Positions 1 through 64,000 of a DNA stretch of 64,000 nt are shown here, piece after piece (positions within the stretch are counted from its first letter, which is position 1; the number at the start of each line of letters is the position of its first letter). The notes under the pieces were generated by a model that did no database searches, was not told where the DNA came from, and saw only the letters and a list, made by a program, of their open reading frames with translations. Where the stretch lies: the IMG/VR virus record IMGVR_UViG_3300037471_001733, positions 22,201 to 86,200 of that record; one strand, 5' to 3'. This DNA is from a virus. Taxonomy: Duplodnaviria; Heunggongvirae; Uroviricota; Caudoviricetes. The position numbers were made by a program, and so were the translations under genes.

Positions 1-110
1 ACGCCGCCGGCAGGAACTGCCCACGACATGACAGGGAAAAGCACCTGCGCGGGGGCATCGCCGGCACCCTCAATGGATACAGGGCCGACAACAACGGCTT
101 GAAGGGTCAT
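1..110 (-). CDS. hypothetical phage structural protein, N-terminal part only (gene continues left of window)
   Basis: ATG at 110 on minus strand directly downstream of the 117..650 gene, open to window edge; co-oriented with morphogenesis operon. Confidence 0.3.
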   Translation of the reverse strand, partial: MTLQAVVVGPVSIEGAGDAPAQVLFPVMSWAVPAGG

Positions 111-116
111 GGCTGC

Positions 117-650
117 TCAGCTAATTGATGCGACCGTGCCGTCGCTGTTGTAGGTCCACGTCTGCAGCGTCACGCTGCCGCTCGTGACGGTGGAGACTTT
201 CTTTTTGCCGTTAACGGTGGTGTAGTTGACCGTGTAGGTCACGCCGTTGACGGTGTACGTCGCAACGGATTTGTCCGAGTTGTACGTATAGGTTGCGCCG
301 CTATTGATGATCCCCAGCAGCTTCAAATCGGCGGCATTGGTCGTCACCGAGAACCGCTTGGTGCCAGCTGAGAAATTGACCGGCAGCGTGGCGCTGCTAC
401 CGGACTGAGGCGATGTGCGCTCAAACGTATCGCCGCCGAGATACGTTCCCTCGCCGGTCTCCCACTGTCCGGTCGGCTGGTAGTTGGCATCCACGGCCTC
501 ATAGCGGTACGGGATGCGCGCGTTTACCGCAGCAACCGATTGCAGCGTGCGACGGCCCGGGAAAGGCGTCGTGGGGGACAGCGTGACGTTGCCAGTGCCG
601 GTACTTGTGCTCGTCTGAGCCACCGCGTCATGGAATTCCTTGATCGGCAT
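117..650 (-). CDS. Thr/Ser/Gly-rich structural protein (neck/tail-proximal component)
   Basis: 177 aa ORF immediately after head-closure gene; beta-rich T/S/N/G composition typical of virion proteins. Confidence 0.45.
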   Translation of the reverse strand: MPIKEFHDAVAQTSTSTGTGNVTLSPTTPFPGRRTLQSVAAVNARIPYRYEAVDANYQPTGQWETGEGTYLGGDTFERTSPQSGSSATLPVNFSAGTKRFSVTTNAADLKLLGIINSGATYTYNSDKSVATYTVNGVTYTVNYTTVNGKKKVSTVTSGSVTLQTWTYNSDGTVASIS

Positions 651-654
651 GTGT

Positions 655-1017
655 TCAGCTCTTCAGGTTCGTGTTCTCACAAGCCAGGTCGATGAACGCC
701 CTGTCGGAAGTCGGCATGACGGCGCGGATGTCGTAAGGCCTGCCGTCAATGAGCAATCGCATCCCGGCGTCAATACCGGTGCGATGTCGGATGCGCACGG
801 ACGCGCGCACCGTGGAGAGATCTGCGCCGCCCTTCACAGCCTCAAGGCCGTTGACGTGACGCACGTCAGCCCAAAGCCGCGCGATCTCGGTCCAATCGCC
901 GACGACCTCCTGGCCGAAGTCGTCCTTTCCGCTGGGACGCTGTTGCAACGTCACCCGGAAGTTGAAGGCGCCGGCACCCATTAGCCGTAGACCTTGAATG
1001 GTTCCAGCAGTCCGCAC
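655..1017 (-). CDS. head closure / head-tail joining protein (Phage_H_T_join-like)
   Basis: 120 aa; size, position after connector and motif pattern (W..I..LWA.V....G.E.......ST....R.R.R) resemble HK97 gp7/SPP1 gp16-type head-tail joining proteins. Confidence 0.55.
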   Translation of the reverse strand: MRTAGTIQGLRLMGAGAFNFRVTLQQRPSGKDDFGQEVVGDWTEIARLWADVRHVNGLEAVKGGADLSTVRASVRIRHRTGIDAGMRLLIDGRPYDIRAVMPTSDRAFIDLACENTNLKS

Positions 1018-1550
1018 AGATACGGCAGCGCCGTCATCTGCTTGCCTGCAACAGCCTCACGGTTCGCATAGAAGGCGCCGACGTGCAGCAAGATCCACTG
1101 TCGAATGGACTGCGGCACATCTGCGGGGCTGGACCCGAAACCGGCGACGTAGCGCACGCGCACCGTGTTGATTTCGGCGCGCGTCGTCGGCCATGCCTTC
1201 TCGAAGGCTGGCACTAGGTATGCCGGCGACACGTCGTTGCTGTTGTCTAGAACGTAGTCCGCAGGGTCCAGCGTGGCTAGCACGCCGTCCTCATCCACGT
1301 ACTGCAGCGACTCGACGCCCAGCACCCTGGGCCACTCCAGGCGCAGCGCCTCGCCGAATGCGTCCGTCGTCATCTGCCACGTTGTGCTGATGAGCGTGCG
1401 CTGCATCTGGCCTTCGGCAAGTTGCCGAGCGGCGGTTATGAGGCCGCCTATCAGCAAGTCCTCTTCGTCGTGATCGACTCGAAGGTGCAGCTTTGCCTCT
1501 GCGACGCTCACCGGTTCGGTGGTCGCATCCACGAGCTTTACGGTTGACAT
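981..1550 (-). CDS. gp6-like head-tail connector (Phage_connect_1 family)
   Basis: 189 aa; N-terminal 'AEAKLHLRVDHDEEDLLIGGLITAARQLAEGQMQRTLI' is the hallmark of HK97 gp6-like connector proteins. Confidence 0.6.
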   Translation of the reverse strand: MSTVKLVDATTEPVSVAEAKLHLRVDHDEEDLLIGGLITAARQLAEGQMQRTLISTTWQMTTDAFGEALRLEWPRVLGVESLQYVDEDGVLATLDPADYVLDNSNDVSPAYLVPAFEKAWPTTRAEINTVRVRYVAGFGSSPADVPQSIRQWILLHVGAFYANREAVAGKQMTALPYLCGLLEPFKVYG

Positions 1551-1553
1551 GCG

Positions 1554-3239
1554 CTACCTTCTTGGACGCTTCGTGTCGTTCAGACGTGGCGCGAAGCCGC
1601 TGCCGCTCGGAGCGCGGCGATATACCTGCGTCGTGTAGACATAAGCCGACAGTGCCGACTGCTGCGTCGCAGCACGCACTACCACTGCACTCAGAGGCGC
1701 CGAGGCAGAGGCTGCATTGACCACGACGGCCGTGACCGGAACGCTGGCGTTCTGAGCAACCTGCACGATCGTGCTCAGGTCTATCGACGTGCTCACGGGG
1801 TGGCTGGCGTCGATGTAGGCGCTCAGGCCAGAAACAGCCTCTGGCTGGCTCAGAACCCCGACACTGAGACCCGCGCTGCGGGTCATGGTGTCAAGCACCG
1901 CAGCACTGACATCAGCAGCCGCCGTGACGCTGACGGCCTCCATGACCATCAGCGACAAGCCGGCCTGCGTCGACTGTGCCGCCGCGATCACGACGTCAAG
2001 CGCCGTCTCCACCGCCTGCTCAACACTCAGTGCCGCACTCAGCGCGGCCTCGACGGCTTGGGTGACCGATACAGGAACTGACAGCTCTGCCTGGAGCAGC
2101 ATCGGCACGTTGATGCAGACATCCAGCGCTGCCGACGTGACCGGCTGATCAAGAACCGCTACCGAGACCTCGGCAAAAGCTTCAACGGGCGTTTCAATCG
2201 CCGCCGACATCTCCACCGTCAACTCGGGGATGGAGTGGATCTGCAGCGACAGATCGGCCGCTAGGGTGTTGCTGAAGAGCACACCGACGCTGAAGGGGAA
2301 ACTTACCTCCGCGTTGGACACCCGGCTGAAAACCGGCATGCCAACCTGCTCGTGCGCGTAAGTCGCCGCCCAGCCGATGTCGGCCGACCAGGCCAGCGGC
2401 AGCCCTTCGTCATAGAACGGGGTGCCAGGCGTCTGCGGCGGCACCGCACCGAGGCCGCCGAGTTCCAGCACTGCGAGACTGCGGAAGCCGGCGTCCTGTC
2501 GGATGTAGACGCTCAGCCCAGTGTTGGCTGAACGCGCCTCCAGCACTGCTGCGGACAACAGCACCTCTGCCGAGCGCGGCTCGTACACGCTGACCGACAG
2601 CGCTGCATCCAGCGAGGCGCTGCGCTGGTTGAACGCCGGCTGCACACCAAGGGGCTGGTATGCATAGATCGCCGACCAGCCGATGTCCGAGGCCCACGCT
2701 TGCGGAAGGCCCTCATCGTTGGCCGGAACCCGCGGCGTCTGCGGCGGCGCTGCTGAGATGCCGCCGGCTTCAAGTAGCGCCAGGCCGCGGAAACCGCTGG
2801 CCGTGGTGACGATCTGCGCGCTCAGTTCGGCGCTGTTCGTGCGCGCGGCCTGCACCGGCGCCGACAGCGGCGCCGACACAGAGCCGGCCTGCTGGACCGC
2901 TACGGACAGCGCCGCATCAGCCTTGGAGACCGGGACGCTGATTGCGCTAAGGCCGCCAGCCTCCAGCAACGCCAGGCCACGGAAACCGCCTTGCCGAATG
3001 TAGACGCTCAGCGGCGCGCTGAGGGTCACGCCCGTGCGCGGCGCGCTGATGCCGCCCAGCTCCAACAGCGCAACACTGCGCCAGCCGCCGTCCAGACGTA
3101 CCAGCGCGCTCAGCGGCGCGCTGGCCGTGGGCTTTGTGCTGACGGCTACCGAGAGCCCAGCCGAGGTGGTGCGCCCGGGGCCGAGCGCACTGACGCCACC
3201 CAGCTCTGGTAGCGCCAGCGAGCGAAAACCGCCCGCCAC
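1554..3239 (-). CDS. 561-aa tandem-repeat protein (repeat unit F-R-x-L-A-L-L-E-x-G-G-x-S-A ... DEGLPxAW..DIGW), unknown function
   Basis: continuous ORF with at least 5 copies of the FRxLALLExGG motif and two longer ~110-aa repeats; Ala/Ser/Val/Gly-rich. Confidence 0.5.
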   Translation of the reverse strand: MAGGFRSLALPELGGVSALGPGRTTSAGLSVAVSTKPTASAPLSALVRLDGGWRSVALLELGGISAPRTGVTLSAPLSVYIRQGGFRGLALLEAGGLSAISVPVSKADAALSVAVQQAGSVSAPLSAPVQAARTNSAELSAQIVTTASGFRGLALLEAGGISAAPPQTPRVPANDEGLPQAWASDIGWSAIYAYQPLGVQPAFNQRSASLDAALSVSVYEPRSAEVLLSAAVLEARSANTGLSVYIRQDAGFRSLAVLELGGLGAVPPQTPGTPFYDEGLPLAWSADIGWAATYAHEQVGMPVFSRVSNAEVSFPFSVGVLFSNTLAADLSLQIHSIPELTVEMSAAIETPVEAFAEVSVAVLDQPVTSAALDVCINVPMLLQAELSVPVSVTQAVEAALSAALSVEQAVETALDVVIAAAQSTQAGLSLMVMEAVSVTAAADVSAAVLDTMTRSAGLSVGVLSQPEAVSGLSAYIDASHPVSTSIDLSTIVQVAQNASVPVTAVVVNAASASAPLSAVVVRAATQQSALSAYVYTTQVYRRAPSGSGFAPRLNDTKRPRR

Positions 3240-3250
3240 AGTGGGCTACC

Positions 3251-3727
3251 TCAGGCGGCGCCGACGATGGGCACGGCCGCCGCGTCGGTGGTCAACGTCT
3301 GGGTGTACTGAGTCGTGGAGCCATCGGTCTTCTTGACCGTCAGCGTCGCGCCGGAAATGCTGAAGTCAGCGCGCAGGCCGGTGGTCTCAAGCCACTCGGT
3401 GCCTCCCACCAAGCTCTCGTACACGTTCGACGGAACGACCATGTAGTCATGCCACACGGGCAGCGCACCGGTTTCGTTCACTGCCACGCGCAAGCGGCCG
3501 AGAGTACCGGTGTCGGTGGCATTGATGGCCACGCTGTAGTAGCCGTTCTCCATGTGCGTTGCGGTAGTCGTTTCCGACTTTTGCGCGAAGGCTGCGGCGT
3601 TCTTGGACAGGCGGATCTTTGCTTGAGTCAGCGACAGAGCAGTCTCGGCCGTGAAACCATCGGTGCTGTCAACAAACGGACCGAGCACCAGCGTGGCGGC
3701 CGTGGATTGCTTGAGAAGAGTGCTCAT
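3251..3727 (-). CDS. hypothetical virion-associated protein
   Basis: 158 aa ORF, 4-nt overlap with upstream gene, T/A/S-rich. Confidence 0.4.
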   Translation of the reverse strand: MSTLLKQSTAATLVLGPFVDSTDGFTAETALSLTQAKIRLSKNAAAFAQKSETTTATHMENGYYSVAINATDTGTLGRLRVAVNETGALPVWHDYMVVPSNVYESLVGGTEWLETTGLRADFSISGATLTVKKTDGSTTQYTQTLTTDAAAVPIVGAA

Positions 3728-4455
3728 TGCGCGGACCTCAGTCGGAATTGATGCATGGAACGAGGGGCCTGTGACTGGCTGCTGCCGGAGCCGAGAACTT
3801 CGATGGCGGCCAGCGTCCAGGTCTGTGAAGCGGGGGCCGTCATGCCAATCGCGTAGGTGCCAGTGGCGCCTGAATCGGCGTGGTAGCCGTGGTACACGCA
3901 GTACTCGTTGGCCAGTGTGTCGTTGTTCTGCGCAACGGCAGCAGTGCGCTGCGTGAACGTCCCGGCATTGCTGCGGTATGTCTGCGATGTCAACGCAGTG
4001 GCCGCACGGTCGCCGATGAACATCACCGCCGCCGAGTTGGCCCCGGTGGTCGTCAAGTTGACGGACGGAGCCGTGCCGGTACCGGAGCCAGAGACAACGG
4101 CACCGACGCCGCCAGCACTGCGGAACTGGTACGCCGTCGCGCCGAACACGATGCCATCGTCTCCTTCAGTGCCAGCGCCGCGCGAGACCGAGATCGTCAC
4201 GGACGCTGCCGTGGACGCAGTGGCGGTCCAGATGTAGAGCTCAGCGTGCGACGAGTCGACCGCGACGTCCGCGCGTTGCGTGTACGTGTTCGTCGCGCTG
4301 TCGCTAACGACTAGGCCGTCAATGTGCGATTTCAGGGTGCCAATGACGACGATCAGGTCGCCAACCTGCGTCGTGAGCGACATGGTCAGCGCGCTGCCGA
4401 AGGCCTGGGCCCATGTGCTCGTGTTTACGCTGGTGACAAAGGTTGGTGCTGCCAT
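3724..4455 (-). CDS. hypothetical Thr/Ser/Ala-rich protein
   Basis: 243 aa ORF tightly packed in operon. Confidence 0.45.
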   Translation of the reverse strand: MAAPTFVTSVNTSTWAQAFGSALTMSLTTQVGDLIVVIGTLKSHIDGLVVSDSATNTYTQRADVAVDSSHAELYIWTATASTAASVTISVSRGAGTEGDDGIVFGATAYQFRSAGGVGAVVSGSGTGTAPSVNLTTTGANSAAVMFIGDRAATALTSQTYRSNAGTFTQRTAAVAQNNDTLANEYCVYHGYHADSGATGTYAIGMTAPASQTWTLAAIEVLGSGSSQSQAPRSMHQFRLRSAQ

Positions 4456-4457
4456 GG

Positions 4458-5933
4458 TCAGGTTCTCTGGTAAGCGCCGCGGGTCCAGTTGCCAGCCACG
4501 CGCGGGACGCCATCCATGTCGATGTCGTACGGCGCCGCCAAGTCGATGCCGGCCGCAAAGCTGGCGGTGCTGGCGATGTGGTAATCGGCGCCGGCGTAGT
4601 TCTTGAAGATGGACGTCGGCACGCTGAAAATTGCGTTCGTTCCGGAGCCGCTGTAACTCGTGTTCGAAAACGCGTTATGCGACACCACTGAACCGCTTCC
4701 GGCCGTGATGGAGCCGCCGCTACCGATCCAGAGGTTGTTGCGCACGGTGTTGCCGCTGCCGTCCGGGAACTGGATGCCGGCGTTTCCTTCGAGGCCGCGG
4801 ATGAACGTGTTGTTGACGATCACGCAGCCAGTGCCGTTGCCGCCGTTGGTCGGGTTGCCCAGGAAGCCGATGGCGGCATCGCCGACATAGAACGTGTCGA
4901 AGACATTGCCGTACACGAAGATCGCGGGCTTGCGGCTCTGCGAGCGGTTGACGGCCACGGCGATGAGCGCGGTGCCGCCGAGCCCAGACTGGTAGCTGTT
5001 GCGCCAGACGTTGTGCCGAATGACGGTGTCGAACACCGAGAAATACACGTTGACGATTTCGCCGTGGTGCGTGCCGTTGCTCCACGCGTTCTCGCAGGCG
5101 TTGTATTCGATCACGCAGCCATCGGTCTGACGGATGAAGAAGACGTTGCTGCTGCGGTTTATGTAGTTGCGACTGAAGACGATTCCCGTACCCTGAATGT
5201 CGTTCGAGTCTGTATCGAACGTGTACGGCCGGTAGTTGCTGTCGGTCTGCGGGCCAATGCCGTAGCAGTAGCAGCGCGTGATGGTGACGTTGTTGACGGC
5301 TGTGCCGCCGAAGCGGATGTTCTGGCCGCGGGCGTTGCCGCCGGGGCCGGTGGTCGTTCCGTTGCCGCCGGACGTCGAGTGGTCGATGCGGATGCCGTAG
5401 CTGTCGCCGTCGAACCAGTTCAACTCGTTGCGCGTGCCGCCGTCAATGATCCAGTTGCTCGTGTTGATGGTGATCGGTTCGAGCTGGCTGGTGAAGTACG
5501 CCTGGCCGGTGCCGAAGGAATCTGACCAGCCCTGGTTGGTGCCGTGATCCGAGATAGTGGCCTTCTTGATCGTGATGTAGAGCGATCCGTTCGTGGCCGT
5601 GCTCAGCGTGCGCGTGGTGTAGGTACCAGACTTCAGGTAGTACGTGAATCCGCGCTGAAAATTGACTGTGCTCCAGGGCGCCACGTTGTTCCAGTCATCC
5701 CCGGATTGGTCACCAGAGGGCAGCGGACCAACGTACTTGGCATTCGTCGGCGCCTGCGCCTGCTGATCGATCTGCATTGACAGGCCGGCAGATAGAAGCC
5801 GCTGGTACCGCAATGCGAGGGAAAGCGGGCCCGACGCAATGGCGGACGCCGGCTGCGCAAACGACTCCGATGGTCGCTTGCGCTGCGGTCGCCCCATGCC
5901 GGCGCGCACTGCAATGGGCCTGCTGTACGCCAT
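4458..5933 (-). CDS. right-handed parallel beta-helix (pectate-lyase fold) protein, tailspike/depolymerase-like
   Basis: 491 aa; repeated N-x-x-I/V-x-x-N and NNxF/NNxW coils (GNVFDT.., CVIVNNTFIRG.., GNTVRNNLWIG.., VVSHNAFSN..) characteristic of pectin-lyase-fold beta-helix repeats. Confidence 0.6.
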   Translation of the reverse strand: MAYSRPIAVRAGMGRPQRKRPSESFAQPASAIASGPLSLALRYQRLLSAGLSMQIDQQAQAPTNAKYVGPLPSGDQSGDDWNNVAPWSTVNFQRGFTYYLKSGTYTTRTLSTATNGSLYITIKKATISDHGTNQGWSDSFGTGQAYFTSQLEPITINTSNWIIDGGTRNELNWFDGDSYGIRIDHSTSGGNGTTTGPGGNARGQNIRFGGTAVNNVTITRCYCYGIGPQTDSNYRPYTFDTDSNDIQGTGIVFSRNYINRSSNVFFIRQTDGCVIEYNACENAWSNGTHHGEIVNVYFSVFDTVIRHNVWRNSYQSGLGGTALIAVAVNRSQSRKPAIFVYGNVFDTFYVGDAAIGFLGNPTNGGNGTGCVIVNNTFIRGLEGNAGIQFPDGSGNTVRNNLWIGSGGSITAGSGSVVSHNAFSNTSYSGSGTNAIFSVPTSIFKNYAGADYHIASTASFAAGIDLAAPYDIDMDGVPRVAGNWTRGAYQRT

Positions 5934-5936
5934 GAC

Positions 5937-6380
5937 TCAGCCGTCGATCTCTTCGATCGCCAGGTTGATCGTCACGTTGCCCGTGCCGCTGGCACTGCGG
6001 ATGCTGACCTGGCCGCTGACAGGCACCGGGAACTCCCAGCCGGGCGCGGCGACGTACTTGTCGATGCCGCCGTTGGCGTTGGGGCCCATGCGCCACAGGA
6101 TTGCGCCGTCCAGCGTCGGGGCTGCGGCCCAGGTCGTATAGACGCTGAAGGACGCCGCTGCGCTGGACGGGTTCAGCTTGCTGGGCGTGATCGCGCCGCC
6201 GGGCGTCGTGCCTCCGGAACTGCGCTGCACCAGGATTTCGTTGACGGCCGATGCCGTGTCCATCCCTTTGATGTCGATGACGGTGATGCGCAACGGCTTG
6301 GTGGAACTGGCGACGATGGTGAGCAGGTCGGCCGTCGTGCTGAGCGTGGTGCGGGCACGCGAAACTGAGAAGAGAGGCAT
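5937..6380 (-). CDS. hypothetical structural protein
   Basis: 147 aa ORF, 4-nt overlap with the beta-helix gene, S/T/G-rich. Confidence 0.45.
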   Translation of the reverse strand: MPLFSVSRARTTLSTTADLLTIVASSTKPLRITVIDIKGMDTASAVNEILVQRSSGGTTPGGAITPSKLNPSSAAASFSVYTTWAAAPTLDGAILWRMGPNANGGIDKYVAAPGWEFPVPVSGQVSIRSASGTGNVTINLAIEEIDG

Positions 6381-6398
6381 TGCAGGTTCTCCAGAAGA

Positions 6399-6650
6399 TC
6401 AGGGCTGCAGGTCCTGGCGAGACACCACGACCGCCCCGCTTGCGCTATCCACGTAGACACGCACGCCGGCCAGTTCGACCACGACCCACTCGACGTTCGA
6501 CTGAGCCTCCGTCCCGACATCCCTGATGCCGCGGCGGCGGAAGATCGCGCCTTCGGTGTCATGGAGCGCGACACGGACGGAGCCGTTGGACGCTGCGCGC
6601 ATGCCGCTCTGTGCGTCTGCGTCGATTTCGAAGGGGATGGGCTGGGTCAT
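6399..6650 (-). CDS. small hypothetical protein
   Basis: 83 aa ORF between terminator hairpin and the 147 aa gene. Confidence 0.35.
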   Translation of the reverse strand: MTQPIPFEIDADAQSGMRAASNGSVRVALHDTEGAIFRRRGIRDVGTEAQSNVEWVVVELAGVRVYVDSASGAVVVSRQDLQP

Positions 6651-6663
6651 GAGGTGTTGGCGC

Positions 6664-6686
6664 GAAAAAGCCGCCTCGTGGGCGGC
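6664..6686 (-). terminator. rho-independent terminator-like hairpin (GCCGCC-CACGA-GGCGGC + U-run) after the 162-aa gene
   Basis: perfect 6-bp GC stem, T-run on minus strand (A-run 6665-6669 on plus). Confidence 0.5.
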
Positions 6687-6727
6687 TTGTTAGGTGATCC
6701 GTATCTGAGAGCGCTATTAGTTGCGCC

Positions 6728-7216
6728 TCAGACTTCATCCCAGGAAAAGTAGACGCTGTCACCTTGCGCGAGGCCGCCCGTCGCAGTCGACTGCACTTCG
6801 CACATCAGGACCAAGTGGTCGCCCTTTTCGCCAGTGCTCGTGTACGGGCCGGCGCCAAGACTCAGCGCGGAGCCGGACGTGTAGCCAAAGAAGTTGTTGT
6901 AGCCGGTGGTAGCCGTGGCCTCGGCCGGCGTGGCGTAGGTGGTCACGGCCTTTGCCCACAGCAGAACACCGGTGCCCAGGCTGTTGGTGCCGTCGGAGTA
7001 CGCCTTGATGCCGGTGATCTGCGAGTACGTGCCGCCGGTCACCTCCAGGCGCAACCACTTCTCATACGAGAAATCGCTGCCGCTGGTCGGCTTGACCATC
7101 GGGTTGTTCAGATCGACGGCGCTGTTGTCCGCATTTTTGAACCGGATGCCACTGGCCGCGTCCGTCGCGGTTGCACCGGCCCCATTTTTTTGCACGATGC
7201 GAGTCGTTGCGGCCAT
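6728..7216 (-). CDS. hypothetical structural protein (possible decoration/fibre subunit)
   Basis: 162 aa ORF with GAGGAGG RBS, bracketed by two terminator hairpins, T/G/A-rich. Confidence 0.5.
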   Translation of the reverse strand: MAATTRIVQKNGAGATATDAASGIRFKNADNSAVDLNNPMVKPTSGSDFSYEKWLRLEVTGGTYSQITGIKAYSDGTNSLGTGVLLWAKAVTTYATPAEATATTGYNNFFGYTSGSALSLGAGPYTSTGEKGDHLVLMCEVQSTATGGLAQGDSVYFSWDEV

Positions 7217-7226
7217 GTGGCCTCCT

Positions 7227-7252
7227 CAAAAAGAAAAGCCGCCCGAAGGCGG
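7227..7252 (-). terminator. rho-independent terminator (GCCGCC-TTCG-GGCGGC + UUUUCUUUUU) after the 145-aa gene
   Basis: GC stem with tetraloop followed by T-rich run on the minus strand. Confidence 0.55.
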
Positions 7253-7276
7253 CTTGATGGTTGCAAGTGAAGCGGC

Positions 7277-7714
7277 TTAGGCCGGCGTGCTAGCCGGGTG
7301 GCCCTTGATCACGTTCACGGCGATGGGCGTGCCAGCGCCGTGGGTGCCGCTGAAATCAGCGGTGACCTTCAGGTAACGGCGTTCGCCGATGTAGGCCACC
7401 TTGGCGACGGTGGCCGCAGCGTGAGCAGCGGTCAGCGAGCGCACGATGCCGCCGGTGCCCACGCTGGAGTCAGCGTTGGTCAGAAGGCGCACGTCATCAC
7501 TGGTCACGGCGGTGTACGTGGTGTCGTCCTTCGAGTGAGTCAGCAGGAACTCGATCTTGTTGGACGTGGTGAACGTGATGCCGCCGACGCCGACACCGAT
7601 GGAGACAACGGCGCTGTCGAAGCCCTTGAGATCAATGGCAGAGGAGGTCGTGTCGCTGGACAGCGTGGCGTTGAGCGCCGGCACGATGGAGATGTTGTTA
7701 GCGAGGTCTCGCAT
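7277..7714 (-). CDS. hypothetical major structural/decoration-like protein
   Basis: 145 aa ORF directly after the major capsid gene and followed by a strong terminator (pattern of a highly expressed gene). Confidence 0.5.
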   Translation of the reverse strand: MRDLANNISIVPALNATLSSDTTSSAIDLKGFDSAVVSIGVGVGGITFTTSNKIEFLLTHSKDDTTYTAVTSDDVRLLTNADSSVGTGGIVRSLTAAHAAATVAKVAYIGERRYLKVTADFSGTHGAGTPIAVNVIKGHPASTPA

Positions 7715-7785
7715 GACAATTCCTTTGGAAGCCTGGGTGAAGAAAGGCCTGTCAGTGCAGGCCTTTTTCAGTGGTCAGTCGTGGA

Positions 7786-9033
7786 TCAGGACGCGGAAAT
7801 TTTGAGCTTCTTCATCGCGTCGCTCTGACGCACGCCGCCACCGACGCGCTTGCGGGCGCGGTACACCACGAGGCCGTTGTCGGCTTCGGTGATGTAATCG
7901 GCCTGGAAGCCCAGGCCGATGCGATCAACGATGGTGTATGCGCGCTTGAAGTCACCCCACAGCACCGGGTAGGCGCTGGCCGCGATGTCCGGAAGGTCAG
8001 GGAACTCAACGTACGGAGCGCCCAAGATCGTGTTCGCCACGGCGTTGGCGAAGCCAGGGGTCCAGAGGTAGTTGCCTTGGCCGTCCTTAAGCTTGCGGAT
8101 GTCACGGATGGTCTTGCGGTTCAGCGCGAACATCGCGTTGGCAGCGTAGGCCGTCTTCAGCTCGAACTGCAGGTTGATCAGGCCGTCAGACGTGATCTTG
8201 GTAGCGTCGCCGCTGACCACCTCACCGATGCCAGAGGCCACCAGCAGGCCCTCCATTTGCTGAGCGGCGGAGCCAACGCCGTTGATGGACTCGGCGCCTT
8301 CCTTCACGGCCATCTGCTCGGCGACTTCCATGCGCAGCTCGCCAAGGAGGTCGTAGTCCGAATCCTCCAACATCTGTTGCGACACGCGGTTGCGCGCGAA
8401 CATTTCCGGGGCCGTGATCTCGCCCATCCCATACTTGGGATCGGTCGTGTCCGTACGGGTCTCGATTTCACCGACGCGCTTGGCGCTGCCGGTGCCGACA
8501 CGCTTGGGCCACTTGTACGAGTGGCCGCCGATAATGCGCACGGTGGCGAGTCGACGGATGGGCGACTGCTCCACGATGTCCTTGAGGATCGCGCGCTCCA
8601 GATCCGGCGGGGCAAGCAGGTAGCCGGCGGACTGGTCGTCGCCCTTCACCAGAGACGCCATGTGCGTCTTGATGACCTGCATGTCCTCCAGCGAGCGGGC
8701 CTCATGGCGGGTGCGCATCACGCGGTTGAACGCGGCTTGCAGCTTGGCGTTCTCGGCGGCGGAGTCGGCAGCGGTGGAGCCGGGGCGCTGCAGCATGGTC
8801 TGGACTTGATCCAGTTGCTCCTGCATGGCCTTCGCAGCATTCTGCTGGGCCAGCAGTTGCTGGTTCATGTTCTCGTAGCGATCCAGCGTATCGCTGATCG
8901 CCTCGACCTTGGCAGTCAGGTCGCCAACGGCCTTGCCGTCAGCCTTGGCCGAGATGAGCTTGTCGTTGTGCTCACGCAGTTGCGTGACGGCTTCCATTAC
9001 TTCCTGGATGCCATCATTGGTGATGTTGGGCAT
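7786..9033 (-). CDS. major capsid protein, HK97 family
   Basis: 415 aa; N-terminal coiled-coil delta-domain then 'SAGYLLAPPDLERAILKDIVEQSPIRRLATV' HK97-fold signature; position after portal/protease. Confidence 0.85.
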   Translation of the reverse strand: MPNITNDGIQEVMEAVTQLREHNDKLISAKADGKAVGDLTAKVEAISDTLDRYENMNQQLLAQQNAAKAMQEQLDQVQTMLQRPGSTAADSAAENAKLQAAFNRVMRTRHEARSLEDMQVIKTHMASLVKGDDQSAGYLLAPPDLERAILKDIVEQSPIRRLATVRIIGGHSYKWPKRVGTGSAKRVGEIETRTDTTDPKYGMGEITAPEMFARNRVSQQMLEDSDYDLLGELRMEVAEQMAVKEGAESINGVGSAAQQMEGLLVASGIGEVVSGDATKITSDGLINLQFELKTAYAANAMFALNRKTIRDIRKLKDGQGNYLWTPGFANAVANTILGAPYVEFPDLPDIAASAYPVLWGDFKRAYTIVDRIGLGFQADYITEADNGLVVYRARKRVGGGVRQSDAMKKLKISAS

Positions 9034-9051
9034 TTGGATTCCTACAGACGT

Positions 9052-9074
9052 AAAAAAGCCCGCTCGGGGCGGGC
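9052..9074 (-). other. stable stem-loop (GCCCGC-UCGGG-GCGGGC + U6) between protease and capsid genes, immediately upstream of capsid RBS
   Basis: seen in sequence; attenuator/processing hairpin candidate. Confidence 0.35.
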
Positions 9075-9099
9075 TTCGTTGGGCTTGGGGACGGTTTGG

Positions 9100-10182
9100 C
9101 TACTTGCTGATGAGGCTCAGGATGTGGGCCTTCAGGTTCGCCAGCTCGGTTGCGCTTTGCTCGTCACGAGCAGGCGCGGCCGGAGCCGCAGGTGCGGCAG
9201 CGGCGGGTTCCCGAGACTCGTCGCGAGGCCCGGTGTGCAGCGCGGCCTTGGCCAGTGCGATGACGCACTTGGCCTCGGCCGCAGAAAGGCCAACCGCATC
9301 ACGCAGTTGGCGCTCAAGGATGCGGACCTCAGGCGTGCCGTCGTCGTCGCCGGCAGGCACGAGGTCTTGCGGGGTGTTCTTGAAGAAGGGCAGCATGGCC
9401 GAGCGCGCATGCGTCAGCGCGGCCTTCTTCTCCTTCTTCTTGGCCGGCACCATCGTGTCGGCGAATCCTTTGTCCACGGCGTCCTGGCCGCGGAACCACG
9501 TTTCGGCGTCAACCCACGAGGCGATTTCGGCGCGGTCGCCACCGGTGCGCGCGACGTAGATGTCGATGAGGCCGGCTTCCAGCGTGTCCAGCACGTCGGC
9601 TTCCTTGCGCAGGGCCTTGGCGTTGCCGGCGAGAATCGTCCACGGCGCGTGGATCATGAAGTTCGCGCCTTCAGCGATGCGGATCTCGTCGCCGGCCATC
9701 GCAATTACGGAAGCGATGCTGGCGGCAATGCCATCGACGTGCACGATGATCTTGGCCTTGTGCGTGGCCAGCGCGTTGTAGATGCTGACGCCGTCGAACA
9801 CGGACCCGCCTGGCGAGTTGATGTGTACGTGCAGCTCATCAGCATCCAGCGCGGCGAGTTCGCGCACTGTGTCCTCGGCATTAACGCCGCCGTCCCAGTA
9901 GCCGCCGATGTCGCCGTATACAAACAGCTTCGGCGCTTCGCCTTCGTCGGCGGCCAAGCGCAGGTGGCCAGGGCCCAGCGCGCGCGGCGCCAGATTCATT
10001 GCCCGCTCGGGCAGGCCGGCGAGATTGATGACGGGTTTGGTCATTGCGGCCGTCCCTTCCTCATTGCTTTCTTGTTCCTCGCCCAACTCGGAGAGGACTG
10101 CGGCCAGCGACACCTGAGCGTCGCGGATGCGAGATTCGTTGCGGGCGCTCAGCACGCGCCCGGCGTTCAGACGTTGGCCCAT
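9100..10182 (-). CDS. prohead protease (ClpP/S14-like) fused to C-terminal scaffold-like domain
   Basis: 360 aa; 'INSPGGSVFDGVSIYNAL...HVDGIAASIASVIAMAGDEIRIAEGANFMIHAPW' ClpP-type serine protease core; Ala/Pro/Glu-rich C-terminus. Confidence 0.8.
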   Translation of the reverse strand: MGQRLNAGRVLSARNESRIRDAQVSLAAVLSELGEEQESNEEGTAAMTKPVINLAGLPERAMNLAPRALGPGHLRLAADEGEAPKLFVYGDIGGYWDGGVNAEDTVRELAALDADELHVHINSPGGSVFDGVSIYNALATHKAKIIVHVDGIAASIASVIAMAGDEIRIAEGANFMIHAPWTILAGNAKALRKEADVLDTLEAGLIDIYVARTGGDRAEIASWVDAETWFRGQDAVDKGFADTMVPAKKKEKKAALTHARSAMLPFFKNTPQDLVPAGDDDGTPEVRILERQLRDAVGLSAAEAKCVIALAKAALHTGPRDESREPAAAAPAAPAAPARDEQSATELANLKAHILSLISK

Positions 10183-10185
10183 GGG

Positions 10186-11481
10186 CTACCCTTGGTTGCG
10201 CGCTGAAAGCGCTTGACTGGATGCCGCCAAGTCGTTGTTGTCTTGCTGTGCCGGGGCCGCGCCAGCGGGGTTGCTTGGCATGCCTAATTCCGGATCAGAG
10301 GCGTCGCCCATGTTCACGGGCGCGCGGTAGATTTCGCCGCCCTCGTACGGGTTCTGCTCCTCGTAGGCGCGGATCTCGTTCGCGTTGAGCGCGCCCATCT
10401 GCCAGAGGCGGAAGTAGTACTCGGCGCGGTCACGCGCGGCGCCGCGCATCAAGGCATTGGCGTTGAACTTCGCGTAGATACCGTCGTCCAGGTCACGCTC
10501 GCTAAGCAGGTTGCAGTCGATGCTCTGCTCGATGCGTTCGTACCAAGGCGCCAGGCAGTGCACCACGTGCGCCAGGAACATCTGCTCCGCGCTGGCGTAA
10601 GTGGCCGTCTTGTCGCTGTAGCCGACCATCAGTGGCGCGCACCTAAAAATTCTGCACACCTCTTCGATCTGGTGACGTCTCGTTTCGAGATGCTGGCTAT
10701 CAACGCCCGTCATCGACGTCGGCACAAACTTGGCGCCGCGGTCAAGAATCATCGGGCGGAATCTCGCTTCGCCTGTCATGTTCTTCTCGACCCAGTTGCG
10801 CAGAGCAAGGAACTGGTCCGGAAGCAGCTTGTCGTCCACGCTGTAGATGCCAGTGGACTGCGCGCCATTGGCATGCATCAGCGCATGCGCCTCTTCGGTC
10901 GCCATCGCAAGGCCTATGGCCTCGCGAGCCAACTGCAACGGCTTTAGGCCGTCATAGCCGTTCCAACTCAGCCCTTTGACGTGCCAGATCGCCTCAGCCG
11001 GGAAGTCCTGCGACTGCCCAGTGATCTCGCTGCTTACGCGGTACACCGGCCGGCGGAACTGGTCCACATCCACGCACACCTCGTGCGGGAGAAACGGGAT
11101 CAACTCGCGGATCTTGCCGTTGACGACGTTCTTGAACGCCACGAAACGACCGGCCAAGCACACATGCGCGGCCAGCATCTCGCGGAACTCGAAGGACGTC
11201 TGCCAAGGGTTCGGCCGGCGGTACAGCACGCGATACAGCGGGTGGTCCTTCGCCGGATCGCTGCCGCCGTCGTCACGCTCCTTGTAGAGCTTCAAGGGCA
11301 CCTGCGCGATGCCCTCGGCAATCACGCGCACGCACGCCAGGACCGTCGTCACCTGCAGCGCGGTTTCCACCGTGACGTTCTGACCCGAACGCGACGCAGG
11401 AAACCAGCCGCTCCAGAAAGGCTCAGTGAACGCCTGCGCCCGGCGCTGCCGCGGCGCCATCATCTTCGACAGGAAACTCAC
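10186..11481 (-). CDS. portal protein, HK97 family
   Basis: 431 aa; Phage_portal pattern, located between large terminase and protease. Confidence 0.85.
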   Translation of the reverse strand: MSFLSKMMAPRQRRAQAFTEPFWSGWFPASRSGQNVTVETALQVTTVLACVRVIAEGIAQVPLKLYKERDDGGSDPAKDHPLYRVLYRRPNPWQTSFEFREMLAAHVCLAGRFVAFKNVVNGKIRELIPFLPHEVCVDVDQFRRPVYRVSSEITGQSQDFPAEAIWHVKGLSWNGYDGLKPLQLAREAIGLAMATEEAHALMHANGAQSTGIYSVDDKLLPDQFLALRNWVEKNMTGEARFRPMILDRGAKFVPTSMTGVDSQHLETRRHQIEEVCRIFRCAPLMVGYSDKTATYASAEQMFLAHVVHCLAPWYERIEQSIDCNLLSERDLDDGIYAKFNANALMRGAARDRAEYYFRLWQMGALNANEIRAYEEQNPYEGGEIYRAPVNMGDASDPELGMPSNPAGAAPAQQDNNDLAASSQALSARNQG

Positions 11482-11756
11482 TCGGCAGCCTTCCCGTCAC
11501 CGGCACGCGCGCGGATGCCCATCAGGCCCAGGCCCAGCGCCAGCAAGCCGCCGACGATGAAGCCAGCCGGCAGGGAGTACAGGCCGGTGCCATAGGCAAC
11601 AGCCCCGGCGCCGCCCAGCGCCAGCATGTCCGGCATCAGAAAGGCCAACAGTTCGCCGCCGGCCGCAATCAGGCCCAGCATGGCGCGGCCAAGGGTCAAC
11701 ATTCGGCGGGCCAGAAATGTCCTGGCACCGGCGATCTTCGTTCGCAGGTTTTTCAC
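11478..11756 (-). CDS. small membrane protein (hypothetical)
   Basis: 92 aa ORF with two hydrophobic helices between terminase and portal; overlaps both neighbours by 4 nt. Confidence 0.35.
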   Translation of the reverse strand: MKNLRTKIAGARTFLARRMLTLGRAMLGLIAAGGELLAFLMPDMLALGGAGAVAYGTGLYSLPAGFIVGGLLALGLGLMGIRARAGDGKAAE

Positions 11757-13513
11757 GGCGTCAGGACTTCCCAGAATGACTTTCCAGTGGACTCGGTGGT
11801 TCTGGACATCAAGCCCACGGCCATCACAGCCGCCACGATGAGGTCGATGCGGCCCGTGGCCTTTTCCTTGCTGAGCTTGCGGTTCTCGGCGTCATCCATC
11901 ACCGTCACCGCGTTGCTCGCACACCAGTTGAAAACTGGGTGGTCGTTGTGCGCCAACTCGTTGTTGAGCAGCATTCGCTCGAACTCTTCAACGGCTGGCG
12001 AAGCCTCTTTGTAACCTTGCCCGAACGCGACCATGGGCGGTAGGCTGATGCCTTCGTCGTCGGCAAGCGCCAGCAAGTCTTCGATGCGCCAGCGGTCGTA
12101 TGCGACGCCCTGGATCTCGAATGCCTCGGACAGCGCGGACAGCCGCTGCAGCACGTTGCGCTTGCTGATCGCGCGCCCCGGCGTGGTGTCCAAGTGCCCG
12201 GCAGCTTTCCACTGCACGTAGGGCACTCGATCGGTTTCGGCCTTCTTCTGCAGCCCCTCATCAGGCAGCCAGGCGAACGGCACTAGGTGCCACGGCTCGC
12301 CTTCCTCTTGCGGCTCAACCAGCAGCACCAGCCCCGTAAGGTCGGTGGTGGACGACAGGTCCAGCCCGGCCCAGGCTCGCCGGCCGCGCAGGTCTTGCCA
12401 GTTGAAGGTGCGAATCGCACTCTTCCAAACGTCGGCCGACAGCCACGGCGAATCGGCATCCGTCCACTGGCAGAAATTCAGCCGGCGGACGATCGCCTCC
12501 TTAGACGGCATGCCGCGCGCTTCGGTCACCTGCTCGCGCAGGTACTTCATGCCCGGCAGATCGGCGTCCTGCAGCGAAGGGTTGGCCTTCACCCAGCACG
12601 ACTCGTCCGAGAAAGGATCCTCGCCTTCATCTAGGGCGCACACGAAACTGAAGAACGCATCGTCCTCCAGCGTCCCCGCTGCGACCTTTGCGCCGTACTC
12701 GTGGTACGCCCAGCACGGCCCCCGTTTGTCGGAGCCGCTGTTGGTGATCATGAAGATCAGCGCCTGCCGCCGGCTCTTGGTGCCGGCGCGCATCATCTCC
12801 ACGACCGTGTTGGTCTTGTGCTCGTGCAGCTCGTCGATGAGCGCAATGTGCGGCCGCGGGCCGGACTGCCCATCGTCCGAGCTGATCGGGCGGAAGAAGC
12901 TGCCGGCCTGCAGGTAGGCCAGGTTCCACACCCGCTCGCCCGTGCCGCTCTTGGTCAGCCGCTTAGCGAGTTCCGGCGACTGGTCCACCATGGCCACCGC
13001 GTCGCGGAAGAGGATCATGGCCTGATCCTTCTTCGTCGCCGCAGCGTAGACCTCTGCGCGCGCCTCGCTGTCGGCGGTCAGGCCAAGAAGCCCAATGCCC
13101 GCCGAAAGGGGCGACTTCCCGGAGCCCTTGGCCGTCTCGACGTAGGCAACACGGAACCGCCGCCAGCCGTCAGAACCCTTCCAGCCGAACAGACTGCCGA
13201 TGACGAATTTCTGCCACGGCAGAAGCTCGAAGGGCTTTCCCTCAAAGTCGCCGCCGTTGAGCTTCAGGACGTTGCGGTAGTACCGCAGCGCCTTCAGGGC
13301 GGTCTCCAGGTCCCAATTCAGGCCGCGTGCCGGGCCTTTCTCCAGGTCGCGCAGGTGGCGCGCGCATGCCGCGCGCACATGCGGGCCGGCGATGCGTTTG
13401 CCGTCAACGACGGATTGGGCGTACTCGGTGACCGGATCGTCACCAGTCGGGACGTCAGCCGAAGAATTCCTGTAAGTGGTCTTCCTTTTGGTCGTCGTCG
13501 GCGTTTTGGACAT
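11753..13513 (-). CDS. terminase large subunit (Terminase_1 family)
   Basis: 586 aa; Walker A 'VETAKGSGKS', 'ALIDELHEH' and C-terminal nuclease region. Confidence 0.85.
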   Translation of the reverse strand: MSKTPTTTKRKTTYRNSSADVPTGDDPVTEYAQSVVDGKRIAGPHVRAACARHLRDLEKGPARGLNWDLETALKALRYYRNVLKLNGGDFEGKPFELLPWQKFVIGSLFGWKGSDGWRRFRVAYVETAKGSGKSPLSAGIGLLGLTADSEARAEVYAAATKKDQAMILFRDAVAMVDQSPELAKRLTKSGTGERVWNLAYLQAGSFFRPISSDDGQSGPRPHIALIDELHEHKTNTVVEMMRAGTKSRRQALIFMITNSGSDKRGPCWAYHEYGAKVAAGTLEDDAFFSFVCALDEGEDPFSDESCWVKANPSLQDADLPGMKYLREQVTEARGMPSKEAIVRRLNFCQWTDADSPWLSADVWKSAIRTFNWQDLRGRRAWAGLDLSSTTDLTGLVLLVEPQEEGEPWHLVPFAWLPDEGLQKKAETDRVPYVQWKAAGHLDTTPGRAISKRNVLQRLSALSEAFEIQGVAYDRWRIEDLLALADDEGISLPPMVAFGQGYKEASPAVEEFERMLLNNELAHNDHPVFNWCASNAVTVMDDAENRKLSKEKATGRIDLIVAAVMAVGLMSRTTESTGKSFWEVLTP

Positions 13514-13955
13514 GAACCTTGGACCTCGCGGCCGGCGTCAGCCCGAACTCGACCAGCCACGCCTTGAAGCGCCGGTCGGCATCGGCCAGCATGGCCACCG
13601 CCGGGTTCGCTTTGATGCTGCGGTCGCCCTGCGTGTTCGTTGTTTCGTAGGTAGGGCCGTCCTGGTTCACCAGTTCCTGATACCGCAGGATCTCGGCGTA
13701 CACGGCGCAGCCTCTCTCAAGGGCGTAGGCATCGGCCTCGGTTAGCACGCCCATCCGATCCAGCAGCACAGACATGCGGCCCCAGGCAACCTTGGCCTCG
13801 TCGGACAAGTGGCTGGGGCAACTAGGTATCTCGCGGCGTGGTTTGGGCTCGCTCTTGTTGAGCGCGCGCCTTCCCGGGTTGCCTGTAACTATTTTTAAGT
13901 GGCTCGGTTTTGGCCTGCGCCCCGCCATATCTCTATTCCTTGACTGGCCAGCCAT
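13455..13955 (-). CDS. terminase small subunit, P27 family
   Basis: 166 aa; 'KPSHLKIVTGNPGRRALN' N-terminus typical of P27-family TerS; precedes TerL. Confidence 0.7.
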   Translation of the reverse strand: MAGQSRNRDMAGRRPKPSHLKIVTGNPGRRALNKSEPKPRREIPSCPSHLSDEAKVAWGRMSVLLDRMGVLTEADAYALERGCAVYAEILRYQELVNQDGPTYETTNTQGDRSIKANPAVAMLADADRRFKAWLVEFGLTPAARSKVHVQNADDDQKEDHLQEFFG

Positions 13956-14214
13956 CCACCCCGATCACCGGCCGAACTCGATGACCTAGATCTCGCGCCG
14001 TTTTGTCACGGTGACAGGGGGTACATAGCCCCTGAGCCTGGCCCGGGTCTTCGTGGAAGTCCTTGCCGCCGTTGACTAGCGCGACTTTGTGGTCCAACTG
14101 AGTTGCGGCAGCAAGTCGGCCATGGCGTGAGCACTCAGCACAAAGCGGGTTCAGCCGCAAGTAGTAGTCGCGGAACCGCTGCAGCGGGCGGCCACGCAAG
14201 CGATCAGTGGCCAT
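13933..14214 (-). CDS. HNH endonuclease (terminase-associated)
   Basis: 93 aa; CxxC ... DHKVAL..GG ... CxxCH HNH motif; directly upstream of TerS. Confidence 0.7.
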   Translation of the reverse strand: MATDRLRGRPLQRFRDYYLRLNPLCAECSRHGRLAAATQLDHKVALVNGGKDFHEDPGQAQGLCTPCHRDKTARDLGHRVRPVIGVDGWPVKE

Positions 14215-14272
14215 GCGCGCCTCGGGAAAGAAAAGGCCCGCCTGCCGGAGAGCCGGGGCGAGCAGAAACCTG

Positions 14273-14359
14273 TGGCGCGGACGGCTGGGCTCGAACCAGC
14301 GACCTGCAGCGCTGGTCTTTGCGAACCCGCTGCTTCTCTACCGGCTGAGATACGCCCGC
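14273..14359 (-). tRNA. tRNA-like gene, 87 nt with encoded CCA; canonical acceptor, D and T arms but aberrant extended anticodon arm (loop CGCAAA) - possible pseudo/unusual phage tRNA
   Basis: minus strand GCGGGCG-TA-TCTCAGCCGGTAGAGA-...-GCTGGTTCGAGCCCAGC-CGTCCGC-G-CCA; no 5bp/7nt anticodon arm can be folded. Confidence 0.4.
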
Positions 14360-14370
14360 GTCGGAAACGA

Positions 14371-14394
14371 AAAAGCCCGCGCGAGGCGGGCTTT
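14371..14394. terminator. bidirectional terminator-like hairpin (GCCCGC-GCGAG-GCGGGC flanked by A-run and T-run)
   Basis: seen in sequence between tRNA-like gene and Zn-ribbon/HNH gene. Confidence 0.5.
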
Positions 14395-14552
14395 GAGAAA
14401 TCTGCAGAGACACCTATCCCACGGACCTGTCGGAATTGGGATAGATTCACCGGGAGGCCGTAAGCGTAGCCGGCGTGGGCCAATTGTACGGCTTGTTGTC
14501 TTGCACACGCAACAGGGGCTGTCAAGGGCTCGCGAGCGACGCCCACATATCT

Positions 14553-15449
14553 CTATAACCCCAACTGCAGTTGACCAAGAGACTTGCTTCCCTTGGACCG
14601 GTTGCACCCAAAGCACTCGCACTGCGTGTTGCTATAGCTGTGTGGACCTCCATCGCGCAGGCTGACAACGTGACCAAGCTCCGGTGCGCCCTCAATCCTC
14701 TTGCCCATCTTCGACCTCGGCGTCTTAATGCCGCAAATCTTGCAGCGCCAGCCGTCGCGCTCAAAGACAGACAGCTTGTCCACCTTCTCGTACTCGCAGC
14801 CGAACTTTCTGGCGCGACGCCGATGCGTGGTGCCGCTAGTGGCTCTGTAACGGTAGCTCAGCTGACAGGCTATCGAGCAGTACTTTTGGCGCAGGTCGCC
14901 ATAGTCCGGCGTGAACGCAACTTCGCAGAAGCCGCACTTGCGAGGCGACCGGTCGCGGCTACGCTCTTGCTTCTTCCGATTGTAAACCTTGCTCCTGCAT
15001 TTGCTGCTACAGAAGTTCGCATCCGGCATCTTGGCCATGAAGTCGCGCCCGCAGGACGGGCTGGCGCAGACCCTGGCATAGCGCAGCTTATTCTGGCCGC
15101 GCTCCTTTTTCTCCGGCGCTGGAACGCACTCATAGCAGAACTTGCGCGGCTTGCCGTTCTTAAATAGTGGCTTTGGGTGGCGGCAGCCGTTTTCATTCCG
15201 GGTCCTGCACTCGTCGGAGCAATGACTGCGGCGCAGCTTCGTCGGCTTGAAGGGCATTCCACAGTAGGCGCATAACCGCGGCGGTTTCGGAGGCACGGGC
15301 GGATTCTTCCGTGGTCGTCCAGCGCCAGGACGGCGGCCGCCAGAGTTTGGACGCGGGCCACCGCGCTTTGAACGCGACGCCTCGACCAGTGCGCATAGCG
15401 CGCCTTTGCAGCCGCCAACAGACAGCCGCCTATACTCGCCTTCAACCAT
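14553..15449 (-). CDS. multi-zinc-ribbon protein with C-terminal HNH endonuclease domain
   Basis: 298 aa; at least 6 CxxC pairs, C-terminal 'ELGHVVSLRDGG...CECFGCNRSKGSK' HNH motif; AGGAAG RBS. Confidence 0.65.
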   Translation of the reverse strand: MVEGEYRRLSVGGCKGALCALVEASRSKRGGPRPNSGGRRPGAGRPRKNPPVPPKPPRLCAYCGMPFKPTKLRRSHCSDECRTRNENGCRHPKPLFKNGKPRKFCYECVPAPEKKERGQNKLRYARVCASPSCGRDFMAKMPDANFCSSKCRSKVYNRKKQERSRDRSPRKCGFCEVAFTPDYGDLRQKYCSIACQLSYRYRATSGTTHRRRARKFGCEYEKVDKLSVFERDGWRCKICGIKTPRSKMGKRIEGAPELGHVVSLRDGGPHSYSNTQCECFGCNRSKGSKSLGQLQLGL

Positions 15450-15649
15450 GCTGACTTCCTATACAAGTTGGTATGGCCAGAGACCCGGTCGTGTTGCAAG
15501 CGCGACTGGGTTTCGCCATTTTGGCCTAGAACCAACAAATCTGCTGGACAAAACCACAGTTCCCAGGGCGCCAAGAATTTCCTCTCAAAACGCGCCTCTG
15601 AACAGCAAGGTCAACCGATGGTTTACAAGCCGAGGGCTGGGAAGAACTG

Positions 15650-16190
15650 ATTGGGGTATTGGGGGGTGCGCCTCGACTCTCCCCACGCCCAGCCGCGCCA
15701 GCTGTCAGCGCACGAGCTGCCGCTCAGCACGAGCTGCGCCGCTCGATCCCTGCTGGTGCTGGTGCTGCGCGTTGTCACGAGGGGTGCGGCGCCGCCTGGC
15801 TGTCGAGTGCCTGCGGTTATGTGGCGAGGGTCTGCCGCTGCGCCAGTGCACCCGGGCCGCTGCGCGGCCGTGCTCCTGGTGGTGGCGTGCTGGAGCTCCG
15901 ACCGATCGGCGCAGGCAAGCGCCATGGTGCGAACGGTGCACGAGGGAATGCGGCGCAGTGCTGGTGCCTGCGGCTTAGTGGAGTGCTGCGGCTTTGTGGA
16001 GTGGCGCAACTAGTGGAGTGCGCCGTGCTGCAGGGCATGGCGCCATGGACAGGGGTGCAGCGCTGCTGCGCCGCTGGTGCTGTCTCACCCGTGCCGATCG
16101 GCTTCCGCTGCAGGGGCGCTGGTGCTGGAATGCAGGCACCAAAGCAAAAGGGCCGCACGAGGCGGCCCATGGCGTGGAGTGCTTTGGTCT
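15650..16190. repeat. GC-rich non-coding stretch with short tandem motifs (GCACGAGCTGC x2, GCTGGTGCTG xn, TAGTGGAGTGC/TGTGGAGTGG x3)
   Basis: no convincing ORF/RBS; repeats seen directly in sequence. Confidence 0.3.
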
Positions 16191-16440
16191 AGGTGCTGGC
16201 GGCTTTCCGCTCCCGTCCTATACGGATGGCATGGGCAAGCGCGGCCATCTCCCGACCGTTGTCGTAAGGGCCGCGCGCCACCGGCTTTTTGCTGATGCCT
16301 GCGGCTGGCAGCAGGCCAACGAAGCCGGCTTCGTCCACGAAGTCTAGATATGTCATGGCGCCGATGGTCTTGACTGCGATGACACAAGCAACGCTGCCGC
16401 CGCCGATGGTGGGGCGCATGAAAAGGTCCCCGGCTTGCAT
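16189..16440 (-). CDS. small hypothetical protein (leftward operon, gene 8)
   Basis: 83 aa; start ATG preceded by CTGAGGAGGGGACGCC (stop-in-RBS coupling). Confidence 0.4.
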   Translation of the reverse strand: MQAGDLFMRPTIGGGSVACVIAVKTIGAMTYLDFVDEAGFVGLLPAAGISKKPVARGPYDNGREMAALAHAIRIGRERKAAST

Positions 16441-16452
16441 GGCGTCCCCTCC

Positions 16453-16746
16453 TCAGTGGGCCAGCAGATGCCGCACGCTGGCGCCATCCGGTATCCGCAG
16501 CATTGCCGCCACTGCATCCACGTATTCCGGTGCAGGCCGGCGCAATTTGTACTGCTGGTCTCCATACGAGTTGGGAATGGTGCGCGATTCAATCAAGCCG
16601 CGTTCCCTAAGCGCGCGGAATGCCCGGGTGTCATCTTCTGGCGCCACCTCAGCAGCGGCGGCAATGTCATGCCATGAGGGGAGACGGATAGTCCCGTCTG
16701 CATTGGTACGGGAAGCGAGCAGGGCATACAGACGATTGAGGTTCAT
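16453..16746 (-). CDS. winged-helix/HTH_36-like small DNA-binding protein
   Basis: 97 aa from internal ATG with GAGGGG RBS; 'LYALLASRTNADGTIRLPSWHDIAAAAEV...RALRERGLIE' wHTH pattern. Confidence 0.5.
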   Translation of the reverse strand: MNLNRLYALLASRTNADGTIRLPSWHDIAAAAEVAPEDDTRAFRALRERGLIESRTIPNSYGDQQYKLRRPAPEYVDAVAAMLRIPDGASVRHLLAH

Positions 16747-16757
16747 GGCGCGGCCCC

Positions 16758-17132
16758 TCAGATGTCCCAGACGCCATCCACGGTCGCGCCGTGCGCCGCC
16801 TCGTGGGCGTGCGCCGCGATGGCCGCCACGAGGCGCCCGCCGGGCGTTGCTTCCAACGTATCGCCCTCGCTGCACTGGTACTGCAGGCACCGCGCCAGCG
16901 AATGGAACCATGCGGCGGTCTGATTTGGCATGGGGCGCGCCAGCAGTGCACGCAGGCCCTGCAGCGGCTGCCGATCCTCCGGGTAACGCCCCTCATAGCG
17001 GGTTGCGTGGGCGTAGTTGTTGGCTGCACGCAGCGAGATAGCCGCCTGCGCCGCATCGTCGGCGATGCCCTGGGAAACGGCCCATTGCGCCACGGTGGCC
17101 ACGTGCAGATCAGAGCAGATAAAGCAAGACAT
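16758..17132 (-). CDS. hypothetical protein (leftward operon, gene 6)
   Basis: 124 aa; AGGAG RBS 8 nt upstream. Confidence 0.5.
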   Translation of the reverse strand: MSCFICSDLHVATVAQWAVSQGIADDAAQAAISLRAANNYAHATRYEGRYPEDRQPLQGLRALLARPMPNQTAAWFHSLARCLQYQCSEGDTLEATPGGRLVAAIAAHAHEAAHGATVDGVWDI

Positions 17133-17182
17133 GGTGTGATCTCCTATTGCCGCTCATGCTGGCGGCGCAGCGGGTTGAAGGG

Positions 17183-17452
17183 TTAGTCCTCGCGCGGTGT
17201 CTCAATTTGATGCGGCAGGGGTCGCCCCATGCCGTCGGCGCAGTAAAGGGACGTAGAAGCACCGCACGGCAGGTATGCCGGCGCGTCAATTGGCCCGCCT
17301 GCCGTCACATCCATACATGCCCCGTACCGAAATTGCCGCCGGTCTTGATGCAGATGGATCAATTCGACCGTCTGCCGTTGGACTTGCCCGCCGGTCACAT
17401 TGTGGAAAGCGCCAGCAGCAGCGCGGCGGATGGTTTCTGATTGCATGGACAT
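17183..17452 (-). CDS. hypothetical protein (leftward operon, gene 5)
   Basis: 89 aa from ATG at 17452 preceded by conserved CTGAGGAGCGAACC cassette. Confidence 0.5.
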   Translation of the reverse strand: MSMQSETIRRAAAGAFHNVTGGQVQRQTVELIHLHQDRRQFRYGACMDVTAGGPIDAPAYLPCGASTSLYCADGMGRPLPHQIETPRED

Positions 17453-17466
17453 GGTTCGCTCCTCAG
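17450..17466 (-). promoter_or_regulatory. translational-coupling cassette CTGAGGAGCGAACCATG (copy 3 of 3 identical)
   Basis: identical 17-mer (stop TGA + GGAG RBS + 6 nt + ATG) at 17450-17466, 17679-17695, 18174-18190. Confidence 0.5.
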
Positions 17467-17681
17467 TTGAAGCCCTTGTCCGCCTCGATCTGGCGCAGGA
17501 TCTCGACTGCCTCAGCGATCGGCACGAAGTCAGACAGGGGGTCAACAATCGTTTTCTTGCCCACGGTCACCAGCACGACGCGAAACTTTCCGCGCGCCGC
17601 CTCAGTGCTGATTCCGGGCATGCCGGTGGCGGCGCGCGCGGCAAGGGTGGCGGCTCGCAATTGCTTGAGTTGCTCAAACAT
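17463..17681 (-). CDS. hypothetical protein (leftward operon, gene 4)
   Basis: 72 aa; start inside cassette copy 2. Confidence 0.5.
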   Translation of the reverse strand: MFEQLKQLRAATLAARAATGMPGISTEAARGKFRVVLVTVGKKTIVDPLSDFVPIAEAVEILRQIEADKGFN

Positions 17682-17695
17682 GGTTCGCTCCTCAG
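17679..17695 (-). promoter_or_regulatory. translational-coupling cassette CTGAGGAGCGAACCATG (copy 2)
   Basis: identical 17-mer. Confidence 0.5.
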
Positions 17696-17931
17696 ATACC
17701 GAAAACTTGATTGATCGCAGCGCGGCGCAGTGCCTCGCAGTGCATCTGCGCCACGGGTTGATTGATCTCGTCCACCACGTCAAGTGCATCGTTAACGGCA
17801 TCCATGAGATGCGCCATGGCGATATCTTCCGGGTTTGCTTCTACGTGATTGCGCAACTGCAGGCGGGCGCTCAGCAGGTTTTCGACGATCACGTCGAATT
17901 GCTTGACATGCATGGTCACAGGGGTGGGCAT
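17692..17931 (-). CDS. hypothetical protein (leftward operon, gene 3)
   Basis: 79 aa from ATG 17931 (TGA-AAGGTCGAGCC-ATG junction). Confidence 0.5.
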   Translation of the reverse strand: MPTPVTMHVKQFDVIVENLLSARLQLRNHVEANPEDIAMAHLMDAVNDALDVVDEINQPVAQMHCEALRRAAINQVFGI

Positions 17932-17942
17932 GGCTCGACCTT

Positions 17943-18176
17943 TCAGCGCATGTTGATGTAACCCGGCATGCCGAGTGCGCGCGCCAGCACGTTTGCCGCG
18001 TGGCGGTCTGCAAGGTTGCATATCAGGTACTTGGCCTGCGCGACCGCTTCGAAGTGCGCGCTCTGCGCCTCTTCGTATTCCTGATGGGTTCGATTGCTGT
18101 CGCCGATCATGTGCACGTGGCCACCGATGGCGGGCCGCAATTCCTTGGCGATGCTGATGGCAGTTCGGATATTCAT
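17943..18176 (-). CDS. hypothetical protein (leftward operon, gene 2)
   Basis: 77 aa from ATG 18176 inside cassette copy 1. Confidence 0.5.
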   Translation of the reverse strand: MNIRTAISIAKELRPAIGGHVHMIGDSNRTHQEYEEAQSAHFEAVAQAKYLICNLADRHAANVLARALGMPGYINMR

Positions 18177-18190
18177 GGTTCGCTCCTCAG
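18174..18190 (-). promoter_or_regulatory. translational-coupling cassette CTGAGGAGCGAACCATG (copy 1)
   Basis: identical 17-mer. Confidence 0.5.
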
Positions 18191-18318
18191 TGCGCCGCAC
18201 GAATGGCGGCAATGTCTGCATGGATCAGCGCGCGGACTTGCAGGCGGCGCACGAGGGATTGATCGTTGCGCATGGGTAGCAGAACCCGCAGCGCATACAT
18301 AAGAGAGAAACGAGACAT
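18187..18318 (-). CDS. 43-aa leader ORF (first gene of leftward operon)
   Basis: MSRFSLMYALRVLLPMRNDQSLVRRLQVRALIHADIAAIRAAH; GGGGTTGAG RBS; its TGA sits in cassette copy 1; just downstream of leftward promoter. Confidence 0.3.
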   Translation of the reverse strand: MSRFSLMYALRVLLPMRNDQSLVRRLQVRALIHADIAAIRAAH

Positions 18319-18366
18319 CTCAACCCCTTGCCACTGATTACGCGCGGCGCCGTTTGGTATGTCTCT

Positions 18367-18395
18367 AATGTAGGCGATACGACTACATGATGCAA
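18367..18395 (-). promoter_or_regulatory. leftward promoter (-35 TTGCAT, 17-nt spacer, -10 TACATT) with embedded palindromic operator O1 ATGTAGGCGATACGACTACAT (TGTAG-N9-CTACA)
   Basis: seen in sequence; operator occupies the spacer. Confidence 0.55.
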
Positions 18396-18667
18396 GCCCT
18401 TGCGCAAACTTTTTTCATGCGCCATGGCGGCGCGGCTGCACGTATATTGATAGTGCTGCGCCGCATAGGTGCGGCTTTGCTTTGCCTGCTCGCTTTTGCC
18501 TGCTGGTGCTGCAGCATGGGCACGAGTGCCTGCGCCATGGATGCGCCGCACTGGTCTGCGCGCCGTGCGCCGCCTCGTGCTGATCAGCTGCGCCGCCGGT
18601 CGAGCTGGTGCGCGACGTTGAGCGGCTGCCTCGTGCTGGCAATCGAGCGAGTGCGCGACCTGGCGCA

Positions 18668-18766
18668 CCCCCTCTGATGGAAACACAGGCAACCCCCTGG
18701 AGTGGAAACACAGGCCAGGCGCACCCTCTCCACGGGAATTACGGAACCCCCTGAGATGGAAACAGG
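18668..18766. repeat. iteron cluster A: 3 direct repeats plus 1 degenerate copy of CCCCCT-N4-GTGGAAACA(CA)GG
   Basis: 18668-18689, 18693-18714, 18747-18766; degenerate 18724-18744. Confidence 0.6.
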
Positions 18767-18784
18767 AATTCACAAATAAACTAC

Positions 18785-18813
18785 TTGCGTTCTGTAGTCG
18801 TTGCGCCTACATT
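18785..18813 (+). promoter_or_regulatory. rightward promoter (-35 TTGCGT, 17-nt spacer, -10 TACATT) with operator O2 TGTAGTCGTTGCGCCTACA
   Basis: mirror-image twin of the leftward promoter/O1, about 430 bp away; GGAG RBS and ATG 18873 downstream. Confidence 0.55.
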
Positions 18814-18872
18814 GGACACATCGCAGCACTGCTGCAGCGGCGCCACCCGCGACGAGTGGCACTGGAGTTGAT

Positions 18873-19547
18873 ATGTTTGGAAAATACGGCAAGCGGATTA
18901 CCGATCCTGCGGAACTGCGCGAGTATCGTTTGAGCTATGTCCCGGCCGCGCTGCGCGACCAGTGCCAGCACGTGAAGTGCAAAACCGGCGATGCTGAGGC
19001 GTGGATCTGGAGCGACAAGGGCCGCGCCTACGCGGTGGGTTTCTCCGGTCGCGGCAAACACCCGTGGTCGCGCAATGGTGGCCAGGGAGCGGCCTACTAC
19101 TTCAAAACCCCGGAAGCGCGCCGCTCCTGGGTTGCGGAACTGTTTGCAGACGCCATGGCCGACGCAAAGCGCGCCGAGGAGCGCAAGGCGCAAAAGGCCG
19201 CAGCGCGTGCAAAGCCGCACGCCTTGCAGGTGGGAGATGTGTTGCGCTCCTCCTGGGGGTACGACCAAACCAATATCGACTATTACGAGGTCACGAAGCT
19301 TGTCGGCTCACAGATGGTCGAGGTTCGGCGCATTGCCTGCCAGTCTGAGGAAACCGCGCACATGCAAGGCGTGAGCGTTCCCGCCCCTGGCCACTACATC
19401 GGCGAGCCGAAGCGTTGCAAGGTCTCCGACTACGGCAACCGCGACTCGGTCAAGGTGTCCGAGGTGGCGCACGCCTACAAGATGACCCCGCGCATCGTCG
19501 GCGGCGTCAAGGTTTTCAACTCGTCTAGCTGGACGGCCTACGCCTGA
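18873..19547 (+). CDS. hypothetical protein (first rightward gene of module)
   Basis: 224 aa from ATG with GGAG RBS at -8. Confidence 0.5.
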   Translation: MFGKYGKRITDPAELREYRLSYVPAALRDQCQHVKCKTGDAEAWIWSDKGRAYAVGFSGRGKHPWSRNGGQGAAYYFKTPEARRSWVAELFADAMADAKRAEERKAQKAAARAKPHALQVGDVLRSSWGYDQTNIDYYEVTKLVGSQMVEVRRIACQSEETAHMQGVSVPAPGHYIGEPKRCKVSDYGNRDSVKVSEVAHAYKMTPRIVGGVKVFNSSSWTAYA

Positions 19548-19605
19548 TCAACCAGGGCCGCTCATGCGGCGGCCCCCTTACGTGAATTTCACAGGAGCAC
19601 CGACC

Positions 19606-19908
19606 ATGGGCACCACGACCGGCCGACTCTTCCGCACGATCCGCAGCACGGGACGTGGAAGCGACTACTTCGGCACCTGCGACCAGTGCGGCAAGCACAT
19701 GAGCGAATGCCACGTGAGCCAAGTTCAGCGCGAATATCGGCGCGACGATGGCACCACGTACACCGGGCCCGTGACCGGCGGCGCCTATGGGCATCGTGAG
19801 TGCTTGGTCAAGCACTTCGGCGAACCCGTCCCAGCGGTGACGCGCGAATCCGTGCGAGTTTCGCCCTTTACTGATCCGGCGCGCTTCCCCAAAACGCTGC
19901 GCGCCTGA
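19606..19908 (+). CDS. small zinc-binding protein (CDQC...H...C)
   Basis: 100 aa from ATG with AGGAG RBS; stop lies in TGACCCCTTCC motif. Confidence 0.5.
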   Translation: MGTTTGRLFRTIRSTGRGSDYFGTCDQCGKHMSECHVSQVQREYRRDDGTTYTGPVTGGAYGHRECLVKHFGEPVPAVTRESVRVSPFTDPARFPKTLRA

Positions 19909-19916
19909 CCCCTTCC
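19906..19916 (+). promoter_or_regulatory. conserved post-gene motif TGACCCCTTCC (copy 1 of 3; stop codon is first triplet)
   Basis: identical 11-mer at 19906, 20338, 21883, each time ending a gene. Confidence 0.4.
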
Positions 19917-19944
19917 GTAGATTGCACAGCAGGAGCACCACACC

Positions 19945-20340
19945 ATGGGAGCAGCAGCAGAACACCGGGGCAATGCCCTGATCCGCAGGCAGGCCGGCGC
20001 AGCGCATGCCGCGCGCCAAGCCATCGAGGACGCAGCGCGCGCCGCGCAGGTGGCCGAGGACTGCAACGAGTTTGCCCGCCAAGCGTGGGCGTATCTGCTC
20101 GACCCTTCCGGCCTGCGGCAACCCGCAGTGGAGCGCGCAAAGACTCGGCGCGGCTGGGCTAAGCGCCATGCGGAACTCAGTGCCGCGCATTGCGCATGGG
20201 TTGATGCGGACCATCGCAACGCCATGGCCTACCTTAGCGCCTGCATCCGCCGCGCGAAAGCCGCGCATGCGCTACTCACATTTGCGCTGGGCGGCTGGAC
20301 GATCCCGGATCACATTGAAGTGCCGCGCGCTGCGGCTTGA
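19945..20340 (+). CDS. hypothetical protein
   Basis: 131 aa, AGGAG RBS; ends in TGACCCCTTCC copy 2 (20338-20348). Confidence 0.5.
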   Translation: MGAAAEHRGNALIRRQAGAAHAARQAIEDAARAAQVAEDCNEFARQAWAYLLDPSGLRQPAVERAKTRRGWAKRHAELSAAHCAWVDADHRNAMAYLSACIRRAKAAHALLTFALGGWTIPDHIEVPRAAA

Positions 20341-20453
20341 CCCCTTCCGGCGCACTCGCAAGGGTGCGCATTGCGATGCAGCCACGCGGAAGCATCGCAA
20401 TGCGCCAGCGCGCATAACGGCGCCGTCCCGGCTTGAGGCGGCAGGAGATTCAG

Positions 20454-22262
20454 ATGTCAGCACAAGACTTGATTGTTAGGATCAACGCAGCCGCCCAGGT
20501 GGCCCCGGAGCAACTGCCCAAAGGGGCGCAGCCGCGCGACCACATGATTGCCTTTGAGTACACCGACGCCCACGGCACGCGCGGCTGCATGCGCATCCTG
20601 AACACCCGGGCGCGGCTGCTGGCCTTCGCTGAGCAGGTGCGGAAGAACGCGGCAGCATTCGACGGCAAGCCGCGCAGCAAGCCCGCCGGGCCGCGCAAGA
20701 TTGCCGGCGCATCCCCGCTTTCCACGGCGCGCGCACTGCTCAAGGATGGCGCGCGGGTTGAAGCCCTCGCAGCGCTTGAGGCGCGCGGCGGGGAGGTGTT
20801 TTTCGGCGCCGCTGGCGTGCCTGTGCTGCATCAGGTTGCACAGCGCGTGGAGCACGAGGGCCGCCGCTGGGTTGTCACGCGCTGCGCCGTTGATGGTCTC
20901 ATCTACCTCATTCACGAGGCGTCCGGGCTGTCAGCAGGCGGCAAGGGCTTGCCTGAGATGCGCAGCATTGCGGATGCCCTGGCGCGGCTTGAGCTCGTGC
21001 ACCGGGACGAGGCGGAAAACGGCTACCGGCAGCGAATGATTGCTGCGATCGAGCAAGCGGCGGATTACGACCAGCAGGCGGCGCGCGCGGCTTTCGAGGC
21101 GTGCGATGGTCTCAAGAGCAAGGATGCCGCGCCGGTGGCTCAGGAAGCGTACCAGCAGGCGCGCGCGCTGTCGGCGGCGCAGGTGGCGCCCGATGTCGAG
21201 CCGGCAGTAGATGCAGACCCCTCCCCGGTGGAAAGCGAAGCCGAGGCGGCACCCCCTGTAGCGGAAACGCCTGCGGCAGCTGACACCCCTGCAGCGGAAA
21301 TCGAGTCCAGCGCGCCGGCGGTTGCGCCAGCATCCCCTCCGGCGGATTCACAGGCAGGCGCTGCACCCCCTGCGATGGAAAGCGCGCAGCCTGCGCCGCT
21401 TGCCACCGCGCCAGGCCGATCGGATGCGCTCATCGCGCGGGCCATCGCTTGGGTTGCCGTAGTCTGGGGAACCGCCAGCGTGCCGAGCGTTGCGGACTAC
21501 CGCGCCGGCCGGTGCGATGACACATTCCCGTGGGCGGGCGGCAGCCGCGCCGCCGGCTATCTGACATGGGCCGACCTCATTGGCGAGTGCATGGCCGCGC
21601 TGGAGCGCGACGACAGCGCCGACCAGGCGGCACGAGACGCCGCACTGCAACCACCGACCCCCATCCGTAGGAAAGGCCCGCGACAACATGAGCAGCACAC
21701 CCCATCCCGTGCAACCCGCAGTGCCAACCGGCCGCGAGTGGTGGACCCGCGGGCTGCTCGACTGGCACGCCGAGGCGCTGCACGCCGCCCAGGAGATCGC
21801 CGCGCTGCGCGAATCACTGGCTGCGGAGCGCGCAATGGTCCGCGAGCTGCAGGAGGCGCTCGCTGCCCGCCGGCAGGCCGCTTGACCCCTTCCCGGGGAA
21901 TCACGGCGCCACAAGCTTGCCGCCCCTGGCGCGACGCCAGCGAAACCCGAGACTGCACCCATAAAAACCTGGAGCACAGCATGACCTACACCGAAGCCAT
22001 CCAAGCCCTGCGCGACGCTATTGCGCAGGCCCCGAAGGGTGAAAAGCTGCAAGCCTTCCAAGCCAAGCGGGAGAAGATAATAGGGGCAATGCCCAAGGTG
22101 GAAATCTGTGGCGGCGAGCAGTGCATCCGCTATCCCAAGGGCTACCGCTTTGACTGCGGTCGCGAGGTCCACACGGACTGGATGTGGCAACCGTTTGCCA
22201 GCGAGGAAATCGCCATGCGGCCTGGCAACCTGCCGTACATCCTGCGCATGCCGGCTGCCTGA
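20454..22262 (+). CDS. iteron-containing ORF (candidate replication-initiator-like protein); 3' third is probably read-through overlapping two separately translated small genes
   Basis: ATG 20454 with AGGAG RBS; no in-frame stop until 22262; central P/A/E-rich linker encoded by iterons; Arg-rich junk-like translation 21650-21980. Confidence 0.4.
   Translation: MSAQDLIVRINAAAQVAPEQLPKGAQPRDHMIAFEYTDAHGTRGCMRILNTRARLLAFAEQVRKNAAAFDGKPRSKPAGPRKIAGASPLSTARALLKDGARVEALAALEARGGEVFFGAAGVPVLHQVAQRVEHEGRRWVVTRCAVDGLIYLIHEASGLSAGGKGLPEMRSIADALARLELVHRDEAENGYRQRMIAAIEQAADYDQQAARAAFEACDGLKSKDAAPVAQEAYQQARALSAAQVAPDVEPAVDADPSPVESEAEAAPPVAETPAAADTPAAEIESSAPAVAPASPPADSQAGAAPPAMESAQPAPLATAPGRSDALIARAIAWVAVVWGTASVPSVADYRAGRCDDTFPWAGGSRAAGYLTWADLIGECMAALERDDSADQAARDAALQPPTPIRRKGPRQHEQHTPSRATRSANRPRVVDPRAARLARRGAARRPGDRRAARITGCGARNGPRAAGGARCPPAGRLTPSRGITAPQACRPWRDASETRDCTHKNLEHSMTYTEAIQALRDAIAQAPKGEKLQAFQAKREKIIGAMPKVEICGGEQCIRYPKGYRFDCGREVHTDWMWQPFASEEIAMRPGNLPYILRMPAA
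21218..21385. repeat. iteron cluster B inside coding sequence: 4 repeats plus 1 degenerate copy (CCCCTCCCCGGTGGAAAGCG, CCCCCTGTAGCGGAAACGCC, CCCCTGCAGCGGAAATCG, CCCCCTGCGATGGAAAGCGC)
   Basis: 21218-21237, 21252-21270, 21286-21303, 21366-21385; degenerate 21334-21354; each encodes P-P/A-V/A-E-S/T. Confidence 0.6.
21688..21885 (+). CDS. small coiled-coil protein (65 aa), overlaps the long ORF in another frame
   Basis: AGGAAAGG RBS; ends in TGACCCCTTCC copy 3 (21883-21893). Confidence 0.45.
   Translation: MSSTPHPVQPAVPTGREWWTRGLLDWHAEALHAAQEIAALRESLAAERAMVRELQEALAARRQAA
21980..22262 (+). CDS. small Cys-containing protein (94 aa)
   Basis: internal ATG with GGAG RBS, same frame as long ORF, clean stop. 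Confidence 0.45.
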
Positions 22263-22345
22263 CGCATTGTCCGGTGGCGCAGCCTTTGGCGTTCAGCGCT
22301 ATTTGAACAAGGTGCGCGGTTTAGTTCAGGCGTACTTGAATAGCG

Positions 22346-22395
22346 CCCCCCCATGTAGTGAAAACAGGGCATCAACCCCATCCAGCGGATACAGG
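22346..22395. repeat. iteron cluster C (2 copies: CCCCCCCATGTAGTGAAAACAGGG, CCCCATCCAGCGGATACAGG)
   Basis: second copy overlaps RBS of next gene. Confidence 0.5.
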
Positions 22396-22404
22396 AGTCA
22401 AACC

Positions 22405-22695
22405 ATGGGAAGTATCAACCTCGGCCGCCACCACGTCGCCATCAGCGATCAATGGACGATCTACACCCCTGGCCTACCTGGCTGGCAGATGCTGGGCGTG
22501 ATCACCCGCAGCAAGGGTGGCGAGCAGATCACGAAGGCGCTGGCCCGCAGCCCGAAGGGCGAGCTCTGCGCGGTGCGTGGGCTGTCAGCCGAGCCGCTTG
22601 TCCAGCGAAAGGCTGAAGCGGCGCTGGCGGCTGCGATGCGCGAGGCCCATCCGGTGGAAACAGATGGCACCCATTCCGAGGGAAACAGGGCTTGA
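22405..22695 (+). CDS. hypothetical protein (96 aa) with C-terminal iteron-encoded tail
   Basis: AGGAG RBS; last 15 codons are iteron cluster D. Confidence 0.5.
   Translation: MGSINLGRHHVAISDQWTIYTPGLPGWQMLGVITRSKGGEQITKALARSPKGELCAVRGLSAEPLVQRKAEAALAAAMREAHPVETDGTHSEGNRA
22646..22690. repeat. iteron cluster D (2 copies: CCCATCCGGTGGAAACAG, CCCATTCCGAGGGAAACAGGG)
   Basis: seen in sequence. Confidence 0.5.
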
Positions 22696-22719
22696 ATATG
22701 TAGGTTAAGCGCCTACACT
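22692..22719 (+). promoter_or_regulatory. promoter/operator O3 (-35 TTGAAT, 16-nt spacer containing TGTAGGTTAAGCGCCTACA, -10 TACACT); predicted leaderless start at ATG 22726
   Basis: third TGTAG-N9-CTACA palindrome with same architecture as O1/O2; -10 ends 6 nt before ATG, no RBS. Confidence 0.5.
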
Positions 22720-22725
22720 GGCATC

Positions 22726-22956
22726 ATGAGCACCTTACCGCCGCGCACGCCAGAGAACATCAAAGCCTTCCGCCAGCGTGCCGGCTGGACGCAGGAGAAG
22801 GCATGCGAGATGGCGTGCATCCACGACCGCCAAACCTGGCGTAAGTACGAAAACGGCACGCTCAAGATGAGCGAAGAGCGCTGGCGGCTGGCGCACTTTA
22901 TGGCCAACCTGCACCCCGACTTCGACGTTCGGCCGCGTACCAAGGCTGCGGCCTAG
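22726..22956 (+). CDS. XRE-family helix-turn-helix regulator (candidate repressor of the TGTAG-N9-CTACA operators)
   Basis: 76 aa; 'IKAFRQRAGWTQEKACEMACIHDRQTWRKYENG' HTH_XRE signature. Confidence 0.7.
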   Translation: MSTLPPRTPENIKAFRQRAGWTQEKACEMACIHDRQTWRKYENGTLKMSEERWRLAHFMANLHPDFDVRPRTKAAA

Positions 22957-22989
22957 CCTTCGCCCTCTGAGTACCGCCGGGAGGCGGCG

Positions 22990-23334
22990 TCAACCGTTTG
23001 GGTTCTGTGCCAGCCAAGCCCGGATCATCGCCTTGACCGCGGCGTGCAGGCCGTGTGGCGCGTAGACGCCACGCACTTCCTCGATACCTCTTTCCTTGAG
23101 CAGGGCCCTTCTTGCTCGATTCCTCTCTGTCGAGCTCTTCCCCGAAGGGGCTTTCGCGGTGGCGTTCATGAGCAGTTCCGTGCCATCGATTTTCTTCTCA
23201 GGCAAGGAGCAGGGGGCCAGTTCGCACTCTGCGGGAGCATTTGAGGGGGGCGGTTTGTTCTCGACCATTTGGCATTGACCCGTCGCGCGCGACGGTCCAT
23301 CATTCTTCGCTTTTCGACGATCAGAAGCCGCCAT
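22990..23334 (-). CDS. ribbon-helix-helix-like small DNA-binding protein (start possibly internal at ~23166)
   Basis: 'KSSTERNRARRALLKERGIEEVRGVYAP' resembles RHH/antitoxin-like S.AER.R.YR.R....G...V.VW.P motif. Confidence 0.45.
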   Translation of the reverse strand: MAASDRRKAKNDGPSRATGQCQMVENKPPPSNAPAECELAPCSLPEKKIDGTELLMNATAKAPSGKSSTERNRARRALLKERGIEEVRGVYAPHGLHAAVKAMIRAWLAQNPNG

Positions 23335-23433
23335 AAGTTGTGATGCGGCCGGAGTGCGCTAGTTGCAAGAACTATCAATTGGCATTCTCAAGGCGCAAGC
23401 GTGTCTTGCCAAGACTTTGTTGCACAGAGAGCG

Positions 23434-23449
23434 GCATGGATGCCGCTTT
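23434..23449. promoter_or_regulatory. perfect 16-bp palindrome GCGGCAT-GG-ATGCCGC in divergent intergenic region
   Basis: seen in sequence. Confidence 0.35.
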
Positions 23450-23568
23450 TGCGTTTGTGCAATCACCTCGAAAGGTTCCTGCCAGAGGATGCCGCCGATT
23501 GCCCACTATGGGGCAGGAACCAGTTCCACAATCGAAGCGCCACGCACTACGAAGAGTGGAGTTGCGCC

Positions 23569-24279
23569 ATGGACTGCGGCAAGAGAAGAACATGGGAGTG
23601 TGGCGTGACAACGAACTCTAAGAGGCTTTCTGGTAGACCATCTTTTAATTGGTCTATACCTGAGCCAGAAGAAGTTAAAGAAGTTAGATTGAAAGCCAAT
23701 TTGTCTCAGAGAGAAGCTTGTAATCTTTCTGGGATTAAAGAAGTAATGACTTGGAGTAATTGCGAAACTAGGAGAGCCGATGGCACTCCTAAGGCCCGCA
23801 TGGACCCAATTAGATGGGAATATTTCCTTCTAATAGTTGGACAACATTCCAAATTCGTTATTCTTCCGAGACTCGGGGTTGAACAGCCAAGAGAGGCGGC
23901 AGCTTTAACTAGGAAAGGTCCGTCTCTGCCTGGGGAGAACATTACTTTCGCAGTCGAGAGCCGAACTAGTGAAGACGAGTGGCGCTTGGTAGAAGGCGGA
24001 CAGTTCACAGCTCTGACTGCGGCATGTGTGGCCATAGACACGATGGTTGCCTGCAGGAACCTAAATGAACTAAGGGTGTCGCGTTACTCAGGTGGCGACT
24101 TCGTGATGGCAGTGCATGGGCCTGGTGTCTCTATGGACGAAGGCCCGAAGCGTTTTACCCATGCAAAGGCTGCGCCATCTCGAAGGACTGGGACTGACAG
24201 GAACGGAGCAGACCCAGGAGACCCAGATAATGATGGAAATGGAAGCAGAAATTCCAATGGTTTCGACCCTCAGGATTGA
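23569..24279 (+). CDS. HTH_XRE-domain protein with uncharacterised approx. 150-aa C-terminal domain, encoded in a low-GC island
   Basis: GGAG RBS; 'VKEVRLKANLSQREACNLSGIKEVMTWSNCE' HTH; AGA/AGG/TCT/AAT-rich codon usage unlike the rest of the window. Confidence 0.6.
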   Translation: MDCGKRRTWECGVTTNSKRLSGRPSFNWSIPEPEEVKEVRLKANLSQREACNLSGIKEVMTWSNCETRRADGTPKARMDPIRWEYFLLIVGQHSKFVILPRLGVEQPREAAALTRKGPSLPGENITFAVESRTSEDEWRLVEGGQFTALTAACVAIDTMVACRNLNELRVSRYSGGDFVMAVHGPGVSMDEGPKRFTHAKAAPSRRTGTDRNGADPGDPDNDGNGSRNSNGFDPQD

Positions 24280-24306
24280 CATTCCCCGAAATAGGGAAGC
24301 CCAGGA

Positions 24307-25227
24307 TCAGCCACCTTGGGCATGCAGGAACCTTCGCATTTCTCGCTCCACCTCGCCGAGCATCTCGCTCATGCGGTCAAGCATGTGGCCCGCAAAGCGG
24401 CGCTGGACATCGGTCTCGCCAAGCGACTCACGAACCAGGCCGGTGCCTCGGCAGAAGCGGCACTTCATCTGCAGCGCAGAGCCGTAGGCACCCTGGGTAT
24501 CCTTCCCTCCTTTCTTGCCGACGCGCGGCTGCGATTGAAGTACCGATCCGACGCCGCAGCACGGACCACAACGGGGATTGAGCCAACTGCGCAGCACGCG
24601 GCCTGTGATCGCCGCCACAGCCTTGTCGGACAGGCTGCTTTGCTGGGCTGCCTTGGTGACCCGTCGATGCCATTCTTGATGCCGAGCTCGCAACTGCTCG
24701 TCGGTCTCGCCCTGCCGCCGTCTCGGTTCGGCCGGCAGCCGGAGTCCCTGCAGCGGGAACTTTGAGGCTTCGATGGTTGCCCAGCGGAACAGCGCGTCGC
24801 GCGCCGACTCCAGCGTCCTCAGCTTCGACAACATCAGCGCTTGCTCGGAGATCGCCTCGCGCTTAGCTTGGTCGCGCAGCGCTTCAAGGTCGGCGATCTT
24901 CTGCTCAAGCACCTCCTTGTCCTGCGCCGCCTGGCTCAGCATCAGCCGCGAAACCTCCTTCGCTGCCGACTTGATCGCCTCCTCCAGTTGGATCTGACGC
25001 CTCAAGGCCAGCGCGTGATCGCCTTTCACGCCGTCCCACTCGACGTGCAGTCTGAGCAGCAGTGGCGCAAGCGCACGCTCGGCATTGCCGCGATACCGGC
25101 TCTCGACGCAGCCGGCGGCGATGAGCAAGTCGACGTCCGTGATGCGTAGTCTGTTGACTTTCAAGCGCTTGGCAGTGATGGCCTGGCCGTACCGCTCTTC
25201 AATGGTGATAGGGGCGTCGGAAGTCAC
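24307..25227 (-). CDS. DnaJ-type zinc-finger (2x CxxCxGxG) protein with coiled-coil, at the lambdoid Q position
   Basis: 306 aa; 'CGPCCGVG' and 'CRFCRGTG' motifs; last gene of early-right operon. Confidence 0.55.
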   Translation of the reverse strand: MTSDAPITIEERYGQAITAKRLKVNRLRITDVDLLIAAGCVESRYRGNAERALAPLLLRLHVEWDGVKGDHALALRRQIQLEEAIKSAAKEVSRLMLSQAAQDKEVLEQKIADLEALRDQAKREAISEQALMLSKLRTLESARDALFRWATIEASKFPLQGLRLPAEPRRRQGETDEQLRARHQEWHRRVTKAAQQSSLSDKAVAAITGRVLRSWLNPRCGPCCGVGSVLQSQPRVGKKGGKDTQGAYGSALQMKCRFCRGTGLVRESLGETDVQRRFAGHMLDRMSEMLGEVEREMRRFLHAQGG

Positions 25228-25278
25228 AGCGAATCCTCTCGGTCCTGCTTCAAATTTCCAGATTGACGGAGACGCCGG

Positions 25279-25749
25279 TCACGGCTTTTTGGCGGATTGC
25301 ACGGCTTCTTGGTAGATGGACTCGTAGATGCCGCGCAGCCAGGTGGTCACGATGGTCTTGGCCAGGAGCAGCACGTCACCAATGACGTTGCTGGCCATGC
25401 TGATGGGCCACACGATCATCCAGTGCACGATACGGCCAGCTTGGCGCGCGGGAGACAGGTGGGCGTAGCTTTCCCGTCCGGGGTTGTTGTCCACAGCATC
25501 GCGCACGAAGCGGCGGTAGCGCCAGATGCTCCAAACCACGCCGATCAGCACATAGCCTATGGCCCCGTAGAGCACGTGTTGCGGCGGCACCTGGAAGAAC
25601 AGATAGGCCACGAAGCCGGCGATCACCGCGAAGAAAAGCGCAAAGCCGGTGGACTCCATGGCCTCGCAGAAGATGGCCACGAGGACCAGCGCAGAGAGGG
25701 CGATCCAGTTGAGCAGGTAGCCTGTGACCAGGCCCATCACAAATTCCAT
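25279..25749 (-). CDS. 4-TM inner-membrane protein
   Basis: 156 aa; four hydrophobic helices; GGAAGGAA RBS; preceded by 320-bp intergenic region with hairpin. Confidence 0.5.
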   Translation of the reverse strand: MEFVMGLVTGYLLNWIALSALVLVAIFCEAMESTGFALFFAVIAGFVAYLFFQVPPQHVLYGAIGYVLIGVVWSIWRYRRFVRDAVDNNPGRESYAHLSPARQAGRIVHWMIVWPISMASNVIGDVLLLAKTIVTTWLRGIYESIYQEAVQSAKKP

Positions 25750-26070
25750 GTCGATTCCTTCCAGAGTTTTCGATCAGGGCATGGCCCTGCTGATATTCGG
25801 CACGATCAGGCGTATTCGCTTCCGATTTGGCCCGGAGCGTCCGAGGCTGAACATTGATTTTTGTGATTGCTAGCCGAGGGACATCTAGCGAACCCGCAGT
25901 GTCCGCAAAGGTTCCTGCGCAGCACCGTGATGCCAGGCGGCAGCCACGAGATCGGTCCCGGGCCGGCAAGCCTAGCTTTGAGCCGCCGCGCCTCGTCGAC
26001 ATCGCATTGGCGGCACCAGCACGCCCCGAACTGCTTGCGCATGGGGCTGCCTCGGCCTGAATTCGGGCGC

Positions 26071-26421
26071 TTACCGCGGGGCATCAGCCCTCCCTGCATC
26101 GAGGCGCAGCAGGTGATGGGCGCCGCGCGGCTCGCTTGATCTGGGCACGTCGTCTTGCCGCTGGAGATGGCGCACGATGCGCTCGGCCCAGGGCTCCATC
26201 AGGATGACGACCGTGCCGTAGAGCGTCTCGCGCAGCGGCTCCCGCGTCTTGAGGTCGACAACAAATCTGCCGGCGCTGTCAGCGACATAGCGCACCAACT
26301 CACGCCGCTCCTCGTCGGCCGTCAACACGTAGCTGCGTTCTATGCCGTCAAGCAGCACCCTCACCTTTCCTGGGCAGCCGCCGATGTATGCAGGGTCCGT
26401 GGGGTCTAGGCTCAGTCGCAC
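26071..26421 (-). CDS. hypothetical protein
   Basis: 116 aa ORF. Confidence 0.4.
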   Translation of the reverse strand: MRLSLDPTDPAYIGGCPGKVRVLLDGIERSYVLTADEERRELVRYVADSAGRFVVDLKTREPLRETLYGTVVILMEPWAERIVRHLQRQDDVPRSSEPRGAHHLLRLDAGRADAPR

Positions 26422-27008
26422 GCGTCACCCTCTCCGTCGCTGTCCAGATTGCGCTGCCACTTGGCCAGCCGTGCTTCGAGCTCCAGCGTTCCGGACAGGT
26501 TGCTCCAGCCTGGGTGTGACAGCTCCAACTCGGGCCCGCCCTCACCCACTAGGCGCCAGCCTCCCTCGTGAACGCCTCCTCGCTCCCAAAGTGCCACGCT
26601 GGTTATGTCGTCTCCGCCTGCGCCGTCGATGCCGACCTTGTACGGGTACGGCTCGCCCAGGTGATGCCGCTGAAACGCCTTCATGTGGCCCACCTCGCCG
26701 GGCGCACCGGTGATAGCGGCGATGTAGGCATCCACCAGCTCCTGCACTCGCAGCGGTTCGCCCACCTTCAGCGTGCCTGCTGGGACCGTGCCCAGCACCA
26801 TCGTGCATGGCCCATCGGGCACCGGCACCCACTTCTTGACCACCTCCACAGGCTCGCCGTTGACCCGTACCGAGAAGATGGTCCGCTTGGCCGGCGCGCG
26901 TTCGGGTTCTGACTCAGGCGCCAGCATCGGCGCCGGGGGCAGCGGGTGGCGCAGCACGGTGGCCCTGAGGGTGTGCTGCCACAGCAGGCGCTTGATGGTC
27001 TTGCTCAT
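26412..27008 (-). CDS. hypothetical protein
   Basis: 198 aa ORF. Confidence 0.45.
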   Translation of the reverse strand: MSKTIKRLLWQHTLRATVLRHPLPPAPMLAPESEPERAPAKRTIFSVRVNGEPVEVVKKWVPVPDGPCTMVLGTVPAGTLKVGEPLRVQELVDAYIAAITGAPGEVGHMKAFQRHHLGEPYPYKVGIDGAGGDDITSVALWERGGVHEGGWRLVGEGGPELELSHPGWSNLSGTLELEARLAKWQRNLDSDGEGDACD

Positions 27009-27271
27009 GCTGCGACACCTTTCTGGACAAAAGGCTTCTGAGCCTGGACTTCCTCCACGTAGAAGCGTCTGAATTCCGTCTCATCCGGGGAGAGATAGCG
27101 GACTCGGACCGTCGCCGCAGCGTCTTGCTTGGCGATGTTCTCCCGATAGCGGTCCCACTCTTTGGCGATGGCAATGTTTTCGAGGAACTGCTTGTCAAAG
27201 CTCCAACTGAGCACATCAAAGGTGCCCCAGTTCTCGCCCACCTCGCACAACAGGTAAATCGTTTCCATCAC
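27005..27271 (-). CDS. hypothetical protein
   Basis: 88 aa, 4-nt overlaps both sides. Confidence 0.45.
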   Translation of the reverse strand: MMETIYLLCEVGENWGTFDVLSWSFDKQFLENIAIAKEWDRYRENIAKQDAAATVRVRYLSPDETEFRRFYVEEVQAQKPFVQKGVAA

Positions 27272-27564
27272 CAGTTTCCTTCCTCGCTGCCTCGCGCGTC
27301 CGCCTGGATCACCTGCAGCGACTCCCTATTGCTGAGAATCAGTGTGCGGATACCCGGCGGCAGGTGCTCTGCGAGCCACTTCTTTGCGCCGTTGTGCATG
27401 TCGGCGGACAGGGTGGGCGTGTTGATGCGCAGCACAAGCACGTCACCAGGCTTCAGCGTGAGCTTTGCTGCCTCGGTGATGAGTGGGAACGTCGGCTCTG
27501 GCTCGATACGGCGCCGCTCCCACAAAACTTCCGGGTTCTGGTTCAGGGTGGCCGGCATGGTCAA
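27268..27564 (-). CDS. hypothetical protein
   Basis: 98 aa. Confidence 0.45.
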   Translation of the reverse strand: MTMPATLNQNPEVLWERRRIEPEPTFPLITEAAKLTLKPGDVLVLRINTPTLSADMHNGAKKWLAEHLPPGIRTLILSNRESLQVIQADARGSEEGNW

Positions 27565-28172
27565 GCCTCCACAGGACGGCGCTGCAGGCTTGGCAAAGCC
27601 AGCGCGCCACGGTTGCGCTTGATGATCCAGTACGTCAGCAGCACACCACCCAGCACGGACGCCAGTACCAGGCCGATGGCCAGCAAAGCAAGCGCCGCCT
27701 TCGGGTCGTCAATATCGAGGTCCAAGTCCTTGAACAAGCTGCCGGCGCCATCGAGCGCGCCGCCCATGTTCTGGAATGCGTCGTATGTGTTCTTGAGGTT
27801 GGCGAACGTGTTCCAAGACGTGATGGCGAGATTGGTCAAGGACCGCTCGCGCCACAACTCAATCCACGAATGGATCATGATCACCCAACCGCTCATGAGC
27901 GCCGGGATGATGACGAGGACGTACCAAAGCCCCGACATCTGCTTTGCGTACTCCTTGGGCAGACAGCCGGCGGCTATTGCTATGCCGGACAGCATCAGCA
28001 TGAGTACGGCCGAGAAGCCCACTGCAGACTGCACTGCGCCGCTCCAGACAACGAGGCGCATCCAGCCGCCGAGGGCTTTTACCTCATCCCAGACTTTGCC
28101 GCAGACGCGAGCGTTCCAGTACGAGATGCCTATGGTCAGCAGGATCAGGCCGACAAGAAGAAGTGTGTTCAA
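27561..28172 (-). CDS. polytopic membrane protein (4-5 TM)
   Basis: 203 aa with multiple hydrophobic helices. Confidence 0.5.
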   Translation of the reverse strand: MNTLLLVGLILLTIGISYWNARVCGKVWDEVKALGGWMRLVVWSGAVQSAVGFSAVLMLMLSGIAIAAGCLPKEYAKQMSGLWYVLVIIPALMSGWVIMIHSWIELWRERSLTNLAITSWNTFANLKNTYDAFQNMGGALDGAGSLFKDLDLDIDDPKAALALLAIGLVLASVLGGVLLTYWIIKRNRGALALPSLQRRPVEA

Positions 28173-28414
28173 GCAAAGACTCCGAAAGTGAGACGAGACA
28201 GAAGGGACGCTTTGGGGCGGGCCGGCGGCGTCACCGCTTCCTTGATGAGCCGCGCAATCTCTTCAGGTGACTCGCGCACATGCACATACTTGCCATGCGT
28301 CAGGTAGACGGCGGTCAATGTGCTAGAGCTGCGATGGACGTGCGTTATGTGCTCGGCGATGAGCCATTCATCTAGGCCGCAGTCACTGGTGAACTTTATG
28401 GGGTGCATGTTCAA
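28169..28414 (-). CDS. hypothetical protein
   Basis: 81 aa. Confidence 0.4.
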   Translation of the reverse strand: MNMHPIKFTSDCGLDEWLIAEHITHVHRSSSTLTAVYLTHGKYVHVRESPEEIARLIKEAVTPPARPKASLLSRLTFGVFA

Positions 28415-28461
28415 ACTCCTATTTGAGAAGGTCTACTCGGCCGGTGAGCACAAATTGCGCT

Positions 28462-28791
28462 TCATCCATACAGCTTCCTGATGGTTTCGTTGAGCACCGA
28501 CAGTTCGGTGGCCTTGTAGACGGCCCACATGCGCTTCTCCCCATGCCAGCCATTCCGACTACCTTGATGGCAGTCTTTGCACAGCGGCAGAACCAAAAAA
28601 TGTCGGCCTTGCTCGATGTGATGGGCGTCACTTGGGCCGGGATGACCGCACACGCCGCAGGACAACTCCTTCACGCGCGCGATGTGATCAGACTCAGAAG
28701 CCGTGATCGCCTTGGCGTTCTTGGTCCTCACCTCTGCTTTTCCTTCCACGCCATAAAGGGCTGCCGAAAGCGCTTGTTGAAGCACTCCCAA
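28462..28791 (-). CDS. HNH-type zinc-binding nuclease-like protein (Ref/HNH-like)
   Basis: 109 aa; 'SCGVCGH...HHIEQG...LCKDCHQGSRNGWHG'. Confidence 0.5.
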   Translation of the reverse strand: MGVLQQALSAALYGVEGKAEVRTKNAKAITASESDHIARVKELSCGVCGHPGPSDAHHIEQGRHFLVLPLCKDCHQGSRNGWHGEKRMWAVYKATELSVLNETIRKLYG

Positions 28792-29372
28792 GCGGTGGAG
28801 TCGACGTCAAGGTGCGATCTAGATTCGACCCCGCAGATTTCACGCACCACCATGGCGGACAGTTCCGCCCGACTCTTGGAACCCGGTCCGGATTGGTCTA
28901 ACGCCCAGAGCCAAACGGTCTCCGTGGTTGGCTCGCGTTGGAGCCACTGCTGGAACTGCTCGTCGTTGCACCACTGCGCCGCGAGCGCTGCCTTGCTGCC
29001 GCCGCGGGCCTCCATGCGCTGCTTGGCTTCGCGCTCGCGCATCGGCATGGTCTTGAGCGCAGCCAAGGCCAGTGCTGCGCCAGGTGTGCCGAACTGCTTG
29101 AAAGCCGCTCGGGCGAAGCGCGGGTCGATGTCGACACTGAGCCTCAACGCGCCTTTGGCCATGGTCTGCACCGGGCCGCTTGCGCCTTCGATGGCCTCGG
29201 CTTCGTCCTTGCTGCGGAGTGCGATCAACGCCATGGGCGTGCCCCTACTGCCGAACAGATCGAAGGCCGCCTGTGCGAGCTCTGCCGCGATATTCACGGG
29301 CAGTCGCAGAGTTCCGTCGCCCATCGTGCGCCCTGCTCCGCTGGTGGCCTCGATGATCCCTTCTTCGCTCAC
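28728..29372 (-). CDS. hypothetical protein with internal approx. 40-aa duplication
   Basis: GTG start with GGGGAGG RBS overlapping upstream stop (GTGA); repeats GDGTLRLPVNIAAELAQAAFDLFGSRGTP / AKGALRLSVDIDPRFARAAFKQFGTPG. Confidence 0.45.
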   Translation of the reverse strand: MSEEGIIEATSGAGRTMGDGTLRLPVNIAAELAQAAFDLFGSRGTPMALIALRSKDEAEAIEGASGPVQTMAKGALRLSVDIDPRFARAAFKQFGTPGAALALAALKTMPMREREAKQRMEARGGSKAALAAQWCNDEQFQQWLQREPTTETVWLWALDQSGPGSKSRAELSAMVVREICGVESRSHLDVDSTAWECFNKRFRQPFMAWKEKQR

Positions 29373-29554
29373 AGCACCTCCCCGAATGCGCCAGCCAGCG
29401 CCCAGCCCAGGCCGGCGCCGGACGCCGCCGCAAAGTCGCGCGTCAGTTGGCTCCACGCGGACGGGTCCAACTGCCAAGCGGAGAACGCTGCCACGAGATA
29501 GCTGATGCCGGCGCCAATAGCGAACCCGGCTGTGGCCTTGATCGCGGTTTTCAT
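29369..29554 (-). CDS. small 2-TM membrane protein (61 aa)
   Basis: GAGGGG RBS; MKTAIKATAGFAIGAGISYLVAAF... Confidence 0.4.
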   Translation of the reverse strand: MKTAIKATAGFAIGAGISYLVAAFSAWQLDPSAWSQLTRDFAAASGAGLGWALAGAFGEVL

Positions 29555-29796
29555 GCGGCACCCCTCGTCGCGCAGCTGCGCCCGGCATAGACCTGCTCCA
29601 GCGCGTCGTTGGGCTTGGCGTCGCGCCACTCGGTGCTCGTGCTGATCACGCGCGGCTCCCGGTCGGGCAGCAGCGAGACAAGGTCCATGCGCTCGCACAG
29701 CACTTCGACCTGGAGCACCACACGCCCGTACCAAGTGCGGCGCGGGCGGACGCGGCCGGTCAGCGAGCGGTGGTATATGGGAGGCAGCGCGGCCAT
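29551..29796 (-). CDS. hypothetical protein
   Basis: 81 aa, ATGA overlap. Confidence 0.4.
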   Translation of the reverse strand: MAALPPIYHRSLTGRVRPRRTWYGRVVLQVEVLCERMDLVSLLPDREPRVISTSTEWRDAKPNDALEQVYAGRSCATRGAA

Positions 29797-29798
29797 GG

Positions 29799-30161
29799 TC
29801 AGGCGCCCTCCTGCACGCCGTAGAAGGCTGCCAAGATCAGTCGATGGATGTAGGCGTCTGCTACCCCGATATCGACCTCCTCAACGCCACCATCCGCGTA
29901 CAACGTCCCGGGGATGAAGCCGGCCGCGATCAGTGGCTGGTAGAGGTCGTAGCACCAGTCGCTGTTGCCGAACGGGCGCTTGCCGCTGAACCCATCCTGC
30001 TCGTCCCACAGCGTCTGCAGCAACTTGCACAGGTAGTCGCGCACGCGCAAGTTTGCGCCCGCGTCAGAGTCGAAGCGCAGATCCAGCGCGGCCAACAGCC
30101 CCTTGTCGGCCTGCTGCTCCGGCATTGGCACGTACTGCACACCGTCGATCACAACCGTCAT
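29799..30161 (-). CDS. hypothetical protein
   Basis: 120 aa. Confidence 0.45.
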   Translation of the reverse strand: MTVVIDGVQYVPMPEQQADKGLLAALDLRFDSDAGANLRVRDYLCKLLQTLWDEQDGFSGKRPFGNSDWCYDLYQPLIAAGFIPGTLYADGGVEEVDIGVADAYIHRLILAAFYGVQEGA

Positions 30162-30361
30162 ACCTCCTCCACCTCATGCAGGAAAGACAGCGAATGGACA
30201 GCCACGTCCGCCACCCCGTACTGCTTCGCAATCTGCTGCTTCAGGTCGTCGAAGTGCTGCTGCGAGTCGATGCGCAGCCGGGCGACGAAGATGCCGTCCA
30301 GATCTATCGTGCGGCTGCGGCCCATGTCGGCCACGGCGTGGTAGTGATACGCATACGCCAT
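30158..30361 (-). CDS. hypothetical protein (67 aa)
   Basis: internal ATG giving ATGA overlap with upstream gene. Confidence 0.35.
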   Translation of the reverse strand: MAYAYHYHAVADMGRSRTIDLDGIFVARLRIDSQQHFDDLKQQIAKQYGVADVAVHSLSFLHEVEEV

Positions 30362-30579
30362 CACTCGGCTCCCTTGTCGGCCTGCTTCGACTTGTCCAAG
30401 TAATCGGCCCACTGGATGAGTTGCAGGCCCAAGAATCTGGCGCATTCCGTGGTCATGAACACAGCGCTTTGGGATGTGCCGCCAGTACTCAGCAGCACCT
30501 TCTCGTCCTTGCCCTCGCAGACGCCAATGCCGACAGAGACGGCTCCCTTGTTTTGCGGCGGGTGGAAACCGTGGCTCAT
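30361..30579 (-). CDS. hypothetical protein
   Basis: 72 aa. Confidence 0.4.
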   Translation of the reverse strand: MSHGFHPPQNKGAVSVGIGVCEGKDEKVLLSTGGTSQSAVFMTTECARFLGLQLIQWADYLDKSKQADKGAE

Positions 30580-30761
30580 TCGTTAGCTCCTTTGTTGGCC
30601 TTCTGCGCCTCGTACTCCGCCCGCGTCACCGGCTCGGGCAGCCGCTTGCACACAGGCGCACCGCGCACGCGCTCGTGGGTGAGCTCGACGCCGTAGCGGA
30701 TGACCAGCTTGCCGCCGCAGTGACGGCAGACCTGGCCGTTGTTGTCGGGGCCGCTGCTCAC
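30576..30761 (-). CDS. zinc-ribbon protein (CRHCGG...C)
   Basis: 61 aa. Confidence 0.45.
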   Translation of the reverse strand: MSSGPDNNGQVCRHCGGKLVIRYGVELTHERVRGAPVCKRLPEPVTRAEYEAQKANKGANE

Positions 30762-31447
30762 TGGTTGGGCCCTTTGATGCTTGCCGGTAGGCTGTAGAGC
30801 TGCAGTTCCTGCGCGTTCTCAACCATGAGATCCAGTGCGGCCGACTGCGCTGGCGTCGGGCCGGGCGCCTCACCGTTGAGGATTTGGTCGATGGCCTCGC
30901 CGTAGTACGAGCCCTTGTATGGCTGGTTATCGCGCTGGCGCTGCGGGTTGCGCCGCGGCGGCACTTGGCCGCTGCGCCTTTGAGACAGCGCCTCGCGCAA
31001 CTGCGTCGGCGTCATCATGCTGGCGCTGAGCACAGGTTTGTCGCCGCACCGGCTGCCGTCGCACTCCCCGCAGCACTCGCCATTTGCATCGGCCGCCTCC
31101 TTGGCCCTCCGCTCCTGCAGCGCCTTGAACGCAGCCTCGCCCGCAATGACATATGGCGTGAACACTCCGTACCCATGACGCTCTTCGGCTGGCGGCACCT
31201 GCGCGGTATGCAGCGGTCGCTGCACTGGGTTGGACGATGCCGGCCACTGGCGAGGCGGGACCATGCCTTGCGGCCTTGGGATCGGATGCGGCGGCACATG
31301 GCCGCGGTAGTCCATCAAGGCCATTGAGTCCTGCAGATCGAGCCACGCGCGAAGCGCCAGGACGATGGCCGCGAAGGCCAGAGCAACCACCGCGACAAGG
31401 ATGTACGGCGCGGCCGGCGATGTAGCGAAGTCGATGAACCAGCCCAT
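30758..31447 (-). CDS. single-pass membrane protein with Cys-rich (CCGECDGSRCGD) soluble domain
   Basis: 229 aa; N-terminal TM helix; follows SPFH gene. Confidence 0.5.
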   Translation of the reverse strand: MGWFIDFATSPAAPYILVAVVALAFAAIVLALRAWLDLQDSMALMDYRGHVPPHPIPRPQGMVPPRQWPASSNPVQRPLHTAQVPPAEERHGYGVFTPYVIAGEAAFKALQERRAKEAADANGECCGECDGSRCGDKPVLSASMMTPTQLREALSQRRSGQVPPRRNPQRQRDNQPYKGSYYGEAIDQILNGEAPGPTPAQSAALDLMVENAQELQLYSLPASIKGPNQ

Positions 31448-31456
31448 GGCGCACCC

Positions 31457-32305
31457 TTACCTGACGGACACCAGAGGCTGCGCGCCGTACGGGACCATGA
31501 TCGTGGTGTTGCCGTCCTTCGCGGCAATCGCGCGCTGGGCCTCGATCTCACGCATCTTCAGCACCTGCGGCGTGATGCTGGCAGCAAGGATCTCGTTGGC
31601 TTTGGCAGTGGCCTGCGCGCGCAATACATCAGCCTTGGCGATGCGCTCCACTACCTCCATCTGCCGTGCCGTCTCAGCCTTCTCCAGCGCCAGTTCCTTC
31701 TGCTTGGCCTCGATTTCCTTGTCCTTGGCTGCGGCGTTGCGGATGGCCTGCTCAATGGCAGGGTCCGTCACCATGTTGCGCACGTTGATGTTGGTGATGA
31801 CGAAGGCCTCCTTGTCGGTGTCGTCCAGCGCCTTTTGCAGTGCCTTCTGGATCGCTTGGCCGACCTCGTTGCGCTTGGTGTGCATCGTGGTGGCATCGAA
31901 GTCCGCAAACGCCTTGTAGATGGCTTCGCGCCCCTCGCGGCTCACGCGGTTGAATCCGACGACCGAATCTCCGTTGTCAAGCTTGCGGACATCGCCCTGG
32001 TACTTGATGAACAGGGCCGCGACCTTGGCCGGGTTGACGCGGAAGTAGATGTCGAGGTCCACGTCCTGCATGGAGAGGTTGTCCTTCGACTTCGGCGCCA
32101 TGTTGTCGAACGACACGGCGATTTCCTTGGTCGTGAACTCGTCCACCGTCTTGAACATCGTGAAGTACACGCCCTGAGGAAGTGTCTCGGGGCTGACCTT
32201 GCCGATGGTCCGCTCGACGCCCACGTTGCCGGTGTCGATCTGCGTGCAGGCGCCCAGCAGCATGACGATGCCCATCAGGGCCAGGGAGAACAGTCGCTTG
32301 ATCAC
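31457..32305 (-). CDS. SPFH/band-7 (prohibitin/HflC-like) lipoprotein
   Basis: GTG 32305 (alt ATG 32275); lipobox 'LLGAC'; SPFH core 'GVERTIGKV...LDIYFRVNP...' and long C-terminal coiled coil. Confidence 0.7.
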   Translation of the reverse strand: MIKRLFSLALMGIVMLLGACTQIDTGNVGVERTIGKVSPETLPQGVYFTMFKTVDEFTTKEIAVSFDNMAPKSKDNLSMQDVDLDIYFRVNPAKVAALFIKYQGDVRKLDNGDSVVGFNRVSREGREAIYKAFADFDATTMHTKRNEVGQAIQKALQKALDDTDKEAFVITNINVRNMVTDPAIEQAIRNAAAKDKEIEAKQKELALEKAETARQMEVVERIAKADVLRAQATAKANEILAASITPQVLKMREIEAQRAIAAKDGNTTIMVPYGAQPLVSVR

Positions 32306-32316
32306 AGGTTCTTCTT

Positions 32317-32508
32317 TCAAAGCAGGTTGGTGGACGGGAGGTAATAGGCCGACGCAACGAGCGCCAGCAGGACGAGCACGAGCGCGCCGAGACGCAGACC
32401 GTGCCGGGTGACAAGGCGCGCGGCTTGGCTGCGCTCCTTGTGGTCGAAGAACTGCCAGGCGCCGTAGCCGAGCACCAGCAGCACGATGAGCAGGAGCAGG
32501 TGTTTCAC
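32317..32508 (-). CDS. 2-TM small membrane protein (63 aa), candidate partner of SPFH protein
   Basis: MKHLLLLIVLLVLGYGAWQFF...LGALVLVLLALVASAYY. Confidence 0.45.
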   Translation of the reverse strand: MKHLLLLIVLLVLGYGAWQFFDHKERSQAARLVTRHGLRLGALVLVLLALVASAYYLPSTNLL

Positions 32509-32696
32509 TGGACCATCTCCGGTGCAAGGTGAAGGTTTGCGGTCAGTGCGGGCCGCATCTCGACCTCGTGTTCTGACTCAGTGGCGCATGCAGTGGCGCC
32601 GCCCACCGCGCGCAGCACGAGGCACGCGCCGACAGCGCCGCTGGCCACGCCGACAAGGGCGAACAGGCTGACAGCGAACAAGACGGGATGCTTCAT
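32505..32696 (-). CDS. small secreted/lipoprotein-like protein (63 aa)
   Basis: signal-peptide-like N-terminus MKHPVLFAVSLFALVGVASGAVGAC. Confidence 0.4.
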   Translation of the reverse strand: MKHPVLFAVSLFALVGVASGAVGACLVLRAVGGATACATESEHEVEMRPALTANLHLAPEMVQ

Positions 32697-32931
32697 TGCT
32701 GCACCTGCACAAAGACCGAACAAACGGCCCGCAGTTGGTCCGAAACCACCCCCGCCGGATCTAGCTTTTCCTCCTGCCCAGCCGGCTGTTCCTTGGCTTG
32801 GACCCCCTTGCAAAACCTGTCACGCGCAGGCCGGCGGTCCAGTTGAATGAGGTCGCGGGGAAGGACGTAGAAGGGAGGGACGATTGGGAACTTCAACATC
32901 GGGGGGCCTCTTGGGAACGAATCGGACGCAG

Positions 32932-33255
32932 TTACTTCAGTTTCGAAGCGCCGGACAGATGCCGGAACTTGGCCGCGATCAGCAGGCACTGCTGCTCAAC
33001 CCAGCCCATGAATCGCCACATGCGCGACGGCGCGAAAAGCTTTGCCTCTGGACCGCAAGGTCCGTCGGATGCACGCATCTCGCCCACCCGCATGGCCCAC
33101 GCATTGCCCTGCTGGTACTTGCTGCGCGACTTCAGATGGAAAGTGCCTGTGTACTGGTCCATGACATGGTCAAAGCCGTCCCAGTGCTCCTGGCAGTACG
33201 CGGCGCCATTGCGGCGACTGATGTGCAGGTGCTTGCAGCCGGTGCAGGGCTTCAT
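32932..33255 (-). CDS. zinc-finger protein (CTGC...C..H)
   Basis: 107 aa. Confidence 0.45.
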   Translation of the reverse strand: MKPCTGCKHLHISRRNGAAYCQEHWDGFDHVMDQYTGTFHLKSRSKYQQGNAWAMRVGEMRASDGPCGPEAKLFAPSRMWRFMGWVEQQCLLIAAKFRHLSGASKLK

Positions 33256-33728
33256 CAGACGTCCTCCTCAATCCAGCCGCCACCATCCTTCTTGGGGCGC
33301 GGGAAGATCACCTTGAACACAAGCGGATAGGCGTCAGCCGCAACACGCATCTTCACTTTCGCGTCGTCCTGATAGACAGCCTTGGCGCCCTTCACGTCGC
33401 GGAGCTCAAGCCTCCCATCGGCAGCCAACACCGCGAAGTCGGGCGTGAGGAATGTGTTGTCCGCGAGACGCAGCTTCACACCCTCAAAGCGGAACCACAG
33501 CACGCGGCCGGCGACGCGCTCAGCCTCAAGGTACTTGGCGTACTTGGCCTCAAGCGGGTTCATCTCGCCGGTCTTGAGCCTGCCAAGCGCGTACAGCCCG
33601 GCCTTTGTGCTGGCCGGCTTGGCTGGCGCTGGCGGCGCCTTAGCGGCCGGCGTCGACACGGGCTTGCCCTGCTTGGCCTTGTGCTCAGCCAACTGCTCCT
33701 CTGACCAGCGAAGCATCGTGCCCATCAC
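33255..33728 (-). CDS. DUF1064/VRR-NUC-like PD-(D/E)XK nuclease
   Basis: 157 aa; 'NPLEAKYAKYLEAERVAGRVLWFRFEGVKLRLADNTFLTPDFAVL...LRDVKG'. Confidence 0.55.
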   Translation of the reverse strand: MMGTMLRWSEEQLAEHKAKQGKPVSTPAAKAPPAPAKPASTKAGLYALGRLKTGEMNPLEAKYAKYLEAERVAGRVLWFRFEGVKLRLADNTFLTPDFAVLAADGRLELRDVKGAKAVYQDDAKVKMRVAADAYPLVFKVIFPRPKKDGGGWIEEDV

Positions 33729-33955
33729 GCACCGCCTTTCGGATCAGCGGCGAGACCACGCCAAGGGGCGTTCTGCCAGCCGCTGAGGGCCCGGCGGAAC
33801 TCGACGGCCTCGGCTTTGTCGGGCCCGGAGAAATTCCATTGGCGGCCGTCCCACCATCCCCAATACAAATCGCCCTCGATGTCGCGCTGGTACAGGCCAG
33901 GGCGCACCGGCTGGACGTCTGCCGAATACCACGGCGTGAGCTTCTGATTACTCAA
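33725..33955 (-). CDS. hypothetical protein
   Basis: 76 aa. Confidence 0.4.
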   Translation of the reverse strand: MSNQKLTPWYSADVQPVRPGLYQRDIEGDLYWGWWDGRQWNFSGPDKAEAVEFRRALSGWQNAPWRGLAADPKGGA

Positions 33956-34149
33956 TCGCCCTCTCCTTCGCTTTCGTCGTCCGGTTCAAAACCAAGCGGC
34001 ATCACGCCCGCCTCAAGGCACATCACGACATCGCATTCGTCGCACCTGGCCGTGCCGTCAAACTCGTCGTTCGTATGCATCTCGATCAGCGTCAGAGGGC
34101 GACCGCATGACTTGCAGTTCGGCTCCATGTGCAGGGCTTCGGCGGTCAT
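33952..34149 (-). CDS. zinc-ribbon protein
   Basis: 65 aa, CKSCG...CDEC. Confidence 0.4.
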   Translation of the reverse strand: MTAEALHMEPNCKSCGRPLTLIEMHTNDEFDGTARCDECDVVMCLEAGVMPLGFEPDDESEGEGD

Positions 34150-34373
34150 GCGTGACCGCCTTCCTTGTCGAGTTCCACGACCGCCGCGGCCACGTCATAG
34201 GCCCCGCCGTCCTGGTTCATTGCGCGCCGGCCGGTGGCCACATCAATCAGCGTCCAACCGCGCATGGTCGATGTGACCCGCAGCAGGCGCCCGTCGCGCA
34301 GCTTCACGCGCACGCCGTCTGCGATGTGGCCGCGCATCGGGTGGAATGCCGCGGACTCCACAAAGTCGCTCAT
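34146..34373 (-). CDS. hypothetical protein (75 aa)
   Basis: internal ATG with ATGA overlap. Confidence 0.35.
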   Translation of the reverse strand: MSDFVESAAFHPMRGHIADGVRVKLRDGRLLRVTSTMRGWTLIDVATGRRAMNQDGGAYDVAAAVVELDKEGGHA

Positions 34374-34606
34374 GCCGGCGCCCTCCATTGCACCCAGGCA
34401 CCCCGGGCGTAGACCACCGAGTACGCCGTGGCCAACGGGATCAGGCCCCATGCCTCAACCTGCCATGCGAAAACCATCCAGAAGGGCTGGCCTGCCAAGC
34501 CGATCAGCGGCGCCCACTTCCGGCCGCGTGCGCTGTGCCCCATCGAGAGCCACATCGCCGTAAGGCCGAACAGAGCCAGTGCGGACTGGATCAGCGCACT
34601 GCTCAC
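34370..34606 (-). CDS. small 2-TM membrane protein
   Basis: GTG start in GTGA overlap with upstream stop. Confidence 0.4.
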   Translation of the reverse strand: MSSALIQSALALFGLTAMWLSMGHSARGRKWAPLIGLAGQPFWMVFAWQVEAWGLIPLATAYSVVYARGAWVQWRAPA

Positions 34607-34815
34607 GTCGCCGACCTCGCCGCCTGCAGGGCAACCATCAGCGCGTCCAGTTCTTCCCACCGCGCCGACACCGCGAAGCGCAAGGCCAGATCCTTGCCGG
34701 TCGCGATGACGTTGGCGCCTTCGAGGTTGCTCCACTGCATCACCGACACCGTGAAGCCGTCGCGGCCCTCAAGGAATACCTCGGTGGTCGGGTTCTTGAG
34801 CGTCTCCAGCTTCAT
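34603..34815 (-). CDS. hypothetical protein
   Basis: 70 aa. Confidence 0.4.
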   Translation of the reverse strand: MKLETLKNPTTEVFLEGRDGFTVSVMQWSNLEGANVIATGKDLALRFAVSARWEELDALMVALQAARSAT

Positions 34816-35015
34816 GCGGCGGTCCTCACAGGCTCAGGCGCCAGGTCAGCTTCCGGGATGAGCCCTTCGCAGACCGTGCCGCCGATCACCACGACCCACC
34901 AAAAGCGCTGGGCGCCGTCCAATAGGTCGATGAGCCGGCAGCGCTTGCCGGCGTTGCCGAGCTCGCTGCGCAGAATGATTGCGGTGTCGCCCGGTTTCAC
35001 GCCGTCACCTCGCAA
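34812..35015 (-). CDS. hypothetical protein (paralog of next gene)
   Basis: 67 aa; VKPGDTAIILRSELG...RFWWVV vs CKPNDIAIIVRTDPG...TCWWLK. Confidence 0.4.
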   Translation of the reverse strand: MRGDGVKPGDTAIILRSELGNAGKRCRLIDLLDGAQRFWWVVVIGGTVCEGLIPEADLAPEPVRTAA

Positions 35016-35323
35016 GGTTTGCTGGTGTCGCGCAGCACCTCGTCCTGGCCATCCGAGTCGCGCAGCGGGCGCAGCCAGTCATCTGGCACGGCGCCGATCT
35101 TCACTGTCCGCCCAGCCTCGTAGAGCTTGCCGTTCTGCTGAGCCGTCACCGGCAGCACGACCGGGATGTGTTCCTTGAGCCACCAGCAGGTCTTGCTGCG
35201 GTACTCCATGGTCCGGTCCACTTGGACGACCTTGCCGAGAAGCGCCGTCATGCCCGGGTCCGTCCGCACGATGATGGCAATGTCATTGGGCTTGCAGTTG
35301 AGCGCCACAGCTTCGCTCCTCAC
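34997..35323 (-). CDS. hypothetical protein (paralog of previous gene)
   Basis: 108 aa. Confidence 0.4.
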   Translation of the reverse strand: MRSEAVALNCKPNDIAIIVRTDPGMTALLGKVVQVDRTMEYRSKTCWWLKEHIPVVLPVTAQQNGKLYEAGRTVKIGAVPDDWLRPLRDSDGQDEVLRDTSKPCEVTA

Positions 35324-35456
35324 GCACGCGCCAGCGCAGCCTTGCGCGCGTCAGCCCACTGTGTGGCGTCCCGGTGCATACCGAGACCCCAGCAGGTCAG
35401 CGACACCAATGCCCGCTCGATCAGGCCCCACAAGAAATCGAACAGCGGCCAGCGCA

Positions 35457-36125
35457 TCACGCGCCTCTCGTGGCGTCGATGCCGTGGGGCGGCGGGGCGC
35501 CTACACCGTCGCGTATCGCCGCATCAACAGCCGCATCGAACGCTGCACCCTCTGGGACATGCTGGCCGGGCCAGTACGCCGCCTCCATCTCGTCCAGATC
35601 AGCATGGCGCAGCCAGCGATACCGGGCTGCATCCAGGGCATCCTGTTGCGCCGGCTGCGCGGCGCTCAGAAGCAGCGGCTGCAGGCTGGCGAACTGATCC
35701 TCGTCCAGCAGTGCCGCCAGGCGCGCGCCCAGCTTGCGCAGCGGCTCCGGACTACTGGCGATCATGTGCTGAACCACGCACTCCGCCTGCTCGATCACCT
35801 GCGGTGAAGGCTCGCCGTCGTCGTTGGGCTCGCTGCGCTTTGCGGGCTGCCACGCCTGCGCGCCTGCTTGATCCGGCGCGACGCACACCAGCACAACCCG
35901 GGCAGCGCCGCCGCAGTGCGCGGCTTGGGCCTCTGCCTCCTCGTGCGTCAGCAGGTGCTGGCCGTAGGTATCTGGGCCGTAGGCCACGACATAGCCGATG
36001 GGCTTGCCCCACAGGCTGCGCCGCGGCGGGGCCGCAGGCACAGGCGGCCTCTGGCTGGGGGCGTCAGGATTCACGTTGGAGAACTTGCGGTGGTCCATAG
36101 CTATTAATCCAGGTTCGGTACTCAT
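35457..36125 (-). CDS. hypothetical protein
   Basis: 222 aa. Confidence 0.4.
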   Translation of the reverse strand: MSTEPGLIAMDHRKFSNVNPDAPSQRPPVPAAPPRRSLWGKPIGYVVAYGPDTYGQHLLTHEEAEAQAAHCGGAARVVLVCVAPDQAGAQAWQPAKRSEPNDDGEPSPQVIEQAECVVQHMIASSPEPLRKLGARLAALLDEDQFASLQPLLLSAAQPAQQDALDAARYRWLRHADLDEMEAAYWPGQHVPEGAAFDAAVDAAIRDGVGAPPPHGIDATRGA

Positions 36126-36295
36126 TGCGTCAGCCCAATCTCGGCACGCGGATAGCGCAAGTTGTGCTTCTTGGCCGCATGAATCTCAGGTTCATCACAG
36201 CCCTCCCAGTACAGGCACGCCCAGCGTGACGAGCGTTATGGCCGCCAGCAGCGCAGAAGCGGCGACAACGGCCACGGCGTGGATTGCTGCGCGTG

Positions 36296-36583
36296 TCATT
36301 GATCGCTCCACGCAGCCGCCCGCAGATCGCGTATCGCAGCGTCCTTGGCTTTGTCCAGGCCGACGTAGCAGCGGTCGGTGGAGTCCACCACGTATAAGTC
36401 CGCATCGACGCCGGGCTCCCTCGCGTAGCCCTTGAAGCGCAGCGACAGCAGCACCAGCACCTCTCCGTCATCTGTGGCCACCAACGCATAGGAGCCAAAG
36501 CCGTAGTCGTGCCATGCGGCGTCATCTATGCGCGCCAGGCGCTCCTGCGTGGCGCAGGATTGATCCAGAACCGGGGTGTTCAA
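36296..36583 (-). CDS. hypothetical protein
   Basis: 95 aa. Confidence 0.4.
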   Translation of the reverse strand: MNTPVLDQSCATQERLARIDDAAWHDYGFGSYALVATDDGEVLVLLSLRFKGYAREPGVDADLYVVDSTDRCYVGLDKAKDAAIRDLRAAAWSDQ

Positions 36584-37467
36584 GCAGGGACTCCTTCCGC
36601 TTCCGCCGCAGCCTTCGCGGCCTCGTTAGCAACCATCTCCGCGCACTCGCGCACGAGCTGCGCGGGGCTCTGCGACAAGACGGCTTCGGCAACAGAGCAG
36701 TACGTCTCCAGCGTCGCCACCACCAGATCCAGTTCGCTGTTGTCGTCGGGCTTGGTCAGGTCGCGCAGCCGGCGCAAAGTGGCGGCCACCATGCGGCCGA
36801 CGCCATGCATCTGCGCCTTGAGCACCGTCTTGCCACTCGCGTCCTTCACGCCATCCGGCTTCGGGCTCGCCGCAGTGACGACGTTCTTGTCCATGTAGAC
36901 CCGGCGCAGCACCTCCTGCTCTGCGCGCACCAGCACGCCGCGGGTGCAGTTCGGGTGCTCGCGCTGCGCGTCGTGCACGAGCAGTAGCCCGGCCACAGCT
37001 TCCAGGCCCAGGCGGTCCAGCGGGCACACACCGGGCTTGCCCAGCGGCGCCAGCGGATCAACCTGCTTGCCGGGCTTGGGCTTCGGGCAGAACCGCTTCA
37101 GTTCTTCGAGCACGCGCTGCGCGGTGACGACGGCGAATTCGTGTTCGGCGCCCAGCCCCCAGTTGCAGAGCACGACAGCGATGTTCGCGGCGCCAGCAAG
37201 GATCTGGGCATGGCGCACTTGGCCGTTGCCGGCAGCAATGGCAGACAGAGCACCGTGCTGGCGCAGCGACACCTCAACGAGCTTGCGCTGCTGCAGCGGC
37301 CAGTTCCCCATCTGCAGTCGGACGATGGGCTCGCGGCGCAGGCATCGGGCCCGCAGCGCCAGCGGCTGGCGCCACAGCACAGGCCGCGGCTTGGGCACGA
37401 GATGCAGTTGCGGAACAGGCCGGGCCTTCGGCTGCTCGGTGCGCTTGTTCATTGCGGCAGACCTCAT
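36580..37467 (-). CDS. hypothetical phage protein (~295 aa)
   Basis: ATG 37467 gives ATGA overlap with upstream gene. Confidence 0.45.
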   Translation of the reverse strand: MRSAAMNKRTEQPKARPVPQLHLVPKPRPVLWRQPLALRARCLRREPIVRLQMGNWPLQQRKLVEVSLRQHGALSAIAAGNGQVRHAQILAGAANIAVVLCNWGLGAEHEFAVVTAQRVLEELKRFCPKPKPGKQVDPLAPLGKPGVCPLDRLGLEAVAGLLLVHDAQREHPNCTRGVLVRAEQEVLRRVYMDKNVVTAASPKPDGVKDASGKTVLKAQMHGVGRMVAATLRRLRDLTKPDDNSELDLVVATLETYCSVAEAVLSQSPAQLVRECAEMVANEAAKAAAEAEGVPA

Positions 37468-37940
37468 TCCCCGCCCTCCACTCGGAACATCCAGCGCGAC
37501 GCATCGACACAGGCCATGTCGCCACACGTCCCATCCGACTGGCGCGCGCAGTTGCTGCACGACTTCTCATCCGCCGGCACATCCTCGGCGCGCATTTCCT
37601 GCCAGCGCTGCAGGGTGTCGATGGCCTCGGCTACGTCCTTGGCCTGATCCTTGGCGCCGCGTAGGCCAGCGCACAGCAGCTTCTTAATGCTGTGCTGCAG
37701 GCAAGGCGACGTGACGCCGAACAACTCCAAGACCCGGTACACATCGACCGTCTGGAGCTTCGAAACGTCCTTGAAGTAGTGCGGGTGCTTCCGCAGCGAG
37801 ATCGGCGCTCCTGCGGGCTCCTGAGCGGCCGCAGGGGTATCGGCGCGTGGCTCATGATCGTCGCACCACCAGATTTCAGGCCCGCGCATTTGGCAATTGG
37901 CCTTCTGGCACGTCGCGCAGTTGCGTTGCGTCGCGCTCAT
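37464..37940 (-). CDS. Cys-rich zinc-binding protein
   Basis: 158 aa from ATG 37940 (ATGA overlap); CATCQKANC...CSNCARQSDGTCGDMAC. Confidence 0.45.
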   Translation of the reverse strand: MSATQRNCATCQKANCQMRGPEIWWCDDHEPRADTPAAAQEPAGAPISLRKHPHYFKDVSKLQTVDVYRVLELFGVTSPCLQHSIKKLLCAGLRGAKDQAKDVAEAIDTLQRWQEMRAEDVPADEKSCSNCARQSDGTCGDMACVDASRWMFRVEGGE

Positions 37941-38482
37941 GCGGCGATACCTCCCCAGGAAAACACGGACGCGCCGTTCATGGCTTCTGCCCAGTTGTGC
38001 CCGCGGCAAATTTGCGTCACCGACGAATACGGCATGCCGGTCCGCTCAGCGATGCTCTTCAACGACATTCCGGCGCTCCTCAGTTCGCGCAGCTCTCGCG
38101 CCTTCTCCATGGAGTACCGCTTGGCTTTCGCGCGCACTCCTGCCGTCTTGGCAGCCCTTACGGCGGGAGTTCTGTACACACCGCGCTTCGCGTGCTCGGC
38201 GTTGCACTCGGCGCGCGTCGCCAGCTTCAGATGACACAGGCACCGCTGGTGGAAACAGCCCGGCATTACCAGAAAGCCATCAGGGATCGGTCCTTTGGTT
38301 TTCTGCCAGAGCCACCTGCGGACGTTCGTGCCACGCAAGCCCTGCACCGACGCTTGAGGGACCCCCATGCGCATTGATCCCTTCCAGAGGCGGCACTCAC
38401 CCTCTTCGACCGTGCGCGCGTCCAGCCACGCGCCAATCCACGCCTGAACGTGCGCGTCATGAGGTTTCTTTGGCTTGGTCAT
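37937..38482 (-). CDS. HNH endonuclease (HNH_3-like) with C-terminal sigma-70 region-4-like HTH
   Basis: 181 aa; 'GECRLWKG...GFLVMPGCFHQRCLCHLKL' plus 'LRSAGMSLKSIAERTGMPYSSVTQICRG'. Confidence 0.5.
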   Translation of the reverse strand: MTKPKKPHDAHVQAWIGAWLDARTVEEGECRLWKGSMRMGVPQASVQGLRGTNVRRWLWQKTKGPIPDGFLVMPGCFHQRCLCHLKLATRAECNAEHAKRGVYRTPAVRAAKTAGVRAKAKRYSMEKARELRELRSAGMSLKSIAERTGMPYSSVTQICRGHNWAEAMNGASVFSWGGIAA

Positions 38483-38727
38483 GCCGCGACCACCGCGCGC
38501 ACCAGCGCCTTGAAATGCTTCACGTGCGCGTCGTGCTTGACCACCTTGGCGGCAGCAGTGCACTCCGGGCAGTGCAGGAGCACCCTGCGGTAGCGGCTGC
38601 AGCCTTCGATGCTGCTGAGCTGCTTGTGGCAGCCGTCGCAGCGCGCCGTGACAGCGTGACCGGGGCCGGCGGGCTTGTAGCGGACGTCCTGCGCGCCGCG
38701 CACGGACTCATAGCGGGTGGCGGTCAT
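38479..38727 (-). CDS. zinc-ribbon protein
   Basis: 82 aa; CDGCHK...CPEC. Confidence 0.4.
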   Translation of the reverse strand: MTATRYESVRGAQDVRYKPAGPGHAVTARCDGCHKQLSSIEGCSRYRRVLLHCPECTAAAKVVKHDAHVKHFKALVRAVVAA

Positions 38728-39125
38728 GCGGCACCCCCAGTCGCCTTGGCAATGACGGCTCGGGCGTTCGCCTCAGCCTTGGAAGCCGCCAGCATGGCGC
38801 GCTCGTGTGCAACACGTTCCCGGCCAGCGTCGCCGAAGTTCTCGTGCGCCACCGTGTACGCCATGGCGGCCTTCGCCTCGGCGTTGCGCGTCGTCAGCAC
38901 GTCTTGGAGCGCCGCCAGCAACTCAGGCGCGGCAGCGAACAAGTCCGGCCCGTAGCTGCCGAAGTAGCCGGAGAAGTTGACGTAGAAGTCATTCCACGAC
39001 TGGCTGCCATCGGTGTTGGAGAAGCTGCTGGCGTTCTCGATTCGGAACTGGTCGCGGGTCTCGCCCTCTGGCGCGCAGGAGGTGACACGCAATGGCCCTG
39101 GCGTGAGTTTTGGTTTTGCGGTCAT
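38724..39125 (-). CDS. hypothetical protein; paralog of 46401..46769
   Basis: 133 aa from ATG 39125; shared '...ELLAALQDVL...AIAKATGG' with plus-arm gene. Confidence 0.4.
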   Translation of the reverse strand: MTAKPKLTPGPLRVTSCAPEGETRDQFRIENASSFSNTDGSQSWNDFYVNFSGYFGSYGPDLFAAAPELLAALQDVLTTRNAEAKAAMAYTVAHENFGDAGRERVAHERAMLAASKAEANARAVIAKATGGAA

Positions 39126-39967
39126 GCAGAGGCTCCCTTGGCACCGGCCGCGCTCATGGCGGCGTCGATGGCCTCGCGCGAGAGTCCGTTGCCGGCAACG
39201 ATCCCCTCGCGCCGCAGCCCGGCCCAGTCGCCAACCCGACGGATCAGCCAGTCCAGGCGCGTGGCGTCGGGATGGGGCTGCACCAGCGGAGGTGCGAACT
39301 GCCGCTCCGCATAGAGGCGGATCACCTCGTTCTGCTGGTCGATCTCGTTGCGCAGGCGCTTGTTCTCGGCGATCACCTGAGCCAGCAGCCGCTGCTGGCA
39401 CTCCTCGACTCCGCTGCTGTCGCAGGTGTCGCAGTCATCGCACGGCTTGGCCGGCTCGGGCTGCGCCACCGAGGCGCCAGCCGGCTTCAGCAGCGCGTCA
39501 TCAAGCAGCACGAGGGCGTCGCCAATGGCCGGAACGTACTCCGCCGCAGGCACGACGAGCGTTTGCCGCGTGCGACGCAGAGCGACACGCAGCCGCTCAA
39601 GATCCGCCTCACGCTGATTCAGCGCAGCCCACAGCGCCCGCACCTCAGCGTTGTTGTGGTCCCGCTCGCAGTTGAGGCAGGCATCGCCAGGGATGCGCGT
39701 TTTCCAGCCGCAGACCTCGCATGCCTCCAGCGCCTGTTGGTCGTAGGTCTCAGCCTGCTGACCATCGTCAGCCGCACCGCGTGCCCGGATGGCAGCCTCA
39801 AGATCAACCGGCCCACCGTACATCGCCACCAGATCAATGCACGCCTCGCGCTCGGCTTCCGTCACCAGCGCAGCGAAGCGCTCCAGAACCGGCACGACAT
39901 CGGGACTAGGCTCCAGGCGCTCGGGATGAGCCTCGCGGGCCAGCTTCACAACCTCCTCGCGCGTCAT
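39122..39967 (-). CDS. hypothetical protein with CxxC pairs and coiled coil
   Basis: 281 aa. Confidence 0.45.
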   Translation of the reverse strand: MTREEVVKLAREAHPERLEPSPDVVPVLERFAALVTEAEREACIDLVAMYGGPVDLEAAIRARGAADDGQQAETYDQQALEACEVCGWKTRIPGDACLNCERDHNNAEVRALWAALNQREADLERLRVALRRTRQTLVVPAAEYVPAIGDALVLLDDALLKPAGASVAQPEPAKPCDDCDTCDSSGVEECQQRLLAQVIAENKRLRNEIDQQNEVIRLYAERQFAPPLVQPHPDATRLDWLIRRVGDWAGLRREGIVAGNGLSREAIDAAMSAAGAKGASA

Positions 39968-40302
39968 GCCTTCGCTCCTTCGTCATCGCCACACATGCGC
40001 AGCCAGTCAGCCATGGCAATGAACCGCGGCCCCCAATCGTCAGCCGGCAGGTCAGGCTCATGCTCGTCGTCGTGCCAGTAGATCCAGCCGCCGATGGCCG
40101 CCGACAGTTCACGCAGCCGCTGCAGCGACTCCTCAGGCACCACGTCTTGGCCGTAGCTGCGATCCGGCGCGGTCTCCGTCGCCATGGCCCACAGCGAGAA
40201 CTCGTTGCCCATGATCCATCCAGCGCAATAGCAGTCCTCGCTGATGTCGCTCATCAGCTCGTAGAGCTCGTTCTGCTGAGGGGTCAGGTTTTGCTCGCTC
40301 AT
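39964..40302 (-). CDS. hypothetical protein
   Basis: 112 aa. Confidence 0.4.
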   Translation of the reverse strand: MSEQNLTPQQNELYELMSDISEDCYCAGWIMGNEFSLWAMATETAPDRSYGQDVVPEESLQRLRELSAAIGGWIYWHDDEHEPDLPADDWGPRFIAMADWLRMCGDDEGAKA

Positions 40303-40880
40303 GCCTTGGCTCCTTCAGCGGGCTCGTCTTTTCGGCGTTGGTCAGCTTCGCCAGCCAAGTGCAGGCCATGAATCGCTAGCGCCTCACGAATCCTGGCGAT
40401 GGATGTGGGTCCAATGCCGCCGAACCGGCGCCGAGTCAGGTCCGCAGGAGTGAGCCTCGTCAGGGCGCCAATCGTTCGCACGCCATTGCGGTCCAAGGAG
40501 CCGGTCACCCTGGGCGTGAGGCCATCAAGCGCGGCGGGCGAGAAGGCCAGGAAGCCGACGTCATCAGGGTGCGGGCCCTGCTCGTGGCGCGGCTCGATGA
40601 GCGGCGGACGGGCCGGAGACGGCGCAGGAGCGGGCTCGGGCGCCGGCACAGGGATCGTGAAGCTCACCGGCTTCAGGCGCACCTTCAGCATCTCGTCGGC
40701 CACCATGTACGACACGATGGCAACCTGCTCCGGGCTGATGTCGCCGCCGTAGGCGCCCAGCAGGGACTGCATGGCACCCTCAGCGAGCTTGTCGCGCAGC
40801 TTGGTCAATTGCTTGCTCATGCTCCAGCCCTCCGCGCAGTCGGCCGGTAACTCTCCCAAGGAAACGGCACCCAGCGACAC
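40299..40880 (-). CDS. protein with C-terminal RNA-polymerase alpha-subunit CTD-like helix-hairpin-helix domain
   Basis: 193 aa; 'IGALTRLTPADLTRRRFGGIGPTSIARIREALAIHGLHL' matches alpha-CTD HhH pattern ([27 protein letters not shown]). Confidence 0.5.
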   Translation of the reverse strand: MSLGAVSLGELPADCAEGWSMSKQLTKLRDKLAEGAMQSLLGAYGGDISPEQVAIVSYMVADEMLKVRLKPVSFTIPVPAPEPAPAPSPARPPLIEPRHEQGPHPDDVGFLAFSPAALDGLTPRVTGSLDRNGVRTIGALTRLTPADLTRRRFGGIGPTSIARIREALAIHGLHLAGEADQRRKDEPAEGAKA

Positions 40881-41650
40881 GTCTCGGCCAGTCGATCAAA
40901 GGTGCGCTCACCAACGAACTGCTTGAAGCCCGCCGAGTTCTGGTTCGTGAGCAGGATGGTCGGCTTGACATCGCGGTAACGGCCGTCCAGCACGTCGAAG
41001 ACGATGTTCTGCTCGCTATCGGTGCCGTACTGCACGCCAACCTCGTCGATGACCAGCAGGTCCAGGTCCGTCAGGTAGCGCAGCACCTGCGTCTCGCTCT
41101 TCTCGCTGTCGCGCCGCCACGTCTCGCGGATCATGCGGATCAGGTCCATGCAGGTCACGTAGCGCACATCCGGCGAAAGCAGCGACTGCAGGACAGCGCC
41201 AGCGAGGTGGCTTTTGCCGGTGCCCGGCTTGCCGGCCAAGATCAGCCCGGAGCCCTTGCGCGAGTGCTCGGCAAAGTTCTCCGCGAAATCGCGCGTCACC
41301 GTCAGCGCATGGCGCTTCTCGTCGGTGTCGGCCACGAAGTTGTCGAACGTGCGGCCGATGAAGCGCGTCGGGATCATGGCGCTGGCCAGCATCCGGCTAT
41401 GGCGCTCTTCAGCGTCGCGGCGCTTTTGCTCAGCCTCGGCCGCGCGGTCCTCCTTGGCCTTGGCCTCTTCGCAGGCAGGACAGCGCGACCAGATGCGGCC
41501 GAAGATGTTGCGGCTCGTGTAGTCCCCGTGCTCGAGGCAAGAGGCTGCGCGCTCTTCCACCTGGCGCCTCACGGTGTCAGACAAGCGATCCATCGTCATC
41601 CACGCCTTCGCGGTAGTCCTTGGAGTCAAAACCAGCGTGCTTGCTGGCAC
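40817..41650 (-). CDS. DnaC/IstB-like AAA+ helicase loader
   Basis: 277 aa; Walker A 'GKPGTGKSHLAGAV', Walker B 'LLVIDEVG'. Confidence 0.7.
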   Translation of the reverse strand: MPASTLVLTPRTTAKAWMTMDRLSDTVRRQVEERAASCLEHGDYTSRNIFGRIWSRCPACEEAKAKEDRAAEAEQKRRDAEERHSRMLASAMIPTRFIGRTFDNFVADTDEKRHALTVTRDFAENFAEHSRKGSGLILAGKPGTGKSHLAGAVLQSLLSPDVRYVTCMDLIRMIRETWRRDSEKSETQVLRYLTDLDLLVIDEVGVQYGTDSEQNIVFDVLDGRYRDVKPTILLTNQNSAGFKQFVGERTFDRLAETCRWVPFPWESYRPTARRAGA

Positions 41651-42734
41651 CTTGGCTGCCGGCGACCGGCAGTTCGTCCATCCAGCGCCCCTGGTTCAAC
41701 CAAGTAGACGGATGCGGGATGTACTTGCCGCCATCGCGCGTCCAGTCAGTGGACTGCTTCTGCACCTTGATGGCATTCAGCATCGTGGCCAGCAGCTCAA
41801 CTCCAACTTGGCGCTTTTCAAAGGCGCGACGTGCCGCGTCAATGCCGACCTTCCTCGGGTATGCGCTCCAGAAATCCTCGAATCGACCGTCACCCCCAGG
41901 GGGGTTAGGGGGGTATTGGTTCCCTTGACGGTTAATTGACGGTTCTCCGTACCGTTTTTGGGACTGCTTCTCGGGAAAAACGGTACCGCTTCCACGGAAA
42001 AACGGTACTGCTTCACCATCCTCCGAAGCTGTACCGTTTTTGGCATAGCTTCCCAGACGTCGAGTCCGCTCCGCGATTGTTGCCGCGCGCAACTTGCTGG
42101 GAGTGCCTTCGTTCTTGCACAGCGGGTCCAAGTCGTACTGGCGGAACAGCCTCATTTCTGCCGCGCTGGCCTCCTCCGGCGTTTCAAACACCTCCAACAC
42201 CTCGCGCACCAGCAGGCGGCCGGCAGCGATCTGCTCGCGCGGCCACTTGCCGCTTCCACGATAGGCGTCTGCCTCGGGGTCTCCGCAAAAAGAGCGCTTA
42301 CCCAGGTAGAAATTGCCCGTCTCCGGGTCTGTCACTCGGTACGTGTAGTGCGTGGCTGACGCCGTAGGCAGGCCAAGCAGCCGATAGACCGGGATGGAGC
42401 CGGTCACACCAACGCGCTTGCCCGTGTCCATAAGCAGACCGGCGTCTTGCAAGTTCTTGATGTTCTTGATGAGAGTCTTGCGGTCGCAGCAGGTGTCCTG
42501 CTCCAGCCGCAGGATGCTCGGGTAACAGAACCCGAACTCGTCGGCGTAGTTGGCAAGGCAGACCATCAAGAACTTTTCGCTGGACTTCGGCATGTCCAGC
42601 TTGAAGGCGTAGGCGAGGGCTGGGATGCTCACAGCGGACCTCCCCGCACGTTCCATTGCCGCGCAGCCTCTACTGCAGCCTCCATGGCGTCTTCCAGCAC
42701 CACATCGGGCCCGTGCGACTCGCACTGCCAGCAC
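41577..42734 (-). CDS. phage replication initiation/replisome-organiser protein (N-terminal HTH_36 domain)
   Basis: 385 aa; 'FLMVCLANYADEFGFCYPSILRLEQDTCCDRKTLIKNIKNLQDAGLL' plus conserved C-terminal 'FEDFWSAYPRKVG...YIPHPSTWLNQGRW'. Confidence 0.65.
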   Translation of the reverse strand: MLAVRVARARCGAGRRHGGCSRGCAAMERAGRSAVSIPALAYAFKLDMPKSSEKFLMVCLANYADEFGFCYPSILRLEQDTCCDRKTLIKNIKNLQDAGLLMDTGKRVGVTGSIPVYRLLGLPTASATHYTYRVTDPETGNFYLGKRSFCGDPEADAYRGSGKWPREQIAAGRLLVREVLEVFETPEEASAAEMRLFRQYDLDPLCKNEGTPSKLRAATIAERTRRLGSYAKNGTASEDGEAVPFFRGSGTVFPEKQSQKRYGEPSINRQGNQYPPNPPGGDGRFEDFWSAYPRKVGIDAARRAFEKRQVGVELLATMLNAIKVQKQSTDWTRDGGKYIPHPSTWLNQGRWMDELPVAGSQGASKHAGFDSKDYREGVDDDGSLV

Positions 42735-42895
42735 TCGACCTTGGCGTTGAATGCCAGGTCGCCGTTGTTGTCCGTGGTCGGGCTGACCTCAGCGCATGCG
42801 TTGCCGTCGTTGCAGAACGGGCACGGCTTCAGGCCGGCGTTGATTTTTTCCAGCTCAGCGTTGAACCGTTTGCTGTTGAAACGGGGGTTGCTCAT
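42629..42895 (-). CDS. lar: Lar-family restriction-alleviation protein
   Basis: 88 aa; 'LKPCPFCNDGN...VECWQCESHGP...AVEAARQWNVR' zinc-ribbon pattern of Lar family. Confidence 0.6.
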   Translation of the reverse strand: MSNPRFNSKRFNAELEKINAGLKPCPFCNDGNACAEVSPTTDNNGDLAFNAKVECWQCESHGPDVVLEDAMEAAVEAARQWNVRGGPL

Positions 42896-43092
42896 GCGCG
42901 CCCCCTTTGCTCTACACTTCTCTCCACAGCTTCCTCTGCGTGATAGAGGTTGCGAAATGAGGCCTCGGCTGTTGGCGCAGTCGAGGCCTCGCCACTTGCA
43001 GCGCTGCTTTTGATGCAGCCGCCATCGGCACGGCGAGCGAAGTCGCCATGTCCGAGGTCAGCGTGAGCAGCGCGCAAAAACATGGAATTCCT

Positions 43093-43368
43093 TCAGCCGG
43101 CGCGGCGCCATCCAAGCGCCACAGCCAACTCGCGGAAGAAGGACGGGCGCTCAGGCTTGGCGCGGGGCGTTTGGGGCTCTTGCGGGGCCTGGCGCTTGGC
43201 TTCGCGGGCCTTCCTCTCGGCGTCTTGCTCGGCCCACTGCTTGCGCAGGTACTCGGCCTGCCAGTTGGCAAAAGCAACGTGTGCCTGCGCCGCGCGGAAC
43301 TCTTCGAGACGCTCCGCGCGCTGCGCGAGCCGGGCCTTGTAGGCGGGGACGGGGCGGCTGGGCTTCAT
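43093..43368 (-). CDS. hypothetical coiled-coil protein
   Basis: 91 aa. Confidence 0.4.
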   Translation of the reverse strand: MKPSRPVPAYKARLAQRAERLEEFRAAQAHVAFANWQAEYLRKQWAEQDAERKAREAKRQAPQEPQTPRAKPERPSFFRELAVALGWRRAG

Positions 43369-43970
43369 AGGAGGGGCTGACCAAAGTGACGGGCGAGGTA
43401 GTCATTCAGGGCCGCACTCCAGTAGTGCGCGTCCTTTACCTTGTCCTTTTCCTGCTCACACAACTCGCAGGGCACCGGCGGCGGCGCACCGTAGGCTTCA
43501 AACGGGTGCGGGAAGACTCCCGGGCCGCGCCGGAGATTGCAGGCACGGCAGACGGGCTGGACGAAGAGCAGATGGTTGTAGTCGCGGTGCTCGTAGTCCT
43601 GGGCCTGCTCACCACAGTCGACACACTTCAGGGTATGGACCCTCGGGAGCAGGCCCTTCCTCACCGCGCAGCTCACCGTGGCGTGGGCCCTGGTCAAGAT
43701 GGCTTGCTTGATGTTGAAGCGCAGGCTGCGGCACTTGTCACATCGCTGCGGTCGCAGCCAACCGCCCATGCCCTTCAGATAGCCGGGCGCAGCAACATCG
43801 GTCGACTGAAACGTTGCCAAGCAGTCTCTGCAGCACTGATGCTTGGGCTCGCTCGCGGCCACTCGCCTCTTCGGCGGCGGGCAGTTCCCGCAGAACTTGG
43901 CCGAGTAGTGCCGGTTGATGATCTTTCCGGAGCAGCGCGGACACAGGCGGTCGTTGGGGTCGAGCCTCAT
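43365..43970 (-). CDS. Cys-rich multi-zinc-finger protein
   Basis: 201 aa; at least 8 CxxC pairs. Confidence 0.5.
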   Translation of the reverse strand: MRLDPNDRLCPRCSGKIINRHYSAKFCGNCPPPKRRVAASEPKHQCCRDCLATFQSTDVAAPGYLKGMGGWLRPQRCDKCRSLRFNIKQAILTRAHATVSCAVRKGLLPRVHTLKCVDCGEQAQDYEHRDYNHLLFVQPVCRACNLRRGPGVFPHPFEAYGAPPPVPCELCEQEKDKVKDAHYWSAALNDYLARHFGQPLL

Positions 43971-44287
43971 GACTGCCCCCTTTTGGTGGTGTTACCGCAG
44001 TGTTCAAAGACCTGAACGCGGCCTTCTACGGGGTGTGCTTTGCAAGAAACTGTTGCGGTGCAGCACGGTGCTGCTGGAGCGAAATGCTCCGTGCTTCGGT
44101 TGGTGCGGTGCGAGGGGAAATGCGCCCTCTGGATGACAGGCCCGGCGATCTTCGACCATTCGGTCGAGTCGTTGCAGATTTGTACACTTAATGGTTTAAG
44201 GACATTGGCCCATGTACATGACGCGGTGTACCTTTGCCCCATGGAAACGCAGCAATTCGTGACGCGCATCACAGGGAGCGGGTTCAT
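43967..44287 (-). CDS. hypothetical protein (weak)
   Basis: 106 aa ORF overlapping antisense ORF. Confidence 0.25.
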   Translation of the reverse strand: MNPLPVMRVTNCCVSMGQRYTASCTWANVLKPLSVQICNDSTEWSKIAGPVIQRAHFPSHRTNRSTEHFAPAAPCCTATVSCKAHPVEGRVQVFEHCGNTTKRGQS

Positions 44288-44652
44288 TACACCGGCTCCG
44301 TTGCATCTGCGGGCACAGCAGATGCGCCTTGGCCATCAGTCCAAATCTCTTTCCCGTCGTCAGGATGCAAATGGAATCGCGTGACCTTGCCGCCGGTATT
44401 CCGCTCAATCAGTACAGACAATTTCGGGTTGCTGGGACTCAGCCCGTACATGACGTTGCGGAGGCGACCGAGGGAGACACCACAGCTGGCAGCGAACTCT
44501 TTCCTAGCTTTCGCGTTGGGCAAAGCTTTGACGAAGTCGTACAGCGGGGTGATGTACAGACTGCGGTCGCGTCCATTGACCTTCGTAGCGGTGTAGGTTC
44601 CGGTGCACATAACACCGAATCCTACACTGATGAATGCATACCTAGCAAACAC
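44287..44652 (-). CDS. Cro/YdaS-like HTH regulator (first gene of early-right operon; start may be internal)
   Basis: 'LYDFVKALPNAKARKEFAASCGVSLGRLRNVMYG...LIERNTGGKVTRFHLHPDD' matches Cro/YdaS-type pattern. Confidence 0.55.
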   Translation of the reverse strand: MFARYAFISVGFGVMCTGTYTATKVNGRDRSLYITPLYDFVKALPNAKARKEFAASCGVSLGRLRNVMYGLSPSNPKLSVLIERNTGGKVTRFHLHPDDGKEIWTDGQGASAVPADATEPV

Positions 44653-44685
44653 CGTTCGTGGCCTGCCGCGCAGTCCACTACTGGT

Positions 44686-45180
44686 GTGAGTGACGACCGC
44701 TTAATCCGTATCAGCAATCTGCGCAGGGTGTGCGCCGAGCGCAGGCTCAAGACCGCCGATCTACACCGGCTCCTGCCCTATGCCCGCTACACCTACTGGC
44801 GTGACGTACTGGAGGGCGACAAGCCCTTTGGAGAGAAGGCAGCGCGCAAGGTAGAAGCCAAGCTCGGCCTGCCCGACCGGTGGCTGGACACGCCGCGGGA
44901 CCCTGTTGAGTTCCGCGAGGTGTTACCCAGCGTGCCCGACGACGACGAAGACGAGCACCCAGATGAAGGGGGCCATGAATCGCACTGGCGCCACATCGCG
45001 GAGCTGTTTGCCGATATCTGCACGGAGCAGGACATCAAGATGCTGCCGTCCACCTTCTTGCTGATCGTTGATGCCGGCGTCCAGCGCGTGAATGAAGCGG
45101 CCGACAAGCGCAAGGCTTCCGAGGTTTTCAGCAAGCTTCTTCGCGTACTACAGCACGGCAAAGACCAAAATAGGGGCTAA
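44686..45180 (+). CDS. HTH DNA-binding regulator (candidate CI-like repressor, no peptidase S24 domain); start uncertain (GTG 44686 or 44728)
   Basis: divergent from Cro-like gene; 'RRLKTADLHRLLPYARYTYWRDVLEGDKPFGEKAARKVEAKLGLPDRWLD'. Confidence 0.45.
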   Translation: MSDDRLIRISNLRRVCAERRLKTADLHRLLPYARYTYWRDVLEGDKPFGEKAARKVEAKLGLPDRWLDTPRDPVEFREVLPSVPDDDEDEHPDEGGHESHWRHIAELFADICTEQDIKMLPSTFLLIVDAGVQRVNEAADKRKASEVFSKLLRVLQHGKDQNRG

Positions 45181-45281
45181 TACCTCTTTTCGTAAAACCG
45201 CACCCCCGGGCTTTGCCTTGGCGTAACGAATTACGGAACCTGTAGTTCTTGCAGTAGTCTTCACCACTATGAACCGCACGG

Positions 45282-45596
45282 GTGTTGCGGTTTGGAGCAG
45301 TGGTGGGATCGGTCTGGAACGAAGAAAAGCACGGCAGCCGCCTTCTCGTGGCCGCTAACGAGGGACATGCCCCGGCGCCGACGGAACCCCCGTCGATCAC
45401 GGCGGGGCTGCTGCAGCAGAGATTGCGCAGCAACGCTCCAATCAAGGCCATGAGCAACGCCGCGGCTGATGCCCTGGTCGGGCTGCTCGCTGGCGACACC
45501 GACGCCGCTACGGTGCGCGCGTGGATCGCTGATCTTGACGCCATGGTGCGCAAGGAGATCGTCTTGCCCTCCCAGGGGCCCGTCGGGCTCGCCTAA
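45282..45596 (+). CDS. hypothetical protein
   Basis: 104 aa (GTG start). Confidence 0.4.
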   Translation: MLRFGAVVGSVWNEEKHGSRLLVAANEGHAPAPTEPPSITAGLLQQRLRSNAPIKAMSNAAADALVGLLAGDTDAATVRAWIADLDAMVRKEIVLPSQGPVGLA

Positions 45597-45618
45597 CCAA
45601 CCCCTTTAAGCAAGCAAG

Positions 45619-45643
45619 AAGCCGCCTTCGGGCGGTTTTCTTG
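45619..45643 (+). terminator. rho-independent terminator (AGCCGCC-TTCG-GGCGGTT + TTTCTT)
   Basis: seen in sequence after 45282..45596. Confidence 0.5.
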
Positions 45644-45769
45644 GCACACCGTACTGTGTATTTTATCAGTACGTATTTACTTAGGTAATCGAAAAGCACA
45701 CCGTTTTGTGTTGACCGTCGCCGGGCTGCGGTGTTGTAATGACTCCAACGCGCTACACCAAAAAGCGCA

Positions 45770-46111
45770 ATGGAGACGGCAATGAACACCAGTGGCAGCG
45801 GCTACTCCTTCCAGAGTTTTCTGGGGGCGATCCCGGTAACTGTCTTCTATTGGGTAGAAGACGGTTTCGTGACGCCGATGACCTGCGATGTCGGCGGGAA
45901 GGTTGCATCGCTGCTGGATGACGGAGACCACTTCTCTCCGGTGCAGCTTCGCGTTTGGCAGCGCGCCGCCGAAGCCGACTACAGCCGCCGCACTGGCGCC
46001 GACTTCGAGCCCGATCCCACCGACTTCTTCAGCGACCCCGCAGGATGCGCCACGCGCTCGCTGGCCAGCTACTTCGACCGCGTTGATGCGGCTGCTCGGT
46101 GGGGTGCGTGA
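45770..46111 (+). CDS. hypothetical protein
   Basis: 113 aa. Confidence 0.4.
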   Translation: METAMNTSGSGYSFQSFLGAIPVTVFYWVEDGFVTPMTCDVGGKVASLLDDGDHFSPVQLRVWQRAAEADYSRRTGADFEPDPTDFFSDPAGCATRSLASYFDRVDAAARWGA

Positions 46112-46404
46112 TGACCACCCTCTACGCCGAATTCTCTGCCTTCGCCGCAGAGTTCAAAGCCGCCCGCCCCGAGCGCTTCGGCCGCCGTTCTGAACGCGCT
46201 AAACGCTCTGAAGCACCGTTCCGTGGCGTTCCTGCGCGCCTGGACGTTGATGCTGCGCGCGCTGAGCTGAGGGAACTGGTTGCGCGTCACGACGCGCGCT
46301 ATGAGTACAGCGACGACTACTCCGTCTGGGCTCGCGGTCAGGCTGAAGCCCAGCGGATCGCGGATCTGCGGTCGGCGATCGCCAAGGCTGGGGCAGCGGC
46401 ATGA
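46099..46404 (+). CDS. hypothetical protein
   Basis: 101 aa. Confidence 0.4.
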   Translation: MGCVMTTLYAEFSAFAAEFKAARPERFGRRSERAKRSEAPFRGVPARLDVDAARAELRELVARHDARYEYSDDYSVWARGQAEAQRIADLRSAIAKAGAAA

Positions 46405-46769
46405 ACGGCGCACATCTGACTAGCCAGCGGGCCATCAATGGGCCGTCGAAGCCGACAGCCGATGCTCCTGAAGGCGGCGACTACGCCATCGTTGTTGACG
46501 GACAGATCATCGCTGAGGTGTTCTACCGGTCATCGCCCACGCACACGCATGACGCGTGCGCCACTGCCCGCCTGTTCTCTGCCGCGCAGGACCTTCTGGA
46601 CGCCCTGCAAGACCTCCTGCGCGCCAACACCGAGGCGGCGAACTTCTCGATGAGCATGGTCACCGACCGCGAGGAGTTCGATGGCTTCCTGCGCGAGTGC
46701 GAGGCCAAGGTGGATGCGGCTGAGACGAAGGCTCGGGCTGCGATTGCAAAAGCGACTGGAGGCGTGTGA
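46401..46769 (+). CDS. hypothetical protein; paralog of 38724..39125
   Basis: 122 aa. Confidence 0.4.
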   Translation: MNGAHLTSQRAINGPSKPTADAPEGGDYAIVVDGQIIAEVFYRSSPTHTHDACATARLFSAAQDLLDALQDLLRANTEAANFSMSMVTDREEFDGFLRECEAKVDAAETKARAAIAKATGGV

Positions 46770-47251
46770 TGCGCGGCGTGTTTGCCGACCTGCGTGACCG
46801 AGTGTTTGGCCGCCTGGTAGTTGTGGACATGCATGACAAGCTGCCCACCGGCCAAGTGCTGTGGCTGTGCCTGTGCGAGTGCGGTGAAACGAAGGCTGTT
46901 CAGAGCGGCCACTTGACAAGCGGCCGCATCAGTTCCTGCGGCTGCCTGAAGCGCGAGAGTCAGCCTGCGCACCTGTGGACCGCCGAGAACATCGCCAAGT
47001 CCAGTGCTGCCCGCCTGACCAAGCGCGCAGCACGCTTTGAGCAGGCCCGCCGCCGTGTATGGGGGCTTCTCACTCCTGTTGAGAGCATCGACCGCCAAGG
47101 TGAGGAGTTCTGGCGTTGCGCGTGTGTGTGTGGTGGAGAAAGAACTGCCTGGGCAGCCGACATACGCCGCGGCAAGACCATCTCTTGCGGCTGCAGTCGG
47201 CGTGGCTTGTCCTACGGCAAGGCTCATGACGGAGTCGCGACATGCGCGTGA
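46766..47251 (+). CDS. tandem zinc-ribbon protein (2x WxCxCxCG...SCGC)
   Basis: 161 aa. Confidence 0.45.
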   Translation: MMRGVFADLRDRVFGRLVVVDMHDKLPTGQVLWLCLCECGETKAVQSGHLTSGRISSCGCLKRESQPAHLWTAENIAKSSAARLTKRAARFEQARRRVWGLLTPVESIDRQGEEFWRCACVCGGERTAWAADIRRGKTISCGCSRRGLSYGKAHDGVATCA

Positions 47252-47649
47252 TGCTCATCGCCTGCTCGAAGGCCAAGCGCCCGCACGAAGCGGTTGCGGC
47301 CGAGCTCTACCAGGGCGACCTGTTCAAGAAGGCTCGCGCACTGGCCGAGAATCGCGGGGCCCGCTGGTTTGTGCTTTCGGCCAAGCATGGAGTGGTTTCG
47401 CCCGACCGCGTGCTGCACCCCTACGACGACACACTGGCGCATGCCACGCGGGACCGCCTCGCCGCCTGGAATGCGCTGGTGCTGTCTCAACTGGTCGAGG
47501 CCAAGCTGCTGGCTGAGCCGCTGGAGATCCTGGCTGGCCGCTGCTACCGCGGCTGGGCTTCATGCCTGGATGCGACTGTTCCGATGCGCGGTATGGGCAT
47601 CGGCAAGCAGAAGGCGTGGCTTGCCGAGCAACTGCGGAGGGCTGCGTGA
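47242..47649 (+). CDS. hypothetical protein
   Basis: 135 aa. Confidence 0.45.
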   Translation: MRVMLIACSKAKRPHEAVAAELYQGDLFKKARALAENRGARWFVLSAKHGVVSPDRVLHPYDDTLAHATRDRLAAWNALVLSQLVEAKLLAEPLEILAGRCYRGWASCLDATVPMRGMGIGKQKAWLAEQLRRAA

Positions 47650-47822
47650 TGGCCCGCCGAGACGGTTTAGCACGCGGCTCCAAGTGGCTACTGCCCAGCG
47701 GCCGCGTGGCAACGGTGGATGTCCTGAAGGGCTACCACGTCACGCTGCGGTACGCGGACGACACGGACGAGTCTGTGGAACTGCTGCTGTCGTTCCTGAC
47801 GCAACACGGCATCGAAGTATGA
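47649..47822 (+). CDS. small hypothetical protein (57 aa)
   Basis: ATG overlapping upstream TGA. Confidence 0.3.
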   Translation: MARRDGLARGSKWLLPSGRVATVDVLKGYHVTLRYADDTDESVELLLSFLTQHGIEV

Positions 47823-48043
47823 GCAGCCTCACCGAAGCCACGCTGGCCGAAGGCGACTTCACTGCCCGCGAGCGCGCACTGTTGCAGGCGCTCCAGCCGT
47901 TCGCTTACTACGGAAGCCTCGACGGCACCGTGCATCACTTTGCCGCGCTGTTCCCTGTGCACGAGCGCGAGCGGATCAAGGAAGAGTTTGCGCGGGCAAC
48001 CCGCGTGTACCGGAAGGCGACTTCCGCCAAGGAGGAATCGTGA
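47819..48043 (+). CDS. small hypothetical protein (74 aa)
   Basis: ATGA overlap. Confidence 0.35.
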   Translation: MSSLTEATLAEGDFTARERALLQALQPFAYYGSLDGTVHHFAALFPVHERERIKEEFARATRVYRKATSAKEES

Positions 48044-48456
48044 ATGCTGTCATCGAATCTTGGTTCCCATCGAGGGCGAAGAAGCCCGCGAAGCCACAGC
48101 AAACCCGCCTAGGCCGTCGCCGGATGCTAGACCTCAACACCATCGCGCCGGCTGCGGTCCCCGGCCCGTACATCAAGCGCGCTGGCGACCGCTGCCTGTA
48201 CGCCGAAGTCGGCGGTGAGATGGTGCTGCTGGGCATGGCGTTCCAAGGTCTGCACCCGACGATCACCCCGGCGATGAGCGAAGCGACTGCGCAGCAGTTC
48301 AAGGCGGCCCCGGACCTGTTTGCGGTGACGCTGGAGCTGGCGCGGCTGGCCGACCAGGCGCACGAGCTTGATGAGCAGGCGCTGCGCCAGCGCGTTGCTG
48401 CGCTGTTCGACCCGGCTGAGGTTGCGCTGGCCCGTGCGACTGGCCTGCTGGGGTGA
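48040..48456 (+). CDS. hypothetical protein
   Basis: 138 aa. Confidence 0.4.
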   Translation: MNAVIESWFPSRAKKPAKPQQTRLGRRRMLDLNTIAPAAVPGPYIKRAGDRCLYAEVGGEMVLLGMAFQGLHPTITPAMSEATAQQFKAAPDLFAVTLELARLADQAHELDEQALRQRVAALFDPAEVALARATGLLG

Positions 48457-48459
48457 GTC

Positions 48460-48675
48460 ATGAGCGCGCAACTCCACCAATCTGCGATCCGCATCCTGTT
48501 TGCGGCCCGACAAGCTGACCCGCTGCAGGTTGATGCGCTGATCGCTCGGCACGAGCGTGAGTGCGTCGCCGAGATGGCCGAAGAGGCAGCGGCTGGCCAA
48601 CTGACGTGCCCGCCGTGCACGAGAAATTGCAGCCAGGGCCTCACCTGTCCTGCCCGTCAACAGAAAAATGGTTAA
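48460..48675 (+). CDS. small Cys-containing protein
   Basis: 71 aa. Confidence 0.35.
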   Translation: MSAQLHQSAIRILFAARQADPLQVDALIARHERECVAEMAEEAAAGQLTCPPCTRNCSQGLTCPARQQKNG

Positions 48676-48943
48676 GGAGCCGACCATGGACCAGAACAGC
48701 GCCATCCTTTATCGCCGCGCCCGCGAAGAAGACTTTGTGGACACGGAGCCGGCAGCGTTCGACGGCCACATCCCGCTGTCCGAGTGCAGCGAGGAAACGC
48801 AGTCCCTCTGGGCCGAGCACCAGATAGCGGCCTGCGCGCGCTGCCGGTATGGCTGCAACCCGCCGCTGCCGAGTTGTACTGGCGGCATCGGCATCAAGGA
48901 GATCTTGGGATTTCTGTTCTATCCCCTGGCGCGGAGGGCTTGA
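48668..48943 (+). CDS. Cys-rich small protein
   Basis: 91 aa. Confidence 0.35.
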   Translation: MVKEPTMDQNSAILYRRAREEDFVDTEPAAFDGHIPLSECSEETQSLWAEHQIAACARCRYGCNPPLPSCTGGIGIKEILGFLFYPLARRA

Positions 48944-48944
48944 A

Positions 48945-49103
48945 ATGCTGGATCACTACTTCCTGGCCGGCGACGGCCCCAAGGAACTGATCGACCGTGA
49001 GTTTGTGCGCACGCGCAACGACCGGGCACGGTCGCTGGTGTGGGACGTGCTCGCCTTTGTCGGCGGCATCGGCCTGTTCGTGCTGTCTTACCTCAGCCGC
49101 TGA
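48945..49103 (+). CDS. small membrane protein (52 aa)
   Basis: C-terminal TM helix. Confidence 0.3.
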   Translation: MLDHYFLAGDGPKELIDREFVRTRNDRARSLVWDVLAFVGGIGLFVLSYLSR

Positions 49104-49112
49104 AAGCAAACC

Positions 49113-49604
49113 ATGACCGAAAAACAAACAATCACCGAAGAGTCCGGTATCCACAATGAGTGGTACGAAGAGGCCAAGAAAGTCACGCTGGAAACTCTGC
49201 CGGCCTTCGTCACCAAGCTGTGCAACGACTACTCGCACGACTACGGGACCATCTGCCACGCCATGGCTGCCGCGATGACGGCGGCCATGAACGCAGTGGA
49301 CAGTTCGCCTACCGGTGGCATCACCGGATTCCAGGCCGGCTGCGTCATGTGGATGGTGCTGAAGCACGCATTCCACAAGGATGGGCCGATGTCTCTCGTG
49401 GACTGGACGAACCTGCTTTATCCGCAGTACGCCGATCGCTTCACCACGATTCCCAAGCAATCCTGGGAACGAGTTCGCGAGATAGCGCAGAAGAAACTCA
49501 GTGAAGACGACAAGCGTTACTGGTCGCTAGGCGTGCTGTCTCACATGCAGTCCATCGCTGAACACGGTATCCCGCCCTTCGGGCTGAAGGTTGCCGCCAA
49601 CTGA
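49113..49604 (+). CDS. hypothetical protein
   Basis: 163 aa. Confidence 0.45.
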   Translation: MTEKQTITEESGIHNEWYEEAKKVTLETLPAFVTKLCNDYSHDYGTICHAMAAAMTAAMNAVDSSPTGGITGFQAGCVMWMVLKHAFHKDGPMSLVDWTNLLYPQYADRFTTIPKQSWERVREIAQKKLSEDDKRYWSLGVLSHMQSIAEHGIPPFGLKVAAN

Positions 49605-49658
49605 GCTACGGGCGCACCGGCTGCCCTGACGCCGGCATCCAACCTCTCGGAGACCGCC

Positions 49659-50366
49659 ATGACGTATCGTGCAGTTGACCCTTTGACCGGCAAGTCCATA
49701 GGCCTCGGCAACTACAAGCCGCGGCCTGAACTGGAGAAGCGCTTGGCCGAGCAGGTGCAGCGCAAGACCAGCGAAGGCACGTTCAAGACCGGCGCCGATG
49801 GGCGCACAACGTTCGTGCCCAAGTTCATTGAGGAGGCAGCTGCGCATGCGGTCACCGCCGCACCGTTGACGCAGTTCAAGCCGGGCGACCGCGCGCGAGT
49901 CATCGCCTCTGCTGCTGAGCTGCACGAGGCCGGCTTCAGCGCGGGCTTCTCCGCATTTCTTGCTGGGCGCGAAGTTGTGATTGAGGAAGAGGCCCGGTGC
50001 GGGTTTGGTCAGGCCCGTCACCTCGTGAGCTTTACCTACACAGATAGTTGGGGCGACTCGGCCAGCGTCAGGGCGGTGTTCCTGAGTCGCATCCATGAAG
50101 CCGAGGGCGACGACGAGCGAGAAGCCATGGGCCTGACCTCGGCTGAGGCTGGCGTGCTGTCGCCTAGCGAGGCCGCTCGGGAATTTGATCCGTTCGCGGA
50201 GCCGTTGGGCATTGGCGACTACGTGGAATGCGTACGCGAAGACAGCATGCTCTTTGGCTGTCGCGGAGAGGTTGACCAAATCGACGGCACATGGGTGCAC
50301 GTGCTTGGGCTTGGCGGGTGGGATGCCGACCATCGCCACTTCCTGAAGCTCATCGCCAAGGCCTGA
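49659..50366 (+). CDS. hypothetical protein
   Basis: 235 aa. Confidence 0.45.
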   Translation: MTYRAVDPLTGKSIGLGNYKPRPELEKRLAEQVQRKTSEGTFKTGADGRTTFVPKFIEEAAAHAVTAAPLTQFKPGDRARVIASAAELHEAGFSAGFSAFLAGREVVIEEEARCGFGQARHLVSFTYTDSWGDSASVRAVFLSRIHEAEGDDEREAMGLTSAEAGVLSPSEAAREFDPFAEPLGIGDYVECVREDSMLFGCRGEVDQIDGTWVHVLGLGGWDADHRHFLKLIAKA

Positions 50367-50432
50367 CCATCTAACTGATCCATGCCCGGCGCGGGCTGCG
50401 CGCCAATTCCACAGAAGACGGAGACGGAAACC

Positions 50433-51374
50433 ATGACTACTGCACTCGCTCTCATGAGCAACCGCCTGGCGCAACGCTTCGGCATGGTCGAAGACGCCGA
50501 GTTGATTCCTGTGCTCAAGGCAACTGCGTTCAAAGGTCAGGTCAGTGACGCGCAGATGACGGCGCTGCTGATCGTTGCCGATCAATACGGCCTGAATCCG
50601 TGGACCAAGGAAATCTACGCTTTCCCAGACCCGCAGAACGGCATCGTGCCGGTGGTCAGCGTTGACGGCTGGAGCCGCATCATCAATGAGCACCCCGCCT
50701 TCGACGGCATTGAGTTCGAGTTGTCCGGCAAGGGCGATGACATGGAGATGCTGTGCCGCATCTTCCGCAAGGACCGCAGCCGCCCGATCGCAGTGACGGA
50801 GTACTTGACCGAGTGCAAGCGTGAAACGAAGCCTTGGAAGTCTCACCCGCGACGCATGCTGCGTCACAAGGCTGAGATCCAATGCGCCCGATTGGCCTTC
50901 GGCTTCGCTGGGCTCCACGACCACGACGAGGCGGAGCGCATTGTGGAAGCATCGTCTGGCGCACCGAAGAACATGGGGGCAGCCCAGGTGGTCGAGGCCG
51001 CCGCAGCTGCGGAAATGCCGCTCGGCCTGCTGGAGTCAGCCGAGAGCGCTGCGACCGAAGGGGTGGCCATCTATCAGGAATTCTGGAAGTCAACCGGCCC
51101 GGAAAACCGCAAGGCGCTGGCTGGCCACCATGCGCGGCTGAAGCAAGCAGCCATTGACGCCGACGCGGCGCGCACGGTGGAGATGCCCACGACCGGCGGC
51201 CAAGCCGAGCAGCCCACGCTGGACCTGGTGGCGCTGGAGCGGCGCATCGGCAGCTGCAACGACGCTCAGGTGTTGCTGCTCATTGCCGACGACGTGGCCA
51301 CGCTGCCCGAGGGTGAGGATCGCGCGCGGCTGGAGAAGTTGATCGCGGTGCGCGGCGAAGCGCTGGAGGGCTGA
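50433..51374 (+). CDS. Bet/Red-beta-RecT superfamily single-strand annealing protein
   Basis: 'LNPWTKEIYAFPDPQNGIVPVVSVDGWSRIINEHPAFDGIEFE' strongly resembles lambda Bet/RecT core. Confidence 0.7.
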   Translation: MTTALALMSNRLAQRFGMVEDAELIPVLKATAFKGQVSDAQMTALLIVADQYGLNPWTKEIYAFPDPQNGIVPVVSVDGWSRIINEHPAFDGIEFELSGKGDDMEMLCRIFRKDRSRPIAVTEYLTECKRETKPWKSHPRRMLRHKAEIQCARLAFGFAGLHDHDEAERIVEASSGAPKNMGAAQVVEAAAAAEMPLGLLESAESAATEGVAIYQEFWKSTGPENRKALAGHHARLKQAAIDADAARTVEMPTTGGQAEQPTLDLVALERRIGSCNDAQVLLLIADDVATLPEGEDRARLEKLIAVRGEALEG

Positions 51375-51377
51375 TCT

Positions 51378-52064
51378 ATGGCGCTAATCGTCCACACCGA
51401 CCCGCAGGGTAGTGAGGCGTGGCTCGCGGCACGCCGCGGCATCCCGACCGGCAGCCGTTTCAAGGATTGCCGTGACTACCTAAAGCCCACGGCAGCCGAG
51501 GTCAAGGCCGGCGCCACGCGCGGCAAGCCCTCCGCGAAGCTGCTGGGCTATGCGATGGATCTGGCGCGCGAGCGGGTCGGTGGCCATGTGCCTCCCGTGT
51601 TCCAGACCGCCGCGATGCGTACCGGCCATATCGAGGAGCCAAAAGCACGACTCGCCTACGAGGAAGAGACCGGCAACATCGTGATCGAAGCCGGCTTCAT
51701 CACGACGGAAGACCGGCGCTGGGGCGTGTCGGTGGACGGCCTCGTGAAGCCCAAGGGTGGAATCGAGGTGAAGACTATGGTGAGCAGCGCCACGCTGTTC
51801 AAGGCCGTGGTCGAAGGCGACATCAGTGAGTACATCGACCAGATCAACGGCGCGATCCTGCTGCTTGAACTGGACTGGCTCGACCTTGTGCTCTGGGCGC
51901 CCGACCTGGCGCACCTGGGGCGCGGGCTCACCATCCGCCGCATCTGGCGTGACGAAGCTGCGATCCGAGCACTGGAAGCGGACCTGCTGACCTTCGTGGC
52001 GCTGGTCAATGACTTCGAGGCCGCGCTGCGTGCGCCGGCAGTGGAAACCGAAGGAGCCTTCTGA
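51378..52064 (+). CDS. YqaJ-type viral recombinase exonuclease (PD-(D/E)XK)
   Basis: 'QGSEAWLAARRGIPTGSRF' N-terminal YqaJ motif; paired with SSAP. Confidence 0.65.
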   Translation: MALIVHTDPQGSEAWLAARRGIPTGSRFKDCRDYLKPTAAEVKAGATRGKPSAKLLGYAMDLARERVGGHVPPVFQTAAMRTGHIEEPKARLAYEEETGNIVIEAGFITTEDRRWGVSVDGLVKPKGGIEVKTMVSSATLFKAVVEGDISEYIDQINGAILLLELDWLDLVLWAPDLAHLGRGLTIRRIWRDEAAIRALEADLLTFVALVNDFEAALRAPAVETEGAF

Positions 52065-52321
52065 TGGCAATCGACAAGTCCCTGCGCGGCGGCCAGTTCG
52101 AGACCGTCTACAGGAAGGACACGATTTCGCTCGAATGGGTGCAGCCGGGTCCAGACAGGAAGTCGCTAGTGCTCGCAACCGTCGATACGCAATTGTGCGA
52201 CGAAGATTTTGCGCTTGAGCAGGCGTTTGCGGAGTTTCAGCGGCACCTGATGTCTTCGTTCCTCAAGCACAGGCTGGGCTTTGTCTCGGTTAGGCCGGGA
52301 GACGGGCCGGACACGCACTAG
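52064..52321 (+). CDS. hypothetical protein
   Basis: 85 aa. Confidence 0.35.
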   Translation: MAIDKSLRGGQFETVYRKDTISLEWVQPGPDRKSLVLATVDTQLCDEDFALEQAFAEFQRHLMSSFLKHRLGFVSVRPGDGPDTH

Positions 52322-52484
52322 ACACTTTTCGGGCGATCCCAGCGTGATGAGCTTTTTCCAATCTTCGTCTCCTCCCTAGCGGGCTTGCTCATCACGCGCA
52401 GCTTCGGCTGCCGCCTTTCTTCTTTCTGCGGCGAACAACAGCACGACGGGGTCTGCTTCCTCCCTGTACTCCTCCTTACCCGTC

Positions 52485-53357
52485 GTGCGGCGGCGTGTGC
52501 TGCCAGCCGCTCTTTCTTTTGATGGCAACTGCGAAAACCCCGGGGCTACGAGCGCGGCCAGCAGAGCCGCGCCGCCAGCCCCACCAACCAACTACAGCGA
52601 GATTCACGTGATCCACTACCACGGACTGCCGATTACGCCGGACACGGCAGCAGAGCGTGCTATTGCTGGCGGCCATGCGTTTGTGTCATTCGCGCACCCT
52701 GAGCAATTGGGTCTCGCTGCGGCTGTGGCGCAATCATTCGCCATTGATAACGGCGCGTTCTCGGCTTGGCGGGCCGGCCGTCCGGTAACGGACTGGACGC
52801 CTTTCTACGAATGGGCTGCCGCAGCCAAGCGCATCCCTGGCTGCGACTTCGCCGTCATACCTGATGTCATTGACGGCACTGAGGCTGACAACGATGCGTT
52901 GCTTGCCGAGTGGCCGCTGCCCAACTGGTTCGGGGCGCCCGTGTGGCACATGAACGAGGGCCTGGATCGCCTGGAGCGCTTGGCCACCGTCTTCCCTCGC
53001 GTGTGCATCGGCAGTTCTGGCGAGTTCGCAATGGTGGGAACGCCGACGTGGTGGGGCCAGATCGCCCGCGCCATGCGTGTTGTGTGCGACGACGATGGGC
53101 GCCCGATGTGCAGGCTCCATGGCCTGCGCATGCTGGACCCGGAAGTGTTCAAGCATCTCCCGTTTTCCAGCGCAGACAGCACGAATATCGGCCGCAACAT
53201 TGGCATCGATCAAGCTTGGCGCGGCACCTATACGCCGCCGACGAAAGAGGCGCGGGCAGCTGTCATGCGCTCGCGCATTGAGGCTGAGAACGCGCCAGCA
53301 CGCTGGGCGTTTCGCATCCCCGAGTTCCATCCTGAAGACCAAGGGAGCCTGCTGTGA
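52485..53357 (+). CDS. candidate DpdA-like DNA (7-deazaguanine) transglycosylase (TGT-like); start uncertain
   Basis: directly upstream of queC-queE-queD with 4-nt overlap; 'IDNGAFS' resembles TGT catalytic 'DSGGFQ' motif. Confidence 0.45.
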   Translation: MRRRVLPAALSFDGNCENPGATSAASRAAPPAPPTNYSEIHVIHYHGLPITPDTAAERAIAGGHAFVSFAHPEQLGLAAAVAQSFAIDNGAFSAWRAGRPVTDWTPFYEWAAAAKRIPGCDFAVIPDVIDGTEADNDALLAEWPLPNWFGAPVWHMNEGLDRLERLATVFPRVCIGSSGEFAMVGTPTWWGQIARAMRVVCDDDGRPMCRLHGLRMLDPEVFKHLPFSSADSTNIGRNIGIDQAWRGTYTPPTKEARAAVMRSRIEAENAPARWAFRIPEFHPEDQGSLL

Positions 53358-53890
53358 GCAAAGTTATCCTGTTGTCCGGCGGCCTGGATTCCGCCCTGTG
53401 CTTGGCTCGCTACGGCGCCGACTTGGCCATTGGCTTCAATTACGGACAGCCGCATGCGATTGAGTTGGCCCATGCCGAGCGCATTGCAAGGCAGCACGGC
53501 GTGCCTTTCGAGATCCATGCGCTGCCGACCATGCCGCGCGTCAACGACGTCGTCTTCGCCGGCCGCAATGCGGTGATGCTGACGGCAGCCGCAGCCATTG
53601 CTCAGGCGCGCGGCCACGACGCGGTGTTGATCGGCTGCAACTTCTCGGATGCCACCCGGTTTCCTGACTGCCGGCCGGAATTCATTCGCAACATCAGCAA
53701 GGCGCTTGAGTCGGCATATGGCGTAAGCGTCTGCGCGCCGCTGCTGTTGTCCACCAAGACGCAGATAGTGGCAGAGGCCAAGCAACGCGGCATCACGGAC
53801 ACCTGGACCTGTTACGCGCCCACAACTGATGGTCAGCAGTGCGGCCAGTGCTACTCCTGCCAGGGCATCGCCTCAGCGAGCGCGTCATGA
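53354..53890 (+). CDS. queC: 7-cyano-7-deazaguanine synthase QueC (short form)
   Basis: PP-loop 'LLSGGLDS', C-terminal Cys cluster CGQCYSCQ. Confidence 0.75.
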   Translation: MSKVILLSGGLDSALCLARYGADLAIGFNYGQPHAIELAHAERIARQHGVPFEIHALPTMPRVNDVVFAGRNAVMLTAAAAIAQARGHDAVLIGCNFSDATRFPDCRPEFIRNISKALESAYGVSVCAPLLLSTKTQIVAEAKQRGITDTWTCYAPTTDGQQCGQCYSCQGIASASAS

Positions 53891-54507
53891 CCTATACCGT
53901 CAAGGAGATCTTCTACACGCTGCAGGGCGAGGGCTTGCACGCCGGGCGCCCAGCGGTGTTCTGCCGCTTCGCCGGGTGCAACCTGTGGAGCGGGCGTGAG
54001 CAGGACAGGAGCAAGGCGGCATGCCGTTTCTGCGACACCGAGTTCCGCGGCGGCACGAAGTACCGCACGCCCGAGGATTTGGCTGATGCCATTGAGCAGG
54101 CGTGGGCGCCGCAGGTGGTGGCCCGACGCATGGTGGTGCTCACCGGCGGCGAGCCGGCGCTGCAGGTGGATCAGGCGCTTGTGCACTTGCTGCAGGCCCG
54201 CGGGTTCTATGTCGCCATCGAGACGAACGGCACCAAGGAACTGCCGCAGGGTCTGGATTGGGTGTGCGTGAGCCCCAAGGGCGATGAGCCGCTGCGTGTG
54301 GTGCATGGCAACGAGCTGAAGCTGGTGTACCCGCAGATGCTGGCACTGCCGCAGCGGTTTGAGGAGTTGGCCTTCGACCACTTCCTTCTGCAGCCCATGG
54401 ACGGCCCGTTCCTTGAGGCCAACACCCAGGCTGCCATCGAGTTCTGCATGGGCAACCCAAAGTGGCGGCTCTCGGTGCAGACCCACAAGTACATCGGAGT
54501 GCGCTGA
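53887..54507 (+). CDS. queE: 7-carboxy-7-deazaguanine synthase QueE (radical SAM)
   Basis: 'IFYTLQGEGLHAGRPAVFCRFAGCNLW' QueE N-terminal signature. Confidence 0.8.
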   Translation: MTYTVKEIFYTLQGEGLHAGRPAVFCRFAGCNLWSGREQDRSKAACRFCDTEFRGGTKYRTPEDLADAIEQAWAPQVVARRMVVLTGGEPALQVDQALVHLLQARGFYVAIETNGTKELPQGLDWVCVSPKGDEPLRVVHGNELKLVYPQMLALPQRFEELAFDHFLLQPMDGPFLEANTQAAIEFCMGNPKWRLSVQTHKYIGVR

Positions 54508-54509
54508 CC

Positions 54510-54965
54510 ATGCCCACCACCATCATGAAACGCCTGGAGTTCGACGCCGGGCACCGCATCCCCAACCACGCCAGCAAGTGCCGCAACCTGCACGGCCACA
54601 GGTACGCGCTGGAAATCACGCTGGTGGGCGAGCCCATCGACGCCCCCGGCACCAGCAGCCACGGGATGCTGGAGGACTTCAGCGACGTGAAGCGCTTGGC
54701 GATGGAGCACCTCGTGGAGCCCTGGGACCACGCTTTCCTGGTGTACGAGGGCGACACGCAGGTGCTGGCGCTGCTGGCCGCGCTGCCCGGCCACAAGACC
54801 GTGGTGCTGCCGCGCGTGCCCACGGCCGAGAACCTCGTGGCGCTGGCCTTTGAAACGCTGGCGCCGATCTACACCGACCGCTTCGGCAACGGGCTGCGCC
54901 TGGAGCGCGTGCGCCTGTGGGAAACGCCGACGTGCTGGGCGGACTTCAGTTCCACAACCAACTGA
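54510..54965 (+). CDS. queD: 6-carboxy-5,6,7,8-tetrahydropterin synthase QueD
   Basis: 'RLEFDAGHRIPNHASKCRNLHGHRYALEI' QueD/PTPS signature. Confidence 0.75.
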   Translation: MPTTIMKRLEFDAGHRIPNHASKCRNLHGHRYALEITLVGEPIDAPGTSSHGMLEDFSDVKRLAMEHLVEPWDHAFLVYEGDTQVLALLAALPGHKTVVLPRVPTAENLVALAFETLAPIYTDRFGNGLRLERVRLWETPTCWADFSSTTN

Positions 54966-54973
54966 CGAGCACC

Positions 54974-56038
54974 ATGTTCAAAAACTTGACCTTGTTGCGC
55001 ATCAGCAGCGACTGGCTGCCCGATGCCATCGCTGCCGAGGACCAGCTGGCGCGCGAGCCCTTCACCGCCTGCGGTGCGACACAACCCGCGAGTGCTGGCT
55101 GGGTGCCGCCGCGAGGTGTGCCGCATGCGCCGCTGCTGGAGGTCATCGGCGGCCATTGGATTCTGTCGTTGATGTCAGAGCGCCGGCTGCTGCCCGGATC
55201 TGTCATCAAGGACCGCGTTGCCGAGATGACTGCCGAGTTCGAGAAGGCCAACGGCTACAAGGTCGGCAAGCGCCAGCGCAAGGAACTGGTGGCGCAGGCC
55301 GAGCAGGAGTTGCTGCCGAAGGCATTCACGAAACGCTCGCTGACCAAGGTGTGGCTCGACCCCCGCGCCCGCCTCCTAGCGGTCGACACCGGCAGCGCCA
55401 GCGCGGCCGAGTCTGTGGTTTCGATGCTGGTCAAGAGCCTGGACGGCTTTGGTGTGCAGCCTGTGACGACTTGGCTGGCGCCGGCCGGCGCGATGGCGGC
55501 TTGGATCAGCGAAGGCTGCGCGCCAAGCGGCTTCAGCCTGGACCGCGAGTGCGAGCTCAAGTCCACGGACGAGATGAAGAGCGTCGTCCGCTACGCCCGC
55601 CACTCGCTGGACAACGATGACGTGCGCCGCCACATCGCATCCGGCAAGCGCCCGACGCGCCTGGCGCTGTCCTGGGGCGACCGCGTGGCGTTCACCTTGA
55701 CCGATGGGCTTGTGCTCAAGCGCATCGAGTTTCTTGACGTCGCCATGGAAGGCCGCTCCGAAGTGGACGCGGCAGAGGCCTTTGACGCTGATGCTGCTAT
55801 CGCCTGCGGCGAGCTCAGCCGCCTGATACCGGATCTGCTGGCGGCGCTTGGTAACGAGGCTGAGCAGTCGCGCATCCACGAGGAAGAATCCAGCCCCAAG
55901 GCTGCGCTACAGGACCCCGCAGTGCCGAATTTGGACCACATCAGTACATCAGCGCTCTACTTGGCAGCGCAGGTGGAGCAGCAGATGGCTCCGATACGCG
56001 CGGCCCTGTCCGAGACTGCAGGAGCCGCCAAGGCATGA
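54974..56038 (+). CDS. rdgC: recombination-associated protein RdgC
   Basis: 'MFKNLTLLRIS...GWVPP...VIKDRVAEM...' collinear with RdgC. Confidence 0.75.
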   Translation: MFKNLTLLRISSDWLPDAIAAEDQLAREPFTACGATQPASAGWVPPRGVPHAPLLEVIGGHWILSLMSERRLLPGSVIKDRVAEMTAEFEKANGYKVGKRQRKELVAQAEQELLPKAFTKRSLTKVWLDPRARLLAVDTGSASAAESVVSMLVKSLDGFGVQPVTTWLAPAGAMAAWISEGCAPSGFSLDRECELKSTDEMKSVVRYARHSLDNDDVRRHIASGKRPTRLALSWGDRVAFTLTDGLVLKRIEFLDVAMEGRSEVDAAEAFDADAAIACGELSRLIPDLLAALGNEAEQSRIHEEESSPKAALQDPAVPNLDHISTSALYLAAQVEQQMAPIRAALSETAGAAKA

Positions 56039-56616
56039 GCCTGCACATCGTCCCGATCACGCTTGAGCAGGCCAAGAGGTTCGTGCGCCGGCACCACCGC
56101 CACAACAAGCCGCCCACGGGCTGGAAGTTCGGCGTGGGCCTGTGCCACAGCGCCGGGCCGCTAGTGGGAGTGGCGACCGCTGGGCGCCCGGTGTCGCGCG
56201 AGATCCAGGAGCGCGAGCCGCTGACGCTGGAGGTCAACCGCACGTGCACGGACGGCACGCGCAACGCCAACTCGATGCTCTACGGCGCGATCTGGCGCGC
56301 GGCCAAGGCCCTGGGCTACACGCGCGCCATCACCTACATCCAAGGCAACGAGACGGGCGCCTCGCTCAAGGCTGCGGGCTGGGTGAAGGTGCGCGACCTA
56401 GATGCGCGCGGCTCCTGGAAGGAGTCGAGCAAGAAGTTGGCGCACCTGCGCGACGACGAGGGCACGGGCGGCGTGGCGCGGCAGCTGTGGGAAATCCGCG
56501 CTGCGACCGCCGGCCCAGTGGTGCTGCCCGACCTGGGCGCCGACGACGATCTGACAGACGACACAGAAGACCCCACGGGCGACTTGTTCGCCGAAGCTGA
56601 AGGAGAGCCCGCATGA
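56035..56616 (+). CDS. hypothetical protein
   Basis: 193 aa. Confidence 0.4.
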   Translation: MSLHIVPITLEQAKRFVRRHHRHNKPPTGWKFGVGLCHSAGPLVGVATAGRPVSREIQEREPLTLEVNRTCTDGTRNANSMLYGAIWRAAKALGYTRAITYIQGNETGASLKAAGWVKVRDLDARGSWKESSKKLAHLRDDEGTGGVARQLWEIRAATAGPVVLPDLGADDDLTDDTEDPTGDLFAEAEGEPA

Positions 56617-56774
56617 CCATCGTCGCCCGCCAACCCATCCGCCAAGCCTTCAAGGCCGCCCTCAAGATCGACCCGCACAAGACGCTGGAGCAGTGCATCG
56701 AGGACGCCATCCAGACCGTCGCCAAGGAGCGACGCCTGCCGGCCGAGTTGGTGCGGCAGGCCATTGAGGACTGA
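56613..56774 (+). CDS. small hypothetical protein
   Basis: 53 aa. Confidence 0.3.
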   Translation: MTIVARQPIRQAFKAALKIDPHKTLEQCIEDAIQTVAKERRLPAELVRQAIED

Positions 56775-56778
56775 CACC

Positions 56779-57249
56779 ATGAGCACGAATCCCATTGCCT
56801 CCATCACCGAGTGGATGGATGGAGCAGGCCACGGACCCGAGAGCCTGCCGCTGTACTTCGCTCTGACGCTGGAAGAAGGCGGGCAGGAGATGCTGGACCC
56901 GGTGTCGCTGCTGCACCCCAACGACAGGGTTGAGCCCACCGAAAGGCTTGGACTGATGCTGAAGAACCTGAGCCGAATGATCCGCAACGGCGATGTGCGC
57001 TTGGATGTGGCCAACCGCGCGGAGCTACTGGATGCAGCGCTGGACACCGCCTGGGTTGCCCTGTGCCTGGCGCGCACGCTCACCGGCGACAGGCTGGGAG
57101 AGGCTTGGGCGGAACTGCATCGCAGCAACGTGACGGACAAGCAGCAGGACGGCGTGTTCGTCAAGGACGCATCAGGCAAGGTCTGCAAGCCGAATGGCTA
57201 CAGAGGCCCGAACTTCGCGCAGTTCCTATTAGCGGCAAAGACTAGTTGA
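56779..57249 (+). CDS. possible MazG-like NTP pyrophosphohydrolase
   Basis: 156 aa, GAGGA RBS; all-helical with acidic motifs; assignment tentative. Confidence 0.35.
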   Translation: MSTNPIASITEWMDGAGHGPESLPLYFALTLEEGGQEMLDPVSLLHPNDRVEPTERLGLMLKNLSRMIRNGDVRLDVANRAELLDAALDTAWVALCLARTLTGDRLGEAWAELHRSNVTDKQQDGVFVKDASGKVCKPNGYRGPNFAQFLLAAKTS

Positions 57250-57335
57250 TTTGTGTGACTATGCGTCGAGAAATGCCTTATCCACAGGCTTTTTAATACA
57301 CTCAGTCAGTGCCGCGTTGACCCAGGAGCCTGCCC

Positions 57336-57665
57336 TTGAACCAAGACGACAAGCCAATCCGAGAAGCCCGTGCGGCGCTTCTGGAACTGCGCGGCCTCGG
57401 CATCGAAAAGCCTGCGCGTGCACAGCAACTGTTCGCGCGCATCGGGCTGGCGCTGGATGCCGTTGCTGCGGACCAGCACATGAGCCTGTTCCTCGCCGCC
57501 TATGCCGTGCTTCAGCAGCGCCAGCACGGAGGCGTCACGCCGCACGGATGGGAGCAGTTGTGGAATGCGGCTGACGCGCTGCTGGGGCACTACGGGATCA
57601 CCGGACCGGCAGACGTGGATGCGCTGCAGGAGCAACTTGACGAACGAATGGAGCAGCCGGCTTGA
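57336..57665 (+). CDS. hypothetical protein (TTG start)
   Basis: 109 aa after an 86-bp AT-richer gap. Confidence 0.35.
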   Translation: MNQDDKPIREARAALLELRGLGIEKPARAQQLFARIGLALDAVAADQHMSLFLAAYAVLQQRQHGGVTPHGWEQLWNAADALLGHYGITGPADVDALQEQLDERMEQPA

Positions 57666-58108
57666 ACTACATGATCGACCAGCCCTCTTGGGCGGATGCG
57701 CCAGCGTGGGCCACGCATCTGCTGCGCCATGACACCAATTTTCCGCACGAGGTCTACGCCTGGGCATGCGATGGCGGTGACAGACGCCTTTATGCCGGCC
57801 CGGCTGGGCATGTCAATGCGCGACTGCAGCTTGTTGTTGGCGAGCACGACGACCTGTGGAAGATGATCGAAACGCGGCCGGCAGCGCCAGCCGCCGACAT
57901 AGGGCACTGCGGCCAGTGCCACTTCGCCGGCCCCGTGGAGATGAGGATGTGCCTATGCCGGCGCCACGCCCCAACAGGCGTGCGCAATCCGCCGCATGTA
58001 GTTGACATTCGGAGCGGCTGCCTGTCGTCGGCGGCGCCAGCGTTTCCGCTCATGGCCGCAGAGCGCGACTGGTGCGGCGACTTTCGGCGCCGGGAGGCTG
58101 GAGCATGA
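57662..58108 (+). CDS. Cys/His-rich hypothetical protein
   Basis: 148 aa. Confidence 0.4.
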   Translation: MNYMIDQPSWADAPAWATHLLRHDTNFPHEVYAWACDGGDRRLYAGPAGHVNARLQLVVGEHDDLWKMIETRPAAPAADIGHCGQCHFAGPVEMRMCLCRRHAPTGVRNPPHVVDIRSGCLSSAAPAFPLMAAERDWCGDFRRREAGA

Positions 58109-58461
58109 GCAACGACACCTATCTGACCATCGTGTACCGCGGCATCCAGGCCGGCGACGAAGCCCGCGCACTGACCGAGCACCCGAAAGCCTCGGTGCTC
58201 GCATGGGGGCATCAACTGCTCAAGCGCGACATCCTGCAGGAGACGGTGGACTGCCAAGCCGCCGAGATCGCGTCGCTCAAAGCCGCGCTGGAGCACTCGC
58301 AGCGTGCCGGCGGAACGCAGCAGCAACCTGGCGATCAGATGGCAAGGCTGCGCGAACTGTCAGCACTGGATGATCGGATCAACGCGCTGCGCGACAAGCG
58401 CGACACGCTGCTGCGCTTGATTGCGGAAAGCCACGCGGGCACCACCGGGAGCGCGGCATGA
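58105..58461 (+). CDS. hypothetical coiled-coil protein
   Basis: 118 aa, ATGA overlap. Confidence 0.4.
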   Translation: MSNDTYLTIVYRGIQAGDEARALTEHPKASVLAWGHQLLKRDILQETVDCQAAEIASLKAALEHSQRAGGTQQQPGDQMARLRELSALDDRINALRDKRDTLLRLIAESHAGTTGSAA

Positions 58462-59000
58462 GAAACGAGAACGCTAATCCCGCGCCGGCCATCCAAGTCG
58501 CCGAAATCGTGGAGATACTGCCCACACGCATCTGGATCGAGTCCGATTTTTTGGGCGGGCGCCATGTCGTGCTGCAGCACCAGGACTGCGAGCAGTTCAC
58601 CTACGCGAGCTTTGGCTACGACTGGCGCTACACCAGCAACGCCGGCACGTATGAAGCCGCGCGGCAGATTGCGCTGGCGCTCGGAGCGCAAGAACCGATT
58701 GAGGAGCGCACGCGCGGCCTGGAGCCGCCTGACTCGACGGCGATGCAGTACCTGGCGCTCACGGACGCCATGCACTACGAGGCCGGCCCGCAACTGCTGT
58801 CGCCGGAGGAATACGCCGCCGCGCTGTACGCCGATGCCGCACGCTACCGCTGGCTCATGGGCGACTGCGACGGCGACGCGCAGGACGACGTGATTCAGTG
58901 GCTCGCCAAGACGGTAGCCAGCAAGGGCTGCATTGATGCGCTCATCGACAACGCCAGGATGGACCCGGCCACAGGCGCCATTGAGGGAGCGCAGCCATGA
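58458..59000 (+). CDS. hypothetical protein
   Basis: 180 aa. Confidence 0.4.
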   Translation: MRNENANPAPAIQVAEIVEILPTRIWIESDFLGGRHVVLQHQDCEQFTYASFGYDWRYTSNAGTYEAARQIALALGAQEPIEERTRGLEPPDSTAMQYLALTDAMHYEAGPQLLSPEEYAAALYADAARYRWLMGDCDGDAQDDVIQWLAKTVASKGCIDALIDNARMDPATGAIEGAQP

Positions 59001-59668
59001 GCACCGTCACCATCAGCCGCGCCACGCTAGAGCGCTGGGAGGGTTTGCTGTTCGCTGCCCACCAAGGCATTGCGCACAAGTCGGTAGTGCGTGATGTGCG
59101 CGGCGAGATGCAGACCACGTTGGCGGACGCGGACACCATCGCACACAGCGAGTGGAAGTGCGGCAACGAGTTCCTGCCATACCACCCGCAGGCATCACAC
59201 GCACCGCCCGACTACAGGGATGGCTGGAATGCCTGCTTTAAGGCGGCAATGGCGCTGCGCCAGCCCATCCCCGAATCCATGCTCACCGGTCCAGCGCTTG
59301 GCGAGGCCATCGAGGCAGCGCGCGCCAAGAAAGGCGTCACCAAGAAGGCCATGGCCGACCACTTCGGCGTTGAGCCGCCGTCGATTCAGGGCTGGGTCAA
59401 CTGCGGCACCATCAGCAAGGAAAAGCTGCCGAAGCTTTGGGCGTACTTCAGCGACGTGGTCGGCCCGGAGCATTGGGGGCTTAGCGCCTACGCGGCGCCG
59501 GTCTCGCGATTCAGCGACGCGGATGTCAAGCAAATCATGGCGCTGGTCCACGACGCCAAGAACGCCTCCGTGATGATTGGCAAGGGCTGCGACTACGCCG
59601 CCTGGTATCGCAAGGCAGAGAAAGCTACCGATGAAATTGAGGCGCTGCTGCGCGCTGCTGGAGGTTGA
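58997..59668 (+). CDS. XRE-family HTH regulator with N-terminal extension
   Basis: 'GVTKKAMADHFGVEPPSIQGWVNCGTISKEKLPKLWAYF'. Confidence 0.55.
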   Translation: MSTVTISRATLERWEGLLFAAHQGIAHKSVVRDVRGEMQTTLADADTIAHSEWKCGNEFLPYHPQASHAPPDYRDGWNACFKAAMALRQPIPESMLTGPALGEAIEAARAKKGVTKKAMADHFGVEPPSIQGWVNCGTISKEKLPKLWAYFSDVVGPEHWGLSAYAAPVSRFSDADVKQIMALVHDAKNASVMIGKGCDYAAWYRKAEKATDEIEALLRAAGG

Positions 59669-59669
59669 C

Positions 59670-59780
59670 ATGGACGAGACCCTGCACACCGGCCTGACGC
59701 TCGCTGCCCTCATCGGAGCCATCCTGTTTCTGGCGTGGGCCTGGACCCGCGAGGACCGGCGCGACGAGCGCGGGGACTGA
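59670..59780 (+). CDS. 36-aa single-TM peptide
   Basis: GGAGG RBS. Confidence 0.35.
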   Translation: MDETLHTGLTLAALIGAILFLAWAWTREDRRDERGD

Positions 59781-59782
59781 CG

Positions 59783-60076
59783 ATGCCCGATGCCCTGCTT
59801 TTCCTCGCAGACGTGCTCCTGCTGGCGCTGGTGATCGTCGGCATGTGCCTACTGCACAGCCAGCAGAAGAACCGCGAGAAGGTCGATGCTGCCGTGCGCG
59901 AACTCAACACAGCCGTGCAACGGGTGTTGGACGCGCGCGACAAGATCATTGAACTCGGCTACGAGCAGGACCGCAAGGCCGCCGAGCTGCGCCAGTACCT
60001 CAACGGCTTCGCGGGCTGGCTGTCGCTGCAGCGGGCCATTCACGATGCGGCCGAAGCCGCCACCAAGAAGGACTGA
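59783..60076 (+). CDS. membrane-anchored coiled-coil protein
   Basis: 97 aa, N-terminal TM. Confidence 0.4.
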   Translation: MPDALLFLADVLLLALVIVGMCLLHSQQKNREKVDAAVRELNTAVQRVLDARDKIIELGYEQDRKAAELRQYLNGFAGWLSLQRAIHDAAEAATKKD

Positions 60077-60078
60077 GC

Positions 60079-60519
60079 ATGGCCGTATCCGCGATTCAAC
60101 CGAAGCGCCCCAAAACCTCTGGCTGGGTTCCGGTGCCAGCATGGCAACAGCAGAAGCGGCACATTGAGCTGGTGTGCGACTTCCCTTCTGAGGCGTGGCT
60201 GCACCGCAGCAGCGGCATCTACGTGATCAGTTCTGTGGAAGTGGCTCACGACCCAGGGCAGCCCGACCTTGGGCCGGAATACCACCTGAGTATGAGCCGC
60301 AATGGTGGGCGCTGCACCAGCGGCGATGCGCTGTGGGTGCTGTCCTGCTTCGACGTGTCCGACGCGAAGGAAGACAACCATGTGCCCAACGGCATCGCCA
60401 GGAATTGGTGGCGCCCGGTGGCCGACAACCTCAGCGGCTACGAGTGCCCGTGCCAGGATGAAGAGCCGGCGATGCGAGAGGACAAGGGCGACTATGTTTG
60501 GCGCGGAGTGACGCGGTGA
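60079..60519 (+). CDS. hypothetical protein
   Basis: 146 aa. Confidence 0.4.
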   Translation: MAVSAIQPKRPKTSGWVPVPAWQQQKRHIELVCDFPSEAWLHRSSGIYVISSVEVAHDPGQPDLGPEYHLSMSRNGGRCTSGDALWVLSCFDVSDAKEDNHVPNGIARNWWRPVADNLSGYECPCQDEEPAMREDKGDYVWRGVTR

Positions 60520-60758
60520 GCCTGTTCACCGTTCTGACGCCCGCTGAGGCTGAGTTGATGCAGACCGAAATCCGCCTGCTGCGCGAAACCGTGAAAGGCC
60601 TATCCACCGTGCTCAACATCGCCCGCACGCATAAATGCGGCAGCGTGGGCGACTACATCCCGACAAATGCAGGCAGCCAAGTACGGTGTGCAGATGCGCT
60701 GGCCATGGCGCATACAGCGCTGCTACTTGGGACCAGGAAACCGCTGGAGAAAAACTGA
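60516..60758 (+). CDS. hypothetical protein (GTG start)
   Basis: 80 aa, GTGA overlap. Confidence 0.35.
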   Translation: MSLFTVLTPAEAELMQTEIRLLRETVKGLSTVLNIARTHKCGSVGDYIPTNAGSQVRCADALAMAHTALLLGTRKPLEKN

Positions 60759-61036
60759 TGACCACCACCCAGACACCCGAGATGCTGGACGAGCTGCTGC
60801 GCGTCACGACCCCGGCGCAACCTCGGATCGACTACGACACGCTGCGTGCGCGGTACGAGTGGCTGTGCAGCAACCTGGGCAAGCTCTACAGGGTTGAAGC
60901 CCTTCGACGCGCTGGTGCCGCAGACGGCGACCCCGTGGACGCCACGAGATTCGAGTTCAGGAAGTGGGATGGCTGCGTGTTTGACCCGGCCAGCGTGGAT
61001 GCATTGGTGGCGAAGGCTATGAAGGGGGAAGGCTGA
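60758..61036 (+). CDS. hypothetical protein
   Basis: 92 aa, ATGA-type overlap. Confidence 0.4.
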   Translation: MTTTQTPEMLDELLRVTTPAQPRIDYDTLRARYEWLCSNLGKLYRVEALRRAGAADGDPVDATRFEFRKWDGCVFDPASVDALVAKAMKGEG

Positions 61037-61227
61037 TGGCGAGCCCATACGCCAGATGCACCTGCCCCCTGGGAAGCACCTGCTCCTGTGGTGCCCTGAC
61101 CTACGGCGACCTACAGAACCACGAGGTCAAGATGCTGCGCGAGGCCGTGACGAAGCTGCGCAATAAGGCAAAGGCCGCGGCGCCGGCAGACACGCAGGCG
61201 GCGCTGGGGCTGGAGGGCAAGCCTTGA
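61036..61227 (+). CDS. small Cys-rich protein
   Basis: 63 aa. Confidence 0.35.
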   Translation: MASPYARCTCPLGSTCSCGALTYGDLQNHEVKMLREAVTKLRNKAKAAAPADTQAALGLEGKP

Positions 61228-61424
61228 ACAGCCGCAGCACCCGCTGGCACGCTCGCGTCGGCATGGCATGGCTTGCCGCCTCATTCCTCTGCGACTTCGG
61301 CCGCTTGGCCGTTGACAGGCTCAGCACTGTGGACAGCGTGCTCTTTGGCGCGCAATTGGTCTGCATCGCGGTATCGGCCGCTCATGCCGTCGCGTCGATC
61401 GCTACATGGAGGTCGCAACCTTGA
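61224..61424 (+). CDS. small membrane protein
   Basis: 66 aa. Confidence 0.35.
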   Translation: MNSRSTRWHARVGMAWLAASFLCDFGRLAVDRLSTVDSVLFGAQLVCIAVSAAHAVASIATWRSQP

Positions 61425-61738
61425 AGCTGCGTCAACTCAAGCGGAAGCACGTCGGGCGCCTGCGCCTGCGCATCGTCATGGCGCGCATGGCCGCGCTGAG
61501 GATCGAGTGGGACCGCGCCTTAGACGACATGGCCGGCGCGATGGCAAAGGCCATCCTTGGCTATGGCGAGGCGATCAAGCAGCGCCTGCTACTGGTCTTC
61601 AACAAGACCGGCGATCTCGTGGCCCACAGCGATACCGCTTGCCAACCGGACACGCCGATGACCATGGGCCTGATCCCCGCCAACACGCAAATCAAAGGCC
61701 ACATCGCCAGTGCGCCGCTGGAAATGCATGACCGATAG
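61406..61738 (+). CDS. hypothetical protein
   Basis: 110 aa. Confidence 0.35.
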   Translation: MEVATLKLRQLKRKHVGRLRLRIVMARMAALRIEWDRALDDMAGAMAKAILGYGEAIKQRLLLVFNKTGDLVAHSDTACQPDTPMTMGLIPANTQIKGHIASAPLEMHDR

Positions 61739-62237
61739 CAACTTCCCCGACACCCCTACCCTGCGCGACGAGTTCGCTCTGCACGCCCCCATTGATTTCA
61801 ACGCGGCGCTGCGCCTATGGGGCGATGCGGACGCTGACTTGGTCAACGACGCGAACCGGGTCACGTTCATGATGCTCTGGGCGATGCACCGGTACGACTA
61901 CGCCGACGCCATGCTGGCTCAGCGCGACGAGCCACAGCGTGAGCCCGGGCAGCCGTTGCCATCCGGTGAGGACCGGCGCCTGGACCGCAAGCTGGTGACG
62001 CTCGACTTCTGGGACTACCGCGTCACGAAGCCTCTGGCCACCGCCGGCATCGAGACCCTGCGACAGCTGCTGGCGCTGGACATCTACCAGCTCGACGCCA
62101 TCAAGGGCATCGGGCCGGACGGGCTGCGCGACATCATCGACCGGCTCAACCGCGAGGGGCTGCGCCTGGCGCCAAAGGCAGCGCCAGCATTCGTGGACGA
62201 TGCGCCTGGGATCGGCGAAGAGACGATTGGGGGCTGA
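61728..62237 (+). CDS. RNA-polymerase alpha-CTD-like (helix-hairpin-helix) domain protein
   Basis: 'LDFWDYRVTKPLATAGIETLRQLLALDIYQLDAIKGIGPDGLRDIIDRLNREGLRL' collinear with alpha-CTD ([55 protein letters not shown]). Confidence 0.55.
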   Translation: MTDSNFPDTPTLRDEFALHAPIDFNAALRLWGDADADLVNDANRVTFMMLWAMHRYDYADAMLAQRDEPQREPGQPLPSGEDRRLDRKLVTLDFWDYRVTKPLATAGIETLRQLLALDIYQLDAIKGIGPDGLRDIIDRLNREGLRLAPKAAPAFVDDAPGIGEETIGG

Positions 62238-62239
62238 TC

Positions 62240-62425
62240 ATGTTCTGGAATGCACTTCTGCTAGTAGTGTTCTGCGTCGCGCTGCCGATTTTCGCTGGCA
62301 TGCTGAGAGAGGGAGCATCCCCGAAAGAGCTTGGCCAATTCGTGACCTCGCAATGGGGCATGACCATCTTCTTCCCGATTGGGATGGTCCTGTTCGTGAT
62401 TTGGCTGCTTGAGTACAGGCCTTGA
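62240..62425 (+). CDS. 2-TM small membrane protein
   Basis: 61 aa. Confidence 0.4.
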   Translation: MFWNALLLVVFCVALPIFAGMLREGASPKELGQFVTSQWGMTIFFPIGMVLFVIWLLEYRP

Positions 62426-62555
62426 GTGCACCGACCACCGGCTGGCCGCCGCCCGCGCTGGCGCAGGACGACTGCTTTGAGCTTTTCCGGTGGTTCGCGT
62501 CCAAGCCTGACGCGCGGCGGCTGGTGCGCGAGCACTGCGCGCGCATCGCTGCGAA

Positions 62556-62957
62556 TCAGGGGCGCGCCTTGCGCTCAATGTCCTCAGCCGTTTCCGGCCG
62601 GCGCGCGATCCAGCCCTGCGGCTCGTCGTGCTCGCTGACAGTGGGTTTCGCGGGCAGGGATTCGCCCGGGGCGGTTGGGGCCGGCATCCAGTGCGTGACG
62701 TTGAACATTTCATAGCCGCAGCTCATCCACTGGCCGTCGATGTAGAGGCCCAGCAGCTTGCGCGTCGGGTTGCGCAGGTCGGGCGAATAGAAGATCACGT
62801 CCTCGCGGTCCACCGGCAGCCGCTCGCTGACCGGAATCCAAGGTTCCGGCTGCGTCTGCGGGGCGGCGGCCAGCACGCTTTCCGCCCAATCCAGCAGCTT
62901 CAGTTCGTCCGCGTAGAACAGTTCGACGGACAGCTTCGGAAGCGTCGGTGTAGTCAT
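62556..62957 (-). CDS. DUF551-like phage protein
   Basis: 'EPWIPVSERLP...GQWMSCGYEMFNVTHWMPAPTAP'. Confidence 0.5.
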   Translation of the reverse strand: MTTPTLPKLSVELFYADELKLLDWAESVLAAAPQTQPEPWIPVSERLPVDREDVIFYSPDLRNPTRKLLGLYIDGQWMSCGYEMFNVTHWMPAPTAPGESLPAKPTVSEHDEPQGWIARRPETAEDIERKARP

Positions 62958-62986
62958 TGGTACTCCAGAAAATCAGATTCGTGGGC

Positions 62987-63484
62987 TTATCTGATGGTTA
63001 TTTCCGCGCTTTTCAGCATGGCGCGCAGTTCTTCAACCTCGATCCGGCAGGTTTGCTCCGGCGGTCGGCCTTGCCCGGTTTCTCTGAAGTGAATGGCGCT
63101 CTCCATAGCGGTGAGGCACCGTTGAGCAAGGTCGTGCCAGCCTTGCGGCTCCGGCTGCGCCTGCGGGGCGGCGGCCAGGATTGCGATGGCGGCCTCCACC
63201 CGGTCGTCGGGGTACTGGGTGGTGTCACGCAGCTTGGCCTCCGCTTCCAGCGCACGGCGCTTCCAGTCCAGCAAATCCTCCCGGGCGCCTTCGTAGGCGT
63301 CGCGGAAGTCGTTGGGCTGCGCCTGCGGGGCGGCGTCCTCCAGTTCCCGTAGCGCCGAAATCATCGCGGCGCGGGCCTCGTTGGTGGCGGCGTCGGACCA
63401 CGCGCCGGCATTGCCTGCCCGCCACTTGGCTTCAGCGTAGGTGTCCAGCAGGGCAATCAGCTTGTTGGTGGTGGGTCGGTTCAT
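62987..63484 (-). CDS. hypothetical protein sharing AAPQAQPEP segment with neighbour
   Basis: 165 aa. Confidence 0.4.
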   Translation of the reverse strand: MNRPTTNKLIALLDTYAEAKWRAGNAGAWSDAATNEARAAMISALRELEDAAPQAQPNDFRDAYEGAREDLLDWKRRALEAEAKLRDTTQYPDDRVEAAIAILAAAPQAQPEPQGWHDLAQRCLTAMESAIHFRETGQGRPPEQTCRIEVEELRAMLKSAEITIR

Positions 63485-63559
63485 GGTTCGTAATCCAGAT
63501 AATTTGACGTAGGGCTAGGGTAGTTAAGGACCTCTTATCTCAAATAAGAAAAATCGTGT

Positions 63560-64000
63560 TCAAGTCGGGAAGGCGGTGTGCTCCACGCCATCCAGCAGGC
63601 GGCCGGCGGCCTTCTTGCCAACGTGGATTGCCGTGTCGCCGTCAGGCAGCGAGCGGCAGCGCACGGTCGGCCCGTAGACCTGGGCCAGCCGCTGCACTTC
63701 GCTCGCATCGCTGCCAGCACCCAGCCATTCTCCCCACTGCTTGAACAGGAACGGCACGCCGGCAGCTGCGCATTGGTCGCGCAGATCTCGGGCCCACTGC
63801 AGGTGCATCGGCCGCGCCTTCGGGCCGCTCTCGCCGCCGACGATGACCCAGCTGATGAGCGACAGCATCGCGGCGCTGGCACCGCTCTCCCCCCAGGGGC
63901 GCACTGTCCGCCGCAGGTCTACCGGTCCCAGCAGAGGCTCCATGGACAGGAACCGCACGCGCGCTGGCGTGGCCAGCAGCTTCGGCGCGTCGCGGTCGGC
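63560..64000 (-). CDS. Gp37/Gp68-like (DUF5131) phage protein, 5' partial (extends past window end)
   Basis: 'SMEPLLGPVDL...WVIVGGESGPKARPMHLQWARDLRDQCAAAGVPFLFKQWGEW'. Confidence 0.5.
   Translation of the reverse strand, partial: ADRDAPKLLATPARVRFLSMEPLLGPVDLRRTVRPWGESGASAAMLSLISWVIVGGESGPKARPMHLQWARDLRDQCAAAGVPFLFKQWGEWLGAGSDASEVQRLAQVYGPTVRCRSLPDGDTAIHVGKKAAGRLLDGVEHTAFPT

Follow-up and report, generated by a model that had tools for sequence, protein, structure and literature searches.

Genes encoding SPFH proteins have been noticed in T4-like, Vi01-like, T5-like and Kayvirus phages and in Burkholderia phage CSP3, and the function of such genes in phages has been called unclear (PMC13239085, PMC7150955, PMC10269572). 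Among the cellular members of the family, solved SPFH cages and the link between SPFH proteins and FtsH are documented in PDB entries and in the literature (PMC2636767). The prokaryotic prohibitins (SPFH4) are closest to the eukaryotic prohibitins, are predicted to be periplasmic and have no NfeD partner (Hinderhofer et al., 2009; PMC2636767). The view that SPFH proteins are usually paired with NfeD, on which an earlier note on the present DNA had relied, holds for the stomatin and flotillin types but not for HflK/C or the prokaryotic prohibitins (PMC2636767). Prokaryotic prohibitin-type SPFH proteins have so far been described as having no partner protein at all. In the phage analyzed here, an SPFH lipoprotein gene is preceded directly by a gene for a small membrane protein, and the two form a conserved two-gene cassette common to many phages and to the chromosomes of freshwater Burkholderiales.

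The DNA analyzed (the window) is a 64-kb stretch of a lambdoid (lambda-like), temperate-type phage with a genomic GC content of 64%. The envelope genes at 30758-33255 are all on the minus strand within a tightly packed, rightward-type early operon (Table 1). These genes are preceded by a loader of the DnaC type (40817-41650) and a resolvase of PHROG 190 (33255-33728), and HNH, TerS, TerL, portal and capsid genes follow downstream, which confirms the early-operon position given in the earlier note. All four ORFs listed in that note are present on the minus strand, with GC3 values of 0.77-0.88, the coding signature of a 64% GC genome. Its description of the span as four consecutive envelope genes was accurate for these ORFs but incomplete, as the span also includes a 107-aa ORF, which has no envelope signal and no Pfam or PHROG match, and a probable soluble ORF of 68 aa.

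Table 1. Features of the SPFH locus within the 64-kb window.
Feature	Coordinates	Strand	Description
Cys-rich membrane protein, variable neighbour	30758..31447	-	229 aa; one N-terminal TM helix; motif CCGECDGSRCGDKP
SPFH/Band-7 lipoprotein, prohibitin-like (core gene 2)	31457..32305	-	282 aa; Pfam PF01145, PHROG 200, lipobox LLGA-C20
Two-TM hairpin mini-protein, SPFH partner (core gene 1)	32317..32508	-	63 aa; two hydrophobic helices and a basic loop; conserved directly upstream of the SPFH gene
Hydrophobic-N peptide, outside the conserved cassette	32505..32696	-	63 aa; possibly a small lipoprotein (AVGA-C25); GC3 0.77
Probable soluble 68-aa ORF	32693..32899	-	GC1/2/3 0.72/0.38/0.70; ATGA overlap with the next gene; GAGG 11 nt before the ATG
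107-aa ORF	32932..33255	-	GC3 0.80; ATG start shares bases with the resolvase-like gene's stop (TGATG)

The genes of the envelope region overlap or abut one another and are coupled in translation to the rest of the early lytic operon, with GC and GC3 values typical of the phage. Because of the 68-aa ORF, an apparent gap of 235 bp is probably coding as well, so that the genes follow one another in a single continuous operon. This ORF explains the gap better than a moron promoter or an RNA gene, both of which were rejected; no Rfam match was found in the surrounding region, and no notable repeats or hairpins were found in the gap itself. Across 28-36 kb of the window, no sigma-70-like promoter was detected, and the sole terminator-like match was weak and located inside a probable coding sequence. 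Morons have their own promoter and terminator around the insert and often a deviant composition. Lacking such a promoter and terminator, and with a composition that is not deviant, the genes were not classified as a moron, that is, an independently expressed lysogenic-conversion gene.

Family searches with the small proteins in Pfam, PHROG, NCBIfam and PADLOC produced no usable match. Megablast of the region against 50,697 phage records gave no matches, and none of the PADLOC-DB 2.0 models matched any of ten region proteins at E <= 0.01. The NfeD domain (PF01957) was absent from the neighbouring genes in the Pfam and NCBIfam searches, so that the earlier view of a locus lacking both an NfeD partner and a counterpart among the named defence systems (Pfam, PADLOC, NCBIfam) was upheld. 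The only NfeD-type match in the window was a weak, sub-threshold NfeD1b_N hit on a ClpP-like prohead protease (9100-10182). Neither ftsH nor hflX was found in the window, and no endolysin, holin or spanin was identified near the pair or across 14-28 kb; the lysis cassette of the phage may sit outside the window.

The second gene of the cassette encodes an SPFH lipoprotein, as previously noted. Its product matched the Band_7 profile (Pfam PF01145) with 49.8 bits, against a gathering cut-off of 23.6, over profile positions 2-173 of 176. It also matched PHROG 200, annotated as 'lipoprotein', with an E value of 2.3e-49 (residues 6-280 against profile positions 89-360 of 379), and tblastn recovered 602 phage records. 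The N-terminus (MIKRLFSLALMGIVMLLGAC) consists of a signal peptide and a lipobox, written MIKRLFSLALMGIVMLLGA-C20, with a positively charged n-region and a hydrophobic h-region; the lipobox fits the pattern [LVI][ASTVI][GAS]C and falls inside the initial ~35 residues. Its Cys20 was present at all recovered loci and was invariant in all 33 of the aligned homologues (33/33). The protein is predicted from this signal to be lipid-modified at Cys20. An alternative TTG start at position 32320 overlaps the stop codon of the partner gene (TTGA), and the JGI gene call corresponds to this 287-aa form.

The SPFH domain begins ~2 residues past the lipobox Cys with a conserved CTQIDTGNVGVE; behind the domain come a ~60-residue helix and a C-terminal tail that is also conserved. 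In the AlphaFold monomer (pLDDT 78.6), helices span residues 182-243 and 246-262. Foldseek returned subunits of the human PHB1/2, stomatin, HflK/C and erlin cages as best matches (E values, 1e-9 to 1e-7; probability, 1.0), with PHB1/2 at the top, and the JGI label on homologues is 'prohibitin 1'. The curated profile threshold was thus passed, and the model has an alpha/beta domain followed by a long helix, as in the SPFH superfamily. The modelled fold suggests that the protein probably assembles into a ring or cage.

The fold is near those of HflK/C and prohibitin, which enclose AAA proteases, and the predicted periplasmic orientation is that of HflK/C. By analogy, the protein could modulate FtsH in the manner of HflK/C and thereby adjust the choice between lysis and lysogeny or the turnover of phage regulators, and a similar idea has been put forward for the SPFH genes of the Pseudomonas element AH14b and Burkholderia phage CSP3 (PMC4936722, PMC10269572). 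The temperate type of the phage and the integrases near the pair in its relatives are consistent with such a role. However, members of the family are also found in phages that are strictly virulent (Vi01-like, T5-like, Kayvirus and T4-like), and no cII or cIII homologue was identified in the window. Furthermore, a single SPFH gene is present in the window and at all related loci instead of the paired paralogues HflK and HflC, and the N-terminus is a cleavable lipoprotein signal, so that a lipid anchor would replace the N-terminal TM signal-anchor. Modulation of FtsH is therefore regarded as quite improbable.

The first gene of the cassette encodes a mini-protein (VKHLLLLIVLLVLGYGAWQFFDHKERSQAARLVTRHGLRLGALVLVLLALVASAYYLPSTNLL) whose two hydrophobic helices agree with its earlier description as a two-TM peptide. 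Its GTG start overlaps the stop of the preceding gene (GTGA), and its GC3 is 0.86. The mean number of K+R residues is 4.9 in the loop vs 0.7 and 0.6 at the two ends; according to this positive-inside pattern, the loop is predicted to be cytoplasmic and the termini periplasmic. The partner had no Pfam, PHROG, NCBIfam or PDB match, and the family searches yielded only sub-threshold noise (Ibs_toxin and cytochrome b561). It was also considered as a truncated NfeD, which was rejected because its profile is unlike YbbJ (entry 8z5g) or any PDB chain. One distant member carries the JGI label 'membrane protein implicated in regulation of membrane protease activity'. Overall, this conserved mini-partner appears to have been undescribed so far.

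The partner and SPFH genes were found together in 87 of 103 related loci. The earlier note had considered the partners of the SPFH protein to be tiny, unrelated peptides; the two-TM peptide is instead a conserved cognate partner, although the other 63-aa peptide is not conserved and co-occurs with the SPFH gene only in one close relative. The pair was present in all 35 IMG/VR phage loci (35/35), in two close relatives (L001 and L002) and in Salmonella phage Vi01. In L001 and L002, the partner homologues share 81-83% identity with the present one and both lie directly upstream of the SPFH gene. The two genes overlap by 4 nt in 28 loci, and nearly all others have a gap of <=16 nt. Among Burkholderiales chromosomal loci, the partner was found upstream in about 44 of 58 (~three quarters). 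It was missing from this position in the remaining quarter or so (Acidovorax, some Hydrogenophaga and Derxia), indicating that the partner is not strictly required.

The chromosomal pair operons of Inhella, Pelomonas, Roseateles, Undibacterium and others adjoin thiolase, SDR and acyl-CoA dehydrogenase genes and are not prophage-borne. The phage-borne pairs are accompanied by SSB, exonuclease, helicase, primase, integrase and terminase genes. Mis-binned host DNA was dismissed as the source of the IMG/VR loci, since the pair is flanked there by genes for integrase, helicase, primase, DNA polymerase and terminase. The same architecture was also seen in distant phages: the partner in Vi01 is a two-TM protein of 69 aa, Caulobacter phage Karma has a 3-TM protein with a band-7 lipoprotein, and Kayvirus has MbpV with MbpS, whereas McProf gp16 carries a TM-loop-TM segment fused to SPFH.

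Meanwhile, the other genes of the span varied among loci, and the gene upstream of the partner differed in almost every phage. The peptide at 32505-32696 had been described as secreted; its hydrophobic N-terminus was confirmed, but a lipobox-type pattern (AVGAC25) fits at least as well as a plain secreted peptide. The in-frame extension upstream has a GC3 of 0.36, and the ATG at 32696 was therefore taken as its start. Its sole counterpart was a positional analogue in L001 with 26% identity and a lipobox-like LMGG-C27, and no tblastn match was found in ~100 other SPFH loci. A role as an o-spanin-like lipoprotein was dropped since no i-spanin, holin or endolysin was located nearby or across 14-28 kb. 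The Cys-rich protein has a single N-terminal hydrophobic helix, in support of the membrane anchoring claimed for it earlier, and showed no match in Pfam, PHROG, PADLOC or NCBIfam. Its family is rare, with 8 cluster representatives in 1.84 billion proteins, and among the SPFH loci it occurred only in L001, where a 174-aa gene lies between the Cys-rich and SPFH genes. When the hydrophobic-N peptide, the 107-aa ORF, the Cys-rich protein and a 61-aa ORF were searched by tblastn against ~100 SPFH loci, matches were obtained in one close relative only.

These distributions bear on the earlier proposal that four or more envelope-targeted genes work together as one module. The genes are adjacent and translationally coupled in the window, and L001, the closest relative, has analogues of all four. 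Nevertheless, the extra genes do not co-occur with the pair beyond L001, where the inserted 174-aa gene is unrelated and the first peptide is only weakly similar, and both of them are replaced in L002. Together with the rarity of the Cys-rich family, this makes joint action of the four highly improbable; judging from the sequence comparisons, the four-gene module is an accident of neighbourhood, and the conserved unit is the two-gene cassette.

Both core genes of the cassette are under purifying selection, with dN/dS values of 0.11-0.28 for the partner and 0.17-0.52 for the SPFH lipoprotein; in one relative, conservation of the partner exceeded that of the SPFH protein. The tree shows phage copies intermixed with host copies, and L002 is a chimera that combines a host-like SPFH domain with a phage-like partner and C-terminus. 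These results indicate that the cassette is an ordinary cellular operon of Burkholderiales that has been swapped repeatedly between phages and hosts. The earlier note had set the finding of a conserved HflKC-type housekeeping operon against its own reading, and this objection holds in part: the pair is indeed a conserved chromosomal two-gene operon, but it is not HflKC itself.

The same results were weighed against superinfection exclusion or anti-phage defence, which the earlier note had suggested. In this role, a lipoprotein complex in the envelope would shut off DNA entry or the receptors of incoming phages. Exclusion proteins of this kind include T5 Llp, Cor and T4 Imm/Sp, and the fact that phage lipoproteins are often exclusion factors was counted in favour of this role. 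The predicted envelope location of the SPFH lipoprotein, the presence of the cassette in virulent phages, which also use exclusion, and a Vi01 gene annotated as 'superinfection exclusion' two genes upstream of the pair point in the same direction. However, the Vi01 label is an annotation only, no homology to known exclusion proteins was found, and the PADLOC search was empty. The pair is also chained into the early lytic operon without its own promoter or terminator, and orthologous pairs occupy metabolic neighbourhoods on many Burkholderiales chromosomes. As nothing specific to exclusion or defence emerged, we consider this role quite unlikely, and one candidate is removed from the list of possible new defence systems.

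We give an even chance to the reading that the pair forms a prohibitin-like membrane scaffold which faces the periplasm and has its own mini-subunit, related to that of the host and deployed in early lytic growth in an auxiliary role that reorganises or stabilises the membrane. The SPFH lipoprotein would be exported, lipidated at Cys20 and lie flat on the periplasm-facing membrane leaflet, where its long C-terminal helix and conserved tail would build a ring or cage like those of prohibitin, stomatin and HflK/C. The 63-aa hairpin would be placed in the inner membrane with its basic loop in the cytoplasm and both ends in the periplasm. There, it would contact the lipoprotein as a dedicated membrane-embedded subunit, supplying the TM segment that other SPFH proteins carry themselves, and would possibly retain the lipoprotein at the inner membrane. 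The residue at position +2 to the lipobox Cys is Thr or Ser, with Thr in the present protein, and Gly in Vi01. By the enterobacterial rule, Gly or Thr after the Cys would predict sorting to the outer membrane, whereas the rules for Burkholderiales are not established. Outer-membrane sorting by the +2 rule would part the lipoprotein from its inner-membrane partner, which counts against the scaffold.

Since the cassette is co-transcribed with replication and nin-type early genes, it is expected to act in lytic growth and not from the prophage. Our best guess is that the scaffold would reorganise the inner membrane of the infected host or make it more stable, either through membrane-protein quality control of the FtsH/prohibitin type or by keeping the membrane intact until programmed lysis. 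The pair would accordingly serve an auxiliary, host-like function and be no immunity device.

A related possibility is that the scaffold helps to time lysis or secretion by organising holin and spanin or the Sec-dependent export of lytic enzymes. Such a helper role has been proposed for Kayvirus MbpS and Tgl, where mbpV-mbpS is located between lysK and tgl (PMC7150955), and the Vi01 pair is inside a run with a spanin of the Rz type and a LysM protein that carries an endolysin annotation. In the window and in most IMG/VR loci, however, the pair lies among replication and recombination genes, and the vicinity of the pair in the window yielded none of the lysis genes sought. This helper role, drawn by analogy, is thus very doubtful for the present phage. 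The position beside lysis genes in Vi01 and Kayvirus suits a lysis role as well as a homeostasis role.

A bolder form of the scaffold reading is that phages of several families use a two-component cage, made of a lipid-anchored SPFH ring and the 63-aa hairpin, to fence a patch of the host inner membrane early in infection. The fenced patch might, for example, keep FtsH, or some other effector of quality control or abortive infection, sequestered, or it might control holin triggering. The phage-specific C-terminus and partner, retained in L002 despite its host SPFH domain, would then prevent mixing with the cage of the host. We regard such a takeover as unlikely; if true, phages would have a new kind of system for manipulating the envelope, and prokaryotic prohibitins would have their first defined partner.

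Returning to the preferred reading of an auxiliary membrane scaffold, the HflK/C-FtsH, prohibitin, stomatin and erlin cages belong to the same fold class as the present lipoprotein, in which the SPFH domain is combined with a long coiled-coil helix and a cap segment at the C-terminus, and HflK/C and prohibitin also face away from the cytoplasm. The present protein differs from the solved cages in sequence (13-19% identity), in having one type of subunit vs two, in a lipid anchor vs an N-terminal TM and in the lack of a linked protease gene. In the SPFH-NfeD operons (QmcA-YbbJ, YqiK-YqiJ and YuaG-YuaF), an SPFH gene is likewise co-transcribed with a small membrane partner, and by analogy the TM helices of the mini-partner may be located in the area of membrane that the cage covers. 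These operons differ in gene order, in an SPFH protein that faces the cytoplasm and in the OB-fold domain of NfeD, which the mini-partner lacks.

PM0222 of Pasteurella multocida, an HflK/C-like SPFH protein, is also carried by a lambda-like prophage and is likened here by description, not by sequence (PMC9872710). Outer-membrane vesicles release the protein, and its signalling goes through TLR1/2 (PMC9872710), which would fit a lipoprotein. Its reported role, however, is in animal virulence, which is irrelevant to a freshwater-type host.

The chromosomal operon of Burkholderiales (Inhella, Pelomonas/Roseateles, Ideonella, Hydrogenophaga and Undibacterium) is much closer, with SPFH proteins 50-60% identical, the same gene order and 4-nt overlap, and a partner of ~60 aa that is a clear homologue (MRHLLILLVALLAGYGLWQL...). 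These copies differ in their cellular, metabolic context and in the C-terminal 70 residues, which are unlike the phage type, and some genera have no partner. Among phages, Vi01_108c (PHROG 200; Vi01-like, Kuttervirus) shares 33% identity over 96% of its length and has the same lipobox, SPFH domain and long helix; other isolated phages carry this kind of lipoprotein too. The gene just before it, with a 1-nt overlap, encodes Vi01_109c, a small two-TM protein with a basic loop, which is the same architecture as that of the present pair. Vi01 differs in being a virulent myovirus of enterobacteria with its pair beside lysis-region genes, and the sequence similarity between the partners is undetectable. 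What the present locus adds to these systems is that a lipoprotein branch of the SPFH family travels with a conserved mini-membrane protein that Pfam, PHROG and NCBIfam models do not recognise. The pair therefore offers a concrete, easily cloned two-gene unit for probing bacterial prohibitin-like scaffolds and their use to phages.

All four ORFs for envelope proteins that had been described in the earlier note lie on the minus strand and show a normal coding signature. The observation was largely right; the SPFH domain, the lipobox and the two-transmembrane (two-TM) peptide were confirmed. The description of four consecutive envelope genes holds for the ORFs themselves and not for the span, which also contains a 107-aa ORF without an envelope signal and a probable 68-aa ORF. 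The SPFH protein matched Pfam Band_7 at 49.8 bits (cut-off 23.6) and PHROG 200, annotated as "lipoprotein," at 2e-49. Its N-terminus (MIKRLFSLALMGIVMLLGA-C) is a textbook lipobox with a Cys that is invariant among 33 homologues. The Cys-rich protein carries the motif CCGECDGSRCGDKP and one hydrophobic helix at its N-terminus. The first peptide, formerly read as secreted, matched the lipobox pattern (AVGA-C25), as did its analogue (L001:5605-5796; LMGG-C27) in the closest relative, L001 (L001 and L002 are metagenomic phage contigs). In both 63-aa peptides, a second Cys precedes A-[TI]-E-[SA]-[ED]. The two may be small lipoproteins instead of being secreted.

The GTG start codon of the two-TM peptide overlaps the stop codon of the previous gene (GTGA), and the gene ends 11 nt before the SPFH start. 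The unannotated 68-aa ORF, for which no family match was obtained, has a GC3 of 0.70 and an ATGA overlap with the next gene, and it probably accounts for an apparent 235-bp gap, seemingly the only intergenic gap of the operon. As this gap is probably coding, consecutive genes from 33728 to 30576 overlap or are parted by very short spacers, and the stretches between them showed neither a promoter-like site nor a convincing terminator. A 61-aa ORF with a zinc-ribbon-like CxxC...C pattern is coupled through GTGA to the Cys-rich protein, whose motif CCGxCDGSxCGDKP is kept in L001. These two proteins may constitute a metal-binding pair if the C-terminus of the Cys-rich protein is cytoplasmic.

The window is phage DNA, with a GC content of 62-67% throughout. 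The minus-strand run from approximately 44 kb to 1 kb carries the DnaC/IstB-like loader and many small ORFs, the resolvase, the reported genes, the HNH endonuclease and the late genes, and the plus strand carries Bet/RecT-like and exonuclease genes at 45-62 kb. This layout is lambdoid and places the reported genes within the nin-like part of the rightward-type early operon, which bears out the early-operon position proposed before. Neither tRNA genes nor Rfam matches were present in the window, and no GenBank phage with DNA-level similarity to it was found. At 14000-24300, where the HNH/terminase block gives way to the early genes, coding density and strand consistency are lower, and two plus-strand ORFs are located. 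The leftward-type early operon encodes a QueE-like radical-SAM protein, a hint that the phage may carry genes for 7-deazaguanine DNA modification. The prohead protease showed a weak, sub-threshold NfeD1b_N match; it was rejected as an NfeD partner of the SPFH protein, as the match reflects the common ClpP-like fold.

Genes and ORFs of the window discussed in the text
Feature	Position	Strand	Family or property
Capsid protein, HK97-type	7786-9033	-	
Prohead protease, ClpP-type	9100-10182	-	
Portal	10186-11481	-	
TerL	11753-13513	-	
TerS	13455-13955	-	
HNH endonuclease	14553-15449	-	
ORF	18801-19547	+	PHROG 37844
ORF	20433-22262	+	609 aa, 69% GC, no family match
Zinc-ribbon-like ORF	30576-30761	-	
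Cys-rich protein	30758-31447	-	229 aa
SPFH lipoprotein	31457-32305	-	PHROG 200
Two-TM partner	32317-32508	-	63 aa
First peptide	32505-32696	-	63 aa
68-aa ORF	32693-32899	-	
Holliday-junction resolvase	33255-33728	-	PHROG-190
DnaC/IstB-like loader	40817-41650	-	
QueE-like radical-SAM protein	53839-54507	+	PHROG 2076 (8e-32)

An identical SPFH protein is encoded on a 120-kb JGI contig, and relatives with 84% and 65% identity were found on L001 and L002, respectively. Immediately upstream of its SPFH gene, each of these two phage contigs encodes a 63-aa protein that shares 81-83% identity with the two-TM peptide. Of the extra genes, L001 has a weak counterpart of the first peptide (26% identity) and a Cys-rich homologue, with an unrelated 174-aa gene between the Cys-rich and SPFH genes, and L002 lacks both. 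When every other ORF of the region was searched by tblastn against approximately 100 SPFH loci, nothing was found beyond L001. The gene upstream of the partner varies between phages (SSB, exonuclease or unknown proteins), and the Cys-rich family has only eight representatives in 1.84 billion proteins. These results indicate that the four genes are a neighbourhood and that the unit is the pair of partner and SPFH protein. The proposed four-gene envelope or defence module is thus unsupported, and the reported genes matched no PADLOC system. As to co-occurrence of the SPFH protein with its 63-aa neighbours, the two-TM peptide is kept in 87 of 103 loci (79 distinct sequences), and the first peptide has only its analogue in L001. 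At two IMG/VR phage loci, a different hydrophobic peptide of 55-61 aa (…GFLLAGA.VFP..NIHG...W) was observed just upstream of the partner gene (L018:~3620-3790 and L019:~1390-1570), which suggests repeated recruitment of small membrane peptides to the vicinity of the cassette.

The partner has the consensus M-[KR]-H-x-LLL...Y..W...R...RH..RL...AY...LL. Since K+R residues are concentrated in the loop (mean of 4.9, vs 0.7 and 0.6 at the two ends), the positive-inside rule places the loop in the cytoplasm and both short ends in the periplasm. A profile search retrieved 55 protein clusters, all of them lacking an informative name and a Pfam domain. The partner resembled no PDB chain, the NfeD protein YbbJ included. 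Sequence search alone likewise revealed no solved relative of the SPFH protein. In its AlphaFold model (pLDDT 78.6), the SPFH domain starts approximately two residues after the putatively lipidated Cys. Behind it come a helix of 60 residues, another helix and a conserved tail, in which K263, G265, N266, T268, P277 and L278 are invariant or nearly so. The best structural matches were subunits of E. coli HflK/C and of the cages formed by human prohibitin, stomatin and erlin.

In the IMG/VR scan, an ORF of approximately 63 aa with two TM helices was immediately upstream of the lipoprotein in all 35 loci. These loci are real phages, because the pair is flanked by genes for integrases, SNF2 and DnaB-type helicases, primases, family-A DNA polymerase and large terminase. 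Salmonella phage Vi01 has the same arrangement: Vi01_108c is an SPFH protein 33% identical to that of the window, and the upstream Vi01_109c, a 69-aa protein with two TM helices and a basic loop, overlaps it by 1 nt. More distant phage SPFH genes vary the theme, with a 3-TM protein and a band-7 lipoprotein in Caulobacter phage Karma, and MbpV (1 TM) with TM-anchored MbpS in Kayvirus. In T5-like and Aeromonas T4-like phages, the SPFH protein is TM-anchored and has no small partner. In Mycobacterium prophage McProf, the SPFH domain of gp16 (L109:1270-2250) bears an N-terminal TM-loop-TM fusion, and gp16 may be a fused counterpart of the pair.

A chromosomal scan with one genome per species yielded 61 loci with 49-57% identity, almost all in Burkholderiales (including Inhella, Roseateles/Pelomonas/Paucibacter, Ideonella, Hydrogenophaga, Rhodoferax, Acidovorax, Undibacterium, Derxia and Caldimonas), with one weak match in an Opitutales genome. 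A homologous partner accompanies approximately three quarters of them, often with a 4-nt overlap; copies in Acidovorax, some Hydrogenophaga and Derxia lack it. In Inhella and Pelomonas, the pair is flanked by genes for thiolase, short-chain dehydrogenase and acyl-CoA dehydrogenase; in another genome, it adjoins an RND efflux operon. These contexts are not prophage.

Both genes of the pair are under purifying selection (dN/dS of 0.11-0.52 in three related phages). In a neighbour-joining tree, the window clade branches beside a large chromosomal clade, and other viral copies are nested in chromosomal groups and vice versa. The SPFH gene of L002 (L002:6001-6864) is a mosaic: residues ~45-210 share 70-97% identity with the proteins of Inhella and Pelomonas, and at the DNA level the central ~650 nt match chromosomal Roseateles and Pelomonas copies at 83-85%, whereas the partner and the last 70 SPFH residues are of phage type (77-87% identical to the window vs 40-53% to hosts). 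The mosaic is direct evidence that phage and host have recombined inside the cassette. Together, the interleaved tree and the chimera show that phages and hosts exchange the cassette by recombination.

The window thus encodes a lipobox SPFH protein of a cage-forming fold class, translationally coupled to a conserved two-TM mini-protein, and the pair is under selection, embedded in an early operon and common to phage and host chromosomes. The SPFH protein would be lipidated, lie flat on the periplasm-facing leaflet and oligomerise into a ring or cage. The hairpin partner would serve as the subunit embedded in the membrane and may keep the SPFH protein at the inner membrane. Direct contact between the two requires a lipoprotein on the inner membrane, because the periplasmic parts of the partner comprise only a few residues; by the enterobacterial rule, a Thr or Gly at position +2 would predict sorting to the outer membrane, which counts against such a location.

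No reported function of any phage SPFH protein was found in the literature (PMC13239085). A host-like auxiliary role in lytic growth, in membrane-protein quality control or maintenance of membrane integrity, is favoured on three grounds: independent expression signals are absent from the cassette, virulent and temperate phages alike carry it, and the host lineage has it as an ordinary cellular operon. Less likely readings are superinfection exclusion, as raised in the earlier note, and FtsH-mediated control of lysogeny, which has been suggested previously (PMC4936722; PMC10269572). A further rival is a helper of lysis or secretion, to which a previous study (PMC7150955) and the Vi01 and Kayvirus neighbourhoods point; no lysis genes were identifiable anywhere in the window.

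The SPFH lipoprotein belongs to the SPFH superfamily and to PHROG 200. The cassette is not HflK/C, because it has a single SPFH gene and a predicted lipid anchor, nor an SPFH-NfeD operon, because it has no NfeD domain, and it lacks moron anatomy. By informal assignment, the lipoprotein probably falls among the prokaryotic prohibitins (SPFH4), which had no identified partner before (PMC2636767). What remains is a widespread, uncharacterised two-gene cassette of a prohibitin-like lipoprotein and a conserved mini-partner, exchanged between phages and Burkholderiales. Its main interest lies in the apparently undescribed partner and in the clean handle it provides on the use of SPFH scaffolds to phages.

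What the first reader, a model, noticed from the sequence alone, without database searches (positions are those of the whole stretch)
40299..40880. Phage protein ending in an RNA-polymerase alpha-CTD-like HhH domain (copy 1)
C-terminal about 40 aa align with the alpha-CTD DNA/activator-binding helix-hairpin-helix. A second, clearer copy is at 61728..62237 on the other arm. These are possible decoys or adaptors that redirect host RNAP/UP-element or activator contacts.
Basis: partly seen in the sequence, partly recalled or inferred. Interest (0 to 1): 0.55.

Follow-up and report, generated by a model that had tools for sequence, protein, structure and literature searches.

The report
Phage proteins with RNA-polymerase alpha-CTD-like domain
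A temperate phage carries two small early genes that each join a phage-specific helical module, through a flexible proline-rich linker, to a domain with the fold of the DNA- and activator-binding tail of the bacterial RNA polymerase alpha subunit; the domain identity holds up, but what the proteins do has not been tested.

Summary
The gene on the minus strand really runs 40299..40820: it starts at an ATG that overlaps the stop of the upstream DnaC-like gene, not at the GTG at 40880. It encodes 173 aa. Residues 95-157 are an alpha-CTD-type helix-hairpin-helix domain.

Evidence for copy 1:
- The direct Pfam match is below threshold (18.6 bits against a cut-off of 23.8).
- 84 relatives in 1.84 billion proteins all match through this one segment. 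All ten that were sampled are bona fide RNA_pol_A_CTD proteins.
- A profile that contains no RpoA sequence hits only RpoA chains in the PDB (best E 3e-19).
- The AlphaFold model superposes on solved alpha-CTDs at 1.1-1.3 A.

Copy 2 (61728..62237, + strand) is clearer, with E 1e-6 to Thermus RpoA.

Both copies share one architecture: an N-terminal 'LRDxFA...ADAML' helical module that is widespread as a stand-alone small phage protein, then a Pro-rich linker, then the alpha-CTD-like domain. The minor-groove Arg (R265 equivalent) and the hairpin Gly (G296 equivalent) are kept. The sigma- and activator-contact determinants are not.

The most likely function is a tethered DNA-binding accessory protein of the early operons. 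The decoy reading is neither supported nor excluded. The gene is not a conserved part of the replication module. The find is a new architecture of a known but uncharacterised domain class and is of moderate interest.

The parts
40299..40820 (-). Copy 1 gene, 173 aa plus stop. ATG at 40820, TGA at 40301..40299. Both ends overlap the neighbouring genes as ATGA.
40671..40820 (-). Copy 1 N-terminal module (residues 1-50). It is a two-helix hairpin with the 'LRDxLA ... VADEML' signature of a family of small stand-alone phage proteins.
   Evidence: PHROG 20565/2201 at E ~3e-4. An independent HMM built from 24 stand-alone proteins scores it at E 1.6e-4. AF2 places helices at 3-24 and 30-49 with pLDDT 89-97.
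40539..40670 (-). Copy 1 Pro-rich linker (residues 51-94, PVPAPEPAPAPSPARPP...), with no regular secondary structure predicted over most of it.
   Evidence: AF2 shows no regular secondary structure apart from one short helix (85-88), and pLDDT falls to 57-64. Sequence.
40350..40538 (-). Copy 1 alpha-CTD-like HhH domain (residues 95-157). R104 is the R265 equivalent. G135-I-G137-P-T-S140 is the second hairpin. An RRRF insert lies just before the hairpin, and the core net charge is +5.
40302..40349 (-). Copy 1 charged C-terminal tail (residues 158-173, EADQRRKDEPAEGAKA).
61728..62237 (+). Copy 2 gene, 169 aa plus stop. It has the same three-part architecture and sits near the distal end of the + strand early arm.
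61755..61928 (+). Copy 2 N-terminal module (residues 10-67), the long subtype of the same phage module.
   Evidence: The HMM of stand-alone proteins scores it at E 1.4e-23. It is 61% identical to the stand-alone protein P0100. tblastn finds the module in Klebsiella phage ZCKp20p.
61989..62174 (+). Copy 2 alpha-CTD-like domain (residues 88-149). R98 is the R265 equivalent. G127-I-G129-P-D131-G is the hairpin. Core net charge is -1.
40817..41593 (-). Context: DnaC-like helicase loader, directly upstream of copy 1, with the ATGA start/stop overlap that suggests translational coupling.
   Evidence: PHROG 50 at E 2e-71. Pfam IstB_IS21/Bac_DnaA.
41577..42656 (-). Context: replication initiation protein (HTH_36 type) at the head of the replication module.
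   Evidence: PHROG 270 at E 1e-36. Pfam HTH_36.

Best explanation
Copy 1, and its architectural paralog copy 2, is an accessory early protein of a temperate phage. Relatives of the neighbouring DnaC-like gene in Roseateles prophages point to a Burkholderiales host.

Shown:
- The protein has three parts: a small two-helix N-terminal module that also exists as a free-standing phage protein family, a long proline-rich flexible linker, and a C-terminal domain homologous to and superposable on the RNAP alpha-subunit C-terminal domain.
- The domain belongs to the branch of alpha-CTD-like domains found outside RpoA, singly or in tandem arrays. In that branch the Arg that alpha-CTD inserts into the DNA minor groove and the Gly of the second hairpin are the best-conserved surface residues. 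Both residues are present here (R104 and G137).

Inferred:
- The C-terminal domain is a DNA-binding head. It contacts the backbone and minor groove and probably prefers narrow AT-rich grooves, which are rare in this 64% GC genome.
- The head is tethered, as alpha-CTD is tethered to alpha-NTD, to an N-module that oligomerises or docks onto a partner.
- The protein therefore places the N-module's activity on DNA, or occupies UP-like or AT-rich sites during early infection.

It is not an RNAP subunit, and it is not a conserved part of the replication machinery.
For: Domain identity.

Architecture: AF2 gives a helical hairpin at 3-49, a linker at 51-94 with almost no regular structure, and the alpha-CTD fold at 95-157. 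Copy 2 has the same layout.

The N-module is an independent family. An HMM built from 24 stand-alone proteins hits only these two ORFs out of the 962 in the window.

The two N-modules are of different subtypes. Each is closer to free-standing proteins (46% and 61% identity) than to the other copy. The pairing with an alpha-CTD-like domain therefore either arose twice or is old and retained, which argues that the two parts work together.

Conservation in 270 non-RpoA alpha-CTD-like domains: the R265 equivalent is Arg in 67% and the G296 equivalent is Gly in 82%, against 17% for K298. Copy 1 keeps R, G and S299, has an RRR cluster next to the hairpin, and has a core net charge of +5.

R265 is the residue that reads the UP-element minor groove (PMC3694059, and established alpha-CTD literature).

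The position among overlapping small genes downstream of the replication genes matches where stand-alone N-modules sit in other phages.
Against: No binding experiment or DNA target exists.

K298, N268 and C269 of the E. coli 265 determinant are replaced. In copy 2 the K298 position is Asp and the core is slightly acidic, so copy 2 at least may bind a protein rather than DNA.

HhH and alpha-CTD domains also mediate protein contacts.

Oligomerisation of the N-module is inferred only from a two-helix model.

The function of the N-module family is unknown. All PHROG matches are 'unknown function', apart from one weak hit to a transcriptional-regulator family.

Copy 1 is an orphan: only itself was found among 15 billion proteins over its full length. 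Conservation across orthologs therefore cannot be used.
Confidence: 0.45

Rival explanations
1. UP-element competitor or host-takeover factor. The free alpha-CTD-like domain occupies AT-rich UP elements, or otherwise blocks the productive alpha-CTD-DNA contact, at strong host promoters such as rrn. Transcription is thereby diverted to the phage. This is the DNA half of the first reader's decoy idea and a special case of the best explanation.
For: The minor-groove Arg and the hairpin Gly are retained. Both genes are in early operons. Phages are known to attack exactly this contact by other means: phage G1 gp67 blocks alpha-CTD binding to UP elements, and T4 ADP-ribosylates R265 (PMC3694059).
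Against: There is no evidence of sequence preference or of toxicity. Half of the 265 determinant is changed. The simple promoter and terminator scan of 38000..47000 found no promoter-like site, so nothing can be said about which promoters would escape. Copy 1 is too rare to be a general strategy.
Confidence: 0.2
2. Protein decoy or adaptor. The domain mimics alpha-CTD as a protein-interaction surface and titrates or recruits alpha-CTD-binding partners, such as class I activators, sigma region 4 or NusA. This is the activator half of the first reader's idea.
For: The alpha-CTD fold is a known hub for such contacts. Copy 2 has an acidic residue at the K298 position and a net negative core, which suits DNA binding less well. 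Two divergent paralogs could address two different partners.
Against: The 261 determinant (D259, E261) and the 287 determinant (E286-E288, R317, L318) are not conserved in either copy. The domains resemble actinobacterial and Thermus alpha and non-RpoA stand-alone domains at least as much as proteobacterial alpha. A mimic of the host surface would be expected to track the host sequence.
Confidence: 0.15
3. Replication or recombination accessory. The HhH domain binds origin or branched DNA and assists the initiator and DnaC-like loader encoded just upstream.
For: Copy 1 sits directly after the initiator and helicase-loader genes and its start overlaps the loader's stop. The stand-alone N-module in Klebsiella phage ZCKp20p lies between an exonuclease VIII gene and an AAA ATPase plus SSB. 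The next-best fold class is the Rad51/RadA N-terminal HhH domain.
Against: Prophages of Roseateles with loaders that are 51-53% identical have no alpha-CTD-like gene within 8 kb, and an unrelated gene follows the loader. Copy 2 has the same architecture but lies about 20 kb away on the other early arm, not next to any recognised replication gene. The 4-bp overlaps are seen at both ends of copy 1 and at most gene junctions on the second contig, so they say little.
Confidence: 0.12
4. The match is only to the generic HhH motif, and the alpha-CTD label is an over-interpretation.
For: Both Pfam alpha-CTD scores are below the gathering threshold. For copy 2, HHH_5 scores slightly higher than RNA_pol_A_CTD.
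Against: Every significant PDB sequence hit and the top 30 to 50 Foldseek hits are RNAP alpha. Other HhH folds (Rad51/RadA) appear only at E>0.1. All 10 sampled relatives score 30-165 bits on RNA_pol_A_CTD.
Confidence: 0.03

Closest known systems
C-terminal domain of the bacterial RNA polymerase alpha subunit (RpoA residues ~250-320; Pfam PF03118)
   Same: Homologous by profile (E 3e-19 at family level). Same fold at 1.1-1.4 A rmsd. The R265-equivalent Arg and the G296-equivalent Gly are retained. The domain hangs on a flexible linker from an N-terminal part, as in RpoA.
   Different: There is no alpha-NTD, so it cannot assemble into RNAP. N268, C269 and K298 are replaced. The 261 and 287 determinants are not conserved. 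The hairpin reads G-I-G-P rather than G-K-K-S. Identity to E. coli alpha-CTD is only 22-27%.
Non-RpoA alpha-CTD-like domain proteins, single or in tandem arrays of up to 15 copies; includes uncultured Caudovirales proteins A0A6J5QDR9 and A0A6J5L490, auto-named 'RNA polymerase, alpha subunit, C-terminal'
   Same: These are the closest sequence relatives of copy 1, at 35-52% identity over the domain. They share the 'N/G-I-G-P' hairpin. Phage examples exist in BFVD.
   Different: None of those inspected carries the 'LRDxFA...ADAML' N-module. No member has a described function in the literature searched.
Stand-alone 'GGPAFP / LRDYFA ... ADAMLAER' small phage proteins (PHROG 20565, 2201, 37111)
   Same: The N-terminal 50-68 residues of both copies belong to this family. 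They also sit among small early genes downstream of replication genes.
   Different: The family members are 56-107 aa with no second domain. Here the module is fused to an alpha-CTD-like domain and lacks the upstream GGPAFP motif.
Phage factors that disable the alpha-CTD-UP element contact (S. aureus phage G1 gp67; T4 ADP-ribosylation of alpha R265)
   Same: If the competitor reading is right, the physiological target would be the same: UP-element-dependent host transcription early in infection (PMC3694059).
   Different: There is no sequence or fold relationship. Those factors bind sigma region 4 or covalently modify alpha, whereas these proteins would act as a look-alike of alpha-CTD itself. 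The comparison is functional analogy only and is untested.

Membership tests
Pfam PF03118 RNA_pol_A_CTD (alpha-CTD domain superfamily) | Score at or above the curated gathering threshold (23.8 bits) | tested here: not met
   Copy 1 scores 18.6 bits as a whole protein and 20.4 bits for the C-terminal 92 aa. Copy 2 scores 21.5 bits.
Pfam PF03118 RNA_pol_A_CTD (alpha-CTD domain superfamily) | Significant sequence similarity to accepted members (transitive or profile homology) | tested here: met
   84 hits at E<=1e-3, all through residues 95-160, and all 10 sampled hits pass PF03118. A profile without RpoA sequences hits 54 RpoA chains, best 3.2e-19. The copy 2 family profile scores 7.6e-8.
Pfam PF03118 RNA_pol_A_CTD (alpha-CTD domain superfamily) | Compact alpha-CTD fold (short N-terminal helix plus four helices forming two HhH-like hairpins) | tested here: met
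   Predicted models only. Copy 1 matches 1z3e_B at TM 0.82 and rmsd 1.1 A, and 8hvr_K at TM 0.80 and rmsd 1.3 A. Copy 2 matches 8y5t_A2 at TM 0.89 and rmsd 1.2 A, and 1z3e_B at TM 0.91 and rmsd 1.4 A.
Pfam PF03118 RNA_pol_A_CTD (alpha-CTD domain superfamily) | 265 determinant for UP-element DNA (R265, N268, C269, G296, K298, S299 in E. coli numbering) | tested here: inconclusive
   Copy 1 keeps 3 of 6 (R, G, S). Copy 2 keeps 2 of 6 (R, G) and has K298 replaced by D. The two residues kept are the ones conserved across 270 non-RpoA domains. The E. coli sequence was recalled from memory, and its numbering was checked against the known residues.
RNA polymerase alpha subunit (RpoA) | N-terminal dimerisation and core-assembly domain (RNA_pol_L / RNA_pol_A_bac) | tested here: not met
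   Pfam and NCBIfam match only the last ~60 positions of the rpoA models. The N-terminus is a 50-aa helical hairpin of a phage family.
RNA polymerase alpha subunit (RpoA) | 261 determinant (sigma region 4 contact) and 287 determinant (CAP AR1 contact) | tested here: not met
   At positions 258-261, copy 1 has A-L-D-G and copy 2 has V-T-L-D. At positions 285-289, copy 1 has T-P-A-D-L and copy 2 has D-I-Y-Q-L.
'LRDxFA...ADAML' small phage protein family (PHROG 20565/2201) | Profile match over the two-helix module, including the LRD and ADxML signatures | tested here: met
   PHROG E values are 2.6e-4 and 3.3e-4 for copy 1 and 4.5e-5 for copy 2. The HMM from 24 stand-alone members scores copy 1 at 1.6e-4 and copy 2 at 1.4e-23, with no other ORF in the window. 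Invariant L, R, D, A...A..L..R columns appear in A3.
Generic HhH (Pfam PF14520 HHH_5) | Score at or above the gathering threshold (27 bits) | tested here: not met
   15.1 bits for copy 1 and 23.9 bits for copy 2.
Phage inhibitors of alpha-CTD function (gp67-like, Alt/ModA-like) | Homology to gp67, or an ADP-ribosyltransferase fold | tested here: not met
   The Pfam, PHROG and NCBIfam scans and the PDB and BFVD fold searches returned no gp67-like or ADP-ribosyltransferase match. Any relationship would be by analogy of target only.

The most novel reading that the evidence does not exclude
The two proteins are free look-alikes of the RNAP alpha-CTD that the phage deploys from both early operons. 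They would compete with the host polymerase's own alpha-CTD for UP-element/AT-rich DNA, or for alpha-CTD partners, or bridge phage DNA to a partner of the N-module. That would be a previously undescribed, mimicry-based way of reprogramming host transcription. The fusion of the alpha-CTD-like head with two different subtypes of a common phage module marks that module as a DNA- or RNAP-associated effector family.
Probability: 0.15. Interest if true: 0.7.

Novelty: new variant of a known kind. Interest (0 to 1): 0.4.

Why it matters
Alpha-CTD is the main handle through which promoters (UP elements) and many activators recruit bacterial RNA polymerase, and phages are known to attack that handle indirectly (gp67, and T4 ADP-ribosylation of R265). 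A phage-encoded free copy of the handle, present twice in one genome, would be a direct mimic and a simple tool for probing UP-element and activator dependence.

The find also gives the first functional hint for two large uncharacterised groups. One is the non-RpoA alpha-CTD-like domains, single and in tandem arrays. The other is the very common 'LRDYFA...ADAMLAER' small phage proteins. Their repeated fusion suggests that the small module works on or near DNA or RNAP.

If the proteins turn out to be plain non-specific DNA binders, the result is an ordinary domain annotation.

Tried and rejected
- Megablast of both arms against 50,697 phage records found no relative of the phage.
- The word-index protein search for copy 1 returned only itself.
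- IMG/VR has no relative of copy 1.
- GTDB species genomes have no relative of the copy 2 family.
- tblastn against phage records found only the N-modules, never the full architecture.
- A search for a third copy in all 962 six-frame ORFs of the window found none.
- Conserved synteny with the DnaC-like loader is rejected. Roseateles prophages with 51-53% identical loaders have no such gene within 8 kb, and IMG/VR loci with related loaders show none in the stretches held.
- Rosetta-stone check: loci with stand-alone N-modules have no alpha-CTD-like gene nearby.
- The promoter and terminator scan of 38-47 kb was uninformative: 0 promoter-like sites, and terminators below the shuffled expectation.
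- The + strand ORF 40399..40752 is rejected as an antisense shadow because of its codon-position GC.
- Five literature searches for phage or stand-alone alpha-CTD-like proteins found no description.
- Recent capture from the host rpoA is rejected. The best matches are Thermus and actinobacterial alpha and non-RpoA domains, and identity to E. coli alpha-CTD is only 22-27%.

Full report
**The gene**

The finding sits on a minus-strand ORF that ends at 40299. The longest form starts at a GTG at 40880 and would overlap the upstream gene by 64 nt. The sequence shows GGAGGGCTGGAGC-ATG at 40820, and this ATG overlaps the TGA of the upstream gene as ATGA. The stop of the gene overlaps the ATG of the next gene in the same way. 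A gene call on an independent contig that carries the identical protein gives the 173-aa form. Codon-position GC content is 0.70/0.52/0.78, as in the neighbouring genes. The antisense ORF 40399..40752 has the inverted first/second-position pattern of a shadow ORF. The gene is therefore 40299..40820 (-), 173 aa.

**Is the C-terminal part alpha-CTD-like?**

Taken alone, the Pfam match for copy 1 is marginal: RNA_pol_A_CTD at E 0.0016 and 18.6 bits against a 23.8-bit gathering score. Copy 2 scores 21.5 bits. NCBIfam rpoA models match only through their last ~60 positions. All other evidence points the same way.

- phmmer against all PDB sequences puts RNAP alpha chains in the top 12 places for copy 1 (best 1doq, E 0.007). 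For copy 2 the nine best are alpha chains, with the best E 1.1e-6.
- A profile of nine copy 2 homologs reaches 7.6e-8.
- An exhaustive HMMER scan of 1.84 billion representative proteins with copy 1 gives 84 hits at E<=1e-3. Every hit aligns to residues ~95-160, and many contain 2-15 tandem copies of the matching unit.
- All ten sampled hits are above-threshold RNA_pol_A_CTD proteins at 30-165 bits.
- A profile made from the copy 1 C-terminus and nine single-domain relatives, with no RpoA sequence among them, hits 54 PDB sequences. All are RNAP alpha subunits, and the best has E 3.2e-19.
- AlphaFold models (copy 1 pLDDT 85, copy 2 pLDDT 75) superpose on isolated alpha-CTD chains. Copy 1 gives TM 0.80-0.82 at 1.1-1.3 A, and copy 2 gives TM 0.89-0.91 at 1.2-1.4 A. 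The top 30 (copy 1) and top 50 (copy 2) Foldseek hits are all RNAP alpha. The next fold class, the Rad51/RadA N-terminal HhH domain, appears only at E>0.1.

The domain is about 60 residues (95-157) and is followed by a 16-residue charged tail.

**Architecture**

Both proteins have the same three parts.

- *N-terminal module.* In copy 1, residues 3-24 and 30-49 form a confident two-helix hairpin. Copy 2 has a longer version with extra short helices.
- *Linker.* In copy 1, residues 51-94 are proline-rich, lack regular structure apart from one short helix, and have the lowest confidence in the model.
- *C-terminal domain.* In copy 1, residues 95-157 are the alpha-CTD fold.

The N-terminal parts of both copies hit the same PHROG families of unknown function. 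They align on an 'LRDxFA ... (Y/W)xxADAMLxxR' signature. A profile search finds this module mostly as free-standing phage proteins of 56-107 aa, often preceded by a GGPAFP motif. An HMM built only from 24 such free-standing proteins scores copy 2 at 1.4e-23 and copy 1 at 1.6e-4, and scores nothing else among the 962 ORFs of the window.

The two N-modules belong to different subtypes. Each is much closer to free-standing proteins (46% and 61% identity) than to the other copy. The two alpha-CTD-like domains are 35% identical, which is no closer than either is to unrelated members of the family. The two genes are therefore not a recent duplication. Either the module and the alpha-CTD-like head were joined twice, or an old fusion has been kept while free-standing forms split off. 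Both histories argue that the two parts work together.

**Context**

The window is a phage genome segment with divergent early operons around an AT-rich regulatory region at ~44-46 kb.

- Copy 1 lies on the minus-strand arm directly after a replication initiator (PHROG 270, E 1e-36) and a DnaC-like helicase loader (PHROG 50, E 2e-71). It is followed by a long run of small genes, most of them unannotated.
- Copy 2 lies near the distal end of the plus-strand arm, which also carries RecT. It is followed by one small ORF and then by convergent genes.
- Orthologs of copy 2 occupy the same relative position in related elements of ~120 kb. Those elements also encode DHFR, RtcB, ParA/ParB and a relaxase.
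- Loaders that are 51-53% identical occur in Roseateles prophages, which suggests a Burkholderiales host. Those prophages have no alpha-CTD-like gene within 8 kb, and an unrelated gene follows the loader.
- Copy 1 is thus an accessory gene, not a fixed part of the replication module. Stand-alone N-modules in other phages likewise sit among small early genes downstream of replication or recombination genes.
- Over its full length, copy 1 has no relative other than itself in about 15 billion proteins.

**Which alpha-CTD functions could be retained?**

I aligned both copies to E. coli alpha-CTD. The E. coli sequence was recalled from memory, and its numbering was verified against R265, N268, C269, G296, K298, S299, E261, V287 and R317.

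| E. coli feature | Copy 1 | Copy 2 |
|---|---|---|
| R265 (minor-groove Arg) | kept (R104) | kept (R98) |
| G296 (hairpin Gly) | kept (G137) | kept (G129) |
| S299 | kept (S140) | replaced by Gly (G132) |
| N268, C269, K298 | replaced | replaced; K298 position is Asp (D131) |

The 261 determinant (sigma region 4) and the 287 determinant (CAP-type activators) are not conserved in either copy.

Across 270 alpha-CTD-like domains from 81 non-RpoA proteins, the R265 equivalent is Arg in 67% and the G296 equivalent is Gly in 82%. They are the best-conserved surface positions. K298 is Lys in only 17%. The hairpin 'G-I-G-P' shared by both copies is typical of this non-RpoA branch.

Copy 1 has an RRRF insertion next to the hairpin and a core net charge of +5. 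Copy 2 and E. coli alpha-CTD are both -1.

**Most likely mechanism**

The fold, the homology and the architecture are shown. I infer that the C-terminal domain is a DNA-binding head of the alpha-CTD type, making backbone and minor-groove contacts through R104 and the G135-S140 hairpin. It would be tethered by a flexible linker to an N-module that self-associates or docks on a partner. A lone two-helix hairpin is unlikely to be stable by itself. This is the layout of the alpha subunit in miniature.

I put about 0.45 on this tethered DNA-head model. Within it, competition with host alpha-CTD at UP-like AT-rich DNA is attractive because phages are known to target that contact (gp67, T4). There is no direct support for it, and I give it about 0.2. 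A protein decoy for activators, sigma or NusA gets about 0.15, because the relevant surfaces are not conserved and the domains do not track proteobacterial alpha. A replication accessory role gets about 0.12, because of the missing synteny and the location of copy 2.

**Comparison with what is known, and novelty**

The domain is a divergent member of the alpha-CTD superfamily. It fails the Pfam gathering score but passes the transitive-homology and fold tests. The protein is not an RpoA, since there is no alpha-NTD.

Non-RpoA alpha-CTD-like proteins are numerous. They include two auto-annotated proteins of uncultured Caudovirales in BFVD. Five literature searches found no functional description of any of them. 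The fusion with the 'LRDYFA' phage module was not seen in any of 50,697 deposited phage genomes. Elsewhere it was found only in the small copy 2 family of nine clusters and in the orphan copy 1.

I rate this a new variant of a known but uncharacterised kind, with moderate interest (0.4). The most novel reading not excluded is a mimicry-based hijack of alpha-CTD function. I give it a probability of about 0.15, and its interest would be about 0.7 if true.

Noticed in passing
window 41577..42656 (-), residues ~102-182 of the replication initiator: The HTH_36-type replication initiation protein has an internal segment that matches a homing-endonuclease PHROG (phrog_314, E 1.7e-7). The sequence there (YRVTDPETGNFYLGKRS...YRGSGKW) looks like a GIY-YIG-type insert between the N-terminal HTH and the C-terminal initiator domain.
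   Followed up: no
window 45644..45714: This is one of the few AT-rich stretches (up to 72% AT) in a 64% GC genome. It lies just downstream of the small + strand ORF 45282..45596, in the ~44-46 kb region that separates the divergent early arms. It holds two 16-nt direct repeats, GCACACCGT(AC/TT)TGTGT, spaced 52 nt apart. These are candidate operator or UP-like sites and a plausible test substrate for the alpha-CTD-like proteins.
   Followed up: partly
window 23619..23871 and 24224..24266: An AT-rich island (up to 70% AT in 40-nt windows) lies in a 2-kb stretch whose GC falls to 0.58, against ~0.64 elsewhere. It may be a foreign insert or a regulatory or packaging-related region.
   Followed up: no
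L002 (JGI 3300038393 contig of 119,571 bp) and L005: Elements that carry the copy 2 ortholog are ~120 kb, the same size as the 120,045-bp contig that holds the window's proteins. They encode ParA, ParB/KorB, a relaxase, DHFR and RtcB next to phage genes. The whole element may be a ~120-kb phage-plasmid rather than an integrated prophage.
   Followed up: no
window 42629..42895 (-): A small Lar-like restriction-alleviation protein (phrog_599, E 1.2e-6; Pfam Lar_restr_allev weak) is encoded just upstream of the replication initiator.
   Followed up: no
L012-L014 (Roseateles genomes): The nearest relatives of the DnaC-like loader in species-representative genomes are prophages of Roseateles (Burkholderiales), at 51-53% identity. 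This is the only clue to the host found here.
   Followed up: partly
proteins P0011-P0013, P0059: Large proteins outside phages carry 6-15 tandem alpha-CTD-like domains. One is 2440 aa with 15 matched stretches, one combines six copies with a HIT domain, and a smaller one (P0014, 236 aa) has TPR repeats plus two copies. I found no description of this multi-domain class in the literature searched.
   Followed up: partly
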